In this document: one piece after another, positions 1 through 19,203 of the stretch | How positions within the stretch are numbered: the stretch's first letter is position 1 | How the letters are laid out: each line of letters opens with the position of its first letter | Virus genome (UHGV): UHGV-0124605 | Origin: a virus | Direction: 5' to 3' (one strand) | Length of the DNA: 19,203 nucleotides | Translations under genes and position numbers: made by a program | Notes under the pieces: model-generated | Databases searched by the model: none | What the model saw: the letters and a program-made list of their open reading frames with translations, nothing else | What the model was told of the DNA's origin: nothing

Positions 1-36
1 TGGGCCGGAATCCTGTGTGACAAGGTTCATCACTAA
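1..36 (+). CDS. Possible 3' end of an upstream gene truncated by the window edge (frame 1 reads ...WAGILCDKVHH then TAA at 34-36)
   Basis: Open frame from base 1 to a stop at 34-36, immediately before the Rha RBS. Only 11 codons are visible, so identity is unknown; position in a P22-like genome suggests the end of the lysis cassette. Confidence 0.2.
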   Translation, partial: WAGILCDKVHH

Positions 37-49
37 AAGGTGAGCACTG

Positions 50-592
50 ATGAATTATCCAACTATCGTTAACGGCATCGATTTCCGAGATCTGATTTTT
101 GTGGCAAACAACGATCCGGTTACAGATTCTTTTATGGTGGCAAAAGCATTTGGAAAGCTGCCGAAGAACGTAGTTCGCGACATTGAGCGAACCATAGAAG
201 CTTGCCCTCCTGAGTTTGATACAAAGCTCAACTTTGAGCTTTGCTATAAAAACAATGAGTTACAGAATGGTAAGCCGCAAAAATTCTACCGTCTCCGCAA
301 GGATGGGTTGATGCTTTTGGTTATGTCCTACACCAAAAAAGAAGCAATGCGTATCAAAATTGCTTACATCAACGCATTTAACTGGATGTACGCCATGCTT
401 CAGGTTGGTCATCGTCAATTTGAAGAAGAGAGAAATGCCGTAATGCTGGAGTACATGAAAGAGAAGGATGTTGCCAGCATGTCAGGTCGCCTGCTAAATC
501 GCTGGGGCAAAATTAAGAAGCCACAGCTGATGGCTAGAATTGAACGCCTTGAACAGCACGGGCAAACCGTAATCCCCGGACTCATCAATTAA
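50..592 (+). CDS. rha: Phage regulatory protein, Rha family (antirepressor-like; P22 orf201-like position)
   Basis: 180 aa ORF with RBS AAGGTGAG at 37-44 and ATG at 50. N-terminal region (FMVAKAFGK...NVVRDIERTIE) resembles the Rha-family DNA-binding domain as recalled from memory. Sits upstream of the terminase genes as in P22. Confidence 0.75.
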   Translation: MNYPTIVNGIDFRDLIFVANNDPVTDSFMVAKAFGKLPKNVVRDIERTIEACPPEFDTKLNFELCYKNNELQNGKPQKFYRLRKDGLMLLVMSYTKKEAMRIKIAYINAFNWMYAMLQVGHRQFEEERNAVMLEYMKEKDVASMSGRLLNRWGKIKKPQLMARIERLEQHGQTVIPGLIN

Positions 593-819
593 CGGCAGTA
601 CAGCGAAACAACCCAAGCCAGAAAGTGGGGAAATAACACTGGCAGCCACTGAAAGATGAACCTCCAGCCTTCTGGCAAAAAAGATTCTTTGTGGTGGCGG
701 ACTGATGGAAAGACATCGGTTATTGCAGAGGCCATTCAATGAGTGGTCTCGACAATGGCTTATACCCTACACGGGATAACTTAACTGATATCCCTTTTAA
801 CGGATAAACGGAGCCAACA

Positions 820-1062
820 ATGGCAGAGATTATTCCCATGACTGAAGAACAGAAATTCCAGTTAGAGATTTACAAACTGGTCATGAACCAGAACGCAGCC
901 GCAGAGGAAGCATTTCAATTCATTGGCACTGACGAGCTGAAGCTTGAGCTATTCAAAATTCACTTCCAGTCAGGCGGCGCTAATTCAGATATCACGACCA
1001 GAACTATCGAAGCGGTGCGTAAATCGAAGGAAGCGTTAGACCTGTTCACTACCGGAGCATGA
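820..1062 (+). CDS. Hypothetical small protein (80 aa) between rha and the terminase small subunit
   Basis: ORF with RBS ACGGAG 6-11 nt upstream of ATG at 820. Acidic, helical-looking sequence; a small ORF occupies this position in P22-like genomes. No function recognised. Confidence 0.55.
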   Translation: MAEIIPMTEEQKFQLEIYKLVMNQNAAAEEAFQFIGTDELKLELFKIHFQSGGANSDITTRTIEAVRKSKEALDLFTTGA

Positions 1063-1097
1063 TGCTCAACCTGAAATAACAACTAAGTGAGATGAAT

Positions 1098-1586
1098 ATG
1101 GCAGCACCAAAGGGCAACCGATTTTGGGAGGCCCGCAGTAGTCATGGGCGAAATCCTAAATTCGAATCGCCTGAGGCGCTGTGGGCTGCTTGTTGTGAAT
1201 ACTTCGAGTGGGTGGAAGCTAACCCGCTATGGGAGATGAAGGCGTTCTCGTATCAGGGTGAAGTGATACAAGAGCCTATCGCCAAGATGCGAGCGATGAC
1301 CATTACCGGCCTCACTCTGTTCATTGATGTGACGCTTGAAACATGGCGCACATATCGCCTGCGAGAAGATTTATCTGAAGTCGTTACGCGAGCAGAACAG
1401 GTCATCTACGACCAGAAATTCTCTGGCGCAGCCGCTGACCTTCTCAACGCTAACATCATCGCCCGTGATTTGGGCCTCAAAGAGCAGTCGCAAGTTGAAG
1501 ACGTGACACCTGATAAGGGAGATCGCGATAAGCGGCGCTCTCGTATCAAGGAGCTATTCAACCGTGGAACTGGACGCGATTCTTGA
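1098..1586 (+). CDS. 3: Terminase small subunit (P22 gp3-like, TerS)
   Basis: Translation from the second ATG ([32 protein letters not shown]...) matches P22 gp3 as recalled, 162 aa. The in-frame ATG at 1092 gives a 164 aa alternative. Contains a pac-like sequence and overlaps the TerL start. Confidence 0.92.
1365..1386 (+). other. Candidate pac (packaging initiation) site, P22-type, inside the TerS gene
   Basis: GAAGATTTATCTGAAGTCGTTA at 1365-1386 matches the 22-bp P22 pac site as I recall it, and lies within gene 3 as in P22. The match is from memory, not verified. Confidence 0.6.
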
Positions 1587-3063
1587 TAACTTGAGCGACG
1601 AAGAGCAAATCGAATTGCTCGAGCTACTCGAAGAAGAAGAGAACTACCGTAACACACACCTGCTATATGAATTTACGCCATACAGCAAACAGCGTGAGTT
1701 CATCGACGCCGGACATGACTATCCAGAGCGATGTTTTATGGCTGGTAACCAGCTTGGTAAGTCATTTACTGGTGCTGCTGAAGTCGCGTTTCACCTTACC
1801 GGGCGTTATCCGGGCACAAAAGGCTATCCTGCTGATGGTAAATATGGCGGTGAGTGGAAAGGTAAGCGTTTCTATGAGCCTGTTGTCTTCTGGATTGGCG
1901 GCGAGACAAACGAGACTGTAACCAAAACGACTCAACGCATCCTGTGCGGTCGTATCGAAGAGAATGATGAGCCTGGCTACGGTTCCATACCGAAAGAAGA
2001 CATCATTAGCTGGAAGAAGTCTCCTTTCTTTCCGAACCTTGTTGATCACCTTCTGGTTAAGCATCACACGGCTGATGGCGTTGAAGATGGCATTTCAATC
2101 TGCTACTTCAAACCATACTCGCAAGGCCGTGCTCGCTGGCAGGGTGACACAATCCACGGCGTGTGGTTTGACGAAGAGCCACCATACAGCATTTATGGCG
2201 AAGGTCTTACCCGTACCAACAAATACGGGCAATTCTCAATTCTGACGTTTACCCCTCTGATGGGGATGTCTGACGTTGTTACCAAGTTCCTGAAGAATCC
2301 CAGCAAGTCGCAGAAAGTGGTCAACATGACCATCTATGACGCTGAGCACTACACCGACGAGCAGAAAGAGCAAATCATCGCATCCTATCCTGAGCATGAG
2401 AGAGAGGCGCGTGCTCGCGGTATTCCTACGATGGGTAGCGGGCGAATCTTCCAGATACCGGAAGAGACGATTAAGTGTCAGCCGTTCGAGTGCCCTGATC
2501 ACTTTTACGTAATTGGCGGTATGGATTTCGGATGGGATCACCCGCAGGCGCAGGTTCAGCTTTGGTGGGATAAGGACGCAGACACAATCTACGTTTCACG
2601 CGTGTGGAAGGCGAAAGAAAAAACAGCCGTTCAGGCGTGGGGAGCCGTTAAATCTTGGGCGCATAAAGTGCCAACCGCATGGCCTCATGACGGAAACCAG
2701 CACGAGAAGGGCGGCGGTGAGCAGCTTAAAGGGCAGTACGCGGACGCTGGTTTTATGATGTTGCAGGAGCATGCGACATGGCCTGATGGCGGTAATGCTG
2801 TTGAGCCTGGCATCACTGAATTGCGCGACATGATGCTCGATGGACGCTTCAAAGTATTCAACACCTGTGAGCCATTCTTTGAGGAGTTCCGCCTCTATCA
2901 CCGTGATGAAAACGGGAAGATCGTCAAGCTTAACGATGACGTTCTCTCAGCCGTTCGCTATGCATACATGATGCGCCGCTTCGCAAAAATGATGCGCGAC
3001 ATCAAAAAACCAAAAGAGAAAAAGATACCAGCCCCAATCAGGCCCATCGCACGGAGAACTTAA
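1564..3063 (+). CDS. 2: Terminase large subunit (P22 gp2-like, TerL)
   Basis: 499 aa, same length as P22 gp2, with N-terminus [27 protein letters not shown] matching from memory. The start codon at 1564-1566 is GTG and overlaps the last 23 nt of TerS. Confidence 0.95.
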
Positions 3064-5229
3064 ATGGCCGACGAAAACAGACTCAATTCCATTCTGTGTA
3101 AGTTTGACGCAGACTGGATGGCGAGCGATGAAGCCAGAACCGAGGCGACAAATGACCTGTATTTTAGCCGAGTGTCGCAATGGGATGACTGGCTATCAAA
3201 CTACACGACCCTGCAATATCGCGGACAATTCGATGTTGTTCGCCCGGTGGTCAGGAAACTGGTCGCAGAGATGCGCCGGAACCCTATCGACGTTCTCTTC
3301 CGACCAAAAGACGGTGCTAATCCTGATGCAGCCGATGTGTTGATGGGGATGTATCGTACTGATATGCGCCATAACACGGCAAAAATTGCCGTTAACGTTG
3401 GCGTTCGTGAGCAGATAGAGTCAGGCGTTGGTGCATGGCGTCTGGTCACGCAGTACGAAGACAACGATCCAACAAGCAACAATCAGGTAATCCGACGCCT
3501 GCCAATCCATGAAGCCTGCTCACACGTCATATGGGACGCCAACAGCAAGCAGATGGATAAGAGCGACGCTAAGCACTGCACGGTGATTAACGCTTTGTCA
3601 CGCAATGGCTGGAAAGAGTTCGCAGAGGATTACGGCATTGATCCTGACACGCTGCCATCTTTCCAGAATCCGAACGATACATGGCTGTTTCCGTGGGTAT
3701 CGAATGATGTCGTCTACGTCGCTGAGTATTACGAGGTAGAAGAGAAGAAGGAGAAAGTCTTCATCTACCGCGACCCGCTGACAGGTGAGCCGGTCAGCTA
3801 TTTCCAGCAGGATATCAAAGACGTCATCGACGACCTGGCTAATCGTGGATTCATTAAGGTAGCAGAGCGTAAGGTCAAGCGTCGGCGTGTGTATAAGTCG
3901 ATCATCACCTGCACGCAGATACTGAAAGACCGCGAGAAGATAGCTGGAGAGCATATCCCAATCGTTCCTGTGTACGGCGAATGGTCATTCGCTGGTGACA
4001 AGGAGTGCTACGAGGGCGTGGTAAGGCTGACGAAAGACGGTCAACGCCTTCGTAACATGATCATGTCGTTCAACGCCGATATTGTTGCTCGTTCACCGAA
4101 GAAGAAACCGACCTTCTTCCCTGAGCAAATCGAAGGCTACGAATACATGTACGGTGGAAATGATGACTATCCGTACTATCTGCAGAACAGGACCGATGAA
4201 AACGGTAACGACCTGCCGATTGGTCCAATCTCCTACATGGAAAACCCTGAAGTGCCGCAAGCCAACGCTTACATGCTTGAGGCTGCCACCAACGCAGTGA
4301 AAGAAGTGGCTAGTCTTGGCGTGGATGCGCAGGCGGCAAATGGTCAGGTCGCTTTCGATACCGTCAATCAACTGAACATGCGGGCAGACCTTGAGACATA
4401 CGTGTTTCAGGATAACCTGGCTACCGCAATGCGACGTGATGGCGAGATTTATGCCTCAATGGTCAACGATATTTATGACGTTCCTCGTCATGTAACGCTG
4501 ACACTTGAAGATGGAAGCGAGAAAGACGTTCAACTCTACGCGCAAGTTGTAGATTACCAGTCCGGTAATGTGGTCACACTCAACGACATTCGCGGTCGCT
4601 ATGAGTGCTATACAGACGTTGGGCCATCCTTCCAGAGCATGAAGGAACAGAACCGCGCAGAGATTCAGGAATTGCTCACTAAGGTTCCGCAAGGTACTCC
4701 AGAGTTCCAGATGCTGATGCTGCAATACTTCACGCTGCTTGACGGTAAAGGCGTCGAGATGATGCGAGAGTACGCGAACAAGCAACTGGTGATGATGGGG
4801 CTTAAGAAACCAGAAACACCTGAAGAGATGGAGATGGTACAGCAGGCTCAACAGCAGCCGCAGCAGCCATCAGCAGAGCAAATTCAGGCGCAGGGTATCC
4901 TTCTGCAAGGTCAGGCTGAATTGCTCAAGGCAGAGAACCAACAGGCGCAGATTCAGGTTGAAGCTGCCAAGGTTGAAGCCCAAAACCAACTCAACGCCGC
5001 GAAGATTGCAGAAATCTTCAACAATATGGACCTCGACAAGCAGGCAGAACTGCGTGAGTACCTCAAGCTCGTAGGTCAATTCCAGCAACAGCGCAGCAAA
5101 GATGCTCGTGCTAACGCTGAGTTGCTTCTTAAAGATGCAGACCAGACTCATTCACAACGCATGGATTTCGCGAATCTTATGCGCCAAGTTCAAATCCCCT
5201 CCGGCGGAGTAGCCGAGACACCTCAATAA
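3064..5229 (+). CDS. 1: Portal protein (P22 gp1-like)
   Basis: 721 aa (P22 gp1 is about 725). Extensive recalled identity to P22 portal, e.g. RVSQWDDWL..., [16 protein letters not shown]..., [27 protein letters not shown]..., and a Q-rich C-terminal barrel region. ATG at 3064 directly follows the TerL TAA. Confidence 0.97.
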
Positions 5230-5242
5230 GAGAGAGTTAATC

Positions 5243-6154
5243 ATGAACCCAACCACCGACATTCAGACTTCTGAAGAATTAACCCTGCCCGGCAATCATG
5301 CAGCGGCATCTGCTGATGGCTTAGTTGTCGATAATGCCAACGACAACGCAGGTCAGGAAGAAGGCTTCGAGATTGTCCTGAAAGACGATGAGAAACCAAA
5401 ACAAGACCCGGCAACTAATGCTGAATTTGCCCGTCGCCGCATCGAACGCAAACGCCAGCGTGAGCTTGAGCAGCAGATGGAAGCGGTTAAGCGTGGAGAG
5501 TTGCCGGAGCACCTGCGGGTGAACCCTGAGTTACCAAAACAACCAGACCCTAACGATTATCTTTCCGAAGATGCACTGGCTAAGTACGACTATGACCATA
5601 GCCGCGCACTGGCTGCCTTCCAGCAGGCAAACAGTGAATGGCAGATCAAGGCTATGGACGCACGAAGCCAGGCTGTCGCCGAGCAGGGTCGCAAAACTCA
5701 GGAGTTCACCCAGCAATCAGCGCAATACGTCGAGGCAGCCCGTAAGCACTACGACGCAGCGGAAAAGCTCAATATCCCTGACTATCAGGAGAAAGAGGAC
5801 GCATTCATGCAACTGGTGCCGCCAGCAGTCGGTGCCGACATCATGCGCCTCTTCCCGGAGAAATCCGCTGCTCTCATGTATCACCTTGGTGCTAATCCTG
5901 AGAAAACACGCCAGTTGCTGGCGATGGACGGGCAATCCGCGCTGATTGAACTCACTCGACTGTCAGAACGTTTAACTCTCAAGCCTCGAGCCAAGCCTGT
6001 TTCAGAAGCCCCGTTACCTGATGAACCCATTCAGGGGCACGCTGTTGCTGCAAATATCTCTGCGATTGAAAAGCAGATGGAGGCGGCAGCAAGCAAAGGG
6101 GATGTAGAGACGTACCGCAAGCTCAAGGCGCAACTGAATAAAGGAATTCGATAA
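5243..6154 (+). CDS. 8: Scaffolding protein (P22 gp8-like)
   Basis: 303 aa, same length as P22 gp8. Recalled matches include [21 protein letters not shown] and the C-terminal coat-binding helix-turn-helix region [14 protein letters not shown]. Stop overlaps the coat ATG (TAATG). Confidence 0.93.
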
Positions 6155-7449
6155 TGGCATTAAATGAAGGTCAACTGGTCACGTATGCTCTGGATGAAAT
6201 CATCGAAACCGTCCAGAACCTGACGCCAATGGCGTCCAAAGTGACAAAATACACCCCTCCGGCAGAATCCATGCAACGTTCAAGCAACACCGTGTGGATG
6301 CCTGTTGAGCAGGAAGCGCCAACCCAGACTGGCTGGGATTTAACTGGCAGCGCAACCGGGATTCTGGAACTCTCCGTGAAATGCAACATGGGCGATCCGG
6401 ATAACGATTTCTTCGAGCTTCGTGCAGATGACCTGCGTGATGAGCGTTCTTACCGTCGCCGCATCCAGGCATCCGCCAAAAAACTGGCGAATAACATTGA
6501 GTCAGCAATTGCCAAACAGGCAACCGAAATGGGCTCACTTGTTGTTCACGATACCCGCGCAATTGGTCCATCTACTGGTCTGTCTGGATGGGATTTTGTT
6601 TCTGATGCAGAGCGCCTGATGTTCTCCCGTGAGCTAAACCGCGATATGGGCATCAGTTACTTCCTGAACCCAGACGATTACCGCAAAGCAGGCCGCAATC
6701 TGGTAGATGGTGACATCTTCGGTCGCGTTCCTGAAGAAGCGTATCGCAACGGTACTATTCAGCGTCAGATTGCTGGCTTTGATGAAATTCTTCGTTCACC
6801 GAAACTTCCGGCAGTTACCAAGTCAACCGCTACTGGTGTAACTGTTTCTGGTGCGCAGAAGTTTAAGCCGCAGGCATACACCCTTGATACCGATGGTAAC
6901 AAAGAGAACGTCGACAACCGTGTTGCAACGGTGACCGTATCCTCCACCACCGGATTTAAGCGCGGCGACAAAATAAGCTTCACTGGTGTGAAGTTCCTGT
7001 CTCAGATGGCGAAGAATGTGCTGACTGATGACGCGACTTTCTCAATCACCCGTGTGATCGATAGTACTCACATCGAAATCACGCCGAAGCCGATTGCGCT
7101 GGATGACGCGTCACTGACAAAAGAAGAGAAGGCTTACGCTAACGTAAACACCTCTCTTGCTGATACCACTCCGGTAAACGTTCTGAACGTGGCAACAACC
7201 ACCGCTAACGTGTTCTGGGCTGATGACTCAATCCGTCTGCTATCTCAGCCGATCCCGGTAACCCATGAACTGTTTGCTGGCATGAAAACGTCTTCCTTCA
7301 GCATTCCTGGTATTGGTGTTAACGGCATCTTCGCAACGCAGGGTGATATCAACACTCTGTCTGGTAAGTGCCGTATTGCTGTGTGGTATTCAGCATGTGC
7401 TGTACGACCAGAGGCAATTGGTGTTGGTCTGCCTAACCAGACTGCGTGA
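6154..7449 (+). CDS. 5: Major capsid (coat) protein (P22 gp5-like, HK97 fold)
   Basis: 431 aa (P22 gp5 is 430). MALNEGQ...[20 protein letters not shown]...RGDKISF.GVKFL.QMAKNVL...[12 protein letters not shown] matches P22 coat from memory. Confidence 0.97.
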
Positions 7450-7455
7450 TAACCA

Positions 7456-7480
7456 GAGGGAGCTTCGGCTCCCTTTTTTA
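7456..7480 (+). terminator. Rho-independent terminator-like hairpin just after the coat gene
   Basis: GGGAGC (7458-7463), loop TTCG, GCTCCC (7468-7473), then TTTTTT (7474-7479). A GC-rich perfect stem with a T-tract, 7 nt after the coat stop. Likely a partial terminator or RNA-stability element that raises coat/scaffold stoichiometry. Confidence 0.6.
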
Positions 7481-7493
7481 TCTGGAGACAAAC

Positions 7494-7724
7494 ATGACAC
7501 ACATGATCTTTCGTCATGGCGACATGAAGAAGTGGAAAGGCGTTGGCTACGACTTTGAAATCGTGAAAGCCGAAGAGATTCAGGAATATCTGGATGCTGG
7601 TTGGTTTGCACATCCAGATGACCTTCTTAAGGATGTTGCAGAGCCAGAGCCAGAAGAAAAACAGCGTAAAAAGCCTGGTCGAAAACCTAAGGCGGCAGCA
7701 GATGAACCTGACAACGAAGGGTGA
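7494..7724 (+). CDS. Hypothetical small charged protein (76 aa) between coat and gp4
   Basis: ATG at 7494 preceded by GGAG (7484-7487). The C-terminus is highly charged ([26 protein letters not shown]). Overlaps the gp4 start by 23 nt in another frame. No homolog recognised. Confidence 0.45.
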
Positions 7725-8202
7725 TTTAGTTCTTGCGGCATTACGTAAGCTCGGTGTGGCATCAAATGCCACGTTAACAGATGTCGAACCGCAGTCTATG
7801 GAAGACGGCGTCAACGACCTTGAAATGATGATGGCTGAATGGCTTGGCGGTGATGCGTCACCTGGTATCAACGTTGGCTACATTTTTGCTGATGCAGATG
7901 TTGCTCCGGATCCGGGCGATGAGCACGGTTTATCAAATAACGCTATCAATGCCGTCATTTTCAACCTTGCCTGCCGCATTGCTCCAGATTATGCGCTGGA
8001 AGCGTCTGCAAAACTTATAACCACTGCCAGATACGGGAAAGAGCGACTCGTCAAACTGTCTGCAATGGACAGAGCAAAAGCCGCTAAATGTAAGTCCGGT
8101 TATCCAAACCGTATGCCTGTTGGTAGCGGTAACCAGTTGGCGAAGTGGAATGGTTGGAATTACTTCCACCGAAAGGAACCTTGCGATAACGGGAGCGAAT
8201 AA
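7702..8202 (+). CDS. 4: Head-tail adaptor / head completion protein (P22 gp4-like)
   Basis: 166 aa from the ATG at 7702, the same length as P22 gp4. [28 protein letters not shown]...DLE.MMAEW and [16 protein letters not shown] match from memory. The ORF-track upstream extension to 7594 is probably not translated. Confidence 0.9.
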
Positions 8203-9620
8203 TGCCGATTCAGCAACTTCCGCTTATGAAAGGTGTCGGCAAAGACTTCCGAAACGCCGACTATATCGACTATCTGCCAGTGAATATGTTGGCTACACCC
8301 AAAGAAATCCTTAACAGCAGCGGATATCTTCGCTCATTCCCGGGCATTGCCAAACGTTCTGATGTGAATGGTGTATCTCGAGGCGTCGAGTACAACATGG
8401 CGCAGAGTGCTGTTTATCGCGTGTGTGGTGGCAAGCTGTACAAAGGAGAAAGTGAAGTCGGTGACGTTGCCGGAAGTGGTCGCGTATCAATGGCGCATGG
8501 TCGGACATCACAGGCGGTAGGGGTTAACGGGAAACTGGTCGAGTATCGCTATGATGGCACGGTTAAAACCGTCTCAAACTGGCCTACAGACAGCGGATTC
8601 ACTCAGTATGAGTTAGGTTCAGTTCGCGACATTACGCGCTTGCGTGGGCGTTATGCGTGGTCAAAAGACGGTACTGATTCATGGTTCATCACTGACCTTG
8701 AAGACGAATCTCATCCTGACCGTTACAGCGCACAATATCGTGCCGAGTCTCAGCCTGACGGAATCATCGGCATCGGAACATGGCGAGACTTCATCGTCTG
8801 CTTTGGTTCATCGACGATTGAATATTTCTCCCTGACTGGTGCAACCACCGTTGGTGCTGCTTTGTATGTCGCACAGCCATCACTGATGGTGCAGAAAGGC
8901 ATTGCCGGGACTTACTGCAAAACGCCATTCGCTGATTCGTATGCGTTCATCAGCAATCCGGCAACAGGTGCGCCGTCTGTGTACATCATCGGTTCCGGTC
9001 AGGTATCACCAATCGCCAGCGCGAGCATTGAGAAAATACTACGCTCCTACACTGCTGATGAACTGGCTGATGGCGTGATGGAATCGTTGCGGTTTGATGC
9101 TCATGAGTTGCTGATTATCCACCTTCCGCGCCATGTTCTCGTGTACGACGCATCTTCAAGCGCTAATGGTCCGCAATGGTGTGTGCTGAAAACAGGCCTG
9201 TATGACGATGTGTACCGCGCTATCGACTTCATTTACGAAGGCAATCAGATAACGTGCGGAGATAAGCTGGAATCGGTTACCGGCAAATTGCAGTTCGATA
9301 TCAGCAGCCAGTACGACAAGCAGCAGGAACACCTGCTGTTTACTCCGTTGTTCAAAGCGGATAACGCCAGATGCTTCGATCTGGAGGTGGAATCATCCAC
9401 TGGCGTAGCTCAGTACGCCGATCGACTGTTCCTCTCTGCAACCACTGACGGAATCAATTACGGGCGTGAGCAGATGATTGAGCAGAATGAACCGTTCGTT
9501 TACGACAAACGCGTTTTGTGGAAGAAAGTAGGGCGCATCAGGAAAAACATTGGTTTCAAATTGCGCGTTATCACGAAGTCACCTGTAACTCTGTCTGGCT
9601 GCCAGATAAGGATTGAGTAA
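8202..9620 (+). CDS. 10: Tail accessory / packaged-DNA stabilization protein (P22 gp10-like)
   Basis: 472 aa, the same length as P22 gp10, in the syntenic position between gp4 and the tail needle. Start overlaps the gp4 stop (TAATG). Confidence 0.88.
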
Positions 9621-10573
9621 TGGCTGATTCGAATCTCAATGAGCCAGTAATCATCCAGGCTACGCGGCTCGATACATCAGTCCTTCCACGCAATATCTTC
9701 TCTCAGTCGTATCTGCTTTACGTTATTGCACAGGGTACTGATGTTGGTAATGTGGCTAACAAGGCCAACGAAGCAGGGAAGGGGGCTTATGATGCACAGG
9801 TGAAGAATGATGAGCAGGATGTCACCCTTGCAGACCATGAATCCAGAATTGCTGCTGCTGAAGCAACTCTCGTCAATCATGAACATAGAATCGCAGCAGC
9901 GGAAAGCACTCTTGCAGATCATGAAACAAGGATTACGGCTGCCGAAACAGAGCTGGCTGATCACGAGACGCGAATTGCTGCCAATGAATCTGAGTTAGCA
10001 AACCATGATGCGCGAATAACTCAGAATACAACCGATATCAACGCACTTGATACCAGGCTCACAGCGGCAGAGGGAAGTATTTCGACGCTACAAAGCACAG
10101 TTGGTGATCACTCAACAAGAATATCTGCGCTTGAGTATGCCACCACGCGCAAGAAATCAGAGGTTGTTTACTCAGGAGTATCGGTAACCATTCCAACAAC
10201 GCCGACCAACCTTGTTAGCCTGCTGAAAACGCTCACGCCGTCATCCGGGACGTTGGCACCATTCTTCGATACTGATAACAACAAGATGGTTGTGTTCAAC
10301 GAGAATAAAACGCTGTTCTTCAAGTTGTCTATTGTCGGGACGTGGCCCAGCGGAACCGCCAACAGATCAATGCAACTAACCTTTTCCGGCTCTGTTCCTG
10401 ACACACTTGTGAGCAGTCGTAATGCGGCGACAACAACCGATAACATCCTGTTAGCTACGTTCTTCAGCGTGGATAAAGACGGCTTTCTTGCCACAAATGG
10501 CAGTACGTTAACCATTCAGTCAAATGGTGCGGCGTTTACTGCCACAACCATCAAGATAATCGCGGAGCAGTAA
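9620..10573 (+). CDS. 26: Tail needle / cell-envelope-penetrating plug protein (P22 gp26-like) with extended coiled coil and distinct C-terminal domain
   Basis: N-terminus [43 protein letters not shown]... matches the gp26 N-terminal tail-hub-binding region from memory. It is followed by 14-residue tandem repeats and a non-P22 C-terminal region. 317 aa versus about 233 in P22. Confidence 0.9.
9827..10036 (+). repeat. In-frame tandem 42-bp (14-codon) repeats encoding the needle coiled coil
   Basis: Five clear units: [14 protein letters not shown] / [14 protein letters not shown] / [14 protein letters not shown] / [14 protein letters not shown] / [14 protein letters not shown]. Degenerate units continue to about 10140. 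Confidence 0.75.
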
Positions 10574-11028
10574 TGATTCAGTTCAAACCAACGCGAAACA
10601 TCGACCTGATCGAAGCAGTCGGAAATCACCATGACATTATTGCCGGAAGCAACAACGGTGATGGATACGACTACAAGCCTGAATGCCGTTACTTTGAAGT
10701 GAACGTGCACGGGCAGTTCGGCGGCATTGTTTACTATCATGAGATTCAGCCTCTGACATTCGATTGCCACGCCATGTACCTGCCAGAGGTTCGTGGATTC
10801 AGCAAGGAAATCGGGCTGGCGTTCTGGCGATACATTCTGACTAACACCACCGTTCAGTGCGTCACATCGTTCGCTGCACGCAAATTCCGCCACGGGCAGA
10901 TGTACTGCGCAATGATTGGCCTTAATCGTGTAGGAACCATCAAGAAATACTTCAAAGGCGTGGATGACGTGACGTTTTACAGCGCTACACGCGAAGAACT
11001 AATCGACTTCCTGAATCACGGGAGATAG
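10573..11028 (+). CDS. 14: Ejection/assembly-associated protein at the P22 gp14 position
   Basis: 151 aa ORF whose ATG overlaps the needle stop (TAATG), located between gene 26 and gene 7 as gp14 is in P22. Called by synteny only; I do not recall the P22 gp14 sequence. Confidence 0.65.
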   Translation: MIQFKPTRNIDLIEAVGNHHDIIAGSNNGDGYDYKPECRYFEVNVHGQFGGIVYYHEIQPLTFDCHAMYLPEVRGFSKEIGLAFWRYILTNTTVQCVTSFAARKFRHGQMYCAMIGLNRVGTIKKYFKGVDDVTFYSATREELIDFLNHGR

Positions 11029-11030
11029 CC

Positions 11031-11723
11031 ATGTTATATGCATTTAAGCTGGGCAGAAAACTGCGCGGCGAGGAACCTTATTGCCCTGAAAAAGGCGGGA
11101 AAGGTGGCAGTTCTGATAAAAGCGCAAAGTATGCAGCAGAAGCTCAGAAGTATGCCGCAGACCTGCAAAATCAGCAGTGGCAGACGATCATGAAAAACCT
11201 TGCTCCGTTCACGCCGCTTGCGGAGCAGTATGTTAACCAGCTTCAGAACCTTTCCAGTTTAGAAGGTCAGGGGCAGGCACTTAATCAGTATTACAACTCT
11301 CAGCAGTATAAAGACCTTGCAGGTCAGGCTCGTTACCAGAGTCTTGCTGCTGCGGAGGCAACGGGAGGACTTGGTTCGACAGCCACAAGCAATCAACTGG
11401 CTACGATCGCGCCGACTCTCGGTCAGTCTTGGTTATCAAACCAGATGAGCAACTACAACAATCTGGCAAACATTGGCCTTGGTGCGCTGCAAGGTCAGGC
11501 GAACGCCGGGCAGACATACGCCAACAACATGAGCAGCATTGCACAGCAAAGTGCTGCACTTGCCGCTGCTAATGCCAATAAACCATCAAGTCTTCAGACA
11601 GCAATTAGTGGCGGAACGTCTGGTGCGATTGCCGGTGCAGGTCTTGCCAGCCTTTTGGGAACATCAACACCTTGGGGCGCTGGCATTGGTGCTGGTATCG
11701 GATTGCTTGGCTCGTTGTTTTAA
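11031..11723 (+). CDS. 7: Ejection (E) protein gp7-like
   Basis: 230 aa (P22 gp7 is 229). MLYAF.LGRKLRGEEP.PEKGGKGGSSD.SAKYAAEAQKYAADLQNQQ and the Gly/Ala-rich C-terminus ...GLLGSLF match from memory. RBS GGGAGA upstream. Confidence 0.9.
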   Translation: MLYAFKLGRKLRGEEPYCPEKGGKGGSSDKSAKYAAEAQKYAADLQNQQWQTIMKNLAPFTPLAEQYVNQLQNLSSLEGQGQALNQYYNSQQYKDLAGQARYQSLAAAEATGGLGSTATSNQLATIAPTLGQSWLSNQMSNYNNLANIGLGALQGQANAGQTYANNMSSIAQQSAALAAANANKPSSLQTAISGGTSGAIAGAGLASLLGTSTPWGAGIGAGIGLLGSLF

Positions 11724-11732
11724 GGGGTAATC

Positions 11733-13028
11733 ATGGCTACTTGGCAAGGATCAAATGGCGGATTGTTGGCTGGTATCGGCGGCGTCAACTCAAACGCTCC
11801 GAGCGTAAATGACATCGGCAATACGCTTCAGCTTATCAGGCAGAACAATGATATTGAGCGTTCAGGCGCTAACAATGTTGGGCTGACTGCTTTGCAAGGC
11901 CTTTCAGGTATTGCGGGGGTGTTTCAGCTGGAAAAGCAGGCTCAGCGGCAGAAAGAATTTCAGCAGGCGTACGCTAATGCTTATGCGTCTGGTGATCGCG
12001 GTGCTTTGCGTCAGTTGGCTACTCAATATCCAGACCAGATTGAATCCGTTCGTAAAGGCATGGGATTCATTGATGAAGACCAGCGGAATTCTATCGGCAC
12101 CTTAGCGGCTGGCGCACGCCTTGCGTCATCGTCTCCAGAAGCAATGCAATCATGGCTGCAAAACAACGCCAAGGAACTGACTCGCGTCGGTGTTGACCCT
12201 AACAGCGTTGCTCAGATGTATCAGCAGAATCCTTCAGGATTTGGTGAGTTTGTTGATCACCTTGGAATGGCTGCTCTTGGCCCGATTGACTACTTCAATG
12301 TTCAGGACAAGATGGCTGGTCGTGAAATTGACCGAGGCAGGCTGGCAGAGACAATCCGCAGCAATCAGGCTGGAGAAGCACTAACAGCGCGTGGTCAGGA
12401 CATCCAGATACGTGGACAGAACATCAGCGCACAGAATGCTGCTCTTTCCCGCGAAATACAAAGAGCAGAATTACAAGAAAAGGCTCTGGACAGACAGATA
12501 GCCAGAGAAAGCAATCAGTTAAAGCTTGAAGAGCTAAAACAGAAACAGGCAGATGTTCGGCAAAAGGCTGACATAGCCCGCGCTGACAGGCAGGCCGCCG
12601 CTCAGGGTGCAGTTGATACGTTCAGCACCGCGCTTGATTCTCTCAACGAGATAGAGCAAAGCCCCGGCCTTTCAAAAGCAGTAGGAATTCGCTCAGCGTT
12701 TCCGACAGTTCCTGGCTCTGATGCGGCTAACTTTGAAGCAAGGCTCGACACCTTTAAAGCTCAAACATTCCTTCCTATGGTGCAGTCCCTGAAGGGTATG
12801 GGCGCTCTTTCAGATGCTGAGGGTAAAAAATTATCCGATGCGGTTGGTGCCCTAAGCCCCAAAATGAGTGAAAAGGCTTTTCGTGACTCTATCGGAAAGA
12901 TTAGAAATCAGCTTGAAAGCAAGTTGAGCACTGTTAAAAAACAGTTTGATTATCAGGAGCCAGTACAGAATATGCCAGGGCAACAATCTACTACTGGCAG
13001 TAACTTTTCTTCACTATGGGGTGATTAA
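11733..13028 (+). CDS. 20: Ejection (E) protein gp20-like
   Basis: 431 aa in the syntenic position after gp7, with low-complexity Gln/Ala-rich and coiled-coil content typical of P22-like internal ejection proteins. Stop overlaps the next start. Confidence 0.8.
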   Translation: MATWQGSNGGLLAGIGGVNSNAPSVNDIGNTLQLIRQNNDIERSGANNVGLTALQGLSGIAGVFQLEKQAQRQKEFQQAYANAYASGDRGALRQLATQYPDQIESVRKGMGFIDEDQRNSIGTLAAGARLASSSPEAMQSWLQNNAKELTRVGVDPNSVAQMYQQNPSGFGEFVDHLGMAALGPIDYFNVQDKMAGREIDRGRLAETIRSNQAGEALTARGQDIQIRGQNISAQNAALSREIQRAELQEKALDRQIARESNQLKLEELKQKQADVRQKADIARADRQAAAQGAVDTFSTALDSLNEIEQSPGLSKAVGIRSAFPTVPGSDAANFEARLDTFKAQTFLPMVQSLKGMGALSDAEGKKLSDAVGALSPKMSEKAFRDSIGKIRNQLESKLSTVKKQFDYQEPVQNMPGQQSTTGSNFSSLWGD

Positions 13029-15025
13029 TGGCTAAAGCATGGAAAGATGTTATCGCCTCTCCACAGTATCAGGCGTTAGCACCAGAACAAAAAGCGCAGG
13101 CTCAGGAGCAATACTTCAATGAAGTCGTGGCCCCGCAAGCCGGAGAAAATGCAGAGCAGGCTAAGCAAGCTTTCTATGCTGCCTATCCATTGCCATCTGT
13201 GCAGCCAGTGGAGACACAACAACCAGTAGCACAGCAACAACCACAGCAAAGTGGATTTATGTCTGATCTTGGTGAAGCAGTAAAAGAGACTGGTCGCGGA
13301 CTGGTGCAGGCTGGCGTGAACGTGGCAAACATACCTGCATCAGTTGCCGATGCTGTAACAAGCGCGGCGGCTTGGGCTGGCGGTAAACTCGGTATTGGCG
13401 ATGGTACATATCAACCAGCACCACGAGTAACAACGCAGGGATTAGAGCAGGACTTTGGCCTTCAGCAAGGTGCGCTGACTCCACAAACGACAGAGGGAAG
13501 GGTATTTGCTGAAGCATTGCCTTACCTCACTCCTGCTGGCGTTGAGAGAGCGGCGGTACAGGCACCAACACTTGCTGGTCGAATTGCTCAGGGGGCAACT
13601 CGCCTTCTAGCAGAAAACGCAGTTGGATCACTTGCTGCAAATAGTGCGAAAGATGATGCGGAAGCACTCGCCACCGATTTAGGCGTTGGTGTACTTGCTG
13701 GCGGTGCTATTAACGCTGCCGGACGTGGATTAGGTGCTGCTTATCGTGGCGTTCGTGGTGCTATCGCGCCAGAAGCGCAGCAGGCTATCAGATTTGCAGA
13801 GCGTGAAGGAGTTCCTCTGCACACCACAGACCTGTTACAACCAACTTCCCGCGTCGGAAAAATGGCGCAGACTACAGCAGAAAATATCCCTCTGGCTGGC
13901 ACAAGCGGAATGAGAGCAACGCAACAGGAAGCTAGAAGCCAGTTGGTGCAGAGATTTGCTGATAAATTCGGTGAGTATGATCCAGCGGTTGTTATTGACA
14001 GCCTTAAAGCGAAAACATCAGGAATTCGTCGTGCTGCAGGGAATCGTCTTGAGCAGGTTCAGAATGCAATGGCGGGAGTCAATATCCAGCCTGCGCGAGC
14101 AATTCAGCAGATTGATACTGAGATATCTAATCTGCAGAAGCTTGGTAAGGTAGCTGATAACGAGACAATTTCAAAACTTCAGTCATATCGTGATGAGCTT
14201 GTTCGCAATGCTGGTCCTGATGGTCCGGTAAATCTGGATTTGAAGCAATTAAGCGACCTGCGCAGCCAGTTCAGAATGGACGTGAAGGGTGAGCGACCAG
14301 TGTTACCAAACCGTTCCGATGCTGCCATTCAGCGCGTTTACAAGGCAATGACTGACGATATCAATGGTGCCATTGGTCAGAATCTTGGCAACGATACTCT
14401 CCGTAAATATCAGCAGGCCAATGCCGTCTACGCTGACGAAGCGGCGAAACTAAAGAATACCAGGCTGAAGAATGTTCTCATGAAAGGCGACCTGACGCCG
14501 GAAGTCGTCAACAACATGCTATTCAGCAAGAACAAATCGGAAATTAAGACGCTGTATAACTCAGTTGGTCGTGTTGGCAGGGCGCAAATGCGCAATGGCA
14601 TCATTGGAAAGGCGATGGAGAAATCTGGCGGATCCCCTGACCAGTTCCTTCGGCAGCTTAACATCCTGCAAAACCAGACTGGCATCACATTTAAGGGGCA
14701 GGACGCTGCTTATCTGAAAGGATTAAAAAACTACCTGCAATCCACGCAGCAGGCTGCAAAAGCGGCAGTAACAACACCCACAGGGCAGCAAACTATCCCG
14801 TTCATTATTGGGTATGGGACGGCAATGAACCCGGCGACAACTGGCGCAGCAGTAAGCTACGGACTTCTTACTCGCGCCTATGAGAGCGAGCCATTCAGAA
14901 ATGCAATGCTCCGAATGGCAAACACCCCACGCGGATCAACAGCGTTTGAGAAAGCCATGCAGCAGGCACAAAAGGCAATTAACGCTATGACGCAGGGGGC
15001 TAAGTCTGATGCGTTGTCAGAATAG
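13028..15025 (+). CDS. 16: Ejection (E) protein gp16-like
   Basis: 665 aa in the syntenic position, the last gene of the late structural block before the accessory region. Ala/Gly/Gln-rich as in gp16-type proteins. Confidence 0.8.
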   Translation: MAKAWKDVIASPQYQALAPEQKAQAQEQYFNEVVAPQAGENAEQAKQAFYAAYPLPSVQPVETQQPVAQQQPQQSGFMSDLGEAVKETGRGLVQAGVNVANIPASVADAVTSAAAWAGGKLGIGDGTYQPAPRVTTQGLEQDFGLQQGALTPQTTEGRVFAEALPYLTPAGVERAAVQAPTLAGRIAQGATRLLAENAVGSLAANSAKDDAEALATDLGVGVLAGGAINAAGRGLGAAYRGVRGAIAPEAQQAIRFAEREGVPLHTTDLLQPTSRVGKMAQTTAENIPLAGTSGMRATQQEARSQLVQRFADKFGEYDPAVVIDSLKAKTSGIRRAAGNRLEQVQNAMAGVNIQPARAIQQIDTEISNLQKLGKVADNETISKLQSYRDELVRNAGPDGPVNLDLKQLSDLRSQFRMDVKGERPVLPNRSDAAIQRVYKAMTDDINGAIGQNLGNDTLRKYQQANAVYADEAAKLKNTRLKNVLMKGDLTPEVVNNMLFSKNKSEIKTLYNSVGRVGRAQMRNGIIGKAMEKSGGSPDQFLRQLNILQNQTGITFKGQDAAYLKGLKNYLQSTQQAAKAAVTTPTGQQTIPFIIGYGTAMNPATTGAAVSYGLLTRAYESEPFRNAMLRMANTPRGSTAFEKAMQQAQKAINAMTQGAKSDALSE

Positions 15026-15115
15026 CTTTTCAAATACCAGGAACGTGCAAAAACCAAATATGTAGAACGCGAGGTTTATCGTATCCCTCTGCATAGGCGA
15101 TACCTTTGCTGATTG

Positions 15116-15601
15116 TTATCTGATGTTACTGCTACTGTTGCATGTGACTGTATTTCCAAACCCTGAATTGCAGTTTGTGTAAGTGTCAACTCGTGTTGGA
15201 TAGGGTTGAGTTATAACAGGCTGTCTCGCTTTTTGCTCGATCGCTTGCATTGTGTTTACAGCCTGATAATTCAATAAAGCCTGCTGGAATGCTTGGCTTT
15301 GCGCTATTTGTTGGGCTTGTTCTTGGCTTTGTAGTTGAACATAAAGATTCTGAAGCTCAAGTCTTGCCTGCGCGTCACTTATCTTGCCATCATCGACACC
15401 TTGCCCGAGCATCTTCGCAGCAAGGACATATAACTTAGGTGTTGGTGCTGATGCCATGCGTGAGTCGTTCTTCACGCTAGCATCAAGGCAATTAGCCATA
15501 TCGCTAAGCTTTGGATAGCGTTGTTCGCAATTTGCCTGATAGTCGCTAACCTTTGCACACCCTGCCAGCAGAAGCGGGATAATTAACAGTGATTTTTTCA
15601 T
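15116..15601 (-). CDS. Predicted lipoprotein (161 aa), function unknown; candidate superinfection-exclusion or lysogenic-conversion protein
   Basis: On the - strand, strong RBS AAGGAGAG 7 nt upstream of the ATG at 15601-15599. Signal peptide MKKSLLIIPLLLAGC with lipobox LAG|C. Mature part has two Cys pairs and a Gln-rich helical segment. The ORF-track start at 15631 would place the RBS inside the coding sequence, so I prefer 15601. Confidence 0.7.
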   Translation of the reverse strand: MKKSLLIIPLLLAGCAKVSDYQANCEQRYPKLSDMANCLDASVKNDSRMASAPTPKLYVLAAKMLGQGVDDGKISDAQARLELQNLYVQLQSQEQAQQIAQSQAFQQALLNYQAVNTMQAIEQKARQPVITQPYPTRVDTYTNCNSGFGNTVTCNSSSNIR

Positions 15602-15735
15602 ATGATTAACTCTCCTTATCTTTGCCATCATGGCACTGTTGGGTGTAAATGAGTTATTAACTCAATCGACAATATCTTCACGAAAATACTTTTTATTATT
15701 AAGATCTTTCTGATTCTAACAAAACGTAAAGTAAT

Positions 15736-16155
15736 ATGAAGAGGATTATCGGCGTCGTTGCTGGCGCTATATTGTTATCTGGGTGCGCAACTATTGTTGG
15801 TGACGAAACACAGCTTGTGCAAGTGAACAGCAATCCTTCCGGCGCGAGCTTTAAGGTAAAAGACGAATCAGGCGTGATTGTTGCGCAAGGTAAGACCCCG
15901 CAAGGAGTAACTCTTGCCAAGTCAGATGGTAGTTATTTTGGCAAAAAGAGCTACCAGATCACTATGGAGAAGGATGGGTACGAACCAGTTACCCTGCCAA
16001 TCAAAGCCAATGCTAATGGTTGGTATATTGGTGGAAACCTTGTGTTTGGTGGGTTAATTGGTTGGCTTGCTGTAGATCCATTTAATGGCGGGATGTATAC
16101 CTTGAAGCCTAAAGAGGCAAATGCATCCCTTATACCGTCCACAAAGCAAGACTAG
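15736..16155 (+). CDS. Predicted lipoprotein (139 aa) with PEGA-like beta domain and Gly-rich hydrophobic C-terminal segment, function unknown
   Basis: Signal peptide MKRIIGVVAGAILLSGC with lipobox LSG|C. NSNPSGASFKV...GKTPQGVTL...GYEPV resembles a PEGA-type domain. C-terminal WYIGGNLVFGGLIGWLAVDPFNGGMY is glycine-zipper-like. Followed by a terminator hairpin. Confidence 0.7.
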   Translation: MKRIIGVVAGAILLSGCATIVGDETQLVQVNSNPSGASFKVKDESGVIVAQGKTPQGVTLAKSDGSYFGKKSYQITMEKDGYEPVTLPIKANANGWYIGGNLVFGGLIGWLAVDPFNGGMYTLKPKEANASLIPSTKQD

Positions 16156-16162
16156 TAAATGG

Positions 16163-16186
16163 AACCCACCATCAGGTGGGTTTTTT
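16163..16186 (+). terminator. Rho-independent terminator hairpin between the convergent lipoprotein and mnt genes
   Basis: AACCCACC (16163-16170), loop ATCA, GGTGGGTT (16175-16182), then TTTT. The downstream arm overlaps the last codons and stop of mnt on the opposite strand. Confidence 0.6.
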
Positions 16187-16423
16187 GTACAAATCCTTCA
16201 GCGTATCAAACACCATCTTCTTAACAAGTTCAGACTGCTCATCAGCGATACGTTCCGCATCGTCTCGATAGCCTGAAATTTTGGATGGCTTTGATACAGC
16301 ATCAGTCACTATCTGAACTAATTCTGAATTAAGAGAGCGGCCATTGGATTTGGCTCGCTGTTTTAGTTTTTCCTTTAATTCGTAAGGTAGCCGCAGATTA
16401 AATTGCGGGTCATCTCTTCCCAT
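16172..16423 (-). CDS. mnt: Mnt repressor (ribbon-helix-helix, Arc/MetJ family)
   Basis: 83 aa: MGRDDPQFNLRLPYELKEKLKQRAKSNGRSLNSELVQIVTDAVSKPS...GYRDDAERIADEQSELVKKMVFDTLKDLYKKPT, near-identical to P22 Mnt as recalled, same length. Confidence 0.93.
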   Translation of the reverse strand: MGRDDPQFNLRLPYELKEKLKQRAKSNGRSLNSELVQIVTDAVSKPSKISGYRDDAERIADEQSELVKKMVFDTLKDLYKKPT

Positions 16424-16455
16424 TCTTGATGCCTCGCTCTTGTGAGTGGATCGGC

Positions 16456-16484
16456 ATCTTATTATCTGCTGGTTGCATCCTCAA
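16456..16484 (-). promoter_or_regulatory. Candidate sigma70 promoter for mnt (Pmnt)
   Basis: On the - strand, TTGAGG (complement of 16479-16484), 17-nt spacer, TAAGAT (complement of 16456-16461), about 30 nt upstream of the mnt ATG. Consensus-like only; not verified. Confidence 0.3.
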
Positions 16485-16487
16485 TAA

Positions 16488-16500
16488 GACCACGGTGGTC
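16488..16500. promoter_or_regulatory. Mnt-operator-like palindrome GACCAC-G-GTGGTC
   Basis: Perfect 6-bp inverted arms around a central G. The core CCACGGTGG is the same as I recall for the P22 mnt operator. Lies between mnt and the tailspike start. Confidence 0.55.
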
Positions 16501-16557
16501 GTATTTTTGTTTAATAATGAATCACTGCGGCCATTCCTTGTATCTGGAGCAAATTAA

Positions 16558-19203
16558 ATGACAGACATTACAGCCAATGTTGTAGTGAGCATGCCTTCGC
16601 AACTCTTTACTATGGCCCGCTCTTTTAAAGCCGTAGCTAATGGCAAAATTTATATCGGTAAAATTGACACTGACCCAGTAAATCCTGAAAACCAGATTCA
16701 GGTTTATGTGGAGAATGAAGACGGTTCTCACGTTCCTGTTTCGCAACCTATAATCATTAACGCTGCTGGATATCCGGTATATAACGGACAGATTGCCAAG
16801 TTCGTAACTGTGCAAGGCCATTCTATGGCTGTTTATGATGCGTATGGTGCACAGCAGTTCTATTTTCCTAATGTGCTGAAGTATGACCCGGATCAGTTTA
16901 AACAAAAAGTATTATCAAATGATATGCTAAATATGTCTCCTCTTTATTTTGGAGCTAAGGGGGATGGGATTAGCGATGATACTGAAGCATTTGTCGCGTT
17001 GGAAATGGATATAAAAAATAGGGTTATTGATTTAAGTGGAAGAGCATTTTTTGTTACTAAAAGTTTTATTGAAAATAGCTATATAAATGGTTCTTTTATT
17101 CGTGATGGCAGTAAACGAATTGCGATTGGTGATCTTAAATTAAGAGATAAAAGAGAGCCATTGATATTTTCCGGAATGCCAAAAGTATATAACACCAGAC
17201 ACACGTTGCGCAGAACTGAAGGTGCGGGTGGTTTATATGCGGTCATTCAGGGGTGTTGTTATGATGAAATTAACGACAAGATTTTTACTTTATCATCTAC
17301 CACAGCATACGGTTATTGCATTAATGCCTTTGACGTGACGAATTCTGGTGAACTAGGAAGATACGACAGAACCCGTTCTACTGAACTTGGGCATCAGGGG
17401 CTTGGATTGCATCATAATCCTGATGGTACTGTCGTGCTGTGGACATCGAAGCCTTATGGAACCGATGCCGCCAATCAATGTATTTCGATGGAAAATATAT
17501 TGAGTTACACAGGGACAACCAACGGAGTATCTGAAGGTTTTATCACCTGGAAGTTGTTCCCCTATGATGGAATGAGCGCAAGCTCTACTCCAACTGTATC
17601 AAGTTGTGAAAACTATCTCCTTGCCAAGAAAATTTCATCGGATGGAATTACCTGCACGGTTCGTGTTTTCGACATAGTCAGCATGTGGAATAACAGAGCT
17701 CATAAAACTGATTATAGTGATGATTATTTAGTTGAGTTTAGCTATCAAAAACCATCACAAGAAGCATTTACCCAATCAATTGCTTGCGATGGGGCATACA
17801 TTTACATACTTGAGTCACATACGTATGTTGGCATGACTAATTATATTTACGTATTTGACTTAACAGGCAGGTTTATTGAGCGAGTAGATATTTCAACTGT
17901 TGGTGATGATGAAGCAAAATCTGACAGTACAGGAACTCCTGTTTATAAAGAGCCTGAGTCCCTAACAGTAATTAGAACGGAGAGTGGGTATGTTTTAACG
18001 CTGGGGATATGCACATATAAAGGAGTTGCTGAGAACGGGAAAAATGTATATCTGTTTGATATAGGCAGGTCTGGTTCGGTAGTGCAAAGCAAAGCAAGCC
18101 GTTCTGTATCCAGTAATACTGGTCTTCATAGTTCTGGCTCCCCGGAGTTCAAATATGGAGTAAGGGAGTACAATGATACTTTTCACTGGACAGTTTGGCC
18201 AACAAGAAAGGGTATTCAAACTAACCGGGATAACCCTATATTGTTTCTTGATGGCGGAATTACTGGTGGAATGCAGTTAGCTTCAAACGGCACGGAAGGG
18301 ATGAGCAACTCATGGGTTTCCCGGCATCAGTCAGACACCGCAGAAGGACCAAGAGCAATAATGTATAAGTCTCGCTCTGGTGTTGTATCAACTGATAATT
18401 TTGGAGCTCTGCAGACAGGGGATGTATTGGGTACTCATGTATGGGCCGGTGATACAGGTAGCAAGGCTGTGCAATGCGCACGCATTAAATGCGTCACAAG
18501 AGGTAATCCTTCCGGAGACAATATCCCGGTTGCTTTCTACTTTGGAACCATGGGTGAGAGTGACGGCTTGCGTGACAGATGGGTATTAACAGAATTAGGT
18601 CATTTTCGACCATCAGGTTCAAATATTTATGATATTGGTACACAGTCGAATACTGTCAGAAACCTGTATATAAATAATAGCCCCATTGTAACCAGCGACA
18701 GAAATCACAAGCAGGATGAAGCTTCATTATCTGATGCAGAACTACGGGTTGGAATGGCTATTTACCCGCTGATAAAAAAATTCAGAATGAAGGATGCTGT
18801 AAAAGAAAAAGGCTTGTCAGCGCGTGAGCATATCGGTGTAATTGCGCAAGATATACAATCCATCTTTGAATCTGAGGGGCTTGATGCATTTTCTTATGGG
18901 GTTCTTTGCTATGAAGAGTGGGATGATGAGTATGAGAAAGTCTATGCAACAAGAAATGTGACCAGAAAAATTTTAATTGATGAAGAGTCTGGTCAGTATG
19001 ATGAAATCACAGAGGAAGAAGAGTATGAAACTGGTGAAGTAAGGTTAATTATGGAATCAGGAAGAAAATTATCAGTGCGCTATGACGAGTTAATGTTTCT
19101 GGCAATGAGCGCACTATATCATCACCATGAGCAGGATATTGCCAATATCACATCAAAGATTAATAATCTGGAAAAATTATTAAAGTTAACACTAAATGGT
19201 TGA
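16558..19203 (+). CDS. 9: Tailspike protein, mosaic: P22 gp9-type head-binding domain, uncharacterised central receptor-binding/depolymerase-like domain, endosialidase-type C-terminal intramolecular chaperone (peptidase S74-like)
   Basis: 881 aa. Residues 1-113 match the P22 tailspike head-binding domain from memory ([11 protein letters not shown]...[33 protein letters not shown]...QGHSMA.YDA.G.Q....NVLKYDPDQ). The centre begins with a [13 protein letters not shown] motif. The C-terminus ([11 protein letters not shown]...HIGVIAQDI...[10 protein letters not shown]...) resembles the K1F endosialidase chaperone domain. TGA stop is at the window end. Confidence 0.93.

Follow-up and report, generated by a model that had tools for sequence, protein, structure and literature searches.

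The terminator-like hairpin behind the coat gene of a P22-like Escherichia coli phage and its counterparts in nearly all P22-type phages

The plus strand of the DNA analysed here, a stretch of 19,203 nucleotides of the virus genome UHGV-0124605 (“the window”), carries the P22-type late operon of a P22-like E. coli phage, and directly behind its coat gene lies a short RNA hairpin followed by a run of U. What would such a structure do in the middle of a late operon with essential genes still to come: stop the polymerase, protect the message upstream of it, or neither? The order of the features, all on the plus strand, is as follows:

1092–1586, +: small terminase (PF16677)
1564–3063, +: large terminase
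3064–5229, +: portal (PF16510)
5243–6154, +: scaffold (PF09306)
6154–7449, +: coat (major capsid) protein, 431 aa, stop codon TGA at 7447–7449 (PF11651 P22_CoatProtein, E = 3e-165)
7455–7476, +: RNA hairpin (from the sequence, its folds, its rank as the top terminator-like site of the window, and positional and structural conservation)
7474–7481, +: U-tract TTTTTTAT, directly 3′ of the G-C core (from the sequence)
7484–7496, +: Shine-Dalgarno sequence GGAG (7484–7487) and ATG (7494–7496) of the next cistron (from the sequence)
7494–7724, +: small ORF, 76 aa, in the position of P22 orf69 (phrog_1175, E = 2.3e-37)
7702–8202, +: gp4 homologue, head-tail adaptor (PF11650 P22_Tail-4, E = 1.1e-58; phrog_637)
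8202–9620, +: gp10
9620–10573, +: tail needle
3′ of the tail needle, +: gp14, the ejection proteins and the tailspike gene, which continues past the end of the window

The nearest phages are the Lederbergvirus-like E. coli phages IME10, APC_JM3.2 and CurroJimenez_Bas106, with 98% DNA identity around the hairpin; P22 stands at about 74%. At the protein level the coat is 98.8% identical to those of IME10 and CurroJimenez_Bas106 and 73% identical to those of P22 and L. The tail-needle gene (9620–10573) has an Sf6-type C-terminal knob domain (PF16532, E = 7e-106), and in CurroJimenez_Bas106, the nearest relative in other respects, the needle gene is shorter (8523–9224); this difference is another mosaic joint in the late operon.

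The late genes are tightly packed. Every junction from gene 3 to gene 16, over about 14 kb, is an overlap or a gap of at most 13 nt, with the single exception of the 44-nt spacer between the coat gene and the small ORF, within which the hairpin lies. The small ORF also matches phrog_3769 with its N-terminus, has no match in Pfam, and is labelled a hypothetical protein in the records of the relatives. It overlaps by 23 nt the gp4 homologue, the first essential gene 3′ of the hairpin, and none of the essential downstream genes (the homologues of 4, 10, 26, 14, 7, 20 and 16) has a promoter-sized spacer in front of it. The late promoter and the Q gene lie outside the window; a Q-like antiterminator gene is known from the closest complete relative (98% identical here), where it is found just upstream of the tRNA, lysis and head genes.

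The core of the hairpin consists of GGGAGC (7458–7463), a UUCG loop (7464–7467) and GCUCCC (7468–7473), that is, six perfect Watson-Crick pairs, five G-C and one A-U. Three added pairs, A7455-U7476, G7456-U7475 and A7457-U7474, extend it to nine pairs spanning 7455–7476, so that the stem starts 5–8 nt 3′ of the coat stop depending on where it is taken to begin. The tail is an uninterrupted U6 (T7474–T7479) followed by AT, and its first three U are those that can also pair with A7455–A7457. The loop closure, C7463-UUCG-G7468, is of the C(UUCG)G type, and such hairpins are unusually stable. The first-pass annotation had described a perfect GC-rich stem with a tetraloop and T-tract at 7456–7480, 7 nt after the coat stop and inside the late operon; direct reading of the sequence bears out the structure, and PF11651 together with the other P22-type gene identities bears out the setting.

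The folding energy is −14.4 kcal/mol for the 22-nt hairpin and −10.8 kcal/mol for the 16-nt core. In its 61-nt context the fold reaches −21.1 kcal/mol (z = −4.15), a stability seen in 0 of 200 shuffles; the 181-nt context is not unusually stable (z = −1.69), and a larger conserved structure was rejected. The element has the anatomy of an intrinsic terminator: a G-C-rich stem and short loop (in the usual ranges of about 5–14 bp and 3–8 nt), a U-tract directly 3′ of the stem (UUUUUUAU, 7474–7481) and an untranslated location 3′ of a stop codon, within the intergenic spacer. It also has the exceptionally stable C(UUCG)G cap expected of an mRNA 3′ stabiliser. A T7-type RNase III site was considered and rejected, such sites needing about 20 bp or more of double-stranded RNA; the stem here has 9 bp, and its weak lower part is not conserved. 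The terminator score is +32.9 on the plus strand and −25.1 on the minus strand, where the score follows the formula of d’Aubenton-Carafa (1990), used with modern energies, and is indicative only.

How unusual is this within the window itself? The hairpin ranks top in a generic terminator scan of the whole window, a scan that overall is at chance level (21 sites against 17.5 ± 4.6 expected). Under strict criteria (8 or more pairs, 5 or more of them G-C, and 5 or more T among the 8 nt that follow the last G-C pair) two sites remain on the plus strand, the 7455–7476 hairpin and one at 16165–16180; Markov-1 random sequences of the same length hold 0.21 on average, and 28 of 200 hold at least one. 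The 16-mer of the hairpin occurs once in the window, even allowing 3 mismatches, and no Rfam family was matched by the whole window at gathering thresholds or by 7350–7600 at E ≤ 1. The single-window evidence is thus only moderately beyond chance, and it is the comparative evidence that is decisive. The second strict site is a strong terminator-like hairpin in its own right, ACCCACC-ATCA-GGTGGGT followed by TTTTTTGT on the plus strand, which begins 10 nt after the stop of the ORF at 15736–16155 (phrog_6823), in a variable region between the gene 16 homologue and the tailspike gene.

For the comparison, P22-type coat loci were taken from named phages and from bacterial assemblies, one genome per species, searched with an alignment of ten diverse coat proteins, and a hairpin was counted when it had at least 5 pairs, at least 4 of them G-C, a loop of 3–10 nt, at least 4 T in the next 8 nt and a position no more than 60 nt from the coat stop. 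A hairpin of this kind, T-rich tail included, was found in 45 of 50 non-identical loci, compared with about 2% of controls put through the same test (35 of 1791 random 60-mers drawn from these loci, and 99 of 5000 shuffles). Three further loci carry a G-C hairpin in which the tail is weaker or the loop longer, which raises the number with a G-C hairpin to 48 of 50; it is absent only from a Ralstonia phage, in which the genes overlap, and from one MAG. Coat identity to the window across these loci ranges from about 24% to 99%. The loci come from Enterobacterales, Pseudomonadales, Burkholderiales and other MAGs, and the hosts include Escherichia, Salmonella, Citrobacter, Yersinia, Xenorhabdus, Proteus, Morganella, Pseudomonas, Zhongshania, Burkholderiales and a Victivallales MAG. 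The indicative terminator score is above zero in 43 of 51 loci (median 17), UUCG is the dominant loop (about 25 of the 43 scoring hairpins), and most homologues share the layout of hairpin, U-tract, Shine-Dalgarno sequence and ATG. The sequence between stop and stem cannot be aligned across the family, and its length varies from 5 to 24 nt (median 7), so no fixed stop-to-stem geometry is required.

The stem itself changes while remaining a stem. Among its versions are GGGGC/GCCCC, GGGAGC/GCUCCC, GGGGU/ACCCC, GGGGGC/GCCCCC, GGGGCC/GGCCCC and, inverted in composition, CCCCGC/GCGGGG. When 34 tetraloop sequences are aligned with the loop as anchor, pairing is intact in 169 of the 170 cells of the five core pairs, the lone unpaired cell being a row that MAFFT moved by one column. 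Compensatory changes are found at several pairs: G-C to A-U in seven sequences, another pair that occurs as A-U, G-C or U-A, and C-G to U-A once. Covariation scores 0.233, compared with 0.125 ± 0.015 for shuffles, of which 0 of 500 reach the observed value, and slid registers all score lower. Since its rows were aligned on hairpins already detected, the alignment is biased in favour of the structure, and more weight goes to the positional statistic. The outer three pairs are formed less often, in roughly one third to one half of the sequences. Taking these lines of evidence together, we believe that the element is a selected RNA hairpin of terminator type, with a probability of roughly 0.9.

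Two groups of relatives carry variants that deserve mention. In the prophages of E. coli ECMA0423 and S. flexneri SFBU1023 (loci L095 and L096; coat 99% identical), the first position after the stem is changed from T to G (GCTCCCGTTTTT), which takes the indicative terminator score from +33 to −6; this is a natural variant that bears on the role of the U-tract. The post-coat hairpin of the Sortsne, Kc237 and ST231-type phages combines a full A-tract with U8 and looks bidirectional (L089 1764–1854, L090 1725–1814, L091 1728–1821, and L131 after the coat stop). In the spacer of about 90 nt found there 3′ of the hairpin, a conserved motif (C)GCTTATACT is followed by CCCGTTAAC (CCCCGAAC in ST231), an arrangement that may represent a terminator plus a restart promoter.

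A hairpin in this place is already known: annotations of P22 and its relatives have carried it for about two decades. The hairpin of the window represents, in an E. coli phage, the terminator-like stem-loop found behind the coat gene of nearly all P22-type phages. The P22 records BK000583 and AF527608 contain a “stem_loop” at 6102–6119 directly after gene 5, marked putative, and liken its location to the stem-loops of HK97 and lambda. It lies 5–8 nt behind the stop codon of a coat gene with 73% identity, before an orf69-type small ORF and gene 4, with a G-C stem, tetraloop, U-rich tail and Shine-Dalgarno sequence in the same layout. It differs in having the stem GGGGC/GCCCC, a UGCG loop and an interrupted tail (UUUCUUUAU) where the window has GGGAGC/GCUCCC, UUCG and an uninterrupted U6, and on the indicative scale it scores 22.7 against 32.9.

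The records of phage L/ST64T and of Emek annotate a terminator, predicted to be rho-independent, at the matching place after the coat gene. In phage L the gene downstream is the long 186-aa allele (see below), and a reverse-strand terminator is annotated too; a bidirectional terminator of this kind was rejected for the window, the minus strand of which has no U-tract. Zaworski et al. (2021; PMC8022706) discuss the phage L element as an “intra-operon terminator” whose role they describe as not known, and suggest either partial termination or the stopping of spurious transcription begun without gp23/gp24 antitermination; the candidate functions they consider match those considered here. Experimental mapping of the post-coat hairpin in P22-like phages was not found in the literature searched.

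Similar elements occur behind capsid genes that have no detectable sequence relation to the P22-type coat, so that the likeness is one of position and function, with homology not demonstrable. The HK97 record has a putative terminator at 5192–5213 right after gp5 (GGGCGGG-GAAA-CCCGCCC UUUU) and two more flanking the major tail gene, which suggests that such hairpins follow the proteins needed most abundantly. In the E–FI spacer of lambda, AUGGCCC-UUCG-GGGCCAU is followed by UGUUUCUCU and then by GGAGGAG..AUG. Both share with the window a G-C stem, a UUCG or GAAA tetraloop, a T-rich tail and the Shine-Dalgarno sequence of the next late gene, all after the major capsid gene, and both late operons are Q-antiterminated.

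More distant parallels exist for each of the two possible functions. The Tφ terminator after gene 10 of T7, and the leaky terminators after the coat genes of filamentous phages and phiX174, are likewise inefficient terminators right after the major capsid gene that leave more capsid mRNA than downstream mRNA; they act on a phage RNA polymerase (T7) or on unmodified host polymerase, whereas a Q-modified, termination-resistant polymerase is expected here. Stem-loops at 3′ ends protect the upstream mRNA in the malEFG REP sequences, the Rhodobacter puf operon and the T4 intercistronic hairpins, which resemble the present element in being stable intercistronic hairpins 3′ of the more highly expressed cistron, and in the C(UUCG)G motif, and differ from it in that a U-tract is missing or not needed there. 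The T7 Tφ case is cited within bioRxiv 10.1101/2022.03.18.484859.

What, then, would the hairpin do? Under lambda-type Q proteins, RNA polymerase becomes resistant to intrinsic terminators, and since a Q-like antiterminator is encoded ahead of the late genes in the closest complete relative, the polymerase arriving at the hairpin is expected to be termination-resistant. Because of this, and because the essential genes downstream have no room for promoters of their own, termination can be at most partial. On the other hand, the U-tract is conserved, and a U-tract is needed for termination and not for a pure block to exonucleases, which speaks for selection on termination, at least of some polymerases. 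Protection of the 3′ end of the upstream message fits both the C(UUCG)G cap and the site directly after the gene of the most abundant protein. The reading that we favour, at somewhat better than even odds, is therefore a combined one: a leaky terminator that would mostly be read through by Q-modified polymerase and would also protect the upstream head-gene mRNA. In its favour count, too, the like hairpins behind the unrelated capsid genes of lambda and HK97, and the 80 IMG/VR relatives in which the hairpin stays with a 99–100% identical coat gene while the gene behind it alternates between two alleles (see below). The first-pass proposal of an intra-operon terminator or RNA stabiliser survives in this form, with the terminator features of the sequence, the family-wide conservation and the matching ideas for P22, L and HK97 on its side, and with termination reduced to at most a partial event.

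According to this combined reading, the hairpin would be transcribed as part of the single late mRNA, and the late polymerase, modified by a protein of the Q/gp23 type, would mostly read through it, so that expression of genes 4 to 16 and of the tailspike continues. Termination at the hairpin would be confined to a minority of polymerases and to any that started without Q modification. In the read-through transcripts the hairpin would form behind the polymerase, and endonucleolytic cleavage in the U-rich spacer would turn it into a 3′ cap that blocks 3′-to-5′ exonucleases, whereby the message of the head genes (3, 2, 1, 8, 5) would live longer and be more plentiful than that of the distal genes. 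Overall, mRNA dosage would fall by a modest step at the boundary between head and tail-accessory genes, in addition to much larger translational differences.

The stoichiometric benefit of such a step is limited, since stabilisation of the upstream message would raise the mRNAs of the low-copy terminase and portal equally. The hairpin had been put forward in the first-pass annotation as helping to explain the high molar excess of coat and scaffold over the downstream tail-accessory proteins, an argument that is valid only in part. The excess of coat over portal and terminase is left unexplained by it, because these low-copy genes lie upstream on the same transcript as the coat gene, and translation must therefore set most of the ratios. 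Two further points weigh on the combined reading: a Q-modified polymerase may ignore the site completely, which would make the partial-termination half wrong, and a ribosome terminating at the coat stop, 5–8 nt from the stem, would cover its 5′ arm, so that on a heavily translated mRNA formation of the hairpin could be suppressed.

If read-through under Q is near-complete, what remains is a pure mRNA stabiliser or processing boundary, in which the hairpin does nothing but block 3′ exonucleases after cleavage downstream. The Q-like antiterminator of the closest relative and the run of essential downstream genes without promoter spacers speak for this possibility, as does the dominance of C(UUCG)G among the scoring hairpins, this being the extra-stable loop type first described in intercistronic regions of phage T4. 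The difficulty is the U-tract, which is conserved nearly as well as the stem and is not needed by an exonuclease barrier; it could, however, serve instead as an RNase E site or as an upstream translation enhancer for the next gene. We regard the pure stabiliser as unlikely, and as the most serious of the competitors.

Somewhat less probable again is that the hairpin acts as an insulator, stopping non-antiterminated polymerases that come from spurious or secondary promoters in the head cluster, for example in the lysogen, so that the tail and ejection genes are transcribed under Q only. For an unmodified polymerase the hairpin does score as a good terminator. Insulation nevertheless leaves unexplained why the position is constant, exactly after the major capsid gene, and it sits poorly with the HK97 hairpins that flank the major tail gene too and with virulent relatives which, having no lysogeny, retain an even stronger version.

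Translational control was suggested by the minimum-energy folds of the window and of P22; a lower stem would here tie the 3′ end of the coat gene, stop codon included, to the Shine-Dalgarno sequence of the next gene and thereby couple or limit its translation. Both folds pair the coat 3′ end with the Shine-Dalgarno region (in the window, CUGCGUGAUAA with UUAUCUGGAG), and the probability that the Shine-Dalgarno sequence is paired is about 0.7. Over 43 loci, however, this probability runs from 0.07 to 1.0, the partners differ and no lower helix is conserved, so that a sequestering lower stem was rejected as a feature of the family; the patchy occurrence of the outer three pairs points the same way. 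We consider a translational role improbable.

More doubtful still is a linker acting at the level of DNA, namely a short inverted repeat at a mosaic module boundary that serves recombination and has no function as RNA. A scan of IMG/VR with the coat protein returned only coats 99–100% identical, which is uninformative for covariation; in the 80 contigs concerned the hairpin is invariant except for rare changes in the loop or tail, and two alleles follow it, beginning MTHMIF... (76 aa) and MSVMIFQ... (197 aa). Homology to the long-allele contigs extends to window position 7488, within about 10 nt of the U-tract, and restarts at 7636, so that the hairpin lies on the coat side of the joint. Near-identical copies of hairpin and tail are also found behind diverged coats, for example in phage L and two Yersinia prophages. 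A DNA linker fails to account for compensatory changes that preserve pairing and not sequence, for a U-tract present on the plus strand only, and for a break point at the start of the next gene, outside the repeat.

The two alleles form a pattern of their own. The 76-aa ORF at 7494–7724 looks like the short allele of a gene of 186–197 aa (phage L orf186): the first ~45 aa and the last ~28 aa are common to both, and the short form is without a middle domain of about 120 aa. The relation of the 76-aa form to the long allele (L009 2840–3433; L004 1559–2119) mirrors that of P22 orf69 to L orf186. Within the small ORF, APC_JM3.2 and IME10 are 36 bases longer than the window; the additional bases may be a variable tandem repeat, and the APC_JM3.2 record marks a repeat_region at L001 1891–1941 (MG197996 17092–17142), which corresponds to about 7640–7690 of the window.

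Finally, a chance hairpin without function, for which one could cite the 14% of random sequences of window length that hold a strict-criteria site, is effectively refuted by a 90% positional conservation in 50 diverged loci against a 2% background, together with the covariation.

A broader and tentative reading, which we hold at well below even odds, is that a post-capsid hairpin is near-universal in the late operons of tailed phages, independently kept behind P22-, lambda E- and HK97-type capsid genes. Because the hairpin persists in Q-antiterminated operons, its main job would then not be termination; it would be to provide a processed, exonuclease-proof 3′ end that sets the mRNA dosage of the capsid module. 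The strength of the element would be tuned by the U-tract, as exemplified by the T-to-G change right after the stem in some prophages, with a terminator score below zero.

The hairpin is also useful for annotation, since it shows where the coat cistron really ends and the next gene really begins, points on which several public records are wrong. In two of these the gp4 head-tail adaptor (PF11650) is labelled “recombinase RmuC”; in the IME10 record gene 4 begins at an upstream in-frame ATG (202 aa) and the small ORF is omitted; and in Brookers the start of the gp6 CDS runs through the hairpin. The misannotated positions are L001 1989–2489 (MG197996), L086 from 2024 onwards (OL539469) and L002 1884–2489 (NC_019501).

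What is mildly new here is the quantitative survey, which finds a near-universal hairpin behind P22-type coat genes: we found no earlier systematic survey, and the 90% positional conservation holds down to 24% coat identity. The element is a compact, strong candidate for a terminator or stabiliser part, and a natural test case for the behaviour of terminators under Q-type antitermination. If active, it would be a small device by which these phages obtain far more capsid-module than tail-accessory mRNA from one promoter.

Follow-up and report, generated by a model that had tools for sequence, protein, structure and literature searches.

The gene at positions 9620-10573 (+ strand) of the stretch of viral DNA analyzed here (UHGV virus genome UHGV-0124605, 19,203 nucleotides, hereafter the window) almost certainly codes for a tail needle of the Sf6 type, HS1 subtype, belonging to a temperate P22-like prophage of E. 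coli. It is a genuine ORF, running from ATG to TAA and encoding 317 aa plus the stop codon, and its product aligned without gaps to the needle of the HS1 prophage (EcHS_A0316 / WP_000785558.1), with 305 of the 317 residues identical (96%) and 97% identity between the two genes at the DNA level. Leavitt et al. (2013, PMC3741392) described the HS1 needle as composed of a P22/Sf6-type plug, a 16-heptad shaft, and an Sf6-type knob (PDB 4K6B); the whole architecture of the window needle, including its longer shaft, is already published for HS1. Because of its 96% identity to a needle described in 2013, the protein is an ordinary one, of a type already known from structural and genetic work. A modest addition is that needles from 254 to 345 aa occur naturally as a clean length series, whose DNA junctions show in-register duplication and deletion.

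Gene identity and genomic context

The assignment is also supported by database matches. The phrog_1030 family, annotated as 'tail needle knob', matched the protein at 2.5e-135, and exactly the same protein is present in NCBI under the name 'tail needle knob protein'. This is also the name given by PGAP to the gene in E. coli, where 848 of 5,426 complete genomes have a match. The original prediction of a tail needle that begins like gp26 and continues in an extended coiled coil of 14-residue units agreed with the Pfam, PDB, and HS1 matches, and its estimate of about 85 aa of additional length relative to P22 gp26 was borne out by a difference of 84 aa (317 versus 233 aa in chain 2poh_A).

The HS1 and window needles share the 317-aa length, the 16 heptads, the knob ligands, and the gene neighborhood, and fall into a common 90%-identity protein cluster. 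Relative to HS1, the window needle carries 12 substitutions, three of which (A194T, V219D, and S269A) lie in the knob proper (codons 174-317). The HS1 prophage differs in its tailspike, which has 636 aa instead of the 881 aa found in the window.

The gene is embedded in a textbook P22-like virion module, and the window carries little weight beyond its correct annotation. Upstream lies the gp10-type tail hub gene ('packaged DNA stabilization protein', 8202..9620, +; PF11134, E=9.8e-301), whose stop codon overlaps the needle start codon in the sequence TAATG (9618-9622). A second TAATG (10571-10575) joins the needle stop codon to the ATG of the downstream gene, which encodes a DUF2824 protein and occupies the place of gene 14 in P22 (10573..11028, +; PF11039, E=4.8e-52; phrog_651, 2e-76). 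It is followed by the ejection (DNA transfer) proteins (11031..15025, +; PF25688 and PF16928; phrog_770 'DNA transfer protein', 3.3e-239), namely those related to gp7 (11031-11723, +), gp20 (11733-13028, +), and gp16 (13028-15025, +). According to Pfam and PHROG matches, the resulting order gp4-gp10-needle-DUF2824-gp7-gp20-gp16, with the tailspike further on, is that of the HS1 prophage. Three antisense ORFs (- strand; 9677-9964, 10168-10515, and 10516-10893) were set aside as by-products of mechanical ORF calling, since the sense gene that contains them is strongly conserved.

Plug, shaft, and knob

The N-terminal virion-binding (plug) domain comprises residues 1-69 (9620..9826, +) and was delimited by identity to P22 gp26, PDB alignments, and the match to phrog_1219 'tail needle protein'. 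With 56 of 69 residues identical to P22 gp26, this region is indeed the gp26-like hub-binding segment that had been proposed. The structures 2poh, 3c9i, and 8eap cover residues 1-138 (E ~1e-41), and alignment of the P22 gp26 chains with the window needle stops at about residue 138-139. PDB 5bu5, a 233-aa chain that we take to be the HK620 needle, also matches the N-terminal part and is nearly identical to the window needle over residues 1-79. The plug domain contains the polar core motif NxxQD (N63, Q66, and D67; nt 9806-9820), which in gp26 coordinates Ca2+ (PMC13580157). P22 gp26 (233 aa; 2POH and 3C9I) thus shares with the window needle a homologous plug with NxxQD, the same role, and the same gene position, and even carries two copies of the LxxHExRI motif described below, whereas it differs in its unrelated C-terminal tip and its 11-heptad shaft.

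The plug is followed by five in-frame units of 42 nt, or 14 residues (aa 70-139; 9827..10036, +), the first starting exactly at nt 9827 (L70) and the fifth ending at 10036. Each unit corresponds to two heptads, in which the a position is Leu or Ile and the d position is in turn His and either Ala or Asn; the Glu and Arg that follow the His fall at e and g. The periodicity is far from random: DNA identity at a lag of 42 nt was 0.607 against 0.309 +/- 0.035 in 10,000 codon shuffles, none of which reached the observed value (z=8.6), and protein identity at a lag of 14 residues was 0.625 against 0.109 (z=12.9). The original prediction of at least five near-perfect 42-bp repeats in this segment was therefore right about the in-frame units and their exact coordinates. 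The description as near-perfect was dropped, since Tandem Repeats Finder, run over the window, called no array within the needle gene. Among units 1-4, identity is 48-74% in DNA and 57-79% in protein, while unit 5 shares with them 43-57% of the DNA and 36-50% of the protein; a repeat search placed the units at 61-74% identity to the reference copy. Moreover, the longest exact in-register DNA match between units is 10 nt, and the same codon is used in only 23 of 58 pairs of identical residues. The repeat is an old heptad/14-mer pattern preserved at the protein level (LxxHExRIxAAExx) and not a recent DNA repeat. Its residues H73, H87, H101, H115, and H129 and R76, R90, R104, R118, and R132 are invariant among 24 homologues that are 72-98% identical.

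The distal shaft heptads (aa 140-172; 10037..10135, +), recognized by their a positions and in an AlphaFold2 monomer, are more diverged and include a sixth, degenerate version of the motif, VGDHSTRI. With N63 as the starting point, the shaft comprises 16 heptads with the aliphatic a positions NLILILILILIILIVI, and the register runs from N63 to I168 without a stutter. In the AlphaFold2 model, which is that of a monomer with residues 1-41 poorly predicted (pLDDT below 50), residues 42-175 form one continuous helix, and pLDDT reaches about 90 or higher across residues ~55-170. The HS1 shaft has the same 16 heptads, whereas those of Sf6 and P22 have 11 (Leavitt et al. 2013, PMC3741392). The ~84 additional residues relative to P22 gp26 are accounted for by five more heptads than in Sf6 or P22 and by a knob that is larger than the P22 tip.

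The C-terminal knob (aa 173-317; 10136..10570, +) is of the Sf6/HS1 type, as revealed by PF16532 (E=6.7e-106; 351.9 bits against a cut-off of 27), by the HS1 knob structure 4K6B (149 of 153 residues identical, 97%), and by the Sf6 knob structure 3RWN (E=9e-88). The solved knob homologues are TNF-like jellyrolls (Leavitt et al. 2013, PMC3741392), and in the AlphaFold2 monomer the helix is followed by a beta-strand domain at residues 179-316. All the glutamate- and phosphate-binding residues listed by Leavitt et al. (2013, PMC3741392) are kept, which in HS1 numbering are E181, K235, S283, D285, L290, and K312, together with S266-R267-N268. The alignment of the N-terminal 138 residues with P22 gp26 structures might suggest an ordinary gp26-type needle whose tip, homologous to gp26 residues 141-233, had diverged beyond recognition. 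Such an origin has practically no probability left: the PF16532 match and the 149 identities to the HS1 knob refute a gp26-type tip, none of the gp26 chains aligns past about residue 139, and Leavitt et al. (2013, PMC3741392) state that the two kinds of tip have no relationship to each other. The C-terminus is a knob of the Sf6/HS1 type, as stated above, and the expectation that the last ~150 residues, from about nt 10150, would not match the P22 tip was confirmed, the sequence being non-P22 from about residue 173 (nt 10136).

The knob had also been compared with those of Sf6/HK620-type needles, which holds for Sf6 and is wrong for HK620, because the HK620 tip is P22-type and typifies its subtype A, with no knob (Leavitt et al. 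2013, PMC3741392). In agreement with this, the DNA of the HK620 needle (233 aa) matches the window's needle gene only over nt 1-200 of that gene, where identity is 91.5%, and carries a P22-type tip in place of the window's knob. Sf6 gp9 (282 aa; knob PDB 3RWN), on the other hand, is likewise built of three parts and ends in a nearly identical knob, and its N-terminal and knob DNA is ~90% identical to that of the window. It is 35 aa (105 nt) shorter since it contains 11 heptads instead of 16, and the sequence of its shaft has diverged from that of the window, as have the HS1 and Sf6 shafts from each other (67% identity; Leavitt et al., PMC3741392).

Needle function and host range

On the basis of homology to P22 gp26, Sf6 gp9, and HS1, three needle chains would assemble into one long parallel coiled coil, whose N-terminal ~60 residues would be seated in the channel of the gp10 hub, plugging it and retaining the packaged DNA. 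The 16-heptad shaft, made mostly of the 14-residue unit, would project past the tailspikes, and the C-terminal 145 residues would form a trimeric jellyroll knob with three L-glutamates bound at the subunit interfaces. During infection, release of the needle would open the channel, letting the ejection proteins and the DNA through, and the knob would probably sway the speed of DNA delivery and not the choice of host. Where it concerns assembly into trimers, channel plugging, needle release, and the influence on delivery rate, this scheme draws on homologues and on published work, namely the cryo-EM study of the Sf6 tail (PMC9728967) and Leavitt et al. (2013, PMC3741392); the homotrimer at the tail tip, its plugging, and its release on infection were established by experiments on P22, Sf6, and HS1 (PMC3741392, PMC9728967).

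The suggestion that the needle tip is relevant to host range runs against the published knob swaps, in which the delivery rate was altered and specificity was not (PMC3741392). P22 carrying the HS1 or Sf6 knob infected Salmonella normally, and what the knob changed was the time course of K+ release, which serves as a proxy for DNA delivery, and not host specificity (PMC3741392). A receptor-binding role for the knob, setting or narrowing the natural host range in E. coli/Shigella, for example through an outer-membrane protein, is accordingly improbable in our judgment. It would be in line with the position of the needle tip, which Leavitt et al. (PMC3741392) place so as to meet the outer membrane first, and with the TNF-like fold, also found in the receptor-binding fiber knobs of adenovirus and PRD1 (PMC3741392). 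Leavitt et al. explicitly left open a specific role in the infection of Shigella by Sf6 (PMC3741392), and the secondary receptors of Sf6 are OmpA or OmpC, the virion partner of which is not named (PMC9728967). Nevertheless, P22 infects Salmonella when its needle ends in the knob of Sf6 or HS1, or even in a foldon tip, and mutations in the glutamate site had no visible effect (PMC3741392). Knob sequences are nearly invariant, with at most 4.9% divergence over 69 phages (PMC3741392), unlike what is expected of a receptor binder engaged in an arms race, and the expansion of Sf6 host range is reported to map to the tailspike (PMC9400499).

Moreover, one and the same needle is combined with many tailspikes. 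Among IMG/VR loci, tailspikes accompanying the 317-aa needle measured ~527-1281 aa, and those accompanying the 282-aa needle 605-734 aa, with a few of the tailspike ORFs clipped at locus ends; the 636-aa tailspike of HS1 and the 881-aa tailspike of the window likewise go with needles of 317 aa. A match of needle length to tailspike length or type was thus rejected: the 317- and 282-aa needles each pair with varied tailspikes, so needle length is not coupled to the receptor-binding protein.

Needle length among relatives

The comparison of repeat copy number across relatives revealed that it is not invariant, since needle length differs between them, from 254 to 345 aa. The best 120 homologues fall mainly into 12 length classes (254, 268, 282, 289, 296, 303, 310, 317, 324, 331, 338, and 345 aa) that differ by multiples of 7, most steps being of 7 or 14 aa, and 282 and 317 aa are the dominant lengths. 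Needle relatives have a constant N-terminus (69 aa) and C-terminus (145 aa) enclosing a rod whose length varies between 40 and 131 aa, or by roughly 13 nm, and the gp10-needle-DUF2824-gp7 context is intact in all length variants. At the DNA level, the indel junctions are clean, in register, and located at homologies of 7-15 nt. For example, the 345-aa form contains a perfect 84-nt tandem duplication, and the 289-aa form shows the reciprocal 84-nt deletion, with the crossover within CTTGCAGAYCATGAA; the 303- and 331-aa forms carry a 42-nt deletion at CGCGAAT, and the 268-aa form a 147-nt deletion at TGATCAC.

Changes of length nonetheless appear to be rare among the closest matches. When complete E. 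coli genomes were queried with the full gene and the matches were read row by row, 59 of the best 60 carried the 317-aa length (a form of 952-954 nt) and one carried the 303-aa form. All of the 73 closest IMG/VR loci among those fetched encoded 317 aa, and relatives with 72-80% identity, some of them named from Klebsiella and Serratia, still had needles of 316-318 aa. Counts from 80-nt junction queries for the 303-, 345-, 289-, and 268-aa forms in complete E. coli genomes do not separate the length variants, as they join half-matches of 317-aa genes over spans of 122, 164, and 227 nt.

These observations bear on the proposal that the repeats are recombination-prone and could vary needle length, which stands as far as the whole-heptad and 14-mer differences are concerned and is weakened by the apparent rarity of the changes. 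In its strongest version, the 42-nt units would be a recombination hot spot acting as a contingency-like switch that rapidly tunes host range between isolates through needle length. The 12 length classes in multiples of 7, the constant termini flanking a variable rod, the in-register duplication and deletions, and the intact gene context of every variant all speak for it. We nevertheless consider such a switch quite unlikely, because the units share only 43-74% of their DNA with exact in-register matches of up to 10 nt, and neither Tandem Repeats Finder nor the pairwise identities revealed near-identical DNA units fit for frequent slippage or unequal crossover. Furthermore, the 317-aa form prevails among the best complete-genome matches, the closest IMG/VR loci fetched, and the more distant relatives, the same needle length occurs with widely differing tailspikes, and knob swaps left host specificity unaltered (PMC3741392).

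It could also be envisaged that the length of the needle shaft is a quantized and evolvable trait, although we regard this only as a tentative and rather unlikely reading. Blocks of 7, 14, 28, or 49 residues may be gained or lost by in-register recombination within the LxxHExRI units, of which the variants and junctions described above are the observed part. As a conjecture, particular lengths might be selected for their reach past the tailspikes, and thereby for the timing of DNA delivery on differing host surfaces. The natural length series could serve as an allelic series for relating shaft length to DNA-delivery kinetics.

Finally, the variants indicate that whole-heptad indels are tolerated by the coiled-coil fiber in nature, as they are in engineered gp26. 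PDB 4LIN (300 aa), presumably an engineered elongated P22 gp26 fiber, is an artificial construct with a P22 tip that aligns with residues 1-184 of the window needle, and in it the addition of in-register coiled-coil repeats resulted in a longer needle fiber.

Identity of the needle gene and its genomic setting

The open reading frame at 9620-10573 (+) was confirmed, with a product of 317 aa, and proved to be an already known gene for a tail needle of the HS1 type with an Sf6 knob, carried by a P22-like prophage of E. coli. The C-terminus of its product matched the Pfam family PF16532 (Sf6-type phage tail needle knob, E=6.7e-106), and residues 165-317 were identical at 149 of 153 positions to the crystallised knob (PDB 4K6B) of HS1, the prophage of E. 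coli HS, the Sf6 knob (3RWN) being nearly as close. The needle gene of HS1, taken from the E. coli HS chromosome, also measures 954 nt and shares 97% DNA identity with that of the window; the two products align gap-free with 305 of 317 residues identical and belong to one 90%-identity cluster of 1,430 members. The exact protein has an NCBI entry named 'tail needle knob protein', which is also the PGAP name in the complete E. coli genomes where the gene was matched (848 of 5,426), the closest match being that of strain E400634 (99.9% identity). These matches bear out the original prediction of a tail needle as essentially correct. Its gp26-like N-terminus was also verified (56 of the first 69 residues identical to P22 gp26), as were the extra length (84 aa more than the 233 aa of gp26) and the non-P22 C-terminus, the P22 tip having no relation to the window protein beyond about residue 173. 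The proposal of an HK620-type knob was a misassignment, since HK620 is the type member of subtype A of the P22-type tip (PMC3741392), and its DNA match was limited to the first 200 nt of the needle gene. Among the homologous proteins, P0061 (394 aa, Shigella sonnei) joins PF11650 (gp4 tail accessory factor) and the needle knob in one product and is probably a fused or mis-called ORF, and P0125, a cluster member of 317 aa, bears the JGI name 'predicted nucleic acid-binding Zn-ribbon protein', a misannotation.

The window is the half of a P22-like prophage that is devoted to virion assembly. Its genes, as identified with Pfam and PHROG, stand in the order Rha-family regulator, terminase (small and large), portal, scaffold, coat, gp4, gp10, needle, DUF2824, gp7, gp20, gp16, two small genes without known function and tailspike, which is identical to that of HS1. 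The needle gene has a one-base TAATG overlap with its neighbour at each end. In some relatives, a 546-nt homing-endonuclease-type gene with a NUMOD4 domain (or HNH endonuclease) lies between gp10 and the needle, such as in E. coli strain T2 (NZ_CP114792.1; fetched locus L088:2463-3008) and likewise in genome matches H49, H50, H138 and H156; the gp10-needle boundary of the window is without this insert, because the two genes overlap. The gp4 frame (7594-8202, +) encodes 202 aa from its first ATG, the P22_Tail-4 match begins only at residue 38, and the HS1 annotation has a gp4 of 153 aa with a separate 62-aa hypothetical gene ahead, so that the true gp4 start in the window is probably internal. 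Between gp16 and the tailspike, the genes at 15116-15631 (-) and 15736-16155 (+) had no Pfam match and matched only PHROGs of unknown function (phrog_6067 and phrog_6823). P22 carries the accessory genes sieA and immI at that position, by analogy with which the two genes may have an accessory (moron) function or serve superinfection exclusion.

Shaft and knob

Leavitt et al. (2013; PMC3741392) reported that the N-terminal virion-binding domain and the knob of the HS1 needle are 98% and 99% identical to those of Sf6, respectively, and that its coiled-coil shaft, of a predicted 210 Å, has 16 heptads versus 11 in Sf6 and P22. In the window protein, the a positions counted from N63 (NLILILILILIILIVI) likewise gave 16 heptads, with QHAHAHAHNHNLALHL at the d positions. 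The residues N63-x-x-Q66-D67 form the NxxQD core motif, described as calcium-binding in gp26 (PMC13580157). In an AlphaFold2 model of the monomer, whose mean pLDDT was 80, residues 42-175 were predicted to form a single uninterrupted helix and residues 179-316 a beta domain; at 1.5 Å per residue the helix would extend about 200 Å, in agreement with the published estimate. The HS1 knob is a trimeric TNF-like jellyroll with three bound L-glutamates (PMC3741392), and all its ligands for glutamate (E181, K235, S283, D285, L290 and K312) and phosphate (S266 and N268) are kept in the window protein under identical numbering.

Repeats and needle length

Five 14-residue units start at L70, in the exact register of 9827-10036, and their periodicity is beyond chance: lag-42 DNA identity was 0.607 versus 0.309 +/- 0.035 in 10,000 codon shuffles (z=8.6), and lag-14 protein identity was 0.625 versus 0.109 (z=12.9). 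The His at d and the Arg at g of these units were invariant in 24 homologues 72-98% identical. The at least five 42-bp repeats originally predicted therefore exist, but they are not near-perfect. DNA identity was 48-74% among units 1-4 and only 43-57% for unit 5, the longest exact in-register match was 10 nt, the same codon was used in only 23 of 58 identical-residue pairs, and Tandem Repeats Finder reported no repeat within the needle gene. Consequently, the repeat is an old pattern kept at the protein level and not a recent DNA repeat.

Repeat number was not invariant across relatives. Among the best 120 of 2,464 homologues, the main lengths were 254, 268, 282, 289, 296, 303, 310, 317, 324, 331, 338 and 345 aa, in steps that are multiples of seven, with a few lengths outside the series (e.g., 285, 298 and 316 aa). 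The first 69 and last 145 residues were constant, and the rod between them ranged from 40 to 131 residues. In the DNA of six length variants, the gp10-needle-DUF2824-gp7 context was intact in all six, and the junctions were clean and in register. Relative to the 317-aa form, the 345-aa variant has units 1-2 (84 nt) perfectly duplicated in tandem, and the 289-aa variant has the reciprocal 84-nt deletion, with the crossover inside CTTGCAGAYCATGAA. Similarly, the 303-aa variant has a 42-nt deletion (junction CGCGAAT), which the 331-aa variant shares in addition to an 84-nt duplication with one mismatch, and the 268-aa variant has a 147-nt deletion (junction TGATCAC). Repeat-driven length variation was thus correctly foreseen, but the likely instability of the repeats was overstated, as such events are infrequent: when complete genomes were matched to the 303-aa gene, 59 of the best 60 hits had the 952-954-nt (317-aa) form and one the 303-aa form, and all 73 of the closest fetched IMG/VR loci encoded 317 aa. 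A length of 316-318 aa was retained even in relatives of 72-80% identity, among them some recorded under Klebsiella aerogenes and Serratia. Coiled-coil length differences among natural needles had entered the literature by 2009 at the latest, as indicated by the title of a paper by Bhardwaj and colleagues (J Mol Biol 391:227). The series of natural lengths and its junctions add to this in a small, tidy way and do not amount to a discovery.

Function, tailspike and distribution

By analogy with its homologues, the N-terminus of the needle trimer would plug the gp10 hub channel and retain the DNA, the shaft would reach past the tailspikes, and release at infection would open the channel for gp7, gp20, gp16 and DNA. 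The host-range relevance attributed to the tip was not supported, because P22 chimeras still infected Salmonella with the knob of HS1 or Sf6 in place, and even with a foldon tip; mutations at the glutamate site had no visible effect, and K+ release with the HS1 knob was slowed to 40-70% of the wild-type rate (PMC3741392). The authors of that work considered a tip role in host specificity unlikely and concluded that the tip affects delivery kinetics. The knob may have a specific role on its native host.

A shaft length matched to the tailspike was also considered and rejected, since one needle length goes with many tailspike lengths: the 317-aa needle was paired with more than 25 different ones, from about 527 to 1281 aa, the 282-aa needle with tailspikes of 605-734 aa, and HS1 has a tailspike of 636 aa versus 881 aa in the window, with needles of equal length. 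The window tailspike (16558-19203, +), whose stop codon is exactly the window end, is unusually long and has three parts. Its head-binding domain (aa 1-113) is of P22 type, aa 1-415 match phrog_8280, annotated as 'tail spike protein with colanic acid degradation activity', and aa 713-774 form a C-terminal intramolecular-chaperone domain (Peptidase_S74) similar to the corresponding domains of PDB 6eu4 and of 3gw6, an endosialidase chaperone. Alignments with P22 and Sf6 tailspike chains from the PDB were confined to the head-binding domain (aa 1-120).

In 2013 the reported carriers of the Sf6-type knob were limited to P22-like phages of Escherichia and Shigella (PMC3741392); here, needles with this knob, 316-318 aa long and 73-78% identical, were recorded under Klebsiella aerogenes, Serratia marcescens and Serratia fonticola (P0062, P0068-P0070 and P0088). 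Moreover, in many genomes, especially of O157:H7 (matches H59-H85), only the knob half was matched (query nt 507-952), with 'tail needle knob protein' as sole annotation, which fits the small P22 remnants with a needle homologue described in more than 100 E. coli genomes (PMC3741392).

Follow-up and report, generated by a model that had tools for sequence, protein, structure and literature searches.

Two separable lipoprotein genes between gp16 and mnt of a P22-like phage and their possible role in phage exclusion

Results

Gene content of the gp16-mnt region

The window, by which we mean the whole 19,203-nt stretch of UHGV virus genome UHGV-0124605, comes from a P22-like phage and carries two genes, here called A and B, between its late-operon block and the mnt repressor gene:

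13028..15025, + strand: gp16-type DNA-ejection (DNA transfer) protein gene, Sf6-like, closing the conserved late-operon block
15116..15601, - strand: gene A, encoding a 161-aa lipoprotein precursor
15602..15735: intergenic spacer between A and B, 134 bp, 70% AT (GC 0.299)
15677..15705, + strand: probable sigma-70 promoter of gene B (putative function), TTCACG-N17-TAAGAT
15736..16155, + strand: gene B, encoding a 139-aa lipoprotein precursor
16161..16186, + strand: intrinsic terminator of gene B, with a hairpin that spans the mnt stop codon
16172..16423, - strand: mnt repressor gene (Pfam Arc 2.8e-22 and Repressor_Mnt 2.2e-18)

The two island genes, mnt and gp16 all lie where a preliminary description of this DNA had placed them. 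The gp16-type gene matches phrog_770, 'DNA transfer protein' (E 3e-239), its product shares 33% identity with P22 gp16, and its DNA is 94% identical to gene 13 of Sf6. The genes arc and ant are absent from this phage. The island has a GC content of 43.3%, compared with 50.1% for the late operon, and no terminator lies between it and the gp16-type gene. The 90-nt spacer between gp16 and A was ruled out as either a terminator or an mnt relic in the window; in ETEC1730 an mnt relic is present in this spacer.

In P22-like phages the gp16-mnt region is a known hypervariable 'ant moron' slot (PMC2629481), in agreement with the earlier designation of this segment as an accessory island. P22 itself carries sieA and orf59a there, as expected from the claim that its slot holds superinfection-exclusion genes, and other relatives carry different genes in the place occupied here by A and B. 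In Sf6 and IME10 the gap between the gp16 homologue and the tailspike is empty. Both A and B are real genes: they are under purifying selection (dN/dS ~0.03-0.04), fall into separate PHROG families, and yield transcripts in a lysogen.

Two predicted outer-membrane lipoproteins

The protein encoded by gene A starts MKKSLLIIPLLLAGC. A longer reading frame extends to 15631, but we prefer the start at 15601, which has GGAG just upstream, because of the homologues in other genera and the point at which homology to phage VSe13 ends. The lipobox LLLAGC places the lipidated cysteine at Cys15, followed by Ala at +2. The protein of gene B starts MKRIIGVVAGAILLSGC, and its lipobox LLSGC places the cysteine at Cys17, again with Ala at +2. 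Each precursor combines a signal peptide with the lipobox [LVI][ASTVI][GAS]C of bacterial lipoproteins, and the lipobox cysteine is invariant or nearly so across both families. According to the Lol-avoidance rule, Asp at +2 retains a lipoprotein away from the outer membrane, and since this residue is missing from both proteins, we predict for both a destination at the inner face of the outer membrane.

Past its signal peptide, A has no membrane-spanning or hydrophobic segment; it consists of a helical domain with conserved Cys25 and Cys38, a Q/A-rich spacer and a C-terminal Cys144...Cys154 loop, in a structure model of moderate confidence (pLDDT 65). The protein belongs to a wider unnamed superfamily of ~250 clusters at 50% identity, and a Cys-bonded helical head with a tethered C-terminal Cys-loop is a tentative reading of what its members share. 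Three scans of viral contigs for the gene context of the remote relatives found nothing, and a scan of genome contigs yielded only 5 species.

In B, a PEGA/transthyretin-like beta-sandwich (residues 25-93) is followed by a Gly-rich helix (95-113) and a beta-hairpin (121-131). The invariant part of the family is the helix plus hairpin (N94-P125), which lies outside the PEGA-type fold, and the helix is only moderately hydrophobic, with a Kyte-Doolittle value of 1.3 versus 2.2-2.6 in the helices of SieA. Against Pfam PEGA (PF08308) B scores 17.6 bits, where the gathering threshold is 20.8 bits, and in the family only 4 of 28 members match at E <= 0.01 and none of the 28 attains the threshold, but the fold itself is of PEGA type. 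The B family is large, and its members include non-phage chromosomal genes in Enterobacter and other bacteria.

The earlier remark that neither lipoprotein resembles anything named holds, and we find no characterised relative for either. Scans of Pfam, NCBIfam, PADLOC and PHROGs assigned neither A nor B to a functional family, no defence-system model of PADLOC-DB 2.0 matched at E <= 1, and PDB sequence searches with three profiles returned nothing meaningful. A has no Pfam or PDB relative, neither protein has a named match in the BFVD structure search, and across the family, PADLOC, PDB and BFVD searches neither showed homology or fold likeness to known exclusion proteins.

Signals flanking A and B

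The B promoter motif recurs as TTCACA-N17-TAGGAT in epsilon34 and E. coli E94, with its hexamers and 17-nt spacing preserved and a different spacer sequence. The -10 block, TAGGATGTTT(C/G)CG, also precedes B homologues from a Pseudescherichia siphovirus prophage and from a chromosomal locus. A generic promoter scan of the A/B spacer gave 3 matches, compared with 3.4 expected in shuffled sequence. The terminator noted earlier as a clean one has a 10-bp stem and a U-run (-18 kcal/mol, z -3.4) and is annotated as a terminator in epsilon34, and a hairpin with a T-run stands 3' of B in 7/7 phage or prophage loci examined. For gene A we found neither a conserved promoter nor a terminator at its 3' end.

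A moron, in the sense of Juhala et al. 2000, is reportedly an extra gene, placed in a phage operon of otherwise conserved synteny and missing from near relatives, that has its own promoter and terminator and a differing base composition and is expressed from the repressed prophage. The island is extra in that Sf6 and IME10 lack it, its GC content departs from that of the late operon, and it is expressed from a repressed prophage in the Gally RNA-seq data; a conserved promoter motif and a terminator were found for B and not for A.

Expression in a lysogen

The expression evidence comes from published RNA-seq of the Gally prophage, whose locus is 97% identical to the window, and not from the exact window sequence. 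In the LF82/Gally lysogen (PMC9928086, S1/S4 tables) transcripts of A reach 7.5-118x and those of B 5.3-195x the level of the adjacent gp16 gene, with both genes above gp16 in all five conditions. B stands at 0.5-0.9 of the level of the C2 repressor, and the B/A transcript ratio ranges from 0.7 to 4.8 across conditions. The preliminary description had proposed an independently expressed moron active in the lysogen, and the lysogen data uphold autonomous expression from the prophage; the single moron unit does not stand, there being two separable genes.

Both genes are low in LB and high elsewhere (DMEM, macrophages). The same contrast with overnight LB is seen for rpsT, and the low-in-LB pattern may track growth state rather than a host-specific signal; we have set aside macrophage-specific induction of A and B since the contrast in rpsT is equal. 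The authors of the Gally study, who used overnight LB cultures, did not score A and B as morons (PMC9928086), and the present analysis corrects the published statement that this prophage is without morons.

Separate distribution of A and B

The two genes are usually found apart. Among 80 viral contigs bearing A, B is absent from 64 and present in 16; among 80 bearing B, A is absent from 63 and present in 17; and only 24 of the 440 E. coli genomes that match A or B carry both. Phage VSe13 carries A without B, and epsilon34 carries B without A. The earlier treatment of the pair as a unit is contradicted by these counts, with ~80% of the loci of each gene lacking the other. The control region that A and B were said to share (15602-15735) fares no better: homology with VSe13 stops ~17 nt upstream of the A start codon, only the ~65 nt of spacer nearest B are shared with B-only phages, and past this B-proximal part the spacer is conserved with neither gene. 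The best explanation, though a tentative one, is that A and B are two unrelated single-gene morons that were independently acquired.

Every occurrence of A that we found was in a P22-like prophage, at the sieA position. The gene keeps this position in Escherichia, Salmonella, Serratia, Morganella, Yersinia, Proteus, Providencia and Tatumella (98% to 35% identity), with clinically relevant hosts including E. coli O104:H4 C227-11 and AIEC strain LF82. At every locus with both flanks readable, A is convergent with the gp16-type gene. Other phages have mnt just upstream of A and in the same orientation, with A following directly on mnt in O104:H4, ETEC1730, Proteus phage Brookers and Serratia sp. 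Copies of A that are 97-98% identical occur beside Sf6-type, P22-type and epsilon34-type gp16; the near-identity of A beside three gp16 types rules out co-evolution of A with the adjoining gp16 and implies that A is not matched to the ejection protein of its own phage.

Gene B occupies several slots. It is found in the tail clusters of lambda/HK97-like prophages, between G/T and the tape-measure gene or between I and J, and also after N, all of them established moron slots, and it is also present in the non-phage chromosome as a plain gene. This pattern is that of a roving promoter-gene-terminator cassette.

Comparison with known exclusion and conversion proteins

Similar to SieA of P22, A lies 3' of and convergent with gene 16 and downstream of mnt, is of about the same size (161 vs 164 aa), is expressed from the prophage, is an envelope protein (by its predicted location) and is confined to P22-like prophages. 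The location that defines SieA, between genes 16 and 9 on the minus strand, is also that of A wherever both flanks can be read. The proteins themselves differ, in that SieA spans the inner membrane several times and carries the motif FxRYPxEAxxFNK, and A is a lipoprotein predicted for the outer membrane. We rejected A as a diverged SieA, as there is no BLASTP alignment, no transmembrane helix and no motif; the motif is found in the SieA of P22 and HS and is absent from both A and B. SieA exists in types A, B and C. Neither type A nor type B SieA occurs among ~195 loci holding A or B, and this exclusivity may reflect competition for one physical slot.

For B the closest parallel is the gp15 moron of HK97: in HK97-like E. 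coli prophages, B homologues lie in the identical slot, between the tail chaperone genes G/T and the tape-measure gene, and the two have in common the promoter-gene-terminator design and the possession of cellular relatives. HK97 gp15 is an inner-membrane exclusion protein derived from cellular YebO (PMC3594210). The two sequences are unrelated, gp15 being a 62-aa single-pass inner-membrane protein and B a 139-aa beta-sandwich lipoprotein.

Cor (phi80/N15/HK022) and Llp of T5 are outer-membrane lipoproteins that inactivate the receptor FhuA. As small phage lipoproteins at the periplasmic face of the outer membrane, where A and B are predicted to reside, they provide the mechanistic template for receptor masking. 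P22-like phages first use the O-antigen and next a secondary receptor, either unknown or of the OmpA/OmpC type; they are not known to use FhuA. No homology of the mature proteins to Cor or Llp was found, the matches being to residues 1-30, the signal peptide (E 0.003-0.7), as for phrog_1119 (residues 1-20/30), NCBIfam Cor (E 0.19) and 8a60_B (residues 1-30). Bor of lambda is also a prophage-expressed moron lipoprotein and changes the host envelope (serum resistance), but A and B match no named family in sequence.

Discussion

We favour, with a probability of roughly 0.4, the reading in which A and B are morons independent of each other and modify the envelope, with phage exclusion as the most likely way. 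After export and lipidation, each protein would reside on the periplasmic side of the outer membrane, and each gene is transcribed, as seen in Gally, from the repressed prophage. As the P22-like-phage-specific occupant of the sieA position, and in many relatives apparently the tail of the mnt transcription unit, A could be a periplasmic, outer-membrane-anchored alternative to SieA directed against superinfecting P22-like phages. Its working parts would be the disulfide-bonded helical domain and the tethered C-terminal Cys-loop, which might mask an outer-membrane secondary receptor or obstruct the trans-periplasmic conduit of ejection proteins. Exclusion by A is made more plausible by its sieA-like position together with its mutual exclusivity with SieA. 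It is conceivable, if somewhat doubtful, that A is the founder of an unrecognised family of periplasmic, outer-membrane-anchored superinfection-exclusion lipoproteins that serve as an alternative to SieA across Enterobacterales. B may have been captured from a cellular lipoprotein family and would hop between the moron slots of podovirus and siphovirus prophages; its beta-sandwich and Gly-rich, possibly membrane-seeking helix would most likely bind or reorganise an outer-membrane component, resulting in receptor masking or another envelope conversion. The occurrence of B in chromosomes and in phages with unrelated entry machinery is as compatible with a general role in the envelope as with an anti-phage role.

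The alternative that survives best, though we consider it unlikely, is that A and B together, or B alone, are lysogenic-conversion factors that help the host in a way unrelated to phages, in the manner of lambda Bor and Lom; as examples of such a benefit, envelope stress tolerance, resistance to serum or antimicrobial peptides, or interaction with host cells may be considered, each just as tentatively. The non-phage chromosomal members of the B family and its spread across phages that differ in receptor and entry apparatus argue for this, as do the high transcription of A and B in DMEM and inside macrophages and the induction in DMEM, in the same dataset, of Bor from Perceval, the lambda-like prophage of LF82. 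However, deletion of the whole Gally prophage left the survival of LF82 in THP-1 macrophages unchanged at 6 and 24 h (PMC9928086), the low-in-LB pattern is common to rpsT and may mirror growth state, and the confinement of A to P22-like prophages at the sieA position is poorly explained by a generic host benefit.

T5 Llp is a 'lytic conversion' protein that keeps progeny from being wasted. A similar action of A and B in the phage's own lytic cycle, either by masking receptors on lysing cells and debris or by aiding lysis and release, seems improbable to us. Here and in every siphovirus prophage examined B lies in the sense of the late operon, so that antiterminated late transcription would express B too, and the terminator-free junction between gp16 and the island is consistent with this; but A runs against the late operon and, in relatives, in the direction of the lysogeny gene mnt, transcription of both genes is strong at a time when the late genes are silent, and Sf6 and IME10 are viable without the whole island (PMC2629481). 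Least credible is a single two-component exclusion system with a shared divergent control region, as suggested by the back-to-back arrangement around the 70% AT spacer and by the presence of both genes in Gally, vB_EcoP-720R6, 16-17 viral contigs and 24 E. coli genomes, but at odds with the absence of the partner from most occurrences, the different neighbours of A and B elsewhere, the presence of B in siphovirus prophages and chromosomes without A, a spacer that is not conserved as a unit and a transcript ratio that varies about sevenfold.

The passage of short-tailed P22-like phages through the periplasm, and the means by which a resident prophage blocks it, are only partly understood. To our knowledge, no injection blocker other than SieA has been characterised. 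Among P22-like phages, only some one in three has sieA (22/66; PMC10883804). A, which occupies the sieA position, never occurs with sieA, is kept there in at least eight genera and is strongly expressed in a lysogen, is a sharply defined candidate for an alternative to SieA. B, which circulates among podovirus and siphovirus prophages and the chromosome, offers a convenient model of moron mobility.

Locus layout and reading frames

The locus is the late region of a Lederbergvirus (P22-like phage) of the Sf6/Gally kind, and the two open reading frames and the clean terminator that a preliminary description had placed between gp16 and mnt were all found:

Up to 15025, gp16-type ejection gene (end)
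15116-15601, minus strand, gene A, open reading frame with N-terminus MKKSLLIIPLLLAGC
15677-15705, putative promoter of gene B, TTCAC(A/G)-N17-TA(A/G)GAT, kept among P22-like copies
15736-16155, plus strand, gene B, open reading frame with N-terminus MKRIIGVVAGAILLSGC
16161-16186, terminator hairpin 3' of B, -18 kcal/mol, z = -3.4, an annotated terminator in epsilon34
16172-16423, minus strand, mnt, with Arc and Repressor_Mnt domains
16558, start of the tailspike gene

A longer in-frame start for A at 15631 is possible and was chosen in the annotation of Gally, the prophage of E. coli LF82. We rejected it and place the start at 15601, because homologues in other genera begin at the MKK codon, GGAG lies upstream of this codon, and homology with Salmonella phage VSe13 ends 17 nt upstream of it. 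Purifying selection acts strongly on both genes (dN/dS in unsaturated comparisons 0.038-0.039 for A, 0.032 for B). The spacer between them has a GC content of 29.9%, and the island of both genes and spacer has 43.3% versus 50.1% in the late operon. No terminator was found at the convergent gp16/A junction. The 90 nt at 15026-15115 hold no mnt relic, unlike E. coli ETEC1730, in which a C-terminal remnant of mnt (...AEQQSEMVKKIVFDTLRDLYKK; locus L034:4342-4419, comparison loci having local coordinates) between the gp16 homologue and A shows an earlier rearrangement at this junction.

Downstream, 16172-16557 contains mnt, with the mnt and tailspike starts 134 bp apart; the phage has neither arc nor ant. 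Two domain types meet in the 881-aa tailspike (16558-19203): residues 1-113 form a head-binding domain of the P22 type (E 4.5e-67), and residues 713-774 match Peptidase_S74, an intramolecular chaperone domain of the endosialidase type (32.9 bits versus a cut-off of 22).

A and B are separate units

The two genes had been taken for a pair with a shared divergent control region. The entire island does recur, at 97% identity, in the Escherichia phages Gally and vB_EcoP-720R6, and a comparison with 5,426 complete genomes of E. coli matched part of the island in 440, but both genes in only 24 of these. Most loci hold a single gene: in IMG/VR, 64 of 80 A-bearing contigs are without B and 63 of 80 B-bearing contigs are without A, 12 of the latter carrying an hkcB-like gene. 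VSe13 has A with different neighbours, B is gene 15 of epsilon34 and is partnered there with an hkcB-like gene, and the slot is empty in Sf6 and IME10. In A-only phages homology stops just upstream of the A start codon, and in B-only phages the shared spacer is limited to the ~65 nt nearest B. Judged by these limits of homology, the 134-bp spacer is a recombination joint and not a conserved divergent control region. A and B are thus two independent morons, not one unit.

Expression in the lysogen

Misson et al. analysed RNA-seq of LF82 with Gally resident (PMC9928086). The products of GALLYPH_13 and GALLYPH_14 are 98.8% and 100% identical to A and B, respectively, and we took their values from tables S1 and S4 of that paper (OV696608; L001:3617-4656 corresponds to window 15116-16155).

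Transcript levels in the Gally lysogen, log2(fpkm+5)
Overnight LB: A about 6.1, B about 5.5
DMEM: A 7.9-8.2, B 9.8-10.5
Macrophages, 1 h: A 10.3, B 11.0
Macrophages, 6 h: A 8.6, B 9.45

The text of the paper describes Gally as without morons (PMC9928086), but its tables show otherwise. Both genes are transcribed from the prophage, as the preliminary description had expected of a lysogen, and stand above the neighbouring gp16 gene, which remains at 3.6-4.15 in all conditions; relative to it, fpkm values are 7.5-118x for A and 5.3-195x for B (30-195x in DMEM and macrophages alone). In overnight LB, A and B reach 4.5x and 3.3x the prophage median, slightly below the authors' moron cut-off of 5x, and in DMEM B lies at 0.5-0.9 of the C2 repressor level. 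Separate regulation of the two genes follows from the B/A transcript ratio, which varies between 0.7 and 4.8. A macrophage-specific response was not adopted, since rpsT differs in the same way between overnight LB and the remaining conditions; we therefore read the rise as expression in active cells. Deletion of the whole prophage left survival in THP-1 macrophages unchanged (PMC9928086). In macrophages versus LB, mnt is up 40-fold and the tailspike gene 21-fold.

Gene B, a mobile cassette

The B family (>728 clusters) is much larger than that of A. The B model (pLDDT 76) has a confident beta-sandwich of the PEGA/transthyretin/CnaB type at residues 25-93, a Gly-rich helix (95-113) and a beta-hairpin (121-131). 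In HK97-like E. coli and Proteus prophages, B homologues lie between the G/T tail chaperone genes and the tape-measure gene, which is also the position of the exclusion moron gp15 in HK97 (PMC3594210), and in Pseudescherichia a homologue lies between I and J, where HK97 places its gp22 moron. An Arsenophonus prophage has one directly 3' of N in a lambdoid immunity region (L205:6001-6417). Enterobacter carries a stand-alone chromosomal B (L203/L204:6001-6390) in surroundings free of phage genes, its neighbours being srfB-like genes and a GhoT/OrtT-type toxin gene, and another bacterium has a longer form in a non-phage chromosomal setting.

A hairpin and T-run follow B in all seven of the phage and prophage copies examined. 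In P22-like copies TTCAC(A/G)-N17-TA(A/G)GAT is kept at -59 from the start codon in spacers that otherwise differ, and the -10 block TAGGATGTTT(C/G)CG recurs at a siphovirus prophage copy and a chromosomal copy. With this motif and terminator, B answers to the textbook definition of a moron and reads as a roving cassette of putative promoter, gene and terminator.

At 15722-15727, 9-14 nt before the B ATG, the window has GTAAAG where Gally has GGAAAG, and GGAA is kept in epsilon34, E94 and Pseudescherichia, so the ribosome-binding site of this copy may be slightly weaker. In the HK97-like E. coli prophages with B (L004-L009, ~12261-16388) tail genes M and L flank a porin gene, and L is followed by genes for an Arc/Mnt-like repressor, a ClpP-like protease and a Bro-N/P22_AR antirepressor, an immI-like module within a siphovirus tail cluster. 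Proteus siphovirus prophages carry, on the minus strand 1.5-2.2 kb upstream of the B homologue, a homologue of the P22 ant moron gene orf59a (76% identical to P22; L016:5315-5491, L017:4714-4890, L018:5315-5491, L019:4617-4793); ant-moron genes evidently move between podovirus and siphovirus prophages.

Gene A, a fixed position and the slot of SieA

The close family of A comprises 91 clusters at 90% identity, restricted to Enterobacterales and without a functional name in any cluster, and an exhaustive profile search widens it to ~256 clusters at 50% identity. All share one architecture: a lipobox Cys, a helical domain (invariant or near-invariant Q22, C25, E26, C38, Y58, L65, V69, A79), a Q/A/S-rich spacer of variable length, and a C-terminal loop closed by two more conserved cysteines (C144 and C154). 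This suggests a head at the outer membrane and a knob some distance into the periplasm, the variable tether and conserved Cys-loop together serving to present the small knob from the anchored head.

In all loci with both flanks readable, all of them P22-like prophages, A lies directly 3' of a gp16-type gene, convergent with it and before the tailspike. These are in E. coli (Gally, O104:H4 C227-11, ETEC1730), Salmonella phage VSe13, Serratia marcescens, Morganella morganii, Yersinia ruckeri, Proteus phage Brookers, Providencia, Tatumella and Serratia sp., the last a relative with only 35% identity; in Morganella and Yersinia the slot holds A alone. In O104:H4, ETEC1730, Brookers and Serratia sp., A comes after mnt in the same orientation, separated from it by small gaps or one small ORF. 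The 2011 outbreak strain C227-11 (L032:4500-5573) has a 98% identical A, annotated 'lipoprotein', as last gene of a compact array of mnt, a 104-aa ORF and A beside a P22-type gp16 and without B.

This order matches mnt-orf59a-sieA of P22, where the superinfection-exclusion gene sieA (164 aa) lies on the minus strand 22 bp beyond gene 16. However, A and SieA have no sequence similarity, and A has neither the transmembrane helices nor the FxRYPxEAxxFNK motif of SieA. SieA of the P22 type or the E. coli HS type-B is absent from all ~195 loci with A or B; sieA is present in 22 of 66 sequenced P22-like phages (PMC10883804). Copies of A that are 97-98% identical stand beside Sf6-type, P22-type and epsilon34-type gp16, three kinds that share only about 33% identity with one another. 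We therefore rejected co-adaptation of A to the ejection protein of its own phage.

Possible functions

It is established that A and B carry the signals of exported lipoproteins, are under selection and are transcribed from the prophage, and we hold with high confidence that they are two independent morons of this kind. The best combined explanation, two independent envelope morons acting most likely in phage exclusion, has a probability of roughly 0.4. Exclusion is a tentative candidate mechanism for A and an unlikely one for B. A corresponds to sieA in its place and orientation, in transcription unit and in host range, and the two are mutually exclusive; the most economical hypothesis for A is thus that it would block superinfecting P22-like phages from the periplasmic side. 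Because B is promiscuous across phage types and has cellular relatives, its target would lie within the host envelope rather than in a particular phage; receptor masking as by Cor/Llp fits this, and an envelope conversion unrelated to phage, in the manner of Bor, fits equally well.

This slot already bears a name, the 'ant moron', and gene 15 of epsilon34 was listed in 2008 with no function assigned (PMC2629481). That neither protein could be named holds: both are deposited as hypothetical, each within a function-unassigned PHROG, and we found no paper characterising either. A and B are prophage moron lipoproteins, and A further offers a well-defined lead, open to testing, towards what may be a new family of exclusion proteins.

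Follow-up and report, generated by a model that had tools for sequence, protein, structure and literature searches.

The window, by which we mean the whole 19,203-nt stretch of the virus genome UHGV-0124605 that was analysed, represents the arm of a P22-like (Lederbergvirus) prophage that bears the virion genes; it takes in the three ejection-protein genes and extends to a tailspike gene. Between the last ejection gene and the tailspike gene lies an open reading frame on the minus strand, which begins with an ATG at 15601, ends with a stop codon at 15116-15118 and, on translation, yields the precursor of a predicted lipoprotein (Table 1). A preliminary description of the locus had given the same coordinates and reading frame, which we confirmed.

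Table 1 Features of the lipoprotein locus, in window coordinates.
Feature	Position	Strand	Remarks
Gene-16-type injection (ejection) protein	13028..15025	+	Convergent with the lipoprotein gene; homologues annotated in Gally, LR-29-1 and VSe13
Mobile cassette, gene plus upstream region	15097..15727	.	Approximate; mosaic junctions
Lipoprotein precursor CDS	15116..15601	-	161 aa by translation; phrog_6067 family
C-terminal hairpin, putatively Cys-stapled	15131..15181	-	Residues 141-157; C144...C154; AF2, low confidence
Long helix, distal part Gln-rich	15227..15376	-	Residues 76-125 (mature 62-111); AF2
N-terminal helical domain, C25/C38 pair	15302..15556	-	Residues 16-100; most conserved part of the protein
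Signal peptide and lipobox	15557..15601	-	Residues 1-15; L12-A13-G14-C15; C15 is the predicted lipid-modified Cys
Shine-Dalgarno sequence AAGGAGAG	15612..15619	-	10 nt 5' of ATG 15601; direct reading
Two overlapping sigma-70-like promoter candidates	15695..15740	-	In the 134-bp divergent intergenic region
mnt repressor	16172..16423	-	Pfam Arc and Repressor_Mnt, 2.8e-22 and 2.2e-18
Tailspike gene (P22 gene 9 equivalent)	16558..19203	+	Other border of the slot

The reading frame is a real gene. It is under purifying constraint, with a dN/dS of 0.04-0.11 against orthologues of 93-97% nucleotide identity, a low value that, as an average over the whole gene, carries no arms-race signature. PGAP predicts the identical 486-nt reading frame in E. 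coli LR-29-1 and in O104:H4. An alternative in-frame ATG lies upstream, at 15631, and is the start chosen in the annotation of the related prophage Gally; it has no Shine-Dalgarno sequence. By contrast, the sequence 10 nt before 15601 is a strong Shine-Dalgarno, which the preliminary description had ranked as the strongest of the accessory region. Both starts would give a valid lipoprotein signal, and the N-termini of the homologues as well as the PGAP predictions favour 15601 over 15631.

The two promoter candidates upstream of the gene read TTCATA-16-TAGAAT, with a TG, and TTGTTA-16-AATAAT. The number of promoter-like sites was not in excess over that in shuffled sequence, so that these sites are to be taken as candidates only. 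In published LF82 data, the equivalent intergenic region and both genes bordering it are transcribed. The scan for promoters and terminators revealed no terminator on the minus strand. GC content here is 0.41-0.46, compared with about 0.50 in the injection genes, but values are just as low throughout the right end of the window.

The gene 16-tailspike slot

The lipoprotein gene appears to form a cassette of its own in the slot that gene 16 and the tailspike gene delimit. Its stop codon is about 20 nt away from the point, 15095-15096, where similarity to Sf6 and IME10 stops; similarity to epsilon34 begins at 15728, and similarity to VSe13 is confined to 14801-15618. The preliminary description had treated the gene as an accessory gene of a prophage, which the analysis supports.

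The place of the gene was the same in all the P22-like prophages and phages examined: after gene 16, with which it is convergent, and before the tailspike gene. This position was seen in Gally, in Morganella, Yersinia, Tatumella, T. morbirosei and Providencia, in a metagenomic contig, in the Salmonella phages VSe13 and MS2 LVA, in the Proteus phage Brookers, and in E. coli O104:H4 and LR-29-1. Of 11 related prophage contexts mapped by open reading frames, 7 have the gene downstream of mnt and in the same orientation, at a distance of about 14-60 nt or with one gene for a small secreted or membrane protein in between. The order in O104:H4 (16> <lipoprotein <104-aa secreted protein <mnt / arc> ant> tailspike>) mirrors that of P22 (16> <sieA <orf59a <mnt / arc> ant> 9>). 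Other cargo of the slot is unrelated and comprises mnt/arc/ant, a homologue of the T6SS immunity protein Rap1a and a PEGA-like lipoprotein. A tie of the gene to a lytic-transglycosylase-type gp16 was considered and dropped, the accompanying gp16 proteins being of several unrelated types.

Lipoprotein signal, predicted architecture and family

Lipoproteins were recognised by a positively charged n-region, an uncharged h-region and the motif [LVI][ASTVI][GAS]C with its Cys within about residues 15-35. The N-terminus of the 161-aa protein, MKKSLLIIPLLLAG-C15, has all of these, with two Lys in the n-region, an uncharged h-region and an LAGC lipobox at residues 12-15, followed by Ala at position +2. 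The lipobox is kept in all 35 aligned close homologues, where the +2 residue is A, V or T and never D, and a strict regular expression found it in 108 of 144 distant representatives. In Lol-dependent sorting to the outer membrane, the residue after the lipidated Cys is decisive. The Ala at +2 thus predicts an outer-membrane lipoprotein facing the periplasm, and from established rules signal peptidase II would cut at C15. Beyond the signal peptide, no hydrophobic segment was found, and the mature sequence is polar and helical. The lipoprotein character and the lipobox proposed in the preliminary description are therefore borne out by every sequence feature considered, and its periplasmic orientation is predicted by the +2 residue, with the outer membrane as the predicted location.

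The protein contains five Cys, at residues 15, 25, 38, 144 and 154, and exactly five are present in each of the 35 close homologues. Those following C15 form two conserved pairs, C25-x12-C38 and C144-x9-C154, so that the earlier notion of paired cysteines holds, but not their classification as C-x-C. Across a family alignment of 108 sequences C25 and C38 are invariant and C154 is conserved in at least 90%, and C144 holds its place in the consensus but is conserved in less than 90%. Two disulfides, C25-C38 and C144-C154, would be expected. The first of them is made plausible by the AF2 model, in which C25 and C38 lie on adjacent helices.

AF2 prediction from the 35-sequence alignment was poor (pLDDT 60), and prediction from the 108-sequence alignment was good for the N-terminal two thirds of the protein, with block-mean pLDDT values of 82-98 over residues 15-104. 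The N-terminal domain comprises three helices (residues 18-28, 32-44, 53-70) and the beginning of a long helix, at residue 76. Its mean pairwise identity is 0.68, versus 0.38-0.53 in the rest of the protein. Along the long helix, pLDDT drops from 97 to about 50 toward the C-terminal end. Residues 84-125 include 14 Gln among 42 residues, compared with an expected share of about 4%. This stretch had been described as Gln-rich and suggestive of a coiled coil; its Gln content and, in the model, its helicity agree with that description, but its heptad pattern is weak. It would be better termed a long helical stalk, which may oligomerise. A Pro/Thr-rich linker connects the long helix to the C-terminal hairpin, whose two strands (residues 141-146 and 152-157) are predicted with low confidence and which carries the family motif T-x-C-x3-G-x4-C near the C-terminus.

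A search of the PDB with the single sequence gave no match, and a search with the family profile gave coiled-coil segments only, at E-values of at least 0.005. Foldseek against viral predicted structures returned nothing below E = 0.59, and the fold matches are generic helical bundles of no specificity. The structure prediction and Foldseek search that the preliminary description had suggested were thus run, with no confident match to either a defence or a non-defence family.

The protein had also been called an orphan, which does not hold. It matches phrog_6067, a family of PHROGs that has no assigned function, from end to end (residues 1-161 of 161, E = 1.7e-109), and 91 homologue clusters were found among 5.8 billion proteins, the largest with 871 members. 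Homologues occur in Escherichia, Citrobacter, Serratia, Klebsiella, Cronobacter, Pectobacterium, Yersinia, Morganella, Providencia and Tatumella; 'hypothetical protein' is the database name of almost every entry. Among 5426 complete E. coli genomes, 186 (~3%) carry the gene, always on the chromosome, including the O104:H4 strain C227-11. Sequenced phage isolates that carry it are five Lederbergviruses with Escherichia, Salmonella and Proteus hosts.

When 1.84 billion representatives were searched exhaustively with a profile, the family grew to 257 clusters at E <= 0.001. These members are mostly metagenomic lipoproteins of 125-190 aa that follow one common plan: a lipobox, a C-x12-C head with the motifs CE...F..M..CL, KLY.L.A and DAR.ELQ..Y, a middle part that is variable and of low complexity, and a C-terminal T-x-C-x3-G-x4-C loop that usually ends in Tyr or Arg. 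Of 144 distant relatives scanned, 108 have a lipobox, and 78 of these also have the C-terminal Cys loop. A profile scan of genome contigs yielded five loci. Among the distant relatives, one lies in an ordinary chromosomal neighbourhood, with uvrC, a uracil-DNA glycosylase gene and earP, one adjoins TIR and STAND-NTPase genes, one is part of an integrase-bearing island, and one lies on a phage-like contig near a small terminase gene. From these contexts, the wider family is largely accessory and mobile, and its named, cultured members are those of P22-like prophages.

Scans of the protein against Pfam-A (E <= 1), NCBIfam and PADLOC gave no meaningful match, and none of the defence models of PADLOC-DB v2 matched at E <= 1. 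When 25 dissimilar members of the family were scanned against Pfam and NCBIfam, again no meaningful family emerged, and profile searches of the word-indexed protein database retrieved no named distant relatives. Literature searches under the locus tags, the protein accessions or the PHROG number gave no result. An NCBIfam match to GspK (E = 0.0014; 18 bits, where the cut-off is 130) was rejected as compositional, since it falls on the Gln/Ala-rich helix; it explains the misleading name 'GspK' in Cronobacter. The family is uncharacterised and has a distinctive architecture, with no Pfam model and no detectable structural relatives. Whatever the role of the protein, the analysis defines an unannotated lipoprotein family. 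Proteins of this kind are familiar, namely prophage-encoded lipoproteins of the outer membrane that are carried as morons and may serve exclusion.

Transcription and fitness of the orthologue in E. coli LF82

The host of the Gally prophage is the Crohn's-associated E. coli LF82 (PMC9928086). Gally is 97% identical to the window over the lipoprotein region, and its protein, encoded by LF82_138 (GALLYPH_13), is 99% identical. Published expression values for LF82_138, given as log2(fpkm+5) for two replicates, were 6.29 and 5.96 in overnight LB, 7.87 and 8.15 in B1 and 8.02 and 8.22 in B6 (both bacteria only), 10.29 and 10.30 after 1 h in macrophages, and 8.70 and 8.54 after 6 h (PMC9928086). Relative to overnight LB, this corresponds to a rise of about 4-fold in B1/B6 and about 18-fold at 1 h in THP-1 macrophages; at 6 h in macrophages, the log2 fold change against LB was 2.55 (q = 4.7e-27) (PMC9928086). 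The three adjoining injection genes remained at 2.3-4.2, and the divergent neighbour LF82_139, which encodes a second lipoprotein, was co-induced, and more strongly (PMC9928086).

Since the injection genes are silent while LF82_138 is transcribed, the gene appears to have its own promoter in the lysogen, and its transcription is stronger under host-like conditions. Transcription in the lysogen independently of the lytic operons, the criterion for a moron, is what these RNA-seq data reveal for LF82_138. In LB, its level of 70 was 4.5-fold the prophage median of 15.6, just below the 5-fold cut-off of 78 used for morons in LF82, so that it was not scored (PMC9928086). For this reason, the authors of the LF82 study reported Gally as having no morons.

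In Tn-seq of LF82 by the laboratory that also produced the expression data, insertions in LF82_138 were abundant (library density 92; PMC8149705 Supplementary Data 4). They were also neutral, with ratios of 0.82 for macrophage/LB, 1.12 for macrophage/library and 1.38 for LB/library (PMC8149705).

A candidate role in superinfection exclusion and its alternatives

The position of the gene invites comparison with sieA of P22. The two share the gene 16-9 slot, the strand, the convergence with gene 16 and a frequent position downstream of mnt, and they are of similar size (164 aa for SieA, 161 aa for the lipoprotein). Both are carried by prophages and confined to those of the P22 type in the same enterobacterial genera, and they appear as alternative occupants of the slot in every locus examined. 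P22 SieA was found by neither BLASTP nor tblastn in the window or in any related locus retrieved, and the loci mapped contained no unaccounted slot gene of SieA-like size (at least 150 aa). The two proteins themselves differ. They have no sequence similarity, BLASTP against P22 SieA (type A) giving no alignment at E <= 100, and SieA is a multi-pass inner-membrane protein, whereas the lipoprotein has a cleavable signal only and is predicted to reside in the outer membrane. SieA is a proven exclusion protein, whereas for the lipoprotein this activity is a proposal. SieA, of which types A-C have been defined by Leavitt et al. 2024, blocks DNA injection, with escape mutations in gp16 and gp20, proteins of the periplasmic/inner-membrane conduit, and its gene is transcribed weakly in lysogens (PMC10883804).

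The occupation of the sieA slot in the same orientation, the transcription in the lysogen and the absence of sieA alongside lend circumstantial support to an exclusion function. We therefore tentatively put forward, as a serious possibility, that the lipoprotein is a putative outer-membrane-anchored, periplasm-facing exclusion protein directed against incoming P22-like phages. Sec would export the precursor, signal peptidase II would cut it at C15 once it is lipidated, and the Ala at +2 would direct its delivery by Lol to the inner leaflet of the outer membrane. The mature form would consist of a compact four-helix N-terminal domain whose last helix extends as a Gln-rich stalk of about 50 residues, followed by the Pro/Thr linker and the small two-strand hairpin, with C25-C38 stapling the domain and C144-C154 the hairpin. 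In this location, it may interfere with the envelope-spanning DNA conduit (gp7, gp20, gp16) of incoming P22-like phages or, alternatively, with a host envelope partner of that conduit, and it would correspond to the inner-membrane SieA that is encoded at the equivalent position in other P22-like phages. The conduit is suggested as the target by the precedent of the SieA escape mutations, and the mobile-DNA contexts of the distant relatives also count toward exclusion. The more specific proposal of a new class of exclusion protein, an outer-membrane stalked lipoprotein whose head and hairpin jam the gp7/gp20/gp16 conduit as a functional alternative to SieA where P22-like prophages have no sieA, is possible but doubtful.

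Several observations argue against exclusion. In the sequence and fold searches made, the lipoprotein resembled no known exclusion protein. Sharing of the slot may reflect nothing other than a recombination hot spot, given the unrelated cargo found there, and the distant relative near uvrC and earP lies in an ordinary chromosomal context. Induction in macrophages would fit a role in host interaction or stress equally well, LF82_138 was not scored as a moron by the LF82 authors (70 versus 78), and the low whole-gene dN/dS gives no sign of an arms race.

Small phage-encoded outer-membrane lipoproteins that protect the host cell are known in Cor (phi80, N15 and HK022) and Llp (T5), and action at the periplasmic face of the outer membrane is common to them and to the role proposed here. 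The preliminary description had drawn on this Llp/Cor logic while remarking that the protein is about twice as long and unrelated in sequence. For Cor, the remark proved accurate: Cor and Llp have about 78 aa, the length of the Cor profile, versus 161 aa, the match to the Cor PHROG (phrog_1119) is limited to residues 1-29, i.e. the signal peptide (E = 0.08), and NCBIfam Cor (NF047972) gave no match at E <= 1. Apart from phrog_6067, no PHROG matched at a meaningful E-value. The arrangement of helical domain, stalk and Cys hairpin also differs from the architecture of Cor and Llp. As for receptor blocking in the manner of Llp and Cor, nothing points there. Llp inactivates the FhuA receptor, and P22-like phages adsorb to the O-antigen and not to FhuA, so that receptor plugging has no obvious target here and Llp and Cor, both of which plug FhuA, are poorer models than SieA and Ltp. 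The inactivation of FhuA by Cor has been described (PMC11436027).

Ltp of the Streptococcus thermophilus phage TP-J34 is also a prophage lipoprotein acting in superinfection exclusion (PMC3952083), and its target is the tape-measure protein, according to the title of Bebeacua et al. 2013. It is the closest precedent for the mechanism proposed here. Ltp is helical and blocks DNA injection. It differs in belonging to a Gram-positive host, where it is surface-exposed on the cytoplasmic membrane, whereas the present lipoprotein is predicted to be in the outer membrane. The Pfam-A scan gave no sequence match to Ltp, and there was no Ltp structure among the fold matches.

With sieA present in only 22 of 66 P22-like phages (PMC10883804), the remaining two thirds have room for an alternative, and the lipoprotein is a concrete and widespread exclusion candidate for them, with AIEC LF82 and the O104:H4 outbreak strain among its carriers. 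If exclusion on the outer-membrane side is real, it would open another, independent way to study how the gp7/gp20/gp16 conduit is assembled across the envelope, and it would bear on phage therapy and on the host ranges used in phage typing. On the doubtful reading of a new class of exclusion protein, the wider metagenomic family would represent a general envelope guard borne by mobile elements.

The lipoprotein might instead be a moron for host fitness or envelope stress, comparable to lambda Bor/Iss, that reinforces or alters the envelope when the host imposes stress (acid, antimicrobial peptides, complement) and has no role against phages. Bor, whose function is serum resistance, and Iss are likewise prophage-encoded outer-membrane lipoproteins expressed in lysogens. 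The rise of LF82_138 in B1/B6 and in macrophages, the co-induction of the divergent second lipoprotein and the frequency of the prophage in pathogenic lineages such as AIEC LF82 and O104:H4 all agree with such a role, and in LF82 the Bor lipoprotein of another prophage is induced in cell-culture medium (PMC9928086). However, insertions in LF82_138 are neutral in macrophages relative to LB, the whole Pfam-A scan gave no family at E <= 1 and hence no Bor-type domain, and such a role would not account for the constant position of the gene relative to the injection genes and mnt. We consider this role unlikely. Should the protein not act in exclusion, its induction in macrophages together with the neighbouring lipoprotein would make it a candidate for lysogenic conversion that narrowly escaped the 5-fold threshold applied to LF82.

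That the helical domain neutralises a periplasm-acting toxin of competitors, such as a T6SS peptidoglycan hydrolase or a bacteriocin, and the lipoprotein is its immunity protein, is suggested by the Rap1a homologue that adjoins the gene in Tatumella. The companion proteins in O104:H4 and L012, however, are not Rap1a by Pfam, a cognate effector gene is absent nearby, the fold matches are to generic helical bundles only, and neither PADLOC nor NCBIfam gave an immunity match for the protein; this explanation is improbable.

A role in the phage's own lytic cycle, either conditioning the envelope for release or sparing progeny DNA from lysing cells and debris, appears very improbable. Such a role would suit the location of the gene at the end of the virion and injection block, adjoining gene 16. 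P22 sieA is reportedly upregulated during induction (PMC10883804), which counts in its favour. Llp of T5, which is credited with sparing progeny from wasting their DNA on lysing cells or debris, does so too. The gene, however, lies on the strand opposite the late operon and is transcribed while the late genes are silent, and many functional P22-like phages, e.g. Sf6, do not carry it. An o-spanin or other lysis function was rejected on the position and size of the gene and on its expression in the lysogen.

The divergent second lipoprotein gene

A second lipoprotein gene lies next to that of the 161-aa lipoprotein. Its product matched phrog_6823 over its full length, and a Pfam scan returned a weak match to a PEGA domain (E = 0.0037); the C-terminal segment is hydrophobic and rich in glycine. 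Gene 15 of phage epsilon34 is a homologue of this gene. The two lipoprotein genes occur independently of each other: epsilon34 has the 139-aa lipoprotein gene without the 161-aa one, and the E. coli O104:H4 prophage and the Salmonella phage VSe13, which carry the 161-aa lipoprotein, are devoid of the 139-aa one.

In E. coli LF82, the homologue of the 139-aa lipoprotein gene rose from a log2 value of ~5.5 in LB to 11.0 in macrophages, a stronger induction than that of the 161-aa lipoprotein orthologue (PMC9928086). By Tn-seq in the same strain, it was neutral, as was the 161-aa lipoprotein orthologue (PMC8149705).

Features surrounding the 161-aa lipoprotein gene and one of its relatives
Feature	Location	Strand	Remarks
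Gene-16-type injection protein gene	window 13028-15025	+	665 aa
Second lipoprotein gene	window 15736-16155	+	divergent from the 161-aa lipoprotein gene; 139 aa, lipobox LSGC
mnt repressor gene	window 16172-16423	-	
Tailspike gene	window 16600-19203	+	low-GC stretch
Small gene just downstream of the lipoprotein gene	L012 (locus of a relative) ~3166-3504	same as lipoprotein gene	called as 112 aa

Injection protein, mnt and tailspike

For the 665-aa injection protein, the PGAP annotation of E. coli LR-29-1 gives the name 'lytic transglycosylase domain-containing', which also appears in the record of VSe13. A Pfam scan of the window's protein at E <= 1 found neither an SLT nor a P22_gp16 domain. 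Both SLT and Phage_P22_gp16 domains are present in the Tatumella counterpart (885 aa).

Because mnt is accompanied by neither arc nor ant in the window, this is a remnant immunity-I region. The mnt gene of Gally, the corresponding prophage of LF82, was 40-fold up in macrophages, and its deletion left survival unchanged (PMC9928086).

The GC content of the tailspike gene (0.35-0.47) is markedly below that of the injection genes (~0.50), and its GC skew is strongly positive by comparison. Furthermore, the tailspike differs from those of the otherwise near-identical prophages Gally and LR-29-1. Taken together, these features fit a receptor-binding module that was exchanged recently.

Neighbourhoods of related lipoprotein genes

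A Tatumella terrea prophage encodes a homologue of the Rap1a family of T6SS amidase-immunity proteins (PF18602, E = 1.1e-13; locus L011, 6604-6942), placed between mnt and the lipoprotein gene. Other prophages carry differing small secreted or membrane proteins at this position (104 aa in O104:H4, 122 aa in the Salmonella phage MS2 LVA and 153 aa in Providencia). In the gene 16-tailspike slot, the mnt-distal part appears to be a hot spot for cargo directed at the envelope.

In T. morbirosei and a related metagenomic contig (loci L009 and L012), a small gene on the same strand either overlaps the stop codon of the lipoprotein gene or lies directly against it, which suggests a two-gene unit in this branch. 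Within the call lies an 87-aa ORF starting with MHPVIQ, with a strongly hydrophobic N-terminus; the product had no Pfam match.

Finally, P0166, a distant relative of 190 aa, is encoded on metagenomic contigs immediately upstream of genes for a TIR-domain protein and a large nSTAND/WD40 NTPase (L016, 6839-9748; L017, 1350-6956), a neighbourhood resembling a defence island.

Follow-up and report, generated by a model that had tools for sequence, protein, structure and literature searches.

Cor and Llp are outer-membrane exclusion lipoproteins, and the Llp of phage T5 is a precedent for exclusion by such a protein. Cor, SieA and HK97 gp15 block phage entry, Cor being reported to exclude lambdoid phages through inactivation of the FhuA receptor, and gp15 derives from the chromosomal family YebO (PMC3594210). 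Ltp is also an exclusion lipoprotein, and its identified target is the tape-measure protein, as given in the title of a study cited in PMC10883804. The sieA gene is present in only 22 of 66 P22-like phages, always between genes 16 and 9 (PMC10883804). SlyB, YfgH and YiaD are small outer-membrane lipoproteins with a lipid anchor and a second membrane segment; SlyB and YfgH were reported to form lipid nanodomains and to protect outer-membrane proteins (bioRxiv 10.64898/2025.12.22.696046).

The lipoprotein gene studied here lies in a window of 19,203 nt, which is the whole stretch of the virus genome UHGV-0124605 that was analysed. The ORF listing gives a single ORF at this position, with an ATG start, 139 aa and the stop codon included (Table 1). 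This ORF is a real gene and not a chance ORF, and the four peptides quoted in the sequence-only reading (SNPSGASFKV, GKTPQGVTL, GYEPVTLPI and WYIGGNLVFGGLIGWLAVDPFNGGMY) are all found in its translation. The product is 100% identical to GALLYPH_14 of Gally, 99.3% to its counterpart in vB_EcoP-720R6 and 97.8% to gp15 of epsilon34; GALLYPH_14 and epsilon34 gp15 are both annotated as hypothetical, and phrog_6823 is a family of unknown function. In the comparison with epsilon34, made at a dS of 0.29, all three substitutions are located in the signal peptide and the mature protein is invariant, and no non-synonymous change is observed relative to Gally at a dS of 0.12. The codon usage had been described as more AT-rich than that of the flanking structural genes, a claim for which we find little basis. 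The GC content of the gene (46.2%) is between those of the upstream gene-16 homologue (51.0%) and of the downstream tailspike gene (40.3%), its GC3 (45.0%, against 43.5% and 33.4%, respectively) is not distinctive, and the lower GC is a property of the entire right end of the window (15.0-19.2 kb) rather than of this gene specifically. An Rfam scan of positions 14800-16800 returned a sub-threshold chance match only.

Table 1. Coordinates of the lipoprotein gene, of its predicted protein segments and of the flanking transcription signals in the window.
Feature	Position	Strand	Basis
Lipoprotein CDS	15736..16155	+	ORF; full-length phrog_6823 match; dN/dS 0.03 (vs epsilon34)
Signal peptide with lipobox L-S-G-C	15736..15786	+	Read from translation
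Six-stranded transthyretin-like (PEGA-clan) beta-sandwich, residues 25-93	15808..16014	+	Predicted fold
Family signature, predicted hydrophobic helix 95-112 and return loop, residues 95-121	16018..16098	+	Conservation, AF2
Two predicted sandwich-completing strands, residues 122-131	16099..16128	+	AF2
Candidate promoter: -35 TTCACG (15677-15682), 17-nt spacer, -10 TAAGAT (15700-15705)	15677..15705	+	By eye, 8/12 consensus
Rho-independent terminator hairpin GGAACCCACC-AUCA-GGUGGGUUUU followed by U residues	16161..16187	+	RNA fold -18 kcal/mol, z -3.0

The N-terminus exhibits an n-region with K2 and R3, a hydrophobic region (IIGVVAGAILL), the lipobox and an Ala at position +2. The sequence MKRIIGVVAGAILLSG followed by the Cys thus corresponds to a PROSITE PS51257-type lipoprotein signal, which is defined by a charged n-region, a hydrophobic h-region and a lipobox [LVI][ASTVI][GAS]C within the first 15-35 residues. 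Cys17, encoded by positions 15784-15786, is predicted to be the acylated N-terminus of the mature protein. It is present in 125 of 126 diverse homologues, among which C17, A18 and I20 are nearly invariant, and the description of the product as a lipoprotein is thereby borne out. The available Cor models extend over the signal peptide only (NCBIfam NF047972, E 0.19 and 11.7 bits against a cutoff of 31, residues 1-30; phrog_1119, E 0.0034, residues 1-20). Models of Cor, Bor, spanin and T6SS-immunity lipoproteins, which either matched the signal peptide alone or gave no match, were rejected. In E. coli, an Ala at position +2 leads to Lol-dependent sorting to the outer membrane, so outer-membrane sorting is expected for the lipoprotein, in line with the fusion of the lipoprotein module to an OmpA-like beta-barrel in one relative (P0143). 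It would face the periplasm.

AlphaFold predicts with confidence that the mature region forms a transthyretin-like sandwich, of the transthyretin/prealbumin-like fold. The term PEGA-like used in the sequence-only reading is therefore appropriate at the fold level but not at the level of the Pfam profile. PEGA (PF08308) matches residues 28-93 with 17.6 bits (E 0.0037), below its gathering threshold of 20.8 bits, and this threshold is passed by only one of ten relatives tested (P0270, 21.5 bits). The protein and the PEGA/transthyretin-like clan thus share a fold class and a weak profile match, whereas the profile leaves out the helix-loop that defines the lipoprotein. In agreement with the fold, PGAP names some alleles [quoted passage not shown]. 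A search of PDB chain sequences with the family profile gave marginal Ig/CnaB-like matches only (best E 0.005), and Foldseek found no match in the PDB at E<=0.001.

The most conserved block of the family comprises residues 95-121, with the signature G-W-Y-x-G-G-N-x-x-F-G-G-L-I-G-W-L-x-V-D-P-x-x-G-x-M-[YW]. In 126 sequences, G109, D114, P115, G118 and M120 are invariant, W96, Y97, G100, N101, G105 and G106 are conserved in at least 90%, and the loop that follows the helix has an invariant D-P-x-x-G-x-M motif. When given the 126-sequence alignment, AF2 predicts a helix at residues 95-112 with a pLDDT of 67-80; this alignment was needed, as residues 96-118 remain below a pLDDT of 50 with 34 close homologues only. 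The 18-residue helix is uniformly hydrophobic (<H> 0.71, muH 0.08), and the Wimley-White free energies of residues 95-113 are -5.3 kcal/mol (octanol) and -7.3 kcal/mol (interfacial), so the hydrophobic Gly/aromatic stretch that had been noticed is real. It is not a C-terminal tail, however: in the AF2 model it is inserted within the sandwich, which is resumed by strands at residues 121-124 and 127-131 (block pLDDT 96). As these strands rejoin the sandwich, both ends of the hydrophobic segment would be on the same side. The segment is probably embedded in the membrane.

The comparison with a glycine zipper did not hold. A Pfam-A hmmscan at E<=1 returned PEGA alone and none of the models Gly-zipper_Omp, _YMGG, _OmpA and Rick_17kDa_Anti (2TM), and the segment does not exhibit a (G/A/S)xxxGxxxG or GxxxGxxx(G/S/T) repeat, since only G105xxxG109 is present, with N at position 101 and V at position 113. 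The clustering of Gly on one face of the helix is not significant (p ~0.14), and BLASTP against E. coli SlyB gave no significant similarity. Nor is the combination of a lipid anchor and a second membrane segment unusual, as had been suggested, since SlyB, YfgH and YiaD have both.

The gene is located between the homologue of the ejection-protein gene 16 and mnt, where P22 has sieA and orf59a; sieA is absent from this window and from epsilon34. Only four phage records carry the lipoprotein gene. Most P22-like phages lack it, as do otherwise near-identical siphoviruses, so the gene is dispensable. In P22-like phages, the cassette is swapped independently of the neighbouring gene (VSe13 and epsilon34). 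In E. coli prophages, a 68% identical homologue is found between the tail genes T and H, which is the slot of the HK97 exclusion moron gp15 (PMC3594210), and in phage JLK-2012 this cassette is missing at a locus otherwise 92.6% identical. The Proteus homologue is directly upstream of the tape-measure gene, and that of P. vulneris is between I and J, where HK97 carries the moron gp22. The E. coli prophages with the T-H homologue also carry a porin gene between M and L. In every phage context, the gene is co-oriented with the late operon and embedded in it.

A promoter-like site was identified by eye upstream of the gene. The scanner did not call it because it agrees with the consensus at fewer positions than the threshold of 9/12, but epsilon34 gene 15 (TTCACA-17-TAGGAT) and the I-J copy of P. 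vulneris (TTGAAC-17-TAGGAT) are preceded by the same layout, so the promoter is probably located there, and transcription is predicted to start near position 15712. About 45 nt upstream, and nothing longer, are common to the closest phage-borne copies, and a search for conserved regulatory boxes among these copies yielded no assignable regulator. The terminator hairpin separates the gene from the convergent mnt, and the homologous site of epsilon34 is annotated as a terminator. The consensus promoter/terminator scan missed both the weak promoter-like site and this terminator, whose stem has a G-U extension, and predicted leftward promoters for the divergent gene.

Published RNA-seq data of the LF82 lysogen show that the gene is transcribed autonomously. 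GALLYPH_14 reaches a log2(fpkm+5) of 9.4-11.0 in four non-LB conditions (PMC9928086, tables S1 and S4), against 2.3-4.2 for the adjacent ejection-protein genes and 10.5-12.0 for the C2 repressor (PMC9928086). Its transcripts are thus approximately 100-fold above those of the neighbouring structural and late genes. Relative to LB, GALLYPH_14 is induced 14-fold in macrophages (log2FC 3.84, q 1.4e-31), this induction is common to all five right-end Gally genes, and bacteria grown in the absence of macrophages express the gene at an equally high level (columns B1 and B6) (PMC9928086). Expression is low in overnight LB, and the LF82 authors scored Gally as being without a moron (PMC9928086). The cassette nevertheless consists of discrete extra DNA that is missing from close relatives, with a terminator and with expression from the repressed prophage, as observed for morons in the Juhala/Hendrix sense. 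We consider it very likely that a P22-like (Lederbergvirus) prophage carries the gene as a self-contained moron, equipped with a promoter region and a terminator of its own, and that its transcription in the lysogen does not depend on the late genes. The sequence-only reading missed this mobile moron in several phage types, its native chromosomal orthologues and its published expression data.

The family to which the lipoprotein belongs is large and unnamed, with 728 homologues at E<=1e-3 in a word-indexed search and 5539 cluster representatives in an exhaustive HMM search. Orthologues with 70-81% identity are encoded on the chromosomes of Enterobacter, Kosakonia and Leclercia, at loci outside prophages, and further relatives, encoded by stand-alone genes, occur in gamma-, beta-, delta- and zeta-proteobacteria. 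Many homologues come from insect symbionts or from free-living Proteobacteria of marine and soil habitats. Among 80 genomic loci, no conserved gene neighbourhood was found; neighbours are kept within genera only, so there is no operon partner to rely on. Near-identical DNA is found in 126 of 5426 complete E. coli genomes (~2%), including AIEC LF82 and EHEC O111:H- 11128. The NCBIfam model LEPBI_I2678 of Leptospira gives a weak local match over the signature region (residues 68-133, E 5.8e-5), which recurs in relatives. Nevertheless, membership in this uncharacterised family is ruled out by the score (22.9 bits against a cutoff of 240) and by the family length of 247 aa. A literature search found no paper characterising the lipoprotein or its family. 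We propose that the cassette originates from the recent capture of a native enterobacterial envelope lipoprotein without a core-chromosome copy in E. coli and Salmonella.

The product of the gene is best read as an outer-membrane lysogenic-conversion protein, and the envelope-acting role proposed in the sequence-only reading appears sensible. The lipoprotein probably alters the outer membrane of the host and perhaps blocks other phages. In the mechanism that we propose, it would be acylated at Cys17, sorted to the outer membrane and oriented towards the periplasm. Since the chain turns back into the sandwich, the hydrophobic Gly/aromatic helix-loop of residues 95-121 would form a re-entrant wedge with its hinge at G105-G106. 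The lipoprotein could thereby occupy or reorganise the outer membrane at its periplasmic face, or else a conserved partner located there. The envelope of the lysogen would be converted, and superinfecting phages, with their ejection or tape-measure proteins, would fail to build a trans-envelope DNA conduit.

Superinfection exclusion acting at the outer membrane or in the periplasm, to which we assign a probability of roughly 0.35, is only marginally more likely than a SlyB-like stabilisation of the membrane. Exclusion is consistent with the sieA- and gp15-type slots, with the other moron slots, with the expression in the lysogen, with the envelope features of the protein and with the entry-blocking precedents. 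However, position counts for little as an argument, since morons without a role in exclusion, such as the porin gene between M and L, are found in the same slots. The family is, moreover, widespread in free-living Proteobacteria outside any phage context (0 of 50 long-form family loci), and the low expression in overnight LB and the scoring of Gally as being without a moron also point away from exclusion. The extreme purifying selection on the mature protein and its 70-81% identity to chromosomal genes suggest that a native cellular activity was kept, which argues against anti-phage evolution. PADLOC defence models did not match the lipoprotein, its neighbour or two homologues. The gene accompanies very different receptor-binding proteins, namely different tailspikes and the J proteins of E. 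coli, Proteus and Pseudescherichia, so a receptor-specific self-exclusion factor like Cor or Llp is ruled out.

Stabilisation of the outer membrane, as by SlyB and YfgH, is a second possibility, which we hold tentatively. The anchor and the Gly-rich helix would be embedded, and self-association or binding of lipids or OMPs would strengthen the envelope under stress from macrophages, serum, detergents or cationic peptides. E. coli and Salmonella would thus simply receive from the prophage an accessory lipoprotein native to sister genera. This would account for the non-prophage loci of Enterobacter, Leclercia and Kosakonia, for the stand-alone family genes without a conserved neighbour, for the invariance of the mature sequence at a dS of 0.29 and for the relative fused to an OmpA-like barrel, and the architecture appears analogous to that of Gly-zipper outer-membrane lipoproteins. 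In contrast, none of the Gly-zipper families shows sequence or HMM similarity to the lipoprotein, whose domains are in the opposite order and which has a single helix where these families have a 2TM hairpin. SlyB, YfgH and YiaD are, moreover, already present in E. coli. A stabilising function also leaves unexplained the retention of the gene beside genome-delivery genes in three unrelated phage lineages. The 14-fold induction in macrophages would fit an envelope-fitness factor, but it extends to all five right-end Gally genes and so may be a regional effect, such as relief of the silencing of an AT-rich region.

The strong expression inside macrophages could also indicate a host-interaction or virulence moron like Bor/Iss, Lom or TraT. 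Such a lipoprotein, exposed at the surface or influencing it, would confer serum resistance, adhesion or intracellular survival on pathogenic E. coli and Salmonella. The gene is present in LF82 and in EHEC O111:H- 11128, and transthyretin/CnaB-like sandwiches are common among adhesins. This role is nonetheless unlikely, as expression is equally high without macrophages, neither Lambda_Bor nor any other Pfam or NCBIfam virulence family is matched, homologues are abundant in free-living Proteobacteria and insect symbionts, and surface exposure is without support.

An inner-membrane bitopic protein acting like SieA or gp15, the known exclusion proteins of the same slots, both of them in the inner membrane, is still less probable. 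In such a protein, residues 95-113, with their negative octanol free energy and a single uninterrupted 18-residue helix predicted, would form a stop-transfer TM helix, leaving the lipidated sandwich at the inner membrane on its periplasmic face and the last 25 residues in the cytoplasm. The confidently predicted return of strands 121-131 to the sandwich is incompatible with a membrane-spanning helix. In addition, no positive-inside bias follows the helix (3 K against 3 D/E), Ala at position +2 gives no Lol-avoidance signal, and one relative is fused to an outer-membrane beta-barrel. Finally, a lysis or virion-assembly accessory that serves the lytic cycle rather than lysogeny, such as an o-spanin-like lipoprotein or an assembly factor for the tail or for ejection, is highly improbable and already disfavoured. 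The location of the gene within the late operon makes its late transcription probable as well, but the gene is dispensable, its expression in the lysogen occurs while late genes are silent, and chromosomal orthologues exist outside prophages. Given the location of the gene between gene 16 and mnt, its lysogen expression and the presence of the Gally Rz in a separate lysis cassette, an Rz1-like o-spanin, which would share the lysis cassette with an i-spanin and be expressed late, was rejected.

A broader interpretation, which we regard as rather doubtful, is that the signature inserted in the transthyretin-like sandwich is the hallmark of a very large family (>5000 clusters at 50% identity) of proteobacterial outer-membrane lipoproteins, as yet completely uncharacterised, whose membrane-embedded helix-loop would engage a universally conserved envelope component. 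Its short enterobacterial form would have been repeatedly captured by temperate podoviruses and siphoviruses as a receptor-independent exclusion or conversion factor of the outer membrane, directed against trans-envelope genome delivery by unrelated phages. If the lipoprotein alters the outer membrane of the lysogen, P22-like phages without sieA would have a further conversion or exclusion function. In the Crohn's-associated strain LF82, the gene is among the most highly transcribed prophage genes in macrophages, although the prophage was reported to be without a moron. As a single 139-aa gene with clear mutants, it is a tractable entry to thousands of unannotated proteobacterial envelope lipoproteins; if its phenotype were nil, an ordinary hypothetical moron would remain.

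With regard to the known systems, SlyB, YfgH and YiaD, which comprise a small soluble beta domain in 140-170 aa, resemble the lipoprotein in combining an N-terminal lipid anchor with a second, Gly-rich membrane-embedded segment, and they play a protective role linked to stress. In contrast, the lipoprotein has no HMM or BLAST similarity to them, its domain order is the reverse, with the sandwich ahead of the helix that interrupts it, a single 18-residue helix replaces the 2TM hairpin of GxxxG repeats, and its signature holds the invariant polar residues N101 and D114. Cor (phi80, N15 and HK022) and T5 Llp are likewise small phage-encoded lipoproteins in or near tail genes, but, at ~60-80 aa, they lack a second, hydrophobic segment and are tied to phages that bind FhuA, whereas the lipoprotein gene travels with many different receptor-binding proteins. 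HK97 gp15 and P22 SieA have no sequence similarity to the lipoprotein, and both are alpha-helical inner-membrane proteins and not lipoproteins; their exclusion phenotype is proven, whereas that of the lipoprotein is a prediction. Like the lipoprotein gene, that of HK97 gp15 has its origin in a chromosomal family, although gp15 has strongly diverged from YebO and the lipoprotein is still ~80% identical to its chromosomal orthologues. All three are small prophage-expressed envelope proteins encoded in discrete cassettes, and the lipoprotein homologues occupy the same slots as gp15 and SieA, between T and H in HK97-like prophages and between genes 16 and 9 in P22-like phages.

The peptides quoted in the sequence-only reading are all present in the translation of the 139-codon ORF, and the lipoprotein it proposed is borne out by the N-terminus, MKRIIGVVAGAILLSG followed by C. 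This is a textbook lipoprotein signal comprising K2/R3, a hydrophobic core and a lipobox L-S-G-C, as read from the sequence. Homologues are abundant, with 728 retrieved by a word-indexed search, and the family comprised 5539 representatives at E ≤ 1e-3 (2066 at E ≤ 1e-10) when 1.84 billion cluster representatives were searched exhaustively with a profile. Comparison with the gene of Salmonella phage epsilon34 gives dS 0.29, dN 0.009 and dN/dS 0.03. All three amino-acid changes are confined to the signal peptide, so the mature proteins are identical; the comparison with phage Gally, a prophage of E. coli LF82, gives zero non-synonymous changes at dS 0.12. The gene is real and under strong purifying selection, which, with the abundance of homologues, makes it no chance ORF. 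The suggestion of AT-rich codon usage holds weakly: the gene has 46.2% GC and 45.0% GC3, the gene-16 homologue upstream of it 51.0% and 43.5%, and the downstream tailspike gene, with 40.3% GC, is lower still.

Features around the lipoprotein gene in the window
Feature	Coordinates	Strand	Remarks
gene-16 homologue	ends 15025		precedes the 171-aa lipoprotein ORF
171-aa lipoprotein ORF	15116-15631	-	divergent from the 139-codon ORF
two sigma-70-like sites	15695-15740	-	leftward (promoter scan); within the 104-bp intergenic region
139-codon lipoprotein ORF	15736-16155	+	ATG start; single ORF at exactly these coordinates (ORF list)
Cys17 of the lipobox	15784-15786	+	sequence reading
hairpin terminator	16161-16187		directly past the 139-codon ORF; -18 kcal/mol (RNA folding)
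mnt	16172-16423	-	convergent with the 139-codon ORF; Arc and Repressor_Mnt domains (Pfam)
tailspike gene	16558-19203, past window end	+	Head_binding and Peptidase_S74 domains

The window represents the late region of a P22-like phage (Lederbergvirus); its genes run in the order terminase, portal, scaffold, coat and three ejection-protein genes. In P22, the interval from gene 16 to mnt is occupied by sieA and orf59a. The protein is 100% identical to GALLYPH_14 (LF82_139) of Gally, 99.3% to a protein of vB_EcoP-720R6 and 97.8% to epsilon34 gp15, all annotated as hypothetical; the epsilon34 genome paper assigned genes 14 and 15 to the 'ant moron'. Of 5426 complete E. coli genomes, 126 have near-identical DNA, LF82 and O111:H- 11128 among them. 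Every copy is chromosomal, and PGAP labels these copies 'hypothetical protein' or 'peptidase associated/transthyretin-like domain-containing protein'.

The 171-aa neighbour, for which Pfam and PADLOC searches gave no match, is a cassette independent of the 139-aa lipoprotein: among P22-like phages, epsilon34 carries the latter without the neighbour, and Salmonella phage VSe13 carries the neighbour alone. The phrog_6067 match of the neighbour begins with residue 11 and the PGAP call is 161 aa long, so translation probably starts from the ATG at 15601 (MKKSLLIIPLLLAGC). The leftward sigma-70-like sites would serve this divergent gene, so both lipoprotein morons probably have their promoters back to back in the short AT-rich spacer. 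The mnt gene is an orphan: unlike in P22 and epsilon34, neither arc nor ant lies between it and the tailspike gene. The tailspike, whose gene has a markedly low GC content (0.35-0.44), joins a P22 Head_binding N-terminal domain (residues 1-113) to a Peptidase_S74 'chaperone of endosialidase' domain at the C-terminus (residues 713-774), and looks like a mosaic receptor-binding module.

In three phage architectures the lipoprotein gene shows the behaviour of a moron. Besides the P22-like phages, E. coli prophages, e.g. in strain ED1a, have a homologue of 68% identity (P0061, on 445 contigs) between tail genes T and H; in Proteus prophages a 70% identical one immediately precedes the tape-measure gene, and Pseudescherichia vulneris has one of 78% identity between I and J. 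In phage JLK-2012 the region around T and H is 92.6% identical and is devoid of the lipoprotein cassette. About 45 nt upstream of the ATG are common to the window, epsilon34 and the P. vulneris copy, and include a promoter-like TTCAC(G/A)/TTGAAC-17-TA(A/G)GAT, identified by eye and not called by the scanner. The tail operon of the ED1a-type siphovirus prophages (loci L003-L006, e.g. CU928162.2; ~12260-16390 in locus coordinates) is moron-dense, since the moron between T and H is accompanied by genes for a porin (Porin_1/Porin_4), between tail genes M and L, and, after L, for a ClpP-like protease (in most; absent from L006), an Arc protein and a Bro-N/P22_AR_C antirepressor.

Expression of the identical gene is documented in the RNA-seq tables of the LF82 study, as log2(fpkm+5) in two replicates (PMC9928086). 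GALLYPH_14 reaches 6.2/4.8 in overnight LB, 9.8/10.2 and 10.5/10.2 in the bacteria-only conditions B1 and B6, and 11.0/11.0 and 9.4/9.5 in macrophages at 1 h and 6 h. The adjoining ejection-protein genes stand at 2.3-4.2, and the Gally C2 repressor at 8.9-12.0 (PMC9928086). The authors concluded that Gally has no moron because GALLYPH_14 was 3.3-fold above background in overnight LB, under their 5-fold cut-off for that condition; GALLYPH_13, the LF82 copy of the neighbouring lipoprotein gene, was 4.5-fold above, and both rose far beyond that in the remaining four conditions (PMC9928086, Table S1, Gally sheet). By their own tables, GALLYPH_14 has strong, autonomous transcription in the lysogen under those four conditions, from a repressed prophage. 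Its macrophage induction (6 h versus LB, log2FC 3.84, q 1.4e-31) may be regional, as all five right-end Gally genes rise jointly (PMC9928086). GALLYPH_13 is also up in macrophages (log2FC 2.55), and the LF82 copy of the orphan mnt is induced 40-fold, its deletion being without effect on survival (PMC9928086).

With regard to family models, the sole Pfam match is PEGA, over residues 28-93, at 17.6 bits versus a gathering score of 20.8. In NCBIfam the only match was local and far below threshold, to the uncharacterised Leptospira LEPBI_I2678 family; PHROGs gave a full-length match to phrog_6823, of unknown function, and PADLOC no match. Model searches rule out membership in PEGA at the Pfam threshold and in any Gly-zipper, Cor, Bor or spanin family, and no characterisation of the protein was found in the literature searched.

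AlphaFold2 with a 34-sequence alignment gave a confident beta-sandwich, with residues 96-118 at pLDDT below 50. With 126 diverse homologues (35-78% identical to the query), the model improved to a mean pLDDT of 87: sandwich strands within residues 25-93 have pLDDT 90-98, a single helix at residues 95-112 has 67-80, and strands 121-124 and 127-131 rejoin the sandwich in a block of 96. The protein is thus modelled as a confident transthyretin-like sandwich with an inserted, invariant hydrophobic helix-loop. Given this fold and the Pfam score, the original PEGA-like assignment is right as a fold class and marginal as a family. The Gly/aromatic stretch, initially described as glycine-zipper-like, is not a low-complexity tail and represents the family signature, the most conserved part of the protein: G109, D114, P115, G118 and M120 are invariant across the 126 homologues, and W96, Y97, G100, N101, G105 and G106 are at least 90% conserved. 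The zipper itself is not supported, as no Gly-zipper model in Pfam matched at E ≤ 1, a GxxxGxxxG repeat is absent from the helix, and the clustering of the helix glycines on one face is not significant.

Hydrophobicity is uniform along the helix (Eisenberg <H> 0.71, muH 0.08), which has aromatic residues at both ends, and the stretch has a Wimley-White octanol dG of -5.3 kcal/mol. As the modelled chain returns to the sandwich, we infer that the helix inserts into one leaflet in a re-entrant manner instead of spanning the membrane, with the near-invariant G105-G106 as a possible hinge. With alanine at +2, the protein is predicted to be sorted to the outer membrane by Lol, and a relative (P0143) in which the same module is fused to an OmpA-like beta-barrel supports a location at the periplasmic face of that membrane. 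The protein would therein be doubly anchored, by lipid and helix, and would act on the envelope.

When one genome per species was scanned, 303 relatives turned up, in gamma-, beta-, delta- and zeta-proteobacteria. The form typical outside Enterobacterales is ~170 aa long with an extra conserved C-terminal tail (IVLLxDVPxxLR), and none of 50 loci of this form had a recognisable phage context; no neighbour gene conserved across the family was found. In non-enteric members (loci L045-L094), the tail corresponds to the C-terminal 30-40 residues, with the motif [ILV][ILV]LL.DVP..LR..M, and it is absent from enterobacterial and phage forms. Short-form orthologues, 64-78% identical by full-length alignment (70-81% by local BLASTP), occupy ordinary chromosomal loci: between the ydcSTUV-patD genes and ortT in Enterobacter, beside ydcY and ydcZ homologues in Leclercia and near pmrD in Kosakonia, the Lonsdalea locus also looking non-phage. 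The phages have therefore captured their gene recently, from a native envelope lipoprotein of enterobacteria that the core chromosomes of E. coli and Salmonella lack. Further relatives are extended by Pro/Ala-rich linkers, a Cys-rich domain or an OmpA-like barrel. The combination of lipobox, sandwich and helix looks like a reusable unit for anchoring to the outer membrane.

As to function, we tentatively favour superinfection exclusion (probability about 0.35), because the slots occupied are the sieA interval and the gp15 slot, because linkage to genome-delivery genes persists in three phage lineages, and because Cor, Ltp and Llp offer precedents. Cor is described in PMC3594210, and Ltp is cited in PMC10883804. 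HK97 carries its classic morons in exactly the same slots as the homologues, gp15 between T and H and gp22 after I, and gp15 is a proven superinfection-exclusion protein derived from the chromosomal YebO family (PMC3594210). A SlyB/YfgH-like stabilisation of the outer membrane, or a general envelope fitness function, is nearly as likely a phenotype: the native chromosomal orthologues, the invariant mature protein, the lack of any tie to a particular receptor-binding protein and an architecture analogous to Gly-zipper outer-membrane lipoproteins all point to it. Exclusion and this function are nearly balanced and mutually compatible: both could result from a protein that re-organises the inner leaflet or a conserved partner in the outer membrane. 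A Bor/Lom-like host-interaction factor is a minor alternative; an inner-membrane bitopic protein and a lytic-cycle accessory are likewise minor, and disfavoured by the AlphaFold2 topology and the expression and dispensability data.

The lipoprotein is a well-defined, testable candidate. It belongs to a known kind, the prophage moron encoding a small envelope lipoprotein. Its likeness to SlyB and YfgH is one of architecture, by analogy. The combination of fold and signature and the origin in a huge unnamed chromosomal family set it apart from all characterised examples.

Follow-up and report, generated by a model that had tools for sequence, protein, structure and literature searches.

The window analysed here, a stretch of 19,203 nucleotides taken as a whole, represents the late region of an E. 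coli phage or prophage of the P22-like (Lederbergvirus) group. Among phage records, vB_EcoP-720R6 and Gally come closest, with about 95-97% identity over the region, and E. coli chromosomes reach up to 98.5%. At the locus of interest, mnt points leftward and the tailspike gene rightward, with a spacer of 134 bp (16424-16557) between them (Table 1). Two moron genes, at 15116-15631 (minus strand) and 15736-16155 (plus strand), lie between a gene 16 homologue and mnt; they match PHROGs 6067 and 6823 and have no Pfam match. The gene at 15736-16155 is homologous to epsilon34 gene 15, and its product is possibly a membrane protein because it has a glycine-rich hydrophobic end. Similarity of the tailspike to most relatives ends near 16898, past the head-binding domain of about 113 amino acids, which is the usual mosaic joint. 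The best PHROG match of the remaining tailspike is a tail spike with colanic acid degradation activity.

Table 1. Features of the mnt-tailspike locus in window coordinates
Feature	Position	Strand	Description
Strong intrinsic terminator	16163-16186	+	AACCCACC-atca-GGTGGGTT and T run; follows moron ORF 15736-16155; overlaps the 3' end of mnt
mnt	16172-16423	-	83-aa Mnt repressor, RHH domain and C-terminal tetramerisation domain, Gln6 variant, N-terminus MGRDDPQFNLRLPY
Decayed Pant remnant	16451-16479	+	TCGGCA (16451-16456), 17 bp, TGCATC (16474-16479); from alignment to P22 and epsilon34
Predicted Pmnt -10, TAAGAT	16456-16461	-	ATCTTA on the plus strand; TTGAGG-17-TAAGAT, 8/12
Predicted Pmnt -35, TTGAGG	16479-16484	-	plus-strand reading CCTCAA; separated from the operator by one base
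Mnt operator counterpart, AAGACCACGGTGGTCGT	16486-16502		core palindrome 16488-16500, centre G at 16494; aligned to the P22 operator AGGTCCACGGTGGACCT
Hypervariable T-rich junction	16503-16524		indels among relatives, without a conserved element; from alignment of 36 unique spacers
Tailspike leader	16525-16557	+	GGAG ribosome-binding site (16546-16549); conserved; common to P22, CUS-3, HK620 and Sf6
Tailspike gene	16558-19203	+	881 aa; P22-type Head_binding N-terminus (Pfam E 8e-68)

The Mnt repressor and the operator counterpart

As the initial annotation proposed, mnt is an intact gene. Its product matches the Pfam families PF03869 (Arc, E 2.8e-22, above the cut-off) and PF11423 (Repressor_Mnt, E 2.2e-18), as well as the PDB entries 1MNT (E 2.8e-34) and 1QEY, the tetramerisation domain, over residues 53-83. 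It is 77% identical to P22 Mnt and has both the N-terminal ribbon-helix-helix (RHH, Arc-like) domain and the C-terminal tetramerisation coiled coil of that protein. The DNA-contact residues of P22 Mnt, which we take to be Arg2, His6, Asn8, and Arg10, are retained except for His6, which is replaced by Gln in the window protein and in all mnt-only relatives. With the initiator Met uncounted, Gln6, Leu9, and Leu11 of the window Mnt stand against His6, Phe9, and Met11 of P22 Mnt. The Gln6 Mnt is best described as a predicted specificity variant whose fold is not lost. The strand of Arc (MPQFNLRWP) is identical to the PQFNLR strand of the window Mnt, but Arc binds a different operator of 21 bp as two dimers and does not have the C-terminal tetramerisation domain of Mnt.

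The spacer is too short to hold arc or ant, as had also been claimed; no Arc- or Ant-sized ORF fits, and ORFs for arc, sar, and ant are all missing. A 43-aa ORF with a TTG start in the spacer was considered and rejected as coding, since indels of 11-13 bp in relatives shift its frame. Rfam gave no RNA family across the window. When P22 and epsilon34 are aligned with the spacer, homology to the annotated Pant/Pmnt/Oarc/Omnt region of P22 extends over the entire block. The window is like P22 immI in its homologous mnt and divergent promoter region and in the placement of the operator by the Pmnt -35 and CTCAATA, whereas it lacks arc, sar, ant, the ant terminator, and the Arc operator, and the Pant hexamers have decayed.

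The palindrome GACCACGGTGGTC at 16488-16500, which 57 bases separate from the tailspike ATG, had been suggested to be an Mnt operator. Alignment of the spacer with P22 immI bears this out: the palindrome falls column for column on the annotated mnt operator, behind the common CTCAATA flank (ctcaatAGGTCCACGGTGGACCT in P22, ctcaatAAGACCACGGTGGTCGT in the window). Like P22 Omnt, it belongs to a 17-bp odd-centred dyad located at the same place by the Pmnt -35, in the interval that separates mnt from the rightward genes. GTGGACC is the best Mnt half-site according to the Stormo group, with position 7 mattering less than 3-fold (PMC2726951). The window departs from the P22 half-site GTGGACC with GTGGTC(T/G): its half-sites are GTGGTCT and GTGGTCG, in which position 5 is changed from A to T in both halves, and position 7 is changed too.

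A perfect 6-1-6 palindrome arises in 3% of shuffled spacers, and the whole window holds 20 of them (4.6 +/- 2.3 in shuffles). Palindromy alone thus proves nothing, and the proposed operator identity rests on homology and position. The 6-1-6 palindromes lie, for example, at 1055, 1741, 4218, 6223, 7178, 8877, 9594, 11549, 11794, and 12870, and also at 13113, 15623, 15651, 16319, 17133, 18110, 18481, 19136, and 19157. No motif is common to the 20. Centreless palindromes are depleted in the window (10 with an arm of 5, 18 in shuffles), and Gally has only a mild 6-1-6 excess (17 vs 9.8).

Repressor-operator pairing among relatives

The initial annotation regarded the arrangement as unusual. It is in fact published and common, a variant of the P22 ant moron in which mnt is the only gene retained; such an mnt-only ant moron has been described for ST64T, ST104, Para1, and L (PMC2629481, PMC8022706). 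The tailspike gene directly follows mnt in ST64T, ST104, L, SE1, ST160, SPN9CC, and others, and in the E. coli phages Gally and 720R6. The mnt-spacer-tailspike stretch is complete in 104 of 5426 complete E. coli genomes. A literature search for Mnt in Lederbergvirus with the tailspike returned no papers. The window spacer aligns end to end with those of ST64T, L, ST160, and 720R6 at a mean column identity of 90%. Like the window, the mnt-only phages carry gene 16, small moron genes, a leftward mnt, a spacer of about 135-150 bp, and the tailspike gene, and they share the Gln6 Mnt N-terminus, the AAGACCAC-N-GTGGTC operator, the Pmnt position, and the tailspike leader. The window and its closest relatives differ from them in a T-rich insertion after the operator, in the absence of 11 bp between CTGCGGC repeats, in the centre base G, and in a right arm that ends in G instead of T. 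The upstream moron genes of the window match epsilon34 gene 15, not orf62 of ST64T.

The missing 11 bp (CTGTGGCAATG or CTGCGGCAATG) concern 16525-16535 and are absent from the window and from four survey loci (L032, L044, L050, and L057). In most relatives, such as L001, they stand between two CTGCGGC repeats, and the difference looks like a slippage deletion within the tailspike leader.

Loci with Mnt relatives were taken from IMG/VR and GTDB genomes and analysed by script. The window-type N-terminus MGRDDPQFNLRLPY is encoded at 70 loci with 36 unique spacers, and none of the 70 has arc or ant. Mnt is full-length in 68 of them; the two truncated cases, one of which (L066) also has a mutated operator arm, can be seen as the occasional decay expected in prophages. 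A full-length tailspike start directly follows the spacer at 60 loci, and at the other ten the tailspike gene is mostly broken after a few codons (e.g., L025, L053, and L057). An AT-rich insertion breaks it after five codons (MTDIINRNCYLIIFEN*) in L025, L036, L053, L054-L057, L062, L066, and L071. The break in these roughly ten related prophages lies about 140-260 nt after the mnt start, and at this site the Kapi1 record lists two products, a hypothetical protein and an HNH endonuclease.

The operator arms GACCAC/GTGGTC are perfect at 64 of the 70 loci, and the centre base is free (A22/G19/T14/C9). In the 36 unique spacers, almost no variation occurs between the mnt start and the operator. Substitutions and indels are abundant directly after the operator, and conservation returns over roughly the last 33 bp ahead of the tailspike ATG. 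Fixed arms, a free centre, and an indel-rich flank form the pattern that would be expected of a dyad bound by a protein.

The type of Mnt and the type of operator go together. Gln6 Mnt is always found with AGACCAC-N-GTGGTC(T/G), at the 70 loci and in L165 and L181, two far more divergent relatives that differ in Mnt and in the tailspike N-terminus and still have TAAGACCAC-N-GTGGTCTTA followed by the tailspike gene. His6 Mnt (MARDDPHFNFRMP, initiator Met uncounted) is always found with GGTCCAC-N-GTGGAC(C) and arc; this holds for 103 of 105 IMG/VR loci found by pattern, the remaining two being cut by contig ends, and for P22, epsilon34, Pluralibacter, and Pectobacterium. This pairing essentially comes from two clades and a few outliers, and thus from few independent events. 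One further Gln6 Mnt, from Phlomobacter, has the site ATATCACGGTGATAT with T at half-site positions 5 and 7. A scan for the bare operator AAGACCACNGTGGTC across the collection was rejected as a census, since its matches (at least 120) were mostly chance occurrences in unrelated coding sequence, and an mnt was adjacent in only 25 cases.

The pairing argues that the operator would be the working partner of Gln6 Mnt. His6 is the classic specificity residue of Mnt, and literature searches for contact data on His6 yielded nothing usable. In RHH proteins, the beta-strand enters the major groove and sets specificity (PMC3325190, citing Knight and Sauer 1989). Since the half-site change is matched by the change from His6 to Gln in the DNA-reading beta-strand, Gln6 Mnt would bind its own predicted operator and probably not that of P22. 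Gln6-GTGGTCT and His6-GTGGACC would then give a classic model repressor a naturally occurring pair of altered specificity. Such a specificity could also account for the finding that phage L genetically lacks a P22-type immI function (PMC8022706).

Related half-sites are found outside the Mnt proteins. L123 and L126 encode unrelated RHH proteins with the strand EDPQFKLR, each preceded by two or three tandem GACCACNGTGGT sites upstream of its own gene. The palindromes, (A/G)GACCACNGTGGT(C/T), lie at about 7690-7790 in L123 and 8190-8260 in L126, both IMG/VR sequences that are not P22-like, and the downstream RHH protein of 146-147 aa starts with MSREDPQFKLRMP. Tandem sites before the own gene are the usual autoregulatory layout. 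It looks as though repressors with a PQF strand and the half-site of the window Mnt form a wider family.

Promoters and transcription into the tailspike gene

On P22, the hexamer scan placed Pant (TTGACA-17-TATATT, 11/12) and Pmnt (TTGAGA-17-TATCAT, 10/12) where they are annotated. The predicted Pmnt of the window matches the consensus at 8 of 12 positions, which is under the standard scan threshold, and it aligns with the P22 Pmnt. Its position is the same in every relative group, including E. coli, Salmonella, and diverged relatives, and no other promoter-like pair is conserved across them. The counterpart in ST64T and L is TTGTGG-17-TATGAT, and L165 and L181 have comparable pairs. From the predicted Pmnt start, the operator spans about -37 to -53. 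A site centred near -45 could activate, repress, or have no effect.

Pant, in turn, has decayed. Its remnant in the window matches at 6 of 12 positions, lacks A2 and T6 of the -10, and is missed by promoter scans. Phage L and ST64T retain TCGGCA-17-TATATC (8/12), and the key T6 of the -10 is missing everywhere. The TAGA boxes of the Arc operator, which lie between the Pant hexamers in P22, are gone from the window. Promoter scans of the window and the relative groups found no rightward promoter conserved among the relatives. Since Pant has decayed as well, late transcription must enter the tailspike gene by read-through of the moron and of the terminator at 16163-16186. This terminator folds with -18 kcal/mol (z -3.4), and a terminator is annotated at the same place in epsilon34. 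According to the literature, the P22 tailspike gene is likewise reached by late read-through. The tailspike gene of the window would thus be served, without a promoter of its own, by antiterminated late transcription through the moron.

Possible roles of an orphan Mnt

The spacer is probably what remains of a divergent Pant/Pmnt region, in which mnt, Pmnt, and the operator would be maintained, most likely as an autoregulatory unit; we give this reading a probability of about 0.7. In this scenario, arc, sar, and ant would have been lost from a P22-type immI, and the decay of Pant would have followed. The elements kept would be mnt, the leftward Pmnt, and a 17-bp Mnt operator that lies upstream of the Pmnt -35 and is separated from it by one base. 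The operator would most likely serve to autoregulate mnt in the lysogen. Negative autoregulation would be favoured because it is the usual behaviour of RHH proteins and fits the layout seen in L123 and L126. In P22, Mnt raises the activity of Pmnt indirectly by shutting Pant.

Between the window and ST160, both of which belong to mnt-only lineages, mnt shows 21 synonymous and 9 non-synonymous differences, a dN/dS of 0.09. This selection, the conservation of the operator, and the retained promoter argue that mnt still works. One of two options in the initial annotation, a relic operator that only autoregulates mnt, is hence retained in part: autoregulation fits best, whereas the low dN/dS, the conserved arms, and the kept Pmnt speak against a relic. 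The authors who described phage L were undecided between a remnant and a new role for its mnt. Since selection is strong while self-regulation alone gives no obvious benefit, Mnt probably has a second target or role. Neither the window nor the complete Gally genome contains a second operator-like site (up to 3 mismatches).

The Rha-family gene at 50-592 had been suggested as a substitute antirepressor. This suggestion is not supported. The ORF has Phage_pRha and ORF11CD3 domains and is 54% identical to P22 Rha, whose gene occupies the same map position, between the lysis genes and gene 3, alongside the full mnt-arc-ant region. As P22 carries both rha and ant, the window Rha belongs to the ordinary gene content of the P22 group and does not take the place of Ant. 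Its surroundings contain no operator-like site. Gally (L217) has a second Rha-family "antirepressor" gene at 32951-33673, in the nin region and outside the genome part covered by the window, and no Mnt-operator-like site lies near that gene.

A different function would be control of the tailspike. Mnt bound at 16486-16502 would repress a residual rightward promoter or block RNA polymerase that reads in from the late operon or the moron, and would thereby set tailspike dosage or silence the tailspike in lysogens. The only transcription path into the tailspike gene does contain the operator, the order mnt-operator-tailspike is kept in the diverged L165 and L181, and the Pant remnant is better in phage L and ST64T. 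Nevertheless, we consider this control unlikely. The window remnant lacks the two -10 positions named above, no rightward promoter is conserved across groups, and both length and sequence between the operator and the ATG vary freely. Furthermore, P22 has the same operator in the same path, so that the situation is not new, and late transcription is antiterminated and occurs upon prophage induction. The other option of the initial annotation, direct gating of rightward tailspike transcription by Mnt, is therefore not upheld, given the 6/12 Pant and the lack of another conserved rightward promoter.

A somewhat more doubtful version holds that Gln6 Mnt and AAGACCAC-N-GTGGTCTT constitute a distinct immI specificity class that would be kept for limiting or silencing the tailspike. 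The tie to the tailspike start has held over long evolutionary distances (the window, ST64T, L165, and L181), but nothing in the sequence requires a roadblock of read-through into the tailspike gene. If it were true, a repressor would have been re-used, moving from the control of an antirepressor to that of a virion enzyme.

Mnt might instead act in trans as a guard against incoming or co-resident phages with the same operator type, shutting off their antirepressor promoter so that the prophage is protected from antirepressor-driven induction. P22 Mnt contributes to immI immunity in this manner, as is established for P22 (PMC8022706), and such a role would account for the strong selection on an orphan repressor and for its wide spread among E. 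coli genomes (104/5426). No target was found, however: a Gln6-type operator with an Arc start behind it had 0 matches in IMG/VR, compared with 105 for the P22 type, and arc or ant occurs at none of the Gln6 loci (0/70). The ant morons of the CUS-3 type use His6 Mnt and different sites, and neither the window nor the Gally genome has a second site. We rate this guard function as improbable, at about one chance in ten.

CUS-3 was considered as an ant-bearing target of the Gln6 type and rejected, as it is of a different type. At 4000-5035 of L324, and similarly in L072-L075, it has tandem mnt-like genes that encode a His6 Mnt and an 85-aa RHH protein (strand NPQVNLRLP). CUS-3-type ant morons also contain a small Arc-like ORF and ant, and direct repeats (ATGCGTACC) replace the P22 operator.

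It is very improbable that the palindrome serves as an RNA hairpin, that is, as a weak intrinsic terminator or attenuator before the tailspike gene. A terminator scan does flag 16488-16500 with the T run, GTATTTTTGTTT comes next in the window, and in P22 a terminator separates ant from gene 9. The fold, however, reaches only -6.3 kcal/mol (z -0.65 vs shuffles), compared with -18 kcal/mol for the real terminator at 16163-16186. The T run is missing in the Salmonella group and altered in 720R6, and the arms are conserved as sequence, without compensatory changes. Least credible of all is the idea that mnt and the palindrome are decaying relics without function, which truncated Mnt or single arm mutations in L066, L071, L015, L028, L037, L045, and L057 might suggest, but which is opposed by the dN/dS of 0.09, by full-length Mnt in 68/70 and perfect arms in 64/70 loci beside an indel-rich spacer, and by the retention of the unit across Salmonella, E. 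coli, and more distant relatives.

Many RefSeq records name the Mnt repressor "partition protein ATPase", which calls for caution in the use of annotations. The label is attached to Mnt in NC_014900, NC_011802, NC_004348, NC_005841, NC_011976, and PHROG 795. Since the Pfam and PDB matches contradict it, it is almost certainly a propagated mis-annotation.

Follow-up and report, generated by a model that had tools for sequence, protein, structure and literature searches.

A mosaic tailspike with a five-bladed propeller, probably from a P22-like Escherichia coli prophage

The tailspike gene and its recombination junction

We analysed a 19,203-nucleotide stretch of viral DNA (UHGV virus genome UHGV-0124605; hereafter, the window) that ends with an open reading frame of 881 amino acids on the + strand (16558-19203). 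The stop codon, TGA, is the final codon and the final three bases of the window (19201-19203, +), and a ribosome-binding site, GGAG (16546-16549, +), can be read directly in the sequence 8 nt before the ATG at 16558. The late operon is complete in the window, from the small terminase through the tailspike. According to PHROG and Pfam annotation, the upstream open reading frames are P22-like: terminase, portal, coat, needle with knob, ejection proteins, and an Arc/Mnt-type gene. The tailspike gene is the last of this late region, 3' of the ejection proteins and of the immI-type Arc/Mnt gene, and annotated relatives have the same gene order. The host is E. coli. We propose that 16558-19203 is the tailspike gene of an E. 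coli prophage that is P22-like (Lederbergvirus-type) and that it is built from exchangeable modules; we give this full explanation a probability of roughly 70%. The protein is already known to public databases under a generic name (a search of NCBIfam returned nothing for it), and the swapping of tailspike modules is a clear but fairly ordinary case here: the annotation is well supported and is not a discovery.

The head-binding (virion attachment) domain covers aa 1-113 (16558-16896, +) and ends with the sequence YDPDQ (aa 109-113). Pfam's Head_binding family (PF09008) matches over its full profile, 1-113 (E = 4.5e-67; 223.9 bits, with a cutoff of 24). In a PDB sequence search, Sf6 gp14 (7sg7) aligned almost identically with aa 1-120 (E = 1e-65), and the alignment of P22 gp9 was restricted to aa 1-115. 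At the DNA level, the head-binding segment is all that is shared with other P22-like phages: similarity to their tailspike genes breaks off at nt ~340-348 of the gene, directly after YDPDQ, and megablast matches (31 phage records and >1100 E. coli records) stop at nt 339-361, or ~16896-16918 in the window. The first-pass annotation, which was made from the sequence alone, had described a mosaic tailspike whose first ~113 residues are P22 gp9-like, with the similarity ending just past YDPDQ. The Pfam and PDB matches and the other modules behind this domain bear this out, and since the megablast matches end where they do, the breakpoint is at the position that was originally proposed. The linker and recombination junction span aa 114-126 (16897-16935, +), where the megablast matches end and where the structure model has a pLDDT below 50.

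The base composition also changes within the gene. The structural genes (1092-15025) have a GC content of 0.505 (300-nt windows, 0.505 ± 0.023, with a minimum of 0.43). Over 16850-17300, the GC content is 0.32-0.33, about 8 standard deviations under the structural-gene mean, and at 16990-17160 it reaches 0.298. The sliding-window analysis thus shows the predicted break in composition, with the middle part of the gene well below the structural genes, and the earlier claim of AT-rich DNA from ~16900 holds for this trough. It does not hold as a single clean step at 16900, as the GC content is already down to 0.43 at ~15000 and is 0.428 in the head-binding segment. Past the trough it rises again (propeller, 0.405; stalk, 0.448; chaperone, 0.375). 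So the GC profile is not uniform, and as described below, the central domain is not a gp9-like beta-helix. That the low-GC module was acquired horizontally agrees with two further observations: the central domain also stands behind other virion adaptors (Tail_spike_N, PF18668, and T7 fibre, PF03906), and the tailspike gene is near-identical between P22-like prophages with differing neighbour genes. The low-GC receptor-binding part would have been gained through recombination at the YDPDQ junction.

Of the four complete genomes with the tailspike, two carry only a remnant of the prophage, so a virion function of those copies is a prediction. Strain C and GMF054 have a truncated prophage, with an IS911 insertion, head genes missing, and only part of the integrase, as would be expected if the tailspike gene were a decaying relic of cryptic prophages that no longer makes a working spike. 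We consider this unlikely, because the late operon is complete in the window, the open reading frame is intact, the 90% cluster has 269 member sequences, and the Ser/Lys dyad and every domain signature are intact. Furthermore, two variants differ at 7 and at 10 nucleotides, and every one of these differences is synonymous, so that the protein is the same. Judging from the sequences, the tailspike appears to be under purifying selection. The genome of another strain, CUVM3, is rearranged.

Endosialidase-like modules around a five-bladed propeller

Behind the linker lies an endosialidase-like N-terminal cap (aa ~127-210; 16936-17187, +), which we recognized from a weak Pfam match, a family profile, the alignment to CUS-3, and the structure model. 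The cap has the lowest GC content of the tailspike gene (about 0.30-0.35). Pfam's End_N_terminal family (PF12218) matches weakly on aa 133-180 (E = 0.029; 14.5 bits, with a gathering score of 26.3), and several relatives exceed this cutoff (27.1-33.9 bits). The family profile matches residues 2-53 of endoNF (1v0e; E = 4e-14) and also phi92 (4hiz). The alignment to CUS-3 extends through aa ~181 and resumes at aa 677, with no similarity between, and the model has a pLDDT of 74-85 across aa ~126-175. These matches argue that the cap is homologous to the N-terminal extension of endoNF.

Inside the cap, at aa 130-142, is a 13-residue motif of the form FGAxGDGxxDDT. The first-pass annotation regarded this motif as typical of the start of pectate-lyase-fold and endosialidase regions. 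Indeed, Pfam results (including those for relatives) show that it opens Pectate_lyase_3-like domains as well as End_N_terminal domains, but the downstream part is neither a beta-helix nor a six-bladed sialidase propeller. The same annotation had suggested, for the central domain, either a depolymerase of the pectate-lyase fold (a right-handed beta-helix) or the catalytic domain of a genuine endosialidase. Besides the motif and the weak End_N_terminal match, the endosialidase-like cap, stalk, and chaperone would fit this suggestion, and relatives weakly match Pect-lyase_RHGA_epim over about 22 residues. Four comparisons contradict it, and we consider it highly improbable: Pfam at E ≤ 1 gave no beta-helix family and no End_beta_propel (PF12217); the similarity to CUS-3 is interrupted from aa ~181 to 677; P22 gp9 does not align past aa 115; and the structure model has five blades, with receptor-binding protein (RBP) platforms as its top structural matches.

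The modelled central domain (aa ~211-520; 17188-18117, +), which is presumed to be the receptor-binding module, is a propeller of five four-stranded blades, and the N-terminal strand joins the last blade as closure. (The model is of a monomer and was built from 13 sequences, with distant relatives left out; it is unreliable at aa ~518-616.) Outside phages, YjiK and glutaminyl cyclase have the most similar folds. The tailspike itself matches Pfam's Phage_RBD_prop (PF21311) at aa 229-471 below the gathering score of 23.7 (E = 0.01; 15.9 bits), and its homologues P0013 and P0022-P0026 exceed that score (24.3-47.4 bits). Family profiles reach the solved structures 5efv, 6v8i, 6iab, and 9m7x at E = 1e-8 to 2e-12, and the family has the motifs vvQ..D, GH, QGiacDG, and EpEG in common with the solved Staphylococcus RBPs. 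We conclude that the central domain is a five-bladed propeller and a homologue of the receptor-binding platform in the RBPs of Staphylococcus phages.

The stalk (aa 521-712; 18118-18693, +) has PDB sequence matches and is presumably an intertwined trimeric beta-structure that runs to the cleavage site. Residues 564-800 match a phage tail fibre (7y5s), residues 643-791 match the T5 L-shaped fibre (4uw8), and relatives match End_tail_spike (PF12219) weakly. The model is poor at aa ~518-616 (pLDDT 28-40), which is expected when an obligate trimer is modelled as a monomer.

The C-terminal module is a Peptidase_S74 intramolecular chaperone (aa 713-881; 18694-19200, +). The first-pass annotation had recognized an endosialidase-type chaperone here, and it is confirmed by Pfam (PF13884 on aa 713-774; 32.9 bits, with a cutoff of 22) and by PDB sequence matches to 6eu4 (E = 5.6e-23), to the phi29-type 3gud (E = 5e-15, from aa 713), and to the endoNF chaperone (3gw6; E = 4e-13). 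The T5 fibre structure 4uw8 also counts among these solved chaperones, which together match in the range E = 4e-13 to 6e-23. The predicted catalytic dyad is Ser713 (18694-18696, +) and Lys718 (18709-18711, +), in the conserved motif S-D-x-x-x-K; TSDRNHK of the tailspike aligns to TSDGTLK of CUS-3. In endoNF, a Ser/Lys dyad acts at the S74 cleavage site. By homology, the chaperone would nucleate trimerisation of the stalk, and it is predicted to be released once the trimer has folded, by self-cleavage at Ser713 via Ser713/Lys718, to leave a mature spike of ~78 kDa (aa 1-712). Given the near-identity of aa 1-113 to solved proteins, this domain would dock the trimer on the hub of the tail in the manner of P22, Sf6, and CUS-3. 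The head of the mature spike would be endosialidase-like, with the cap, three propellers round the three-fold axis, and the stalk, except that each propeller would be five-bladed.

Possible roles of the propeller and of the neighbouring glycosyltransferase

The mean identity within the propeller family is just 16%, yet acidic, histidine, and arginine residues are invariant. The family-conserved residues are Q231, H279, Q280, S348, R369, Q406, D411, E465, and E467. Because the conserved polar residues open the inner strand of each blade, they should line one mouth of the central channel (they were placed in the central pocket by strand topology and not from inspected coordinates). A pocket of Q231, H279/Q280, S348, Q406, D411, and E465/E467 may bind a sugar of an E. 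coli surface glycan. The propeller would therefore be the host-recognition element, with six spikes of three sites each. As to the chemistry of the pocket, we lean towards binding without cleavage over catalysis.

So far as we know, the P22-like tailspikes that have been characterised are all enzymes, which counts against a purely binding spike, and the record for siaK1 of CUS-3 is annotated with experimental endosialidase activity. The propeller could instead be a true receptor-destroying enzyme (a glycosidase, lyase, esterase, or phosphodiesterase) with Glu465/Glu467, Asp411, His279, and Arg369 as its active site. By breaking down O-antigen, capsule, or another exopolysaccharide, it would let the short tail reach the outer membrane. 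We take this as a serious possibility that falls somewhat short of even odds. The invariant acidic, histidine, and arginine residues would suit an active site, but the pattern of glutamine in blades 1 and 4, His/Gln in blade 2, serine in blade 3, and Glu-x-Glu in blade 5 does not, as far as we know, match the Asp/Asp/Glu triad of GH43/62 or GH32/68, and we know of no catalytic triad of a five-bladed GH family that the conserved residues would fit. We rejected an assignment to the glycoside hydrolases, as five-bladed GH families are second-tier structural matches, although we keep it as a possibility; the nearest non-phage folds, YjiK and glutaminyl cyclase, are not glycosidases. PHROG 8280, which matches aa 1-415, is labelled "colanic acid degradation," but this label is an unverified annotation (we found no experiment behind it in the literature) and the head-binding domain makes up part of the match; we give the label no weight.

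Bioinformatic surveys count n-bladed propellers among the folds of phage depolymerases (PMC11326577, PMC12491483), but one of them states that the properties of this fold in phages are still unclear (PMC12491483). The platforms of phi11 and P68 carry the same conserved residues and are described as binding only: this domain binds wall teichoic acid that is decorated with GlcNAc, and there is no report of catalysis (PMC4901313, PMC6795507). Since these Staphylococcus homologues have no demonstrated enzymatic activity, the "depolymerase" label of the first-pass annotation is an assumption rather than a finding. Our literature searches found nothing specific on five-bladed propeller tailspikes of P22-like or other coliphages, and neither DepoCatalog nor a Klebsiella prophage paper treats this fold.

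Just outside the window, a convergent gene for a GT2 glycosyltransferase always adjoins the 3' end of the tailspike gene. The two genes were found in exactly the same 4 of 5,426 complete E. coli genomes. The GT2 gene has a GC content of 0.34, near that of the middle part of the spike, and contains a (GCCA)n tract that varies between 10 and 70 copies; the gene is in frame in 2 of 5 genomes. A DNA search of the phage collection gave no match to it, and NCBIfam had no specific name for it. By analogy with neuO beside the CUS-3 endosialidase, it looks like a phase-variable gene that modifies the receptor. On our reading, the receptor-binding part moves as a cassette with this gene, which probably alters the receptor in lysogens. 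The O-antigen cluster of strain C is O7, and we considered O7 as a shared host type. However, the O7 wzx flippase gene is present in just 1 of the 4 complete genomes with the tailspike (from a combined query, 95 + 4 - 98 = 1), so O7 is not the common host type. The earlier view that the polysaccharide target cannot be deduced from the sequence still holds.

A more speculative proposal, which we consider doubtful, is that the spike and the GT2 move together as a single "recognise-and-disguise" cassette. The propeller would give a Gram-negative podovirus a tailspike head that either is of lectin type, without depolymerisation, or works by a new mechanism; its target glycan would be tied to no single O-serogroup, and the (GCCA)n-switched GT2 would reversibly modify the same glycan in lysogens. 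If so, E. coli would have a second contingency locus carried by a prophage, neuO of CUS-3 being the first. The linked, repeat-switched GT2 would offer a testable case in E. coli of reversible changes that a prophage makes to the host surface.

Tailspike heads set which bacteria a phage or tailocin attacks, so a correct assignment of the fold helps to predict and engineer host range. The five-bladed "platform" propeller, so far solved only in Staphylococcus phage RBPs, is also used by P22-like coliphages, and here it sits on an endosialidase-style scaffold of cap, stalk, and chaperone. If the spike binds without cutting, or has a new catalytic site, then this would add to the known ways by which short-tailed phages get past the sugar coat of Gram-negative bacteria.

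Comparison with known tailspikes and receptor-binding proteins

P22 gp9, Sf6 gp14, and HK620 gp9 have the same head-binding domain, the same genome position, and the same role as the six tail spikes of a P22-like virion. In contrast to the propeller described here, the domain with which they meet the receptor is an endoglycosidase with a right-handed beta-helix; they have their own C-terminal trimerisation domain and no released chaperone, and there is no likeness past aa ~115-120.

Four uncharacterised propeller-type spikes are also comparable, all at far under 35% identity. The tailspike of the Lederbergvirus vB_EcoP-683R2 (URC09351.1) has the same head-binding domain and a distant propeller (26% identity) with the same motifs, but unlike our tailspike, it has no S74 domain in Pfam. 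The tailspike of Escherichia phage Pollock has the cap and the propeller in common with ours (25.8% identity), and that of Escherichia phage Gally is an uncharacterised propeller-type spike. Among predicted viral structures, the neck appendage of Bacillus phage GA-1 gives the best match (E = 2e-19). We found no published activity for any of these four spikes in the literature.

The Staphylococcus RBPs with the PF21311 propeller (phi11 Gp45, 5EFV; 80alpha gp61, 6V8I; P68 tail fibre, 6IAB; NF5 Gp17, 9M7X) are about 10-12% identical. Unlike our tailspike, they have a coiled-coil stem and "tower" domains and lack an S74 chaperone. They belong to the baseplates of siphoviruses or to a Gram-positive podovirus, and their ligand is GlcNAc on wall teichoic acid, a polymer absent from E. 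coli.

A close parallel in layout is siaK1 of CUS-3, an E. coli K1 prophage, whose solved relative is endoNF of phage K1F. The CUS-3 protein has the same P22-type head-binding domain (111 of 113 residues are identical). CUS-3 and endoNF also share the End_N_terminal-type cap that opens with GAxGDGxxDDT, the arrangement of cap, propeller, and stalk, and the C-terminal S74 chaperone with a TSDxxxK cleavage motif. In CUS-3, too, the tailspike gene lies at the end of the prophage and is followed by a repeat-controlled glycan-modifying gene (neuO). However, the catalytic six-bladed sialidase propeller of CUS-3 (PF12217) is replaced here by a five-bladed one of another family, and polysialic acid is surely not the substrate of this tailspike. 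The neighbouring gene differs as well: here it is a GT2 with a 4-nt repeat, while in CUS-3 it is an acetyltransferase with a 7-nt repeat.

The tailspike gene and its conserved ends

The spike is a modular P22-like tailspike with an S74 chaperone and a five-bladed propeller head of the PF21311 type. This 881-residue protein is encoded on the forward strand (16558-19203); its stop is the final codon of the window, and a ribosome binding site (GGAG) lies 8 nt upstream of its ATG. Upstream, the window encodes the small and large terminase, portal, scaffold, coat, adaptor proteins, tail needle, three ejection proteins, and an Arc/Mnt-type gene. The P22-like late region in the window is complete, and the spike is its closing gene. 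The tail needle protein (9620-10573) has a C-terminal "knob" (PHROG 1030; Phage_tail_NK from Pfam in an identical contig), which makes it a needle of the Sf6/HK620 type; the needle of P22 has no knob. Two public E. coli contigs (L005 and L008) match the final 8646 nt of the window exactly. NCBI and ENA already list the exact spike protein, though under no more specific name than "tail fiber domain-containing protein" or "phage tailspike protein"; it falls in a cluster (90% identity) with 269 members.

A block with a GC content of 0.43 (15026-16557) starts directly 3' of the last ejection gene. It contains two ORFs with no assigned function, one on the reverse strand (15116-15631; PHROG 6067) and one on the forward strand (15736-16155; PHROG 6823), which has a weak PEGA match and is "peptidase associated/transthyretin-like" in RefSeq, as well as the Arc/Mnt-type gene (16172-16423, reverse strand). 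The ant gene, which is present in strain C and in CUS-3 (a P22-like prophage of E. coli K1 with an endosialidase tailspike), is absent from this block. A terminator-like hairpin (16488-16510; GACCACGGTGGTC and then a T-run) separates the Arc/Mnt-type gene from the spike, whose start is about 50 nt away.

The first-pass annotation described a mosaic protein whose P22-like head-binding domain of about 113 residues ends just past the sequence YDPDQ, and our comparisons bear this out. The Head_binding domain of Pfam spans amino acids 1-113 (223.9 bits); Sf6 gp14 (7sg7) aligns with amino acids 1-120 almost residue for residue (E = 1e-65); and the CUS-3 spike is identical at 111 of the first 113 positions. 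The alignment with P22 gp9 is confined to amino acids 1-115, and YDPDQ occupies amino acids 109-113. In 31 phage records and over 1100 E. coli records, DNA matches are limited to nucleotides 1 to ~340-361 of the gene, so the junction is real and lies where it had been placed. Of 5426 complete E. coli genomes, only 4 contain the whole gene.

The foreign part had also been described as AT-rich from about 16900. Indeed, GC content falls to 0.298 at 16990-17160 and to ~0.33 across 16850-17300, roughly 8 standard deviations below the structural genes (0.505; 300-nt windows, 0.505 ± 0.023, minimum 0.43). This break is stepped, however: GC content is down to 0.43 already at ~15000, the conserved head-binding segment alone is at 0.428, and past the trough the spike gene recovers to 0.40-0.45. 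The break is real, and it is sharpest where the foreign part begins (first ~300 nt).

At the other end, the proposed endosialidase-type chaperone is confirmed by a match to PF13884 above the cutoff (32.9 bits vs. 22). Solved chaperones match the C-terminus of the spike with E values of 4e-13 to 6e-23, and the match to 3gud begins exactly at amino acid 713. The sequence TSDRNHK provides Ser713 and Lys718, spaced as in TSDGTLK of CUS-3. In endoNF, a solved relative from phage K1F, the chaperone domain drives the folding of the trimer and is then cut off. By analogy, the spike's chaperone should also fold the trimer and then, we infer, remove itself. The predicted cleavage products are a mature chain of 78.4 kDa and a fragment of 19.6 kDa (computed).

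Fold of the central domain

For the middle part of the spike, Pfam gave only sub-threshold matches, to End_N_terminal (amino acids 133-180) and to Phage_RBD_prop (amino acids 229-471). (Pfam describes the latter as a "five-bladed beta propeller receptor binding platform.") Only 17 relatives of amino acids 116-712 emerged from 5.8 billion proteins in a word-indexed search; some are 55-80% identical yet lie behind other virion adaptors (Tail_spike_N, PF18668, or the T7 fibre domain, PF03906). With amino acids 116-580 as query, HMMER searched 1.84 billion cluster representatives exhaustively and found 211 clusters. The central domain is uncommon, yet a real family. Among these relatives, several score above the Pfam gathering thresholds for End_N_terminal as well as Phage_RBD_prop, and an S74 (or G2) chaperone forms the C-terminus of most of them.

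An AlphaFold2 model of amino acids 116-712 begins with a small alpha/beta cap, followed by 20 beta-strands that form five four-stranded blades with an N-terminal closing strand (pLDDT 85-93). The remaining stretch is poorly predicted, as expected of a stalk whose fold depends on trimerisation. The top Foldseek matches in the PDB are the receptor-binding proteins of the Staphylococcus phages phi11, 80alpha, P68, and NF5 (E = 2.5e-14 to 2e-11), and among predicted viral structures the neck appendage of Bacillus phage GA-1 matches best. Because family profiles also match the sequences of the solved Staphylococcus phage proteins (5efv, 6v8i, 6iab, and 9m7x; E = 1e-8 to 2e-12), their kinship with the spike's propeller is homology, beyond a mere shared fold. 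The cap part of the family profile matches the N-terminal extension of the endosialidases endoNF and phi92 (E = 4e-14).

A 13-residue motif (amino acids 130-142) had been likened to the opening of pectate-lyase-fold depolymerases and of endosialidase catalytic regions. Neither a beta-helix family nor End_beta_propel matches the spike in Pfam even at E ≤ 1, and the CUS-3 endosialidase aligns over amino acids 1-181 and 677-872 with no alignment in between. Together with the short gp9 alignment, this rules out a pectate-lyase fold (right-handed beta-helix) or an endosialidase propeller as the middle part. Thus, "endosialidase-type" is apt for the scaffold (cap, stalk, and chaperone) but not for the working domain, and the first-pass annotation was sound in its observations (head-binding domain, breakpoint, GC content, and chaperone) but only partly right in its interpretation. 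The architecture is a head-binding domain, a linker, an endosialidase-like cap, a five-bladed platform propeller, a stalk, and the S74 chaperone.

How the propeller may act

Across 46 family members with a mean identity of 16%, a handful of residues are invariant or nearly so: Q231, G278-H279-Q280-G281, W295, S348, R369, Q406, D411, E465, and E467. In the strand order of the model, Q231, H279/Q280, S348, Q406, and E465/E467 sit at one end or the other of the innermost strand in blades 1 to 5, so these polar residues should ring one mouth of the central channel (as judged from topology, not coordinates). The opening of this channel is the usual ligand site of five-bladed propellers. Both phi11 Gp45 and the P68 fibre have the same motifs (AVMQSFWVD, GGHG, MQGITYDA, and QEAEGL). 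For these proteins, a central or lateral cavity for the GlcNAc of wall teichoic acid was proposed and no catalysis was reported (PMC4901313, PMC6795507). Given the predicted ring and these shared motifs, the propeller is probably the glycan-binding element that sets host range.

The propeller might also cleave its glycan, to which we give somewhat less than an even chance: Glu, Asp, His, and Arg are among the invariant residues, but the binders phi11 Gp45 and P68 fibre carry them too. To our knowledge, all characterised P22-like tailspikes are enzymes, and the five-bladed propeller fold is common among glycosidases. The residue pattern, though, is unlike known five-bladed hydrolase triads, and surveys call the role of the fold in phages unclear (PMC12491483).

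As for which glycan the putative binding element recognises, the earlier statement that the host target is not deducible stands. Strain C, from cow's milk, is O7 by its O-cluster, but just one of the four complete host genomes contains the O7 wzx, which argues weakly against a strictly O7-specific spike.

A mobile spike and a linked glycosyltransferase

We compared the spike gene with its counterparts at four other loci (L006, L007, L009, and L010) and in the set of complete E. coli genomes (matches H31-H34 and H157-H160). Between prophages, it differs by 7-10 nt, all synonymous, while their ejection and immI-region genes are quite different from one another. Also, the central domain is joined to at least three kinds of virion adaptor. 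These comparisons are evidence for a spike module that is mobile and functional. In CUVM3 (NZ_CP116970.1), two places match the propeller region (L012:11015-13390 and a second in the same record).

At every spike-bearing locus, a convergent gene for a GT2 glycosyltransferase (GC content 0.34) begins 47 nt past the spike's stop, between the spike and the prophage end and hence outside the window. It lies on the reverse strand at L005:8693-10013, L007:8693-10093, L002:10693-12299, and L001:22696-24020. Among the 5426 complete E. coli genomes, the GT2 gene is present in the 4 that have the spike and in no others, which, with the near-identity of spike genes whose upstream neighbors differ widely, indicates that the two genes move as a cassette.

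GT2 variants that neighbor the window-type spike have a (GCCA)n tract, read as ASQP repeats, in the 5' part of their coding sequence. Five loci that are otherwise at least 99% identical have 10, 21, 30, 47, or 70 copies, and only 21 and 30 copies (divisible by three) let the reading frame run on from the N-terminal 52 codons into the catalytic domain. This looks like a signature of slipped-strand phase variation. Three short-read contigs end within the tract. The GT2 variant of CUVM3 and CPww7 (88.8% identical) is without the tract and adjoins an IS3 element. A literature search found no report of the GT2 locus, which is not proof of novelty. For phage receptor biology, the spike is moderately interesting, and it is already public under a generic annotation; we consider the apparently repeat-switched GT2 to be the most novel lead.

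A distantly related propeller spike (26% identity) is present in the cultured Lederbergvirus vB_EcoP-683R2, which shows that the window's spike is not the only one of this architecture in P22-like phages. There, the spike is followed by a convergent gene (L004:4012-4548) annotated as an SGNH-type "lysophospholipase L1-like esterase," which may modify a surface glycan. As at the window-type loci, a convergent and possibly glycan-modifying gene thus lies 3' of a propeller spike. In CUS-3, the gene 3' of the endosialidase spike is neuO, with heptanucleotide repeats, and GT2 looks like its positional analogue. The linked GT2 hints that the spike's receptor may be a glycan that the lysogen could reversibly modify.
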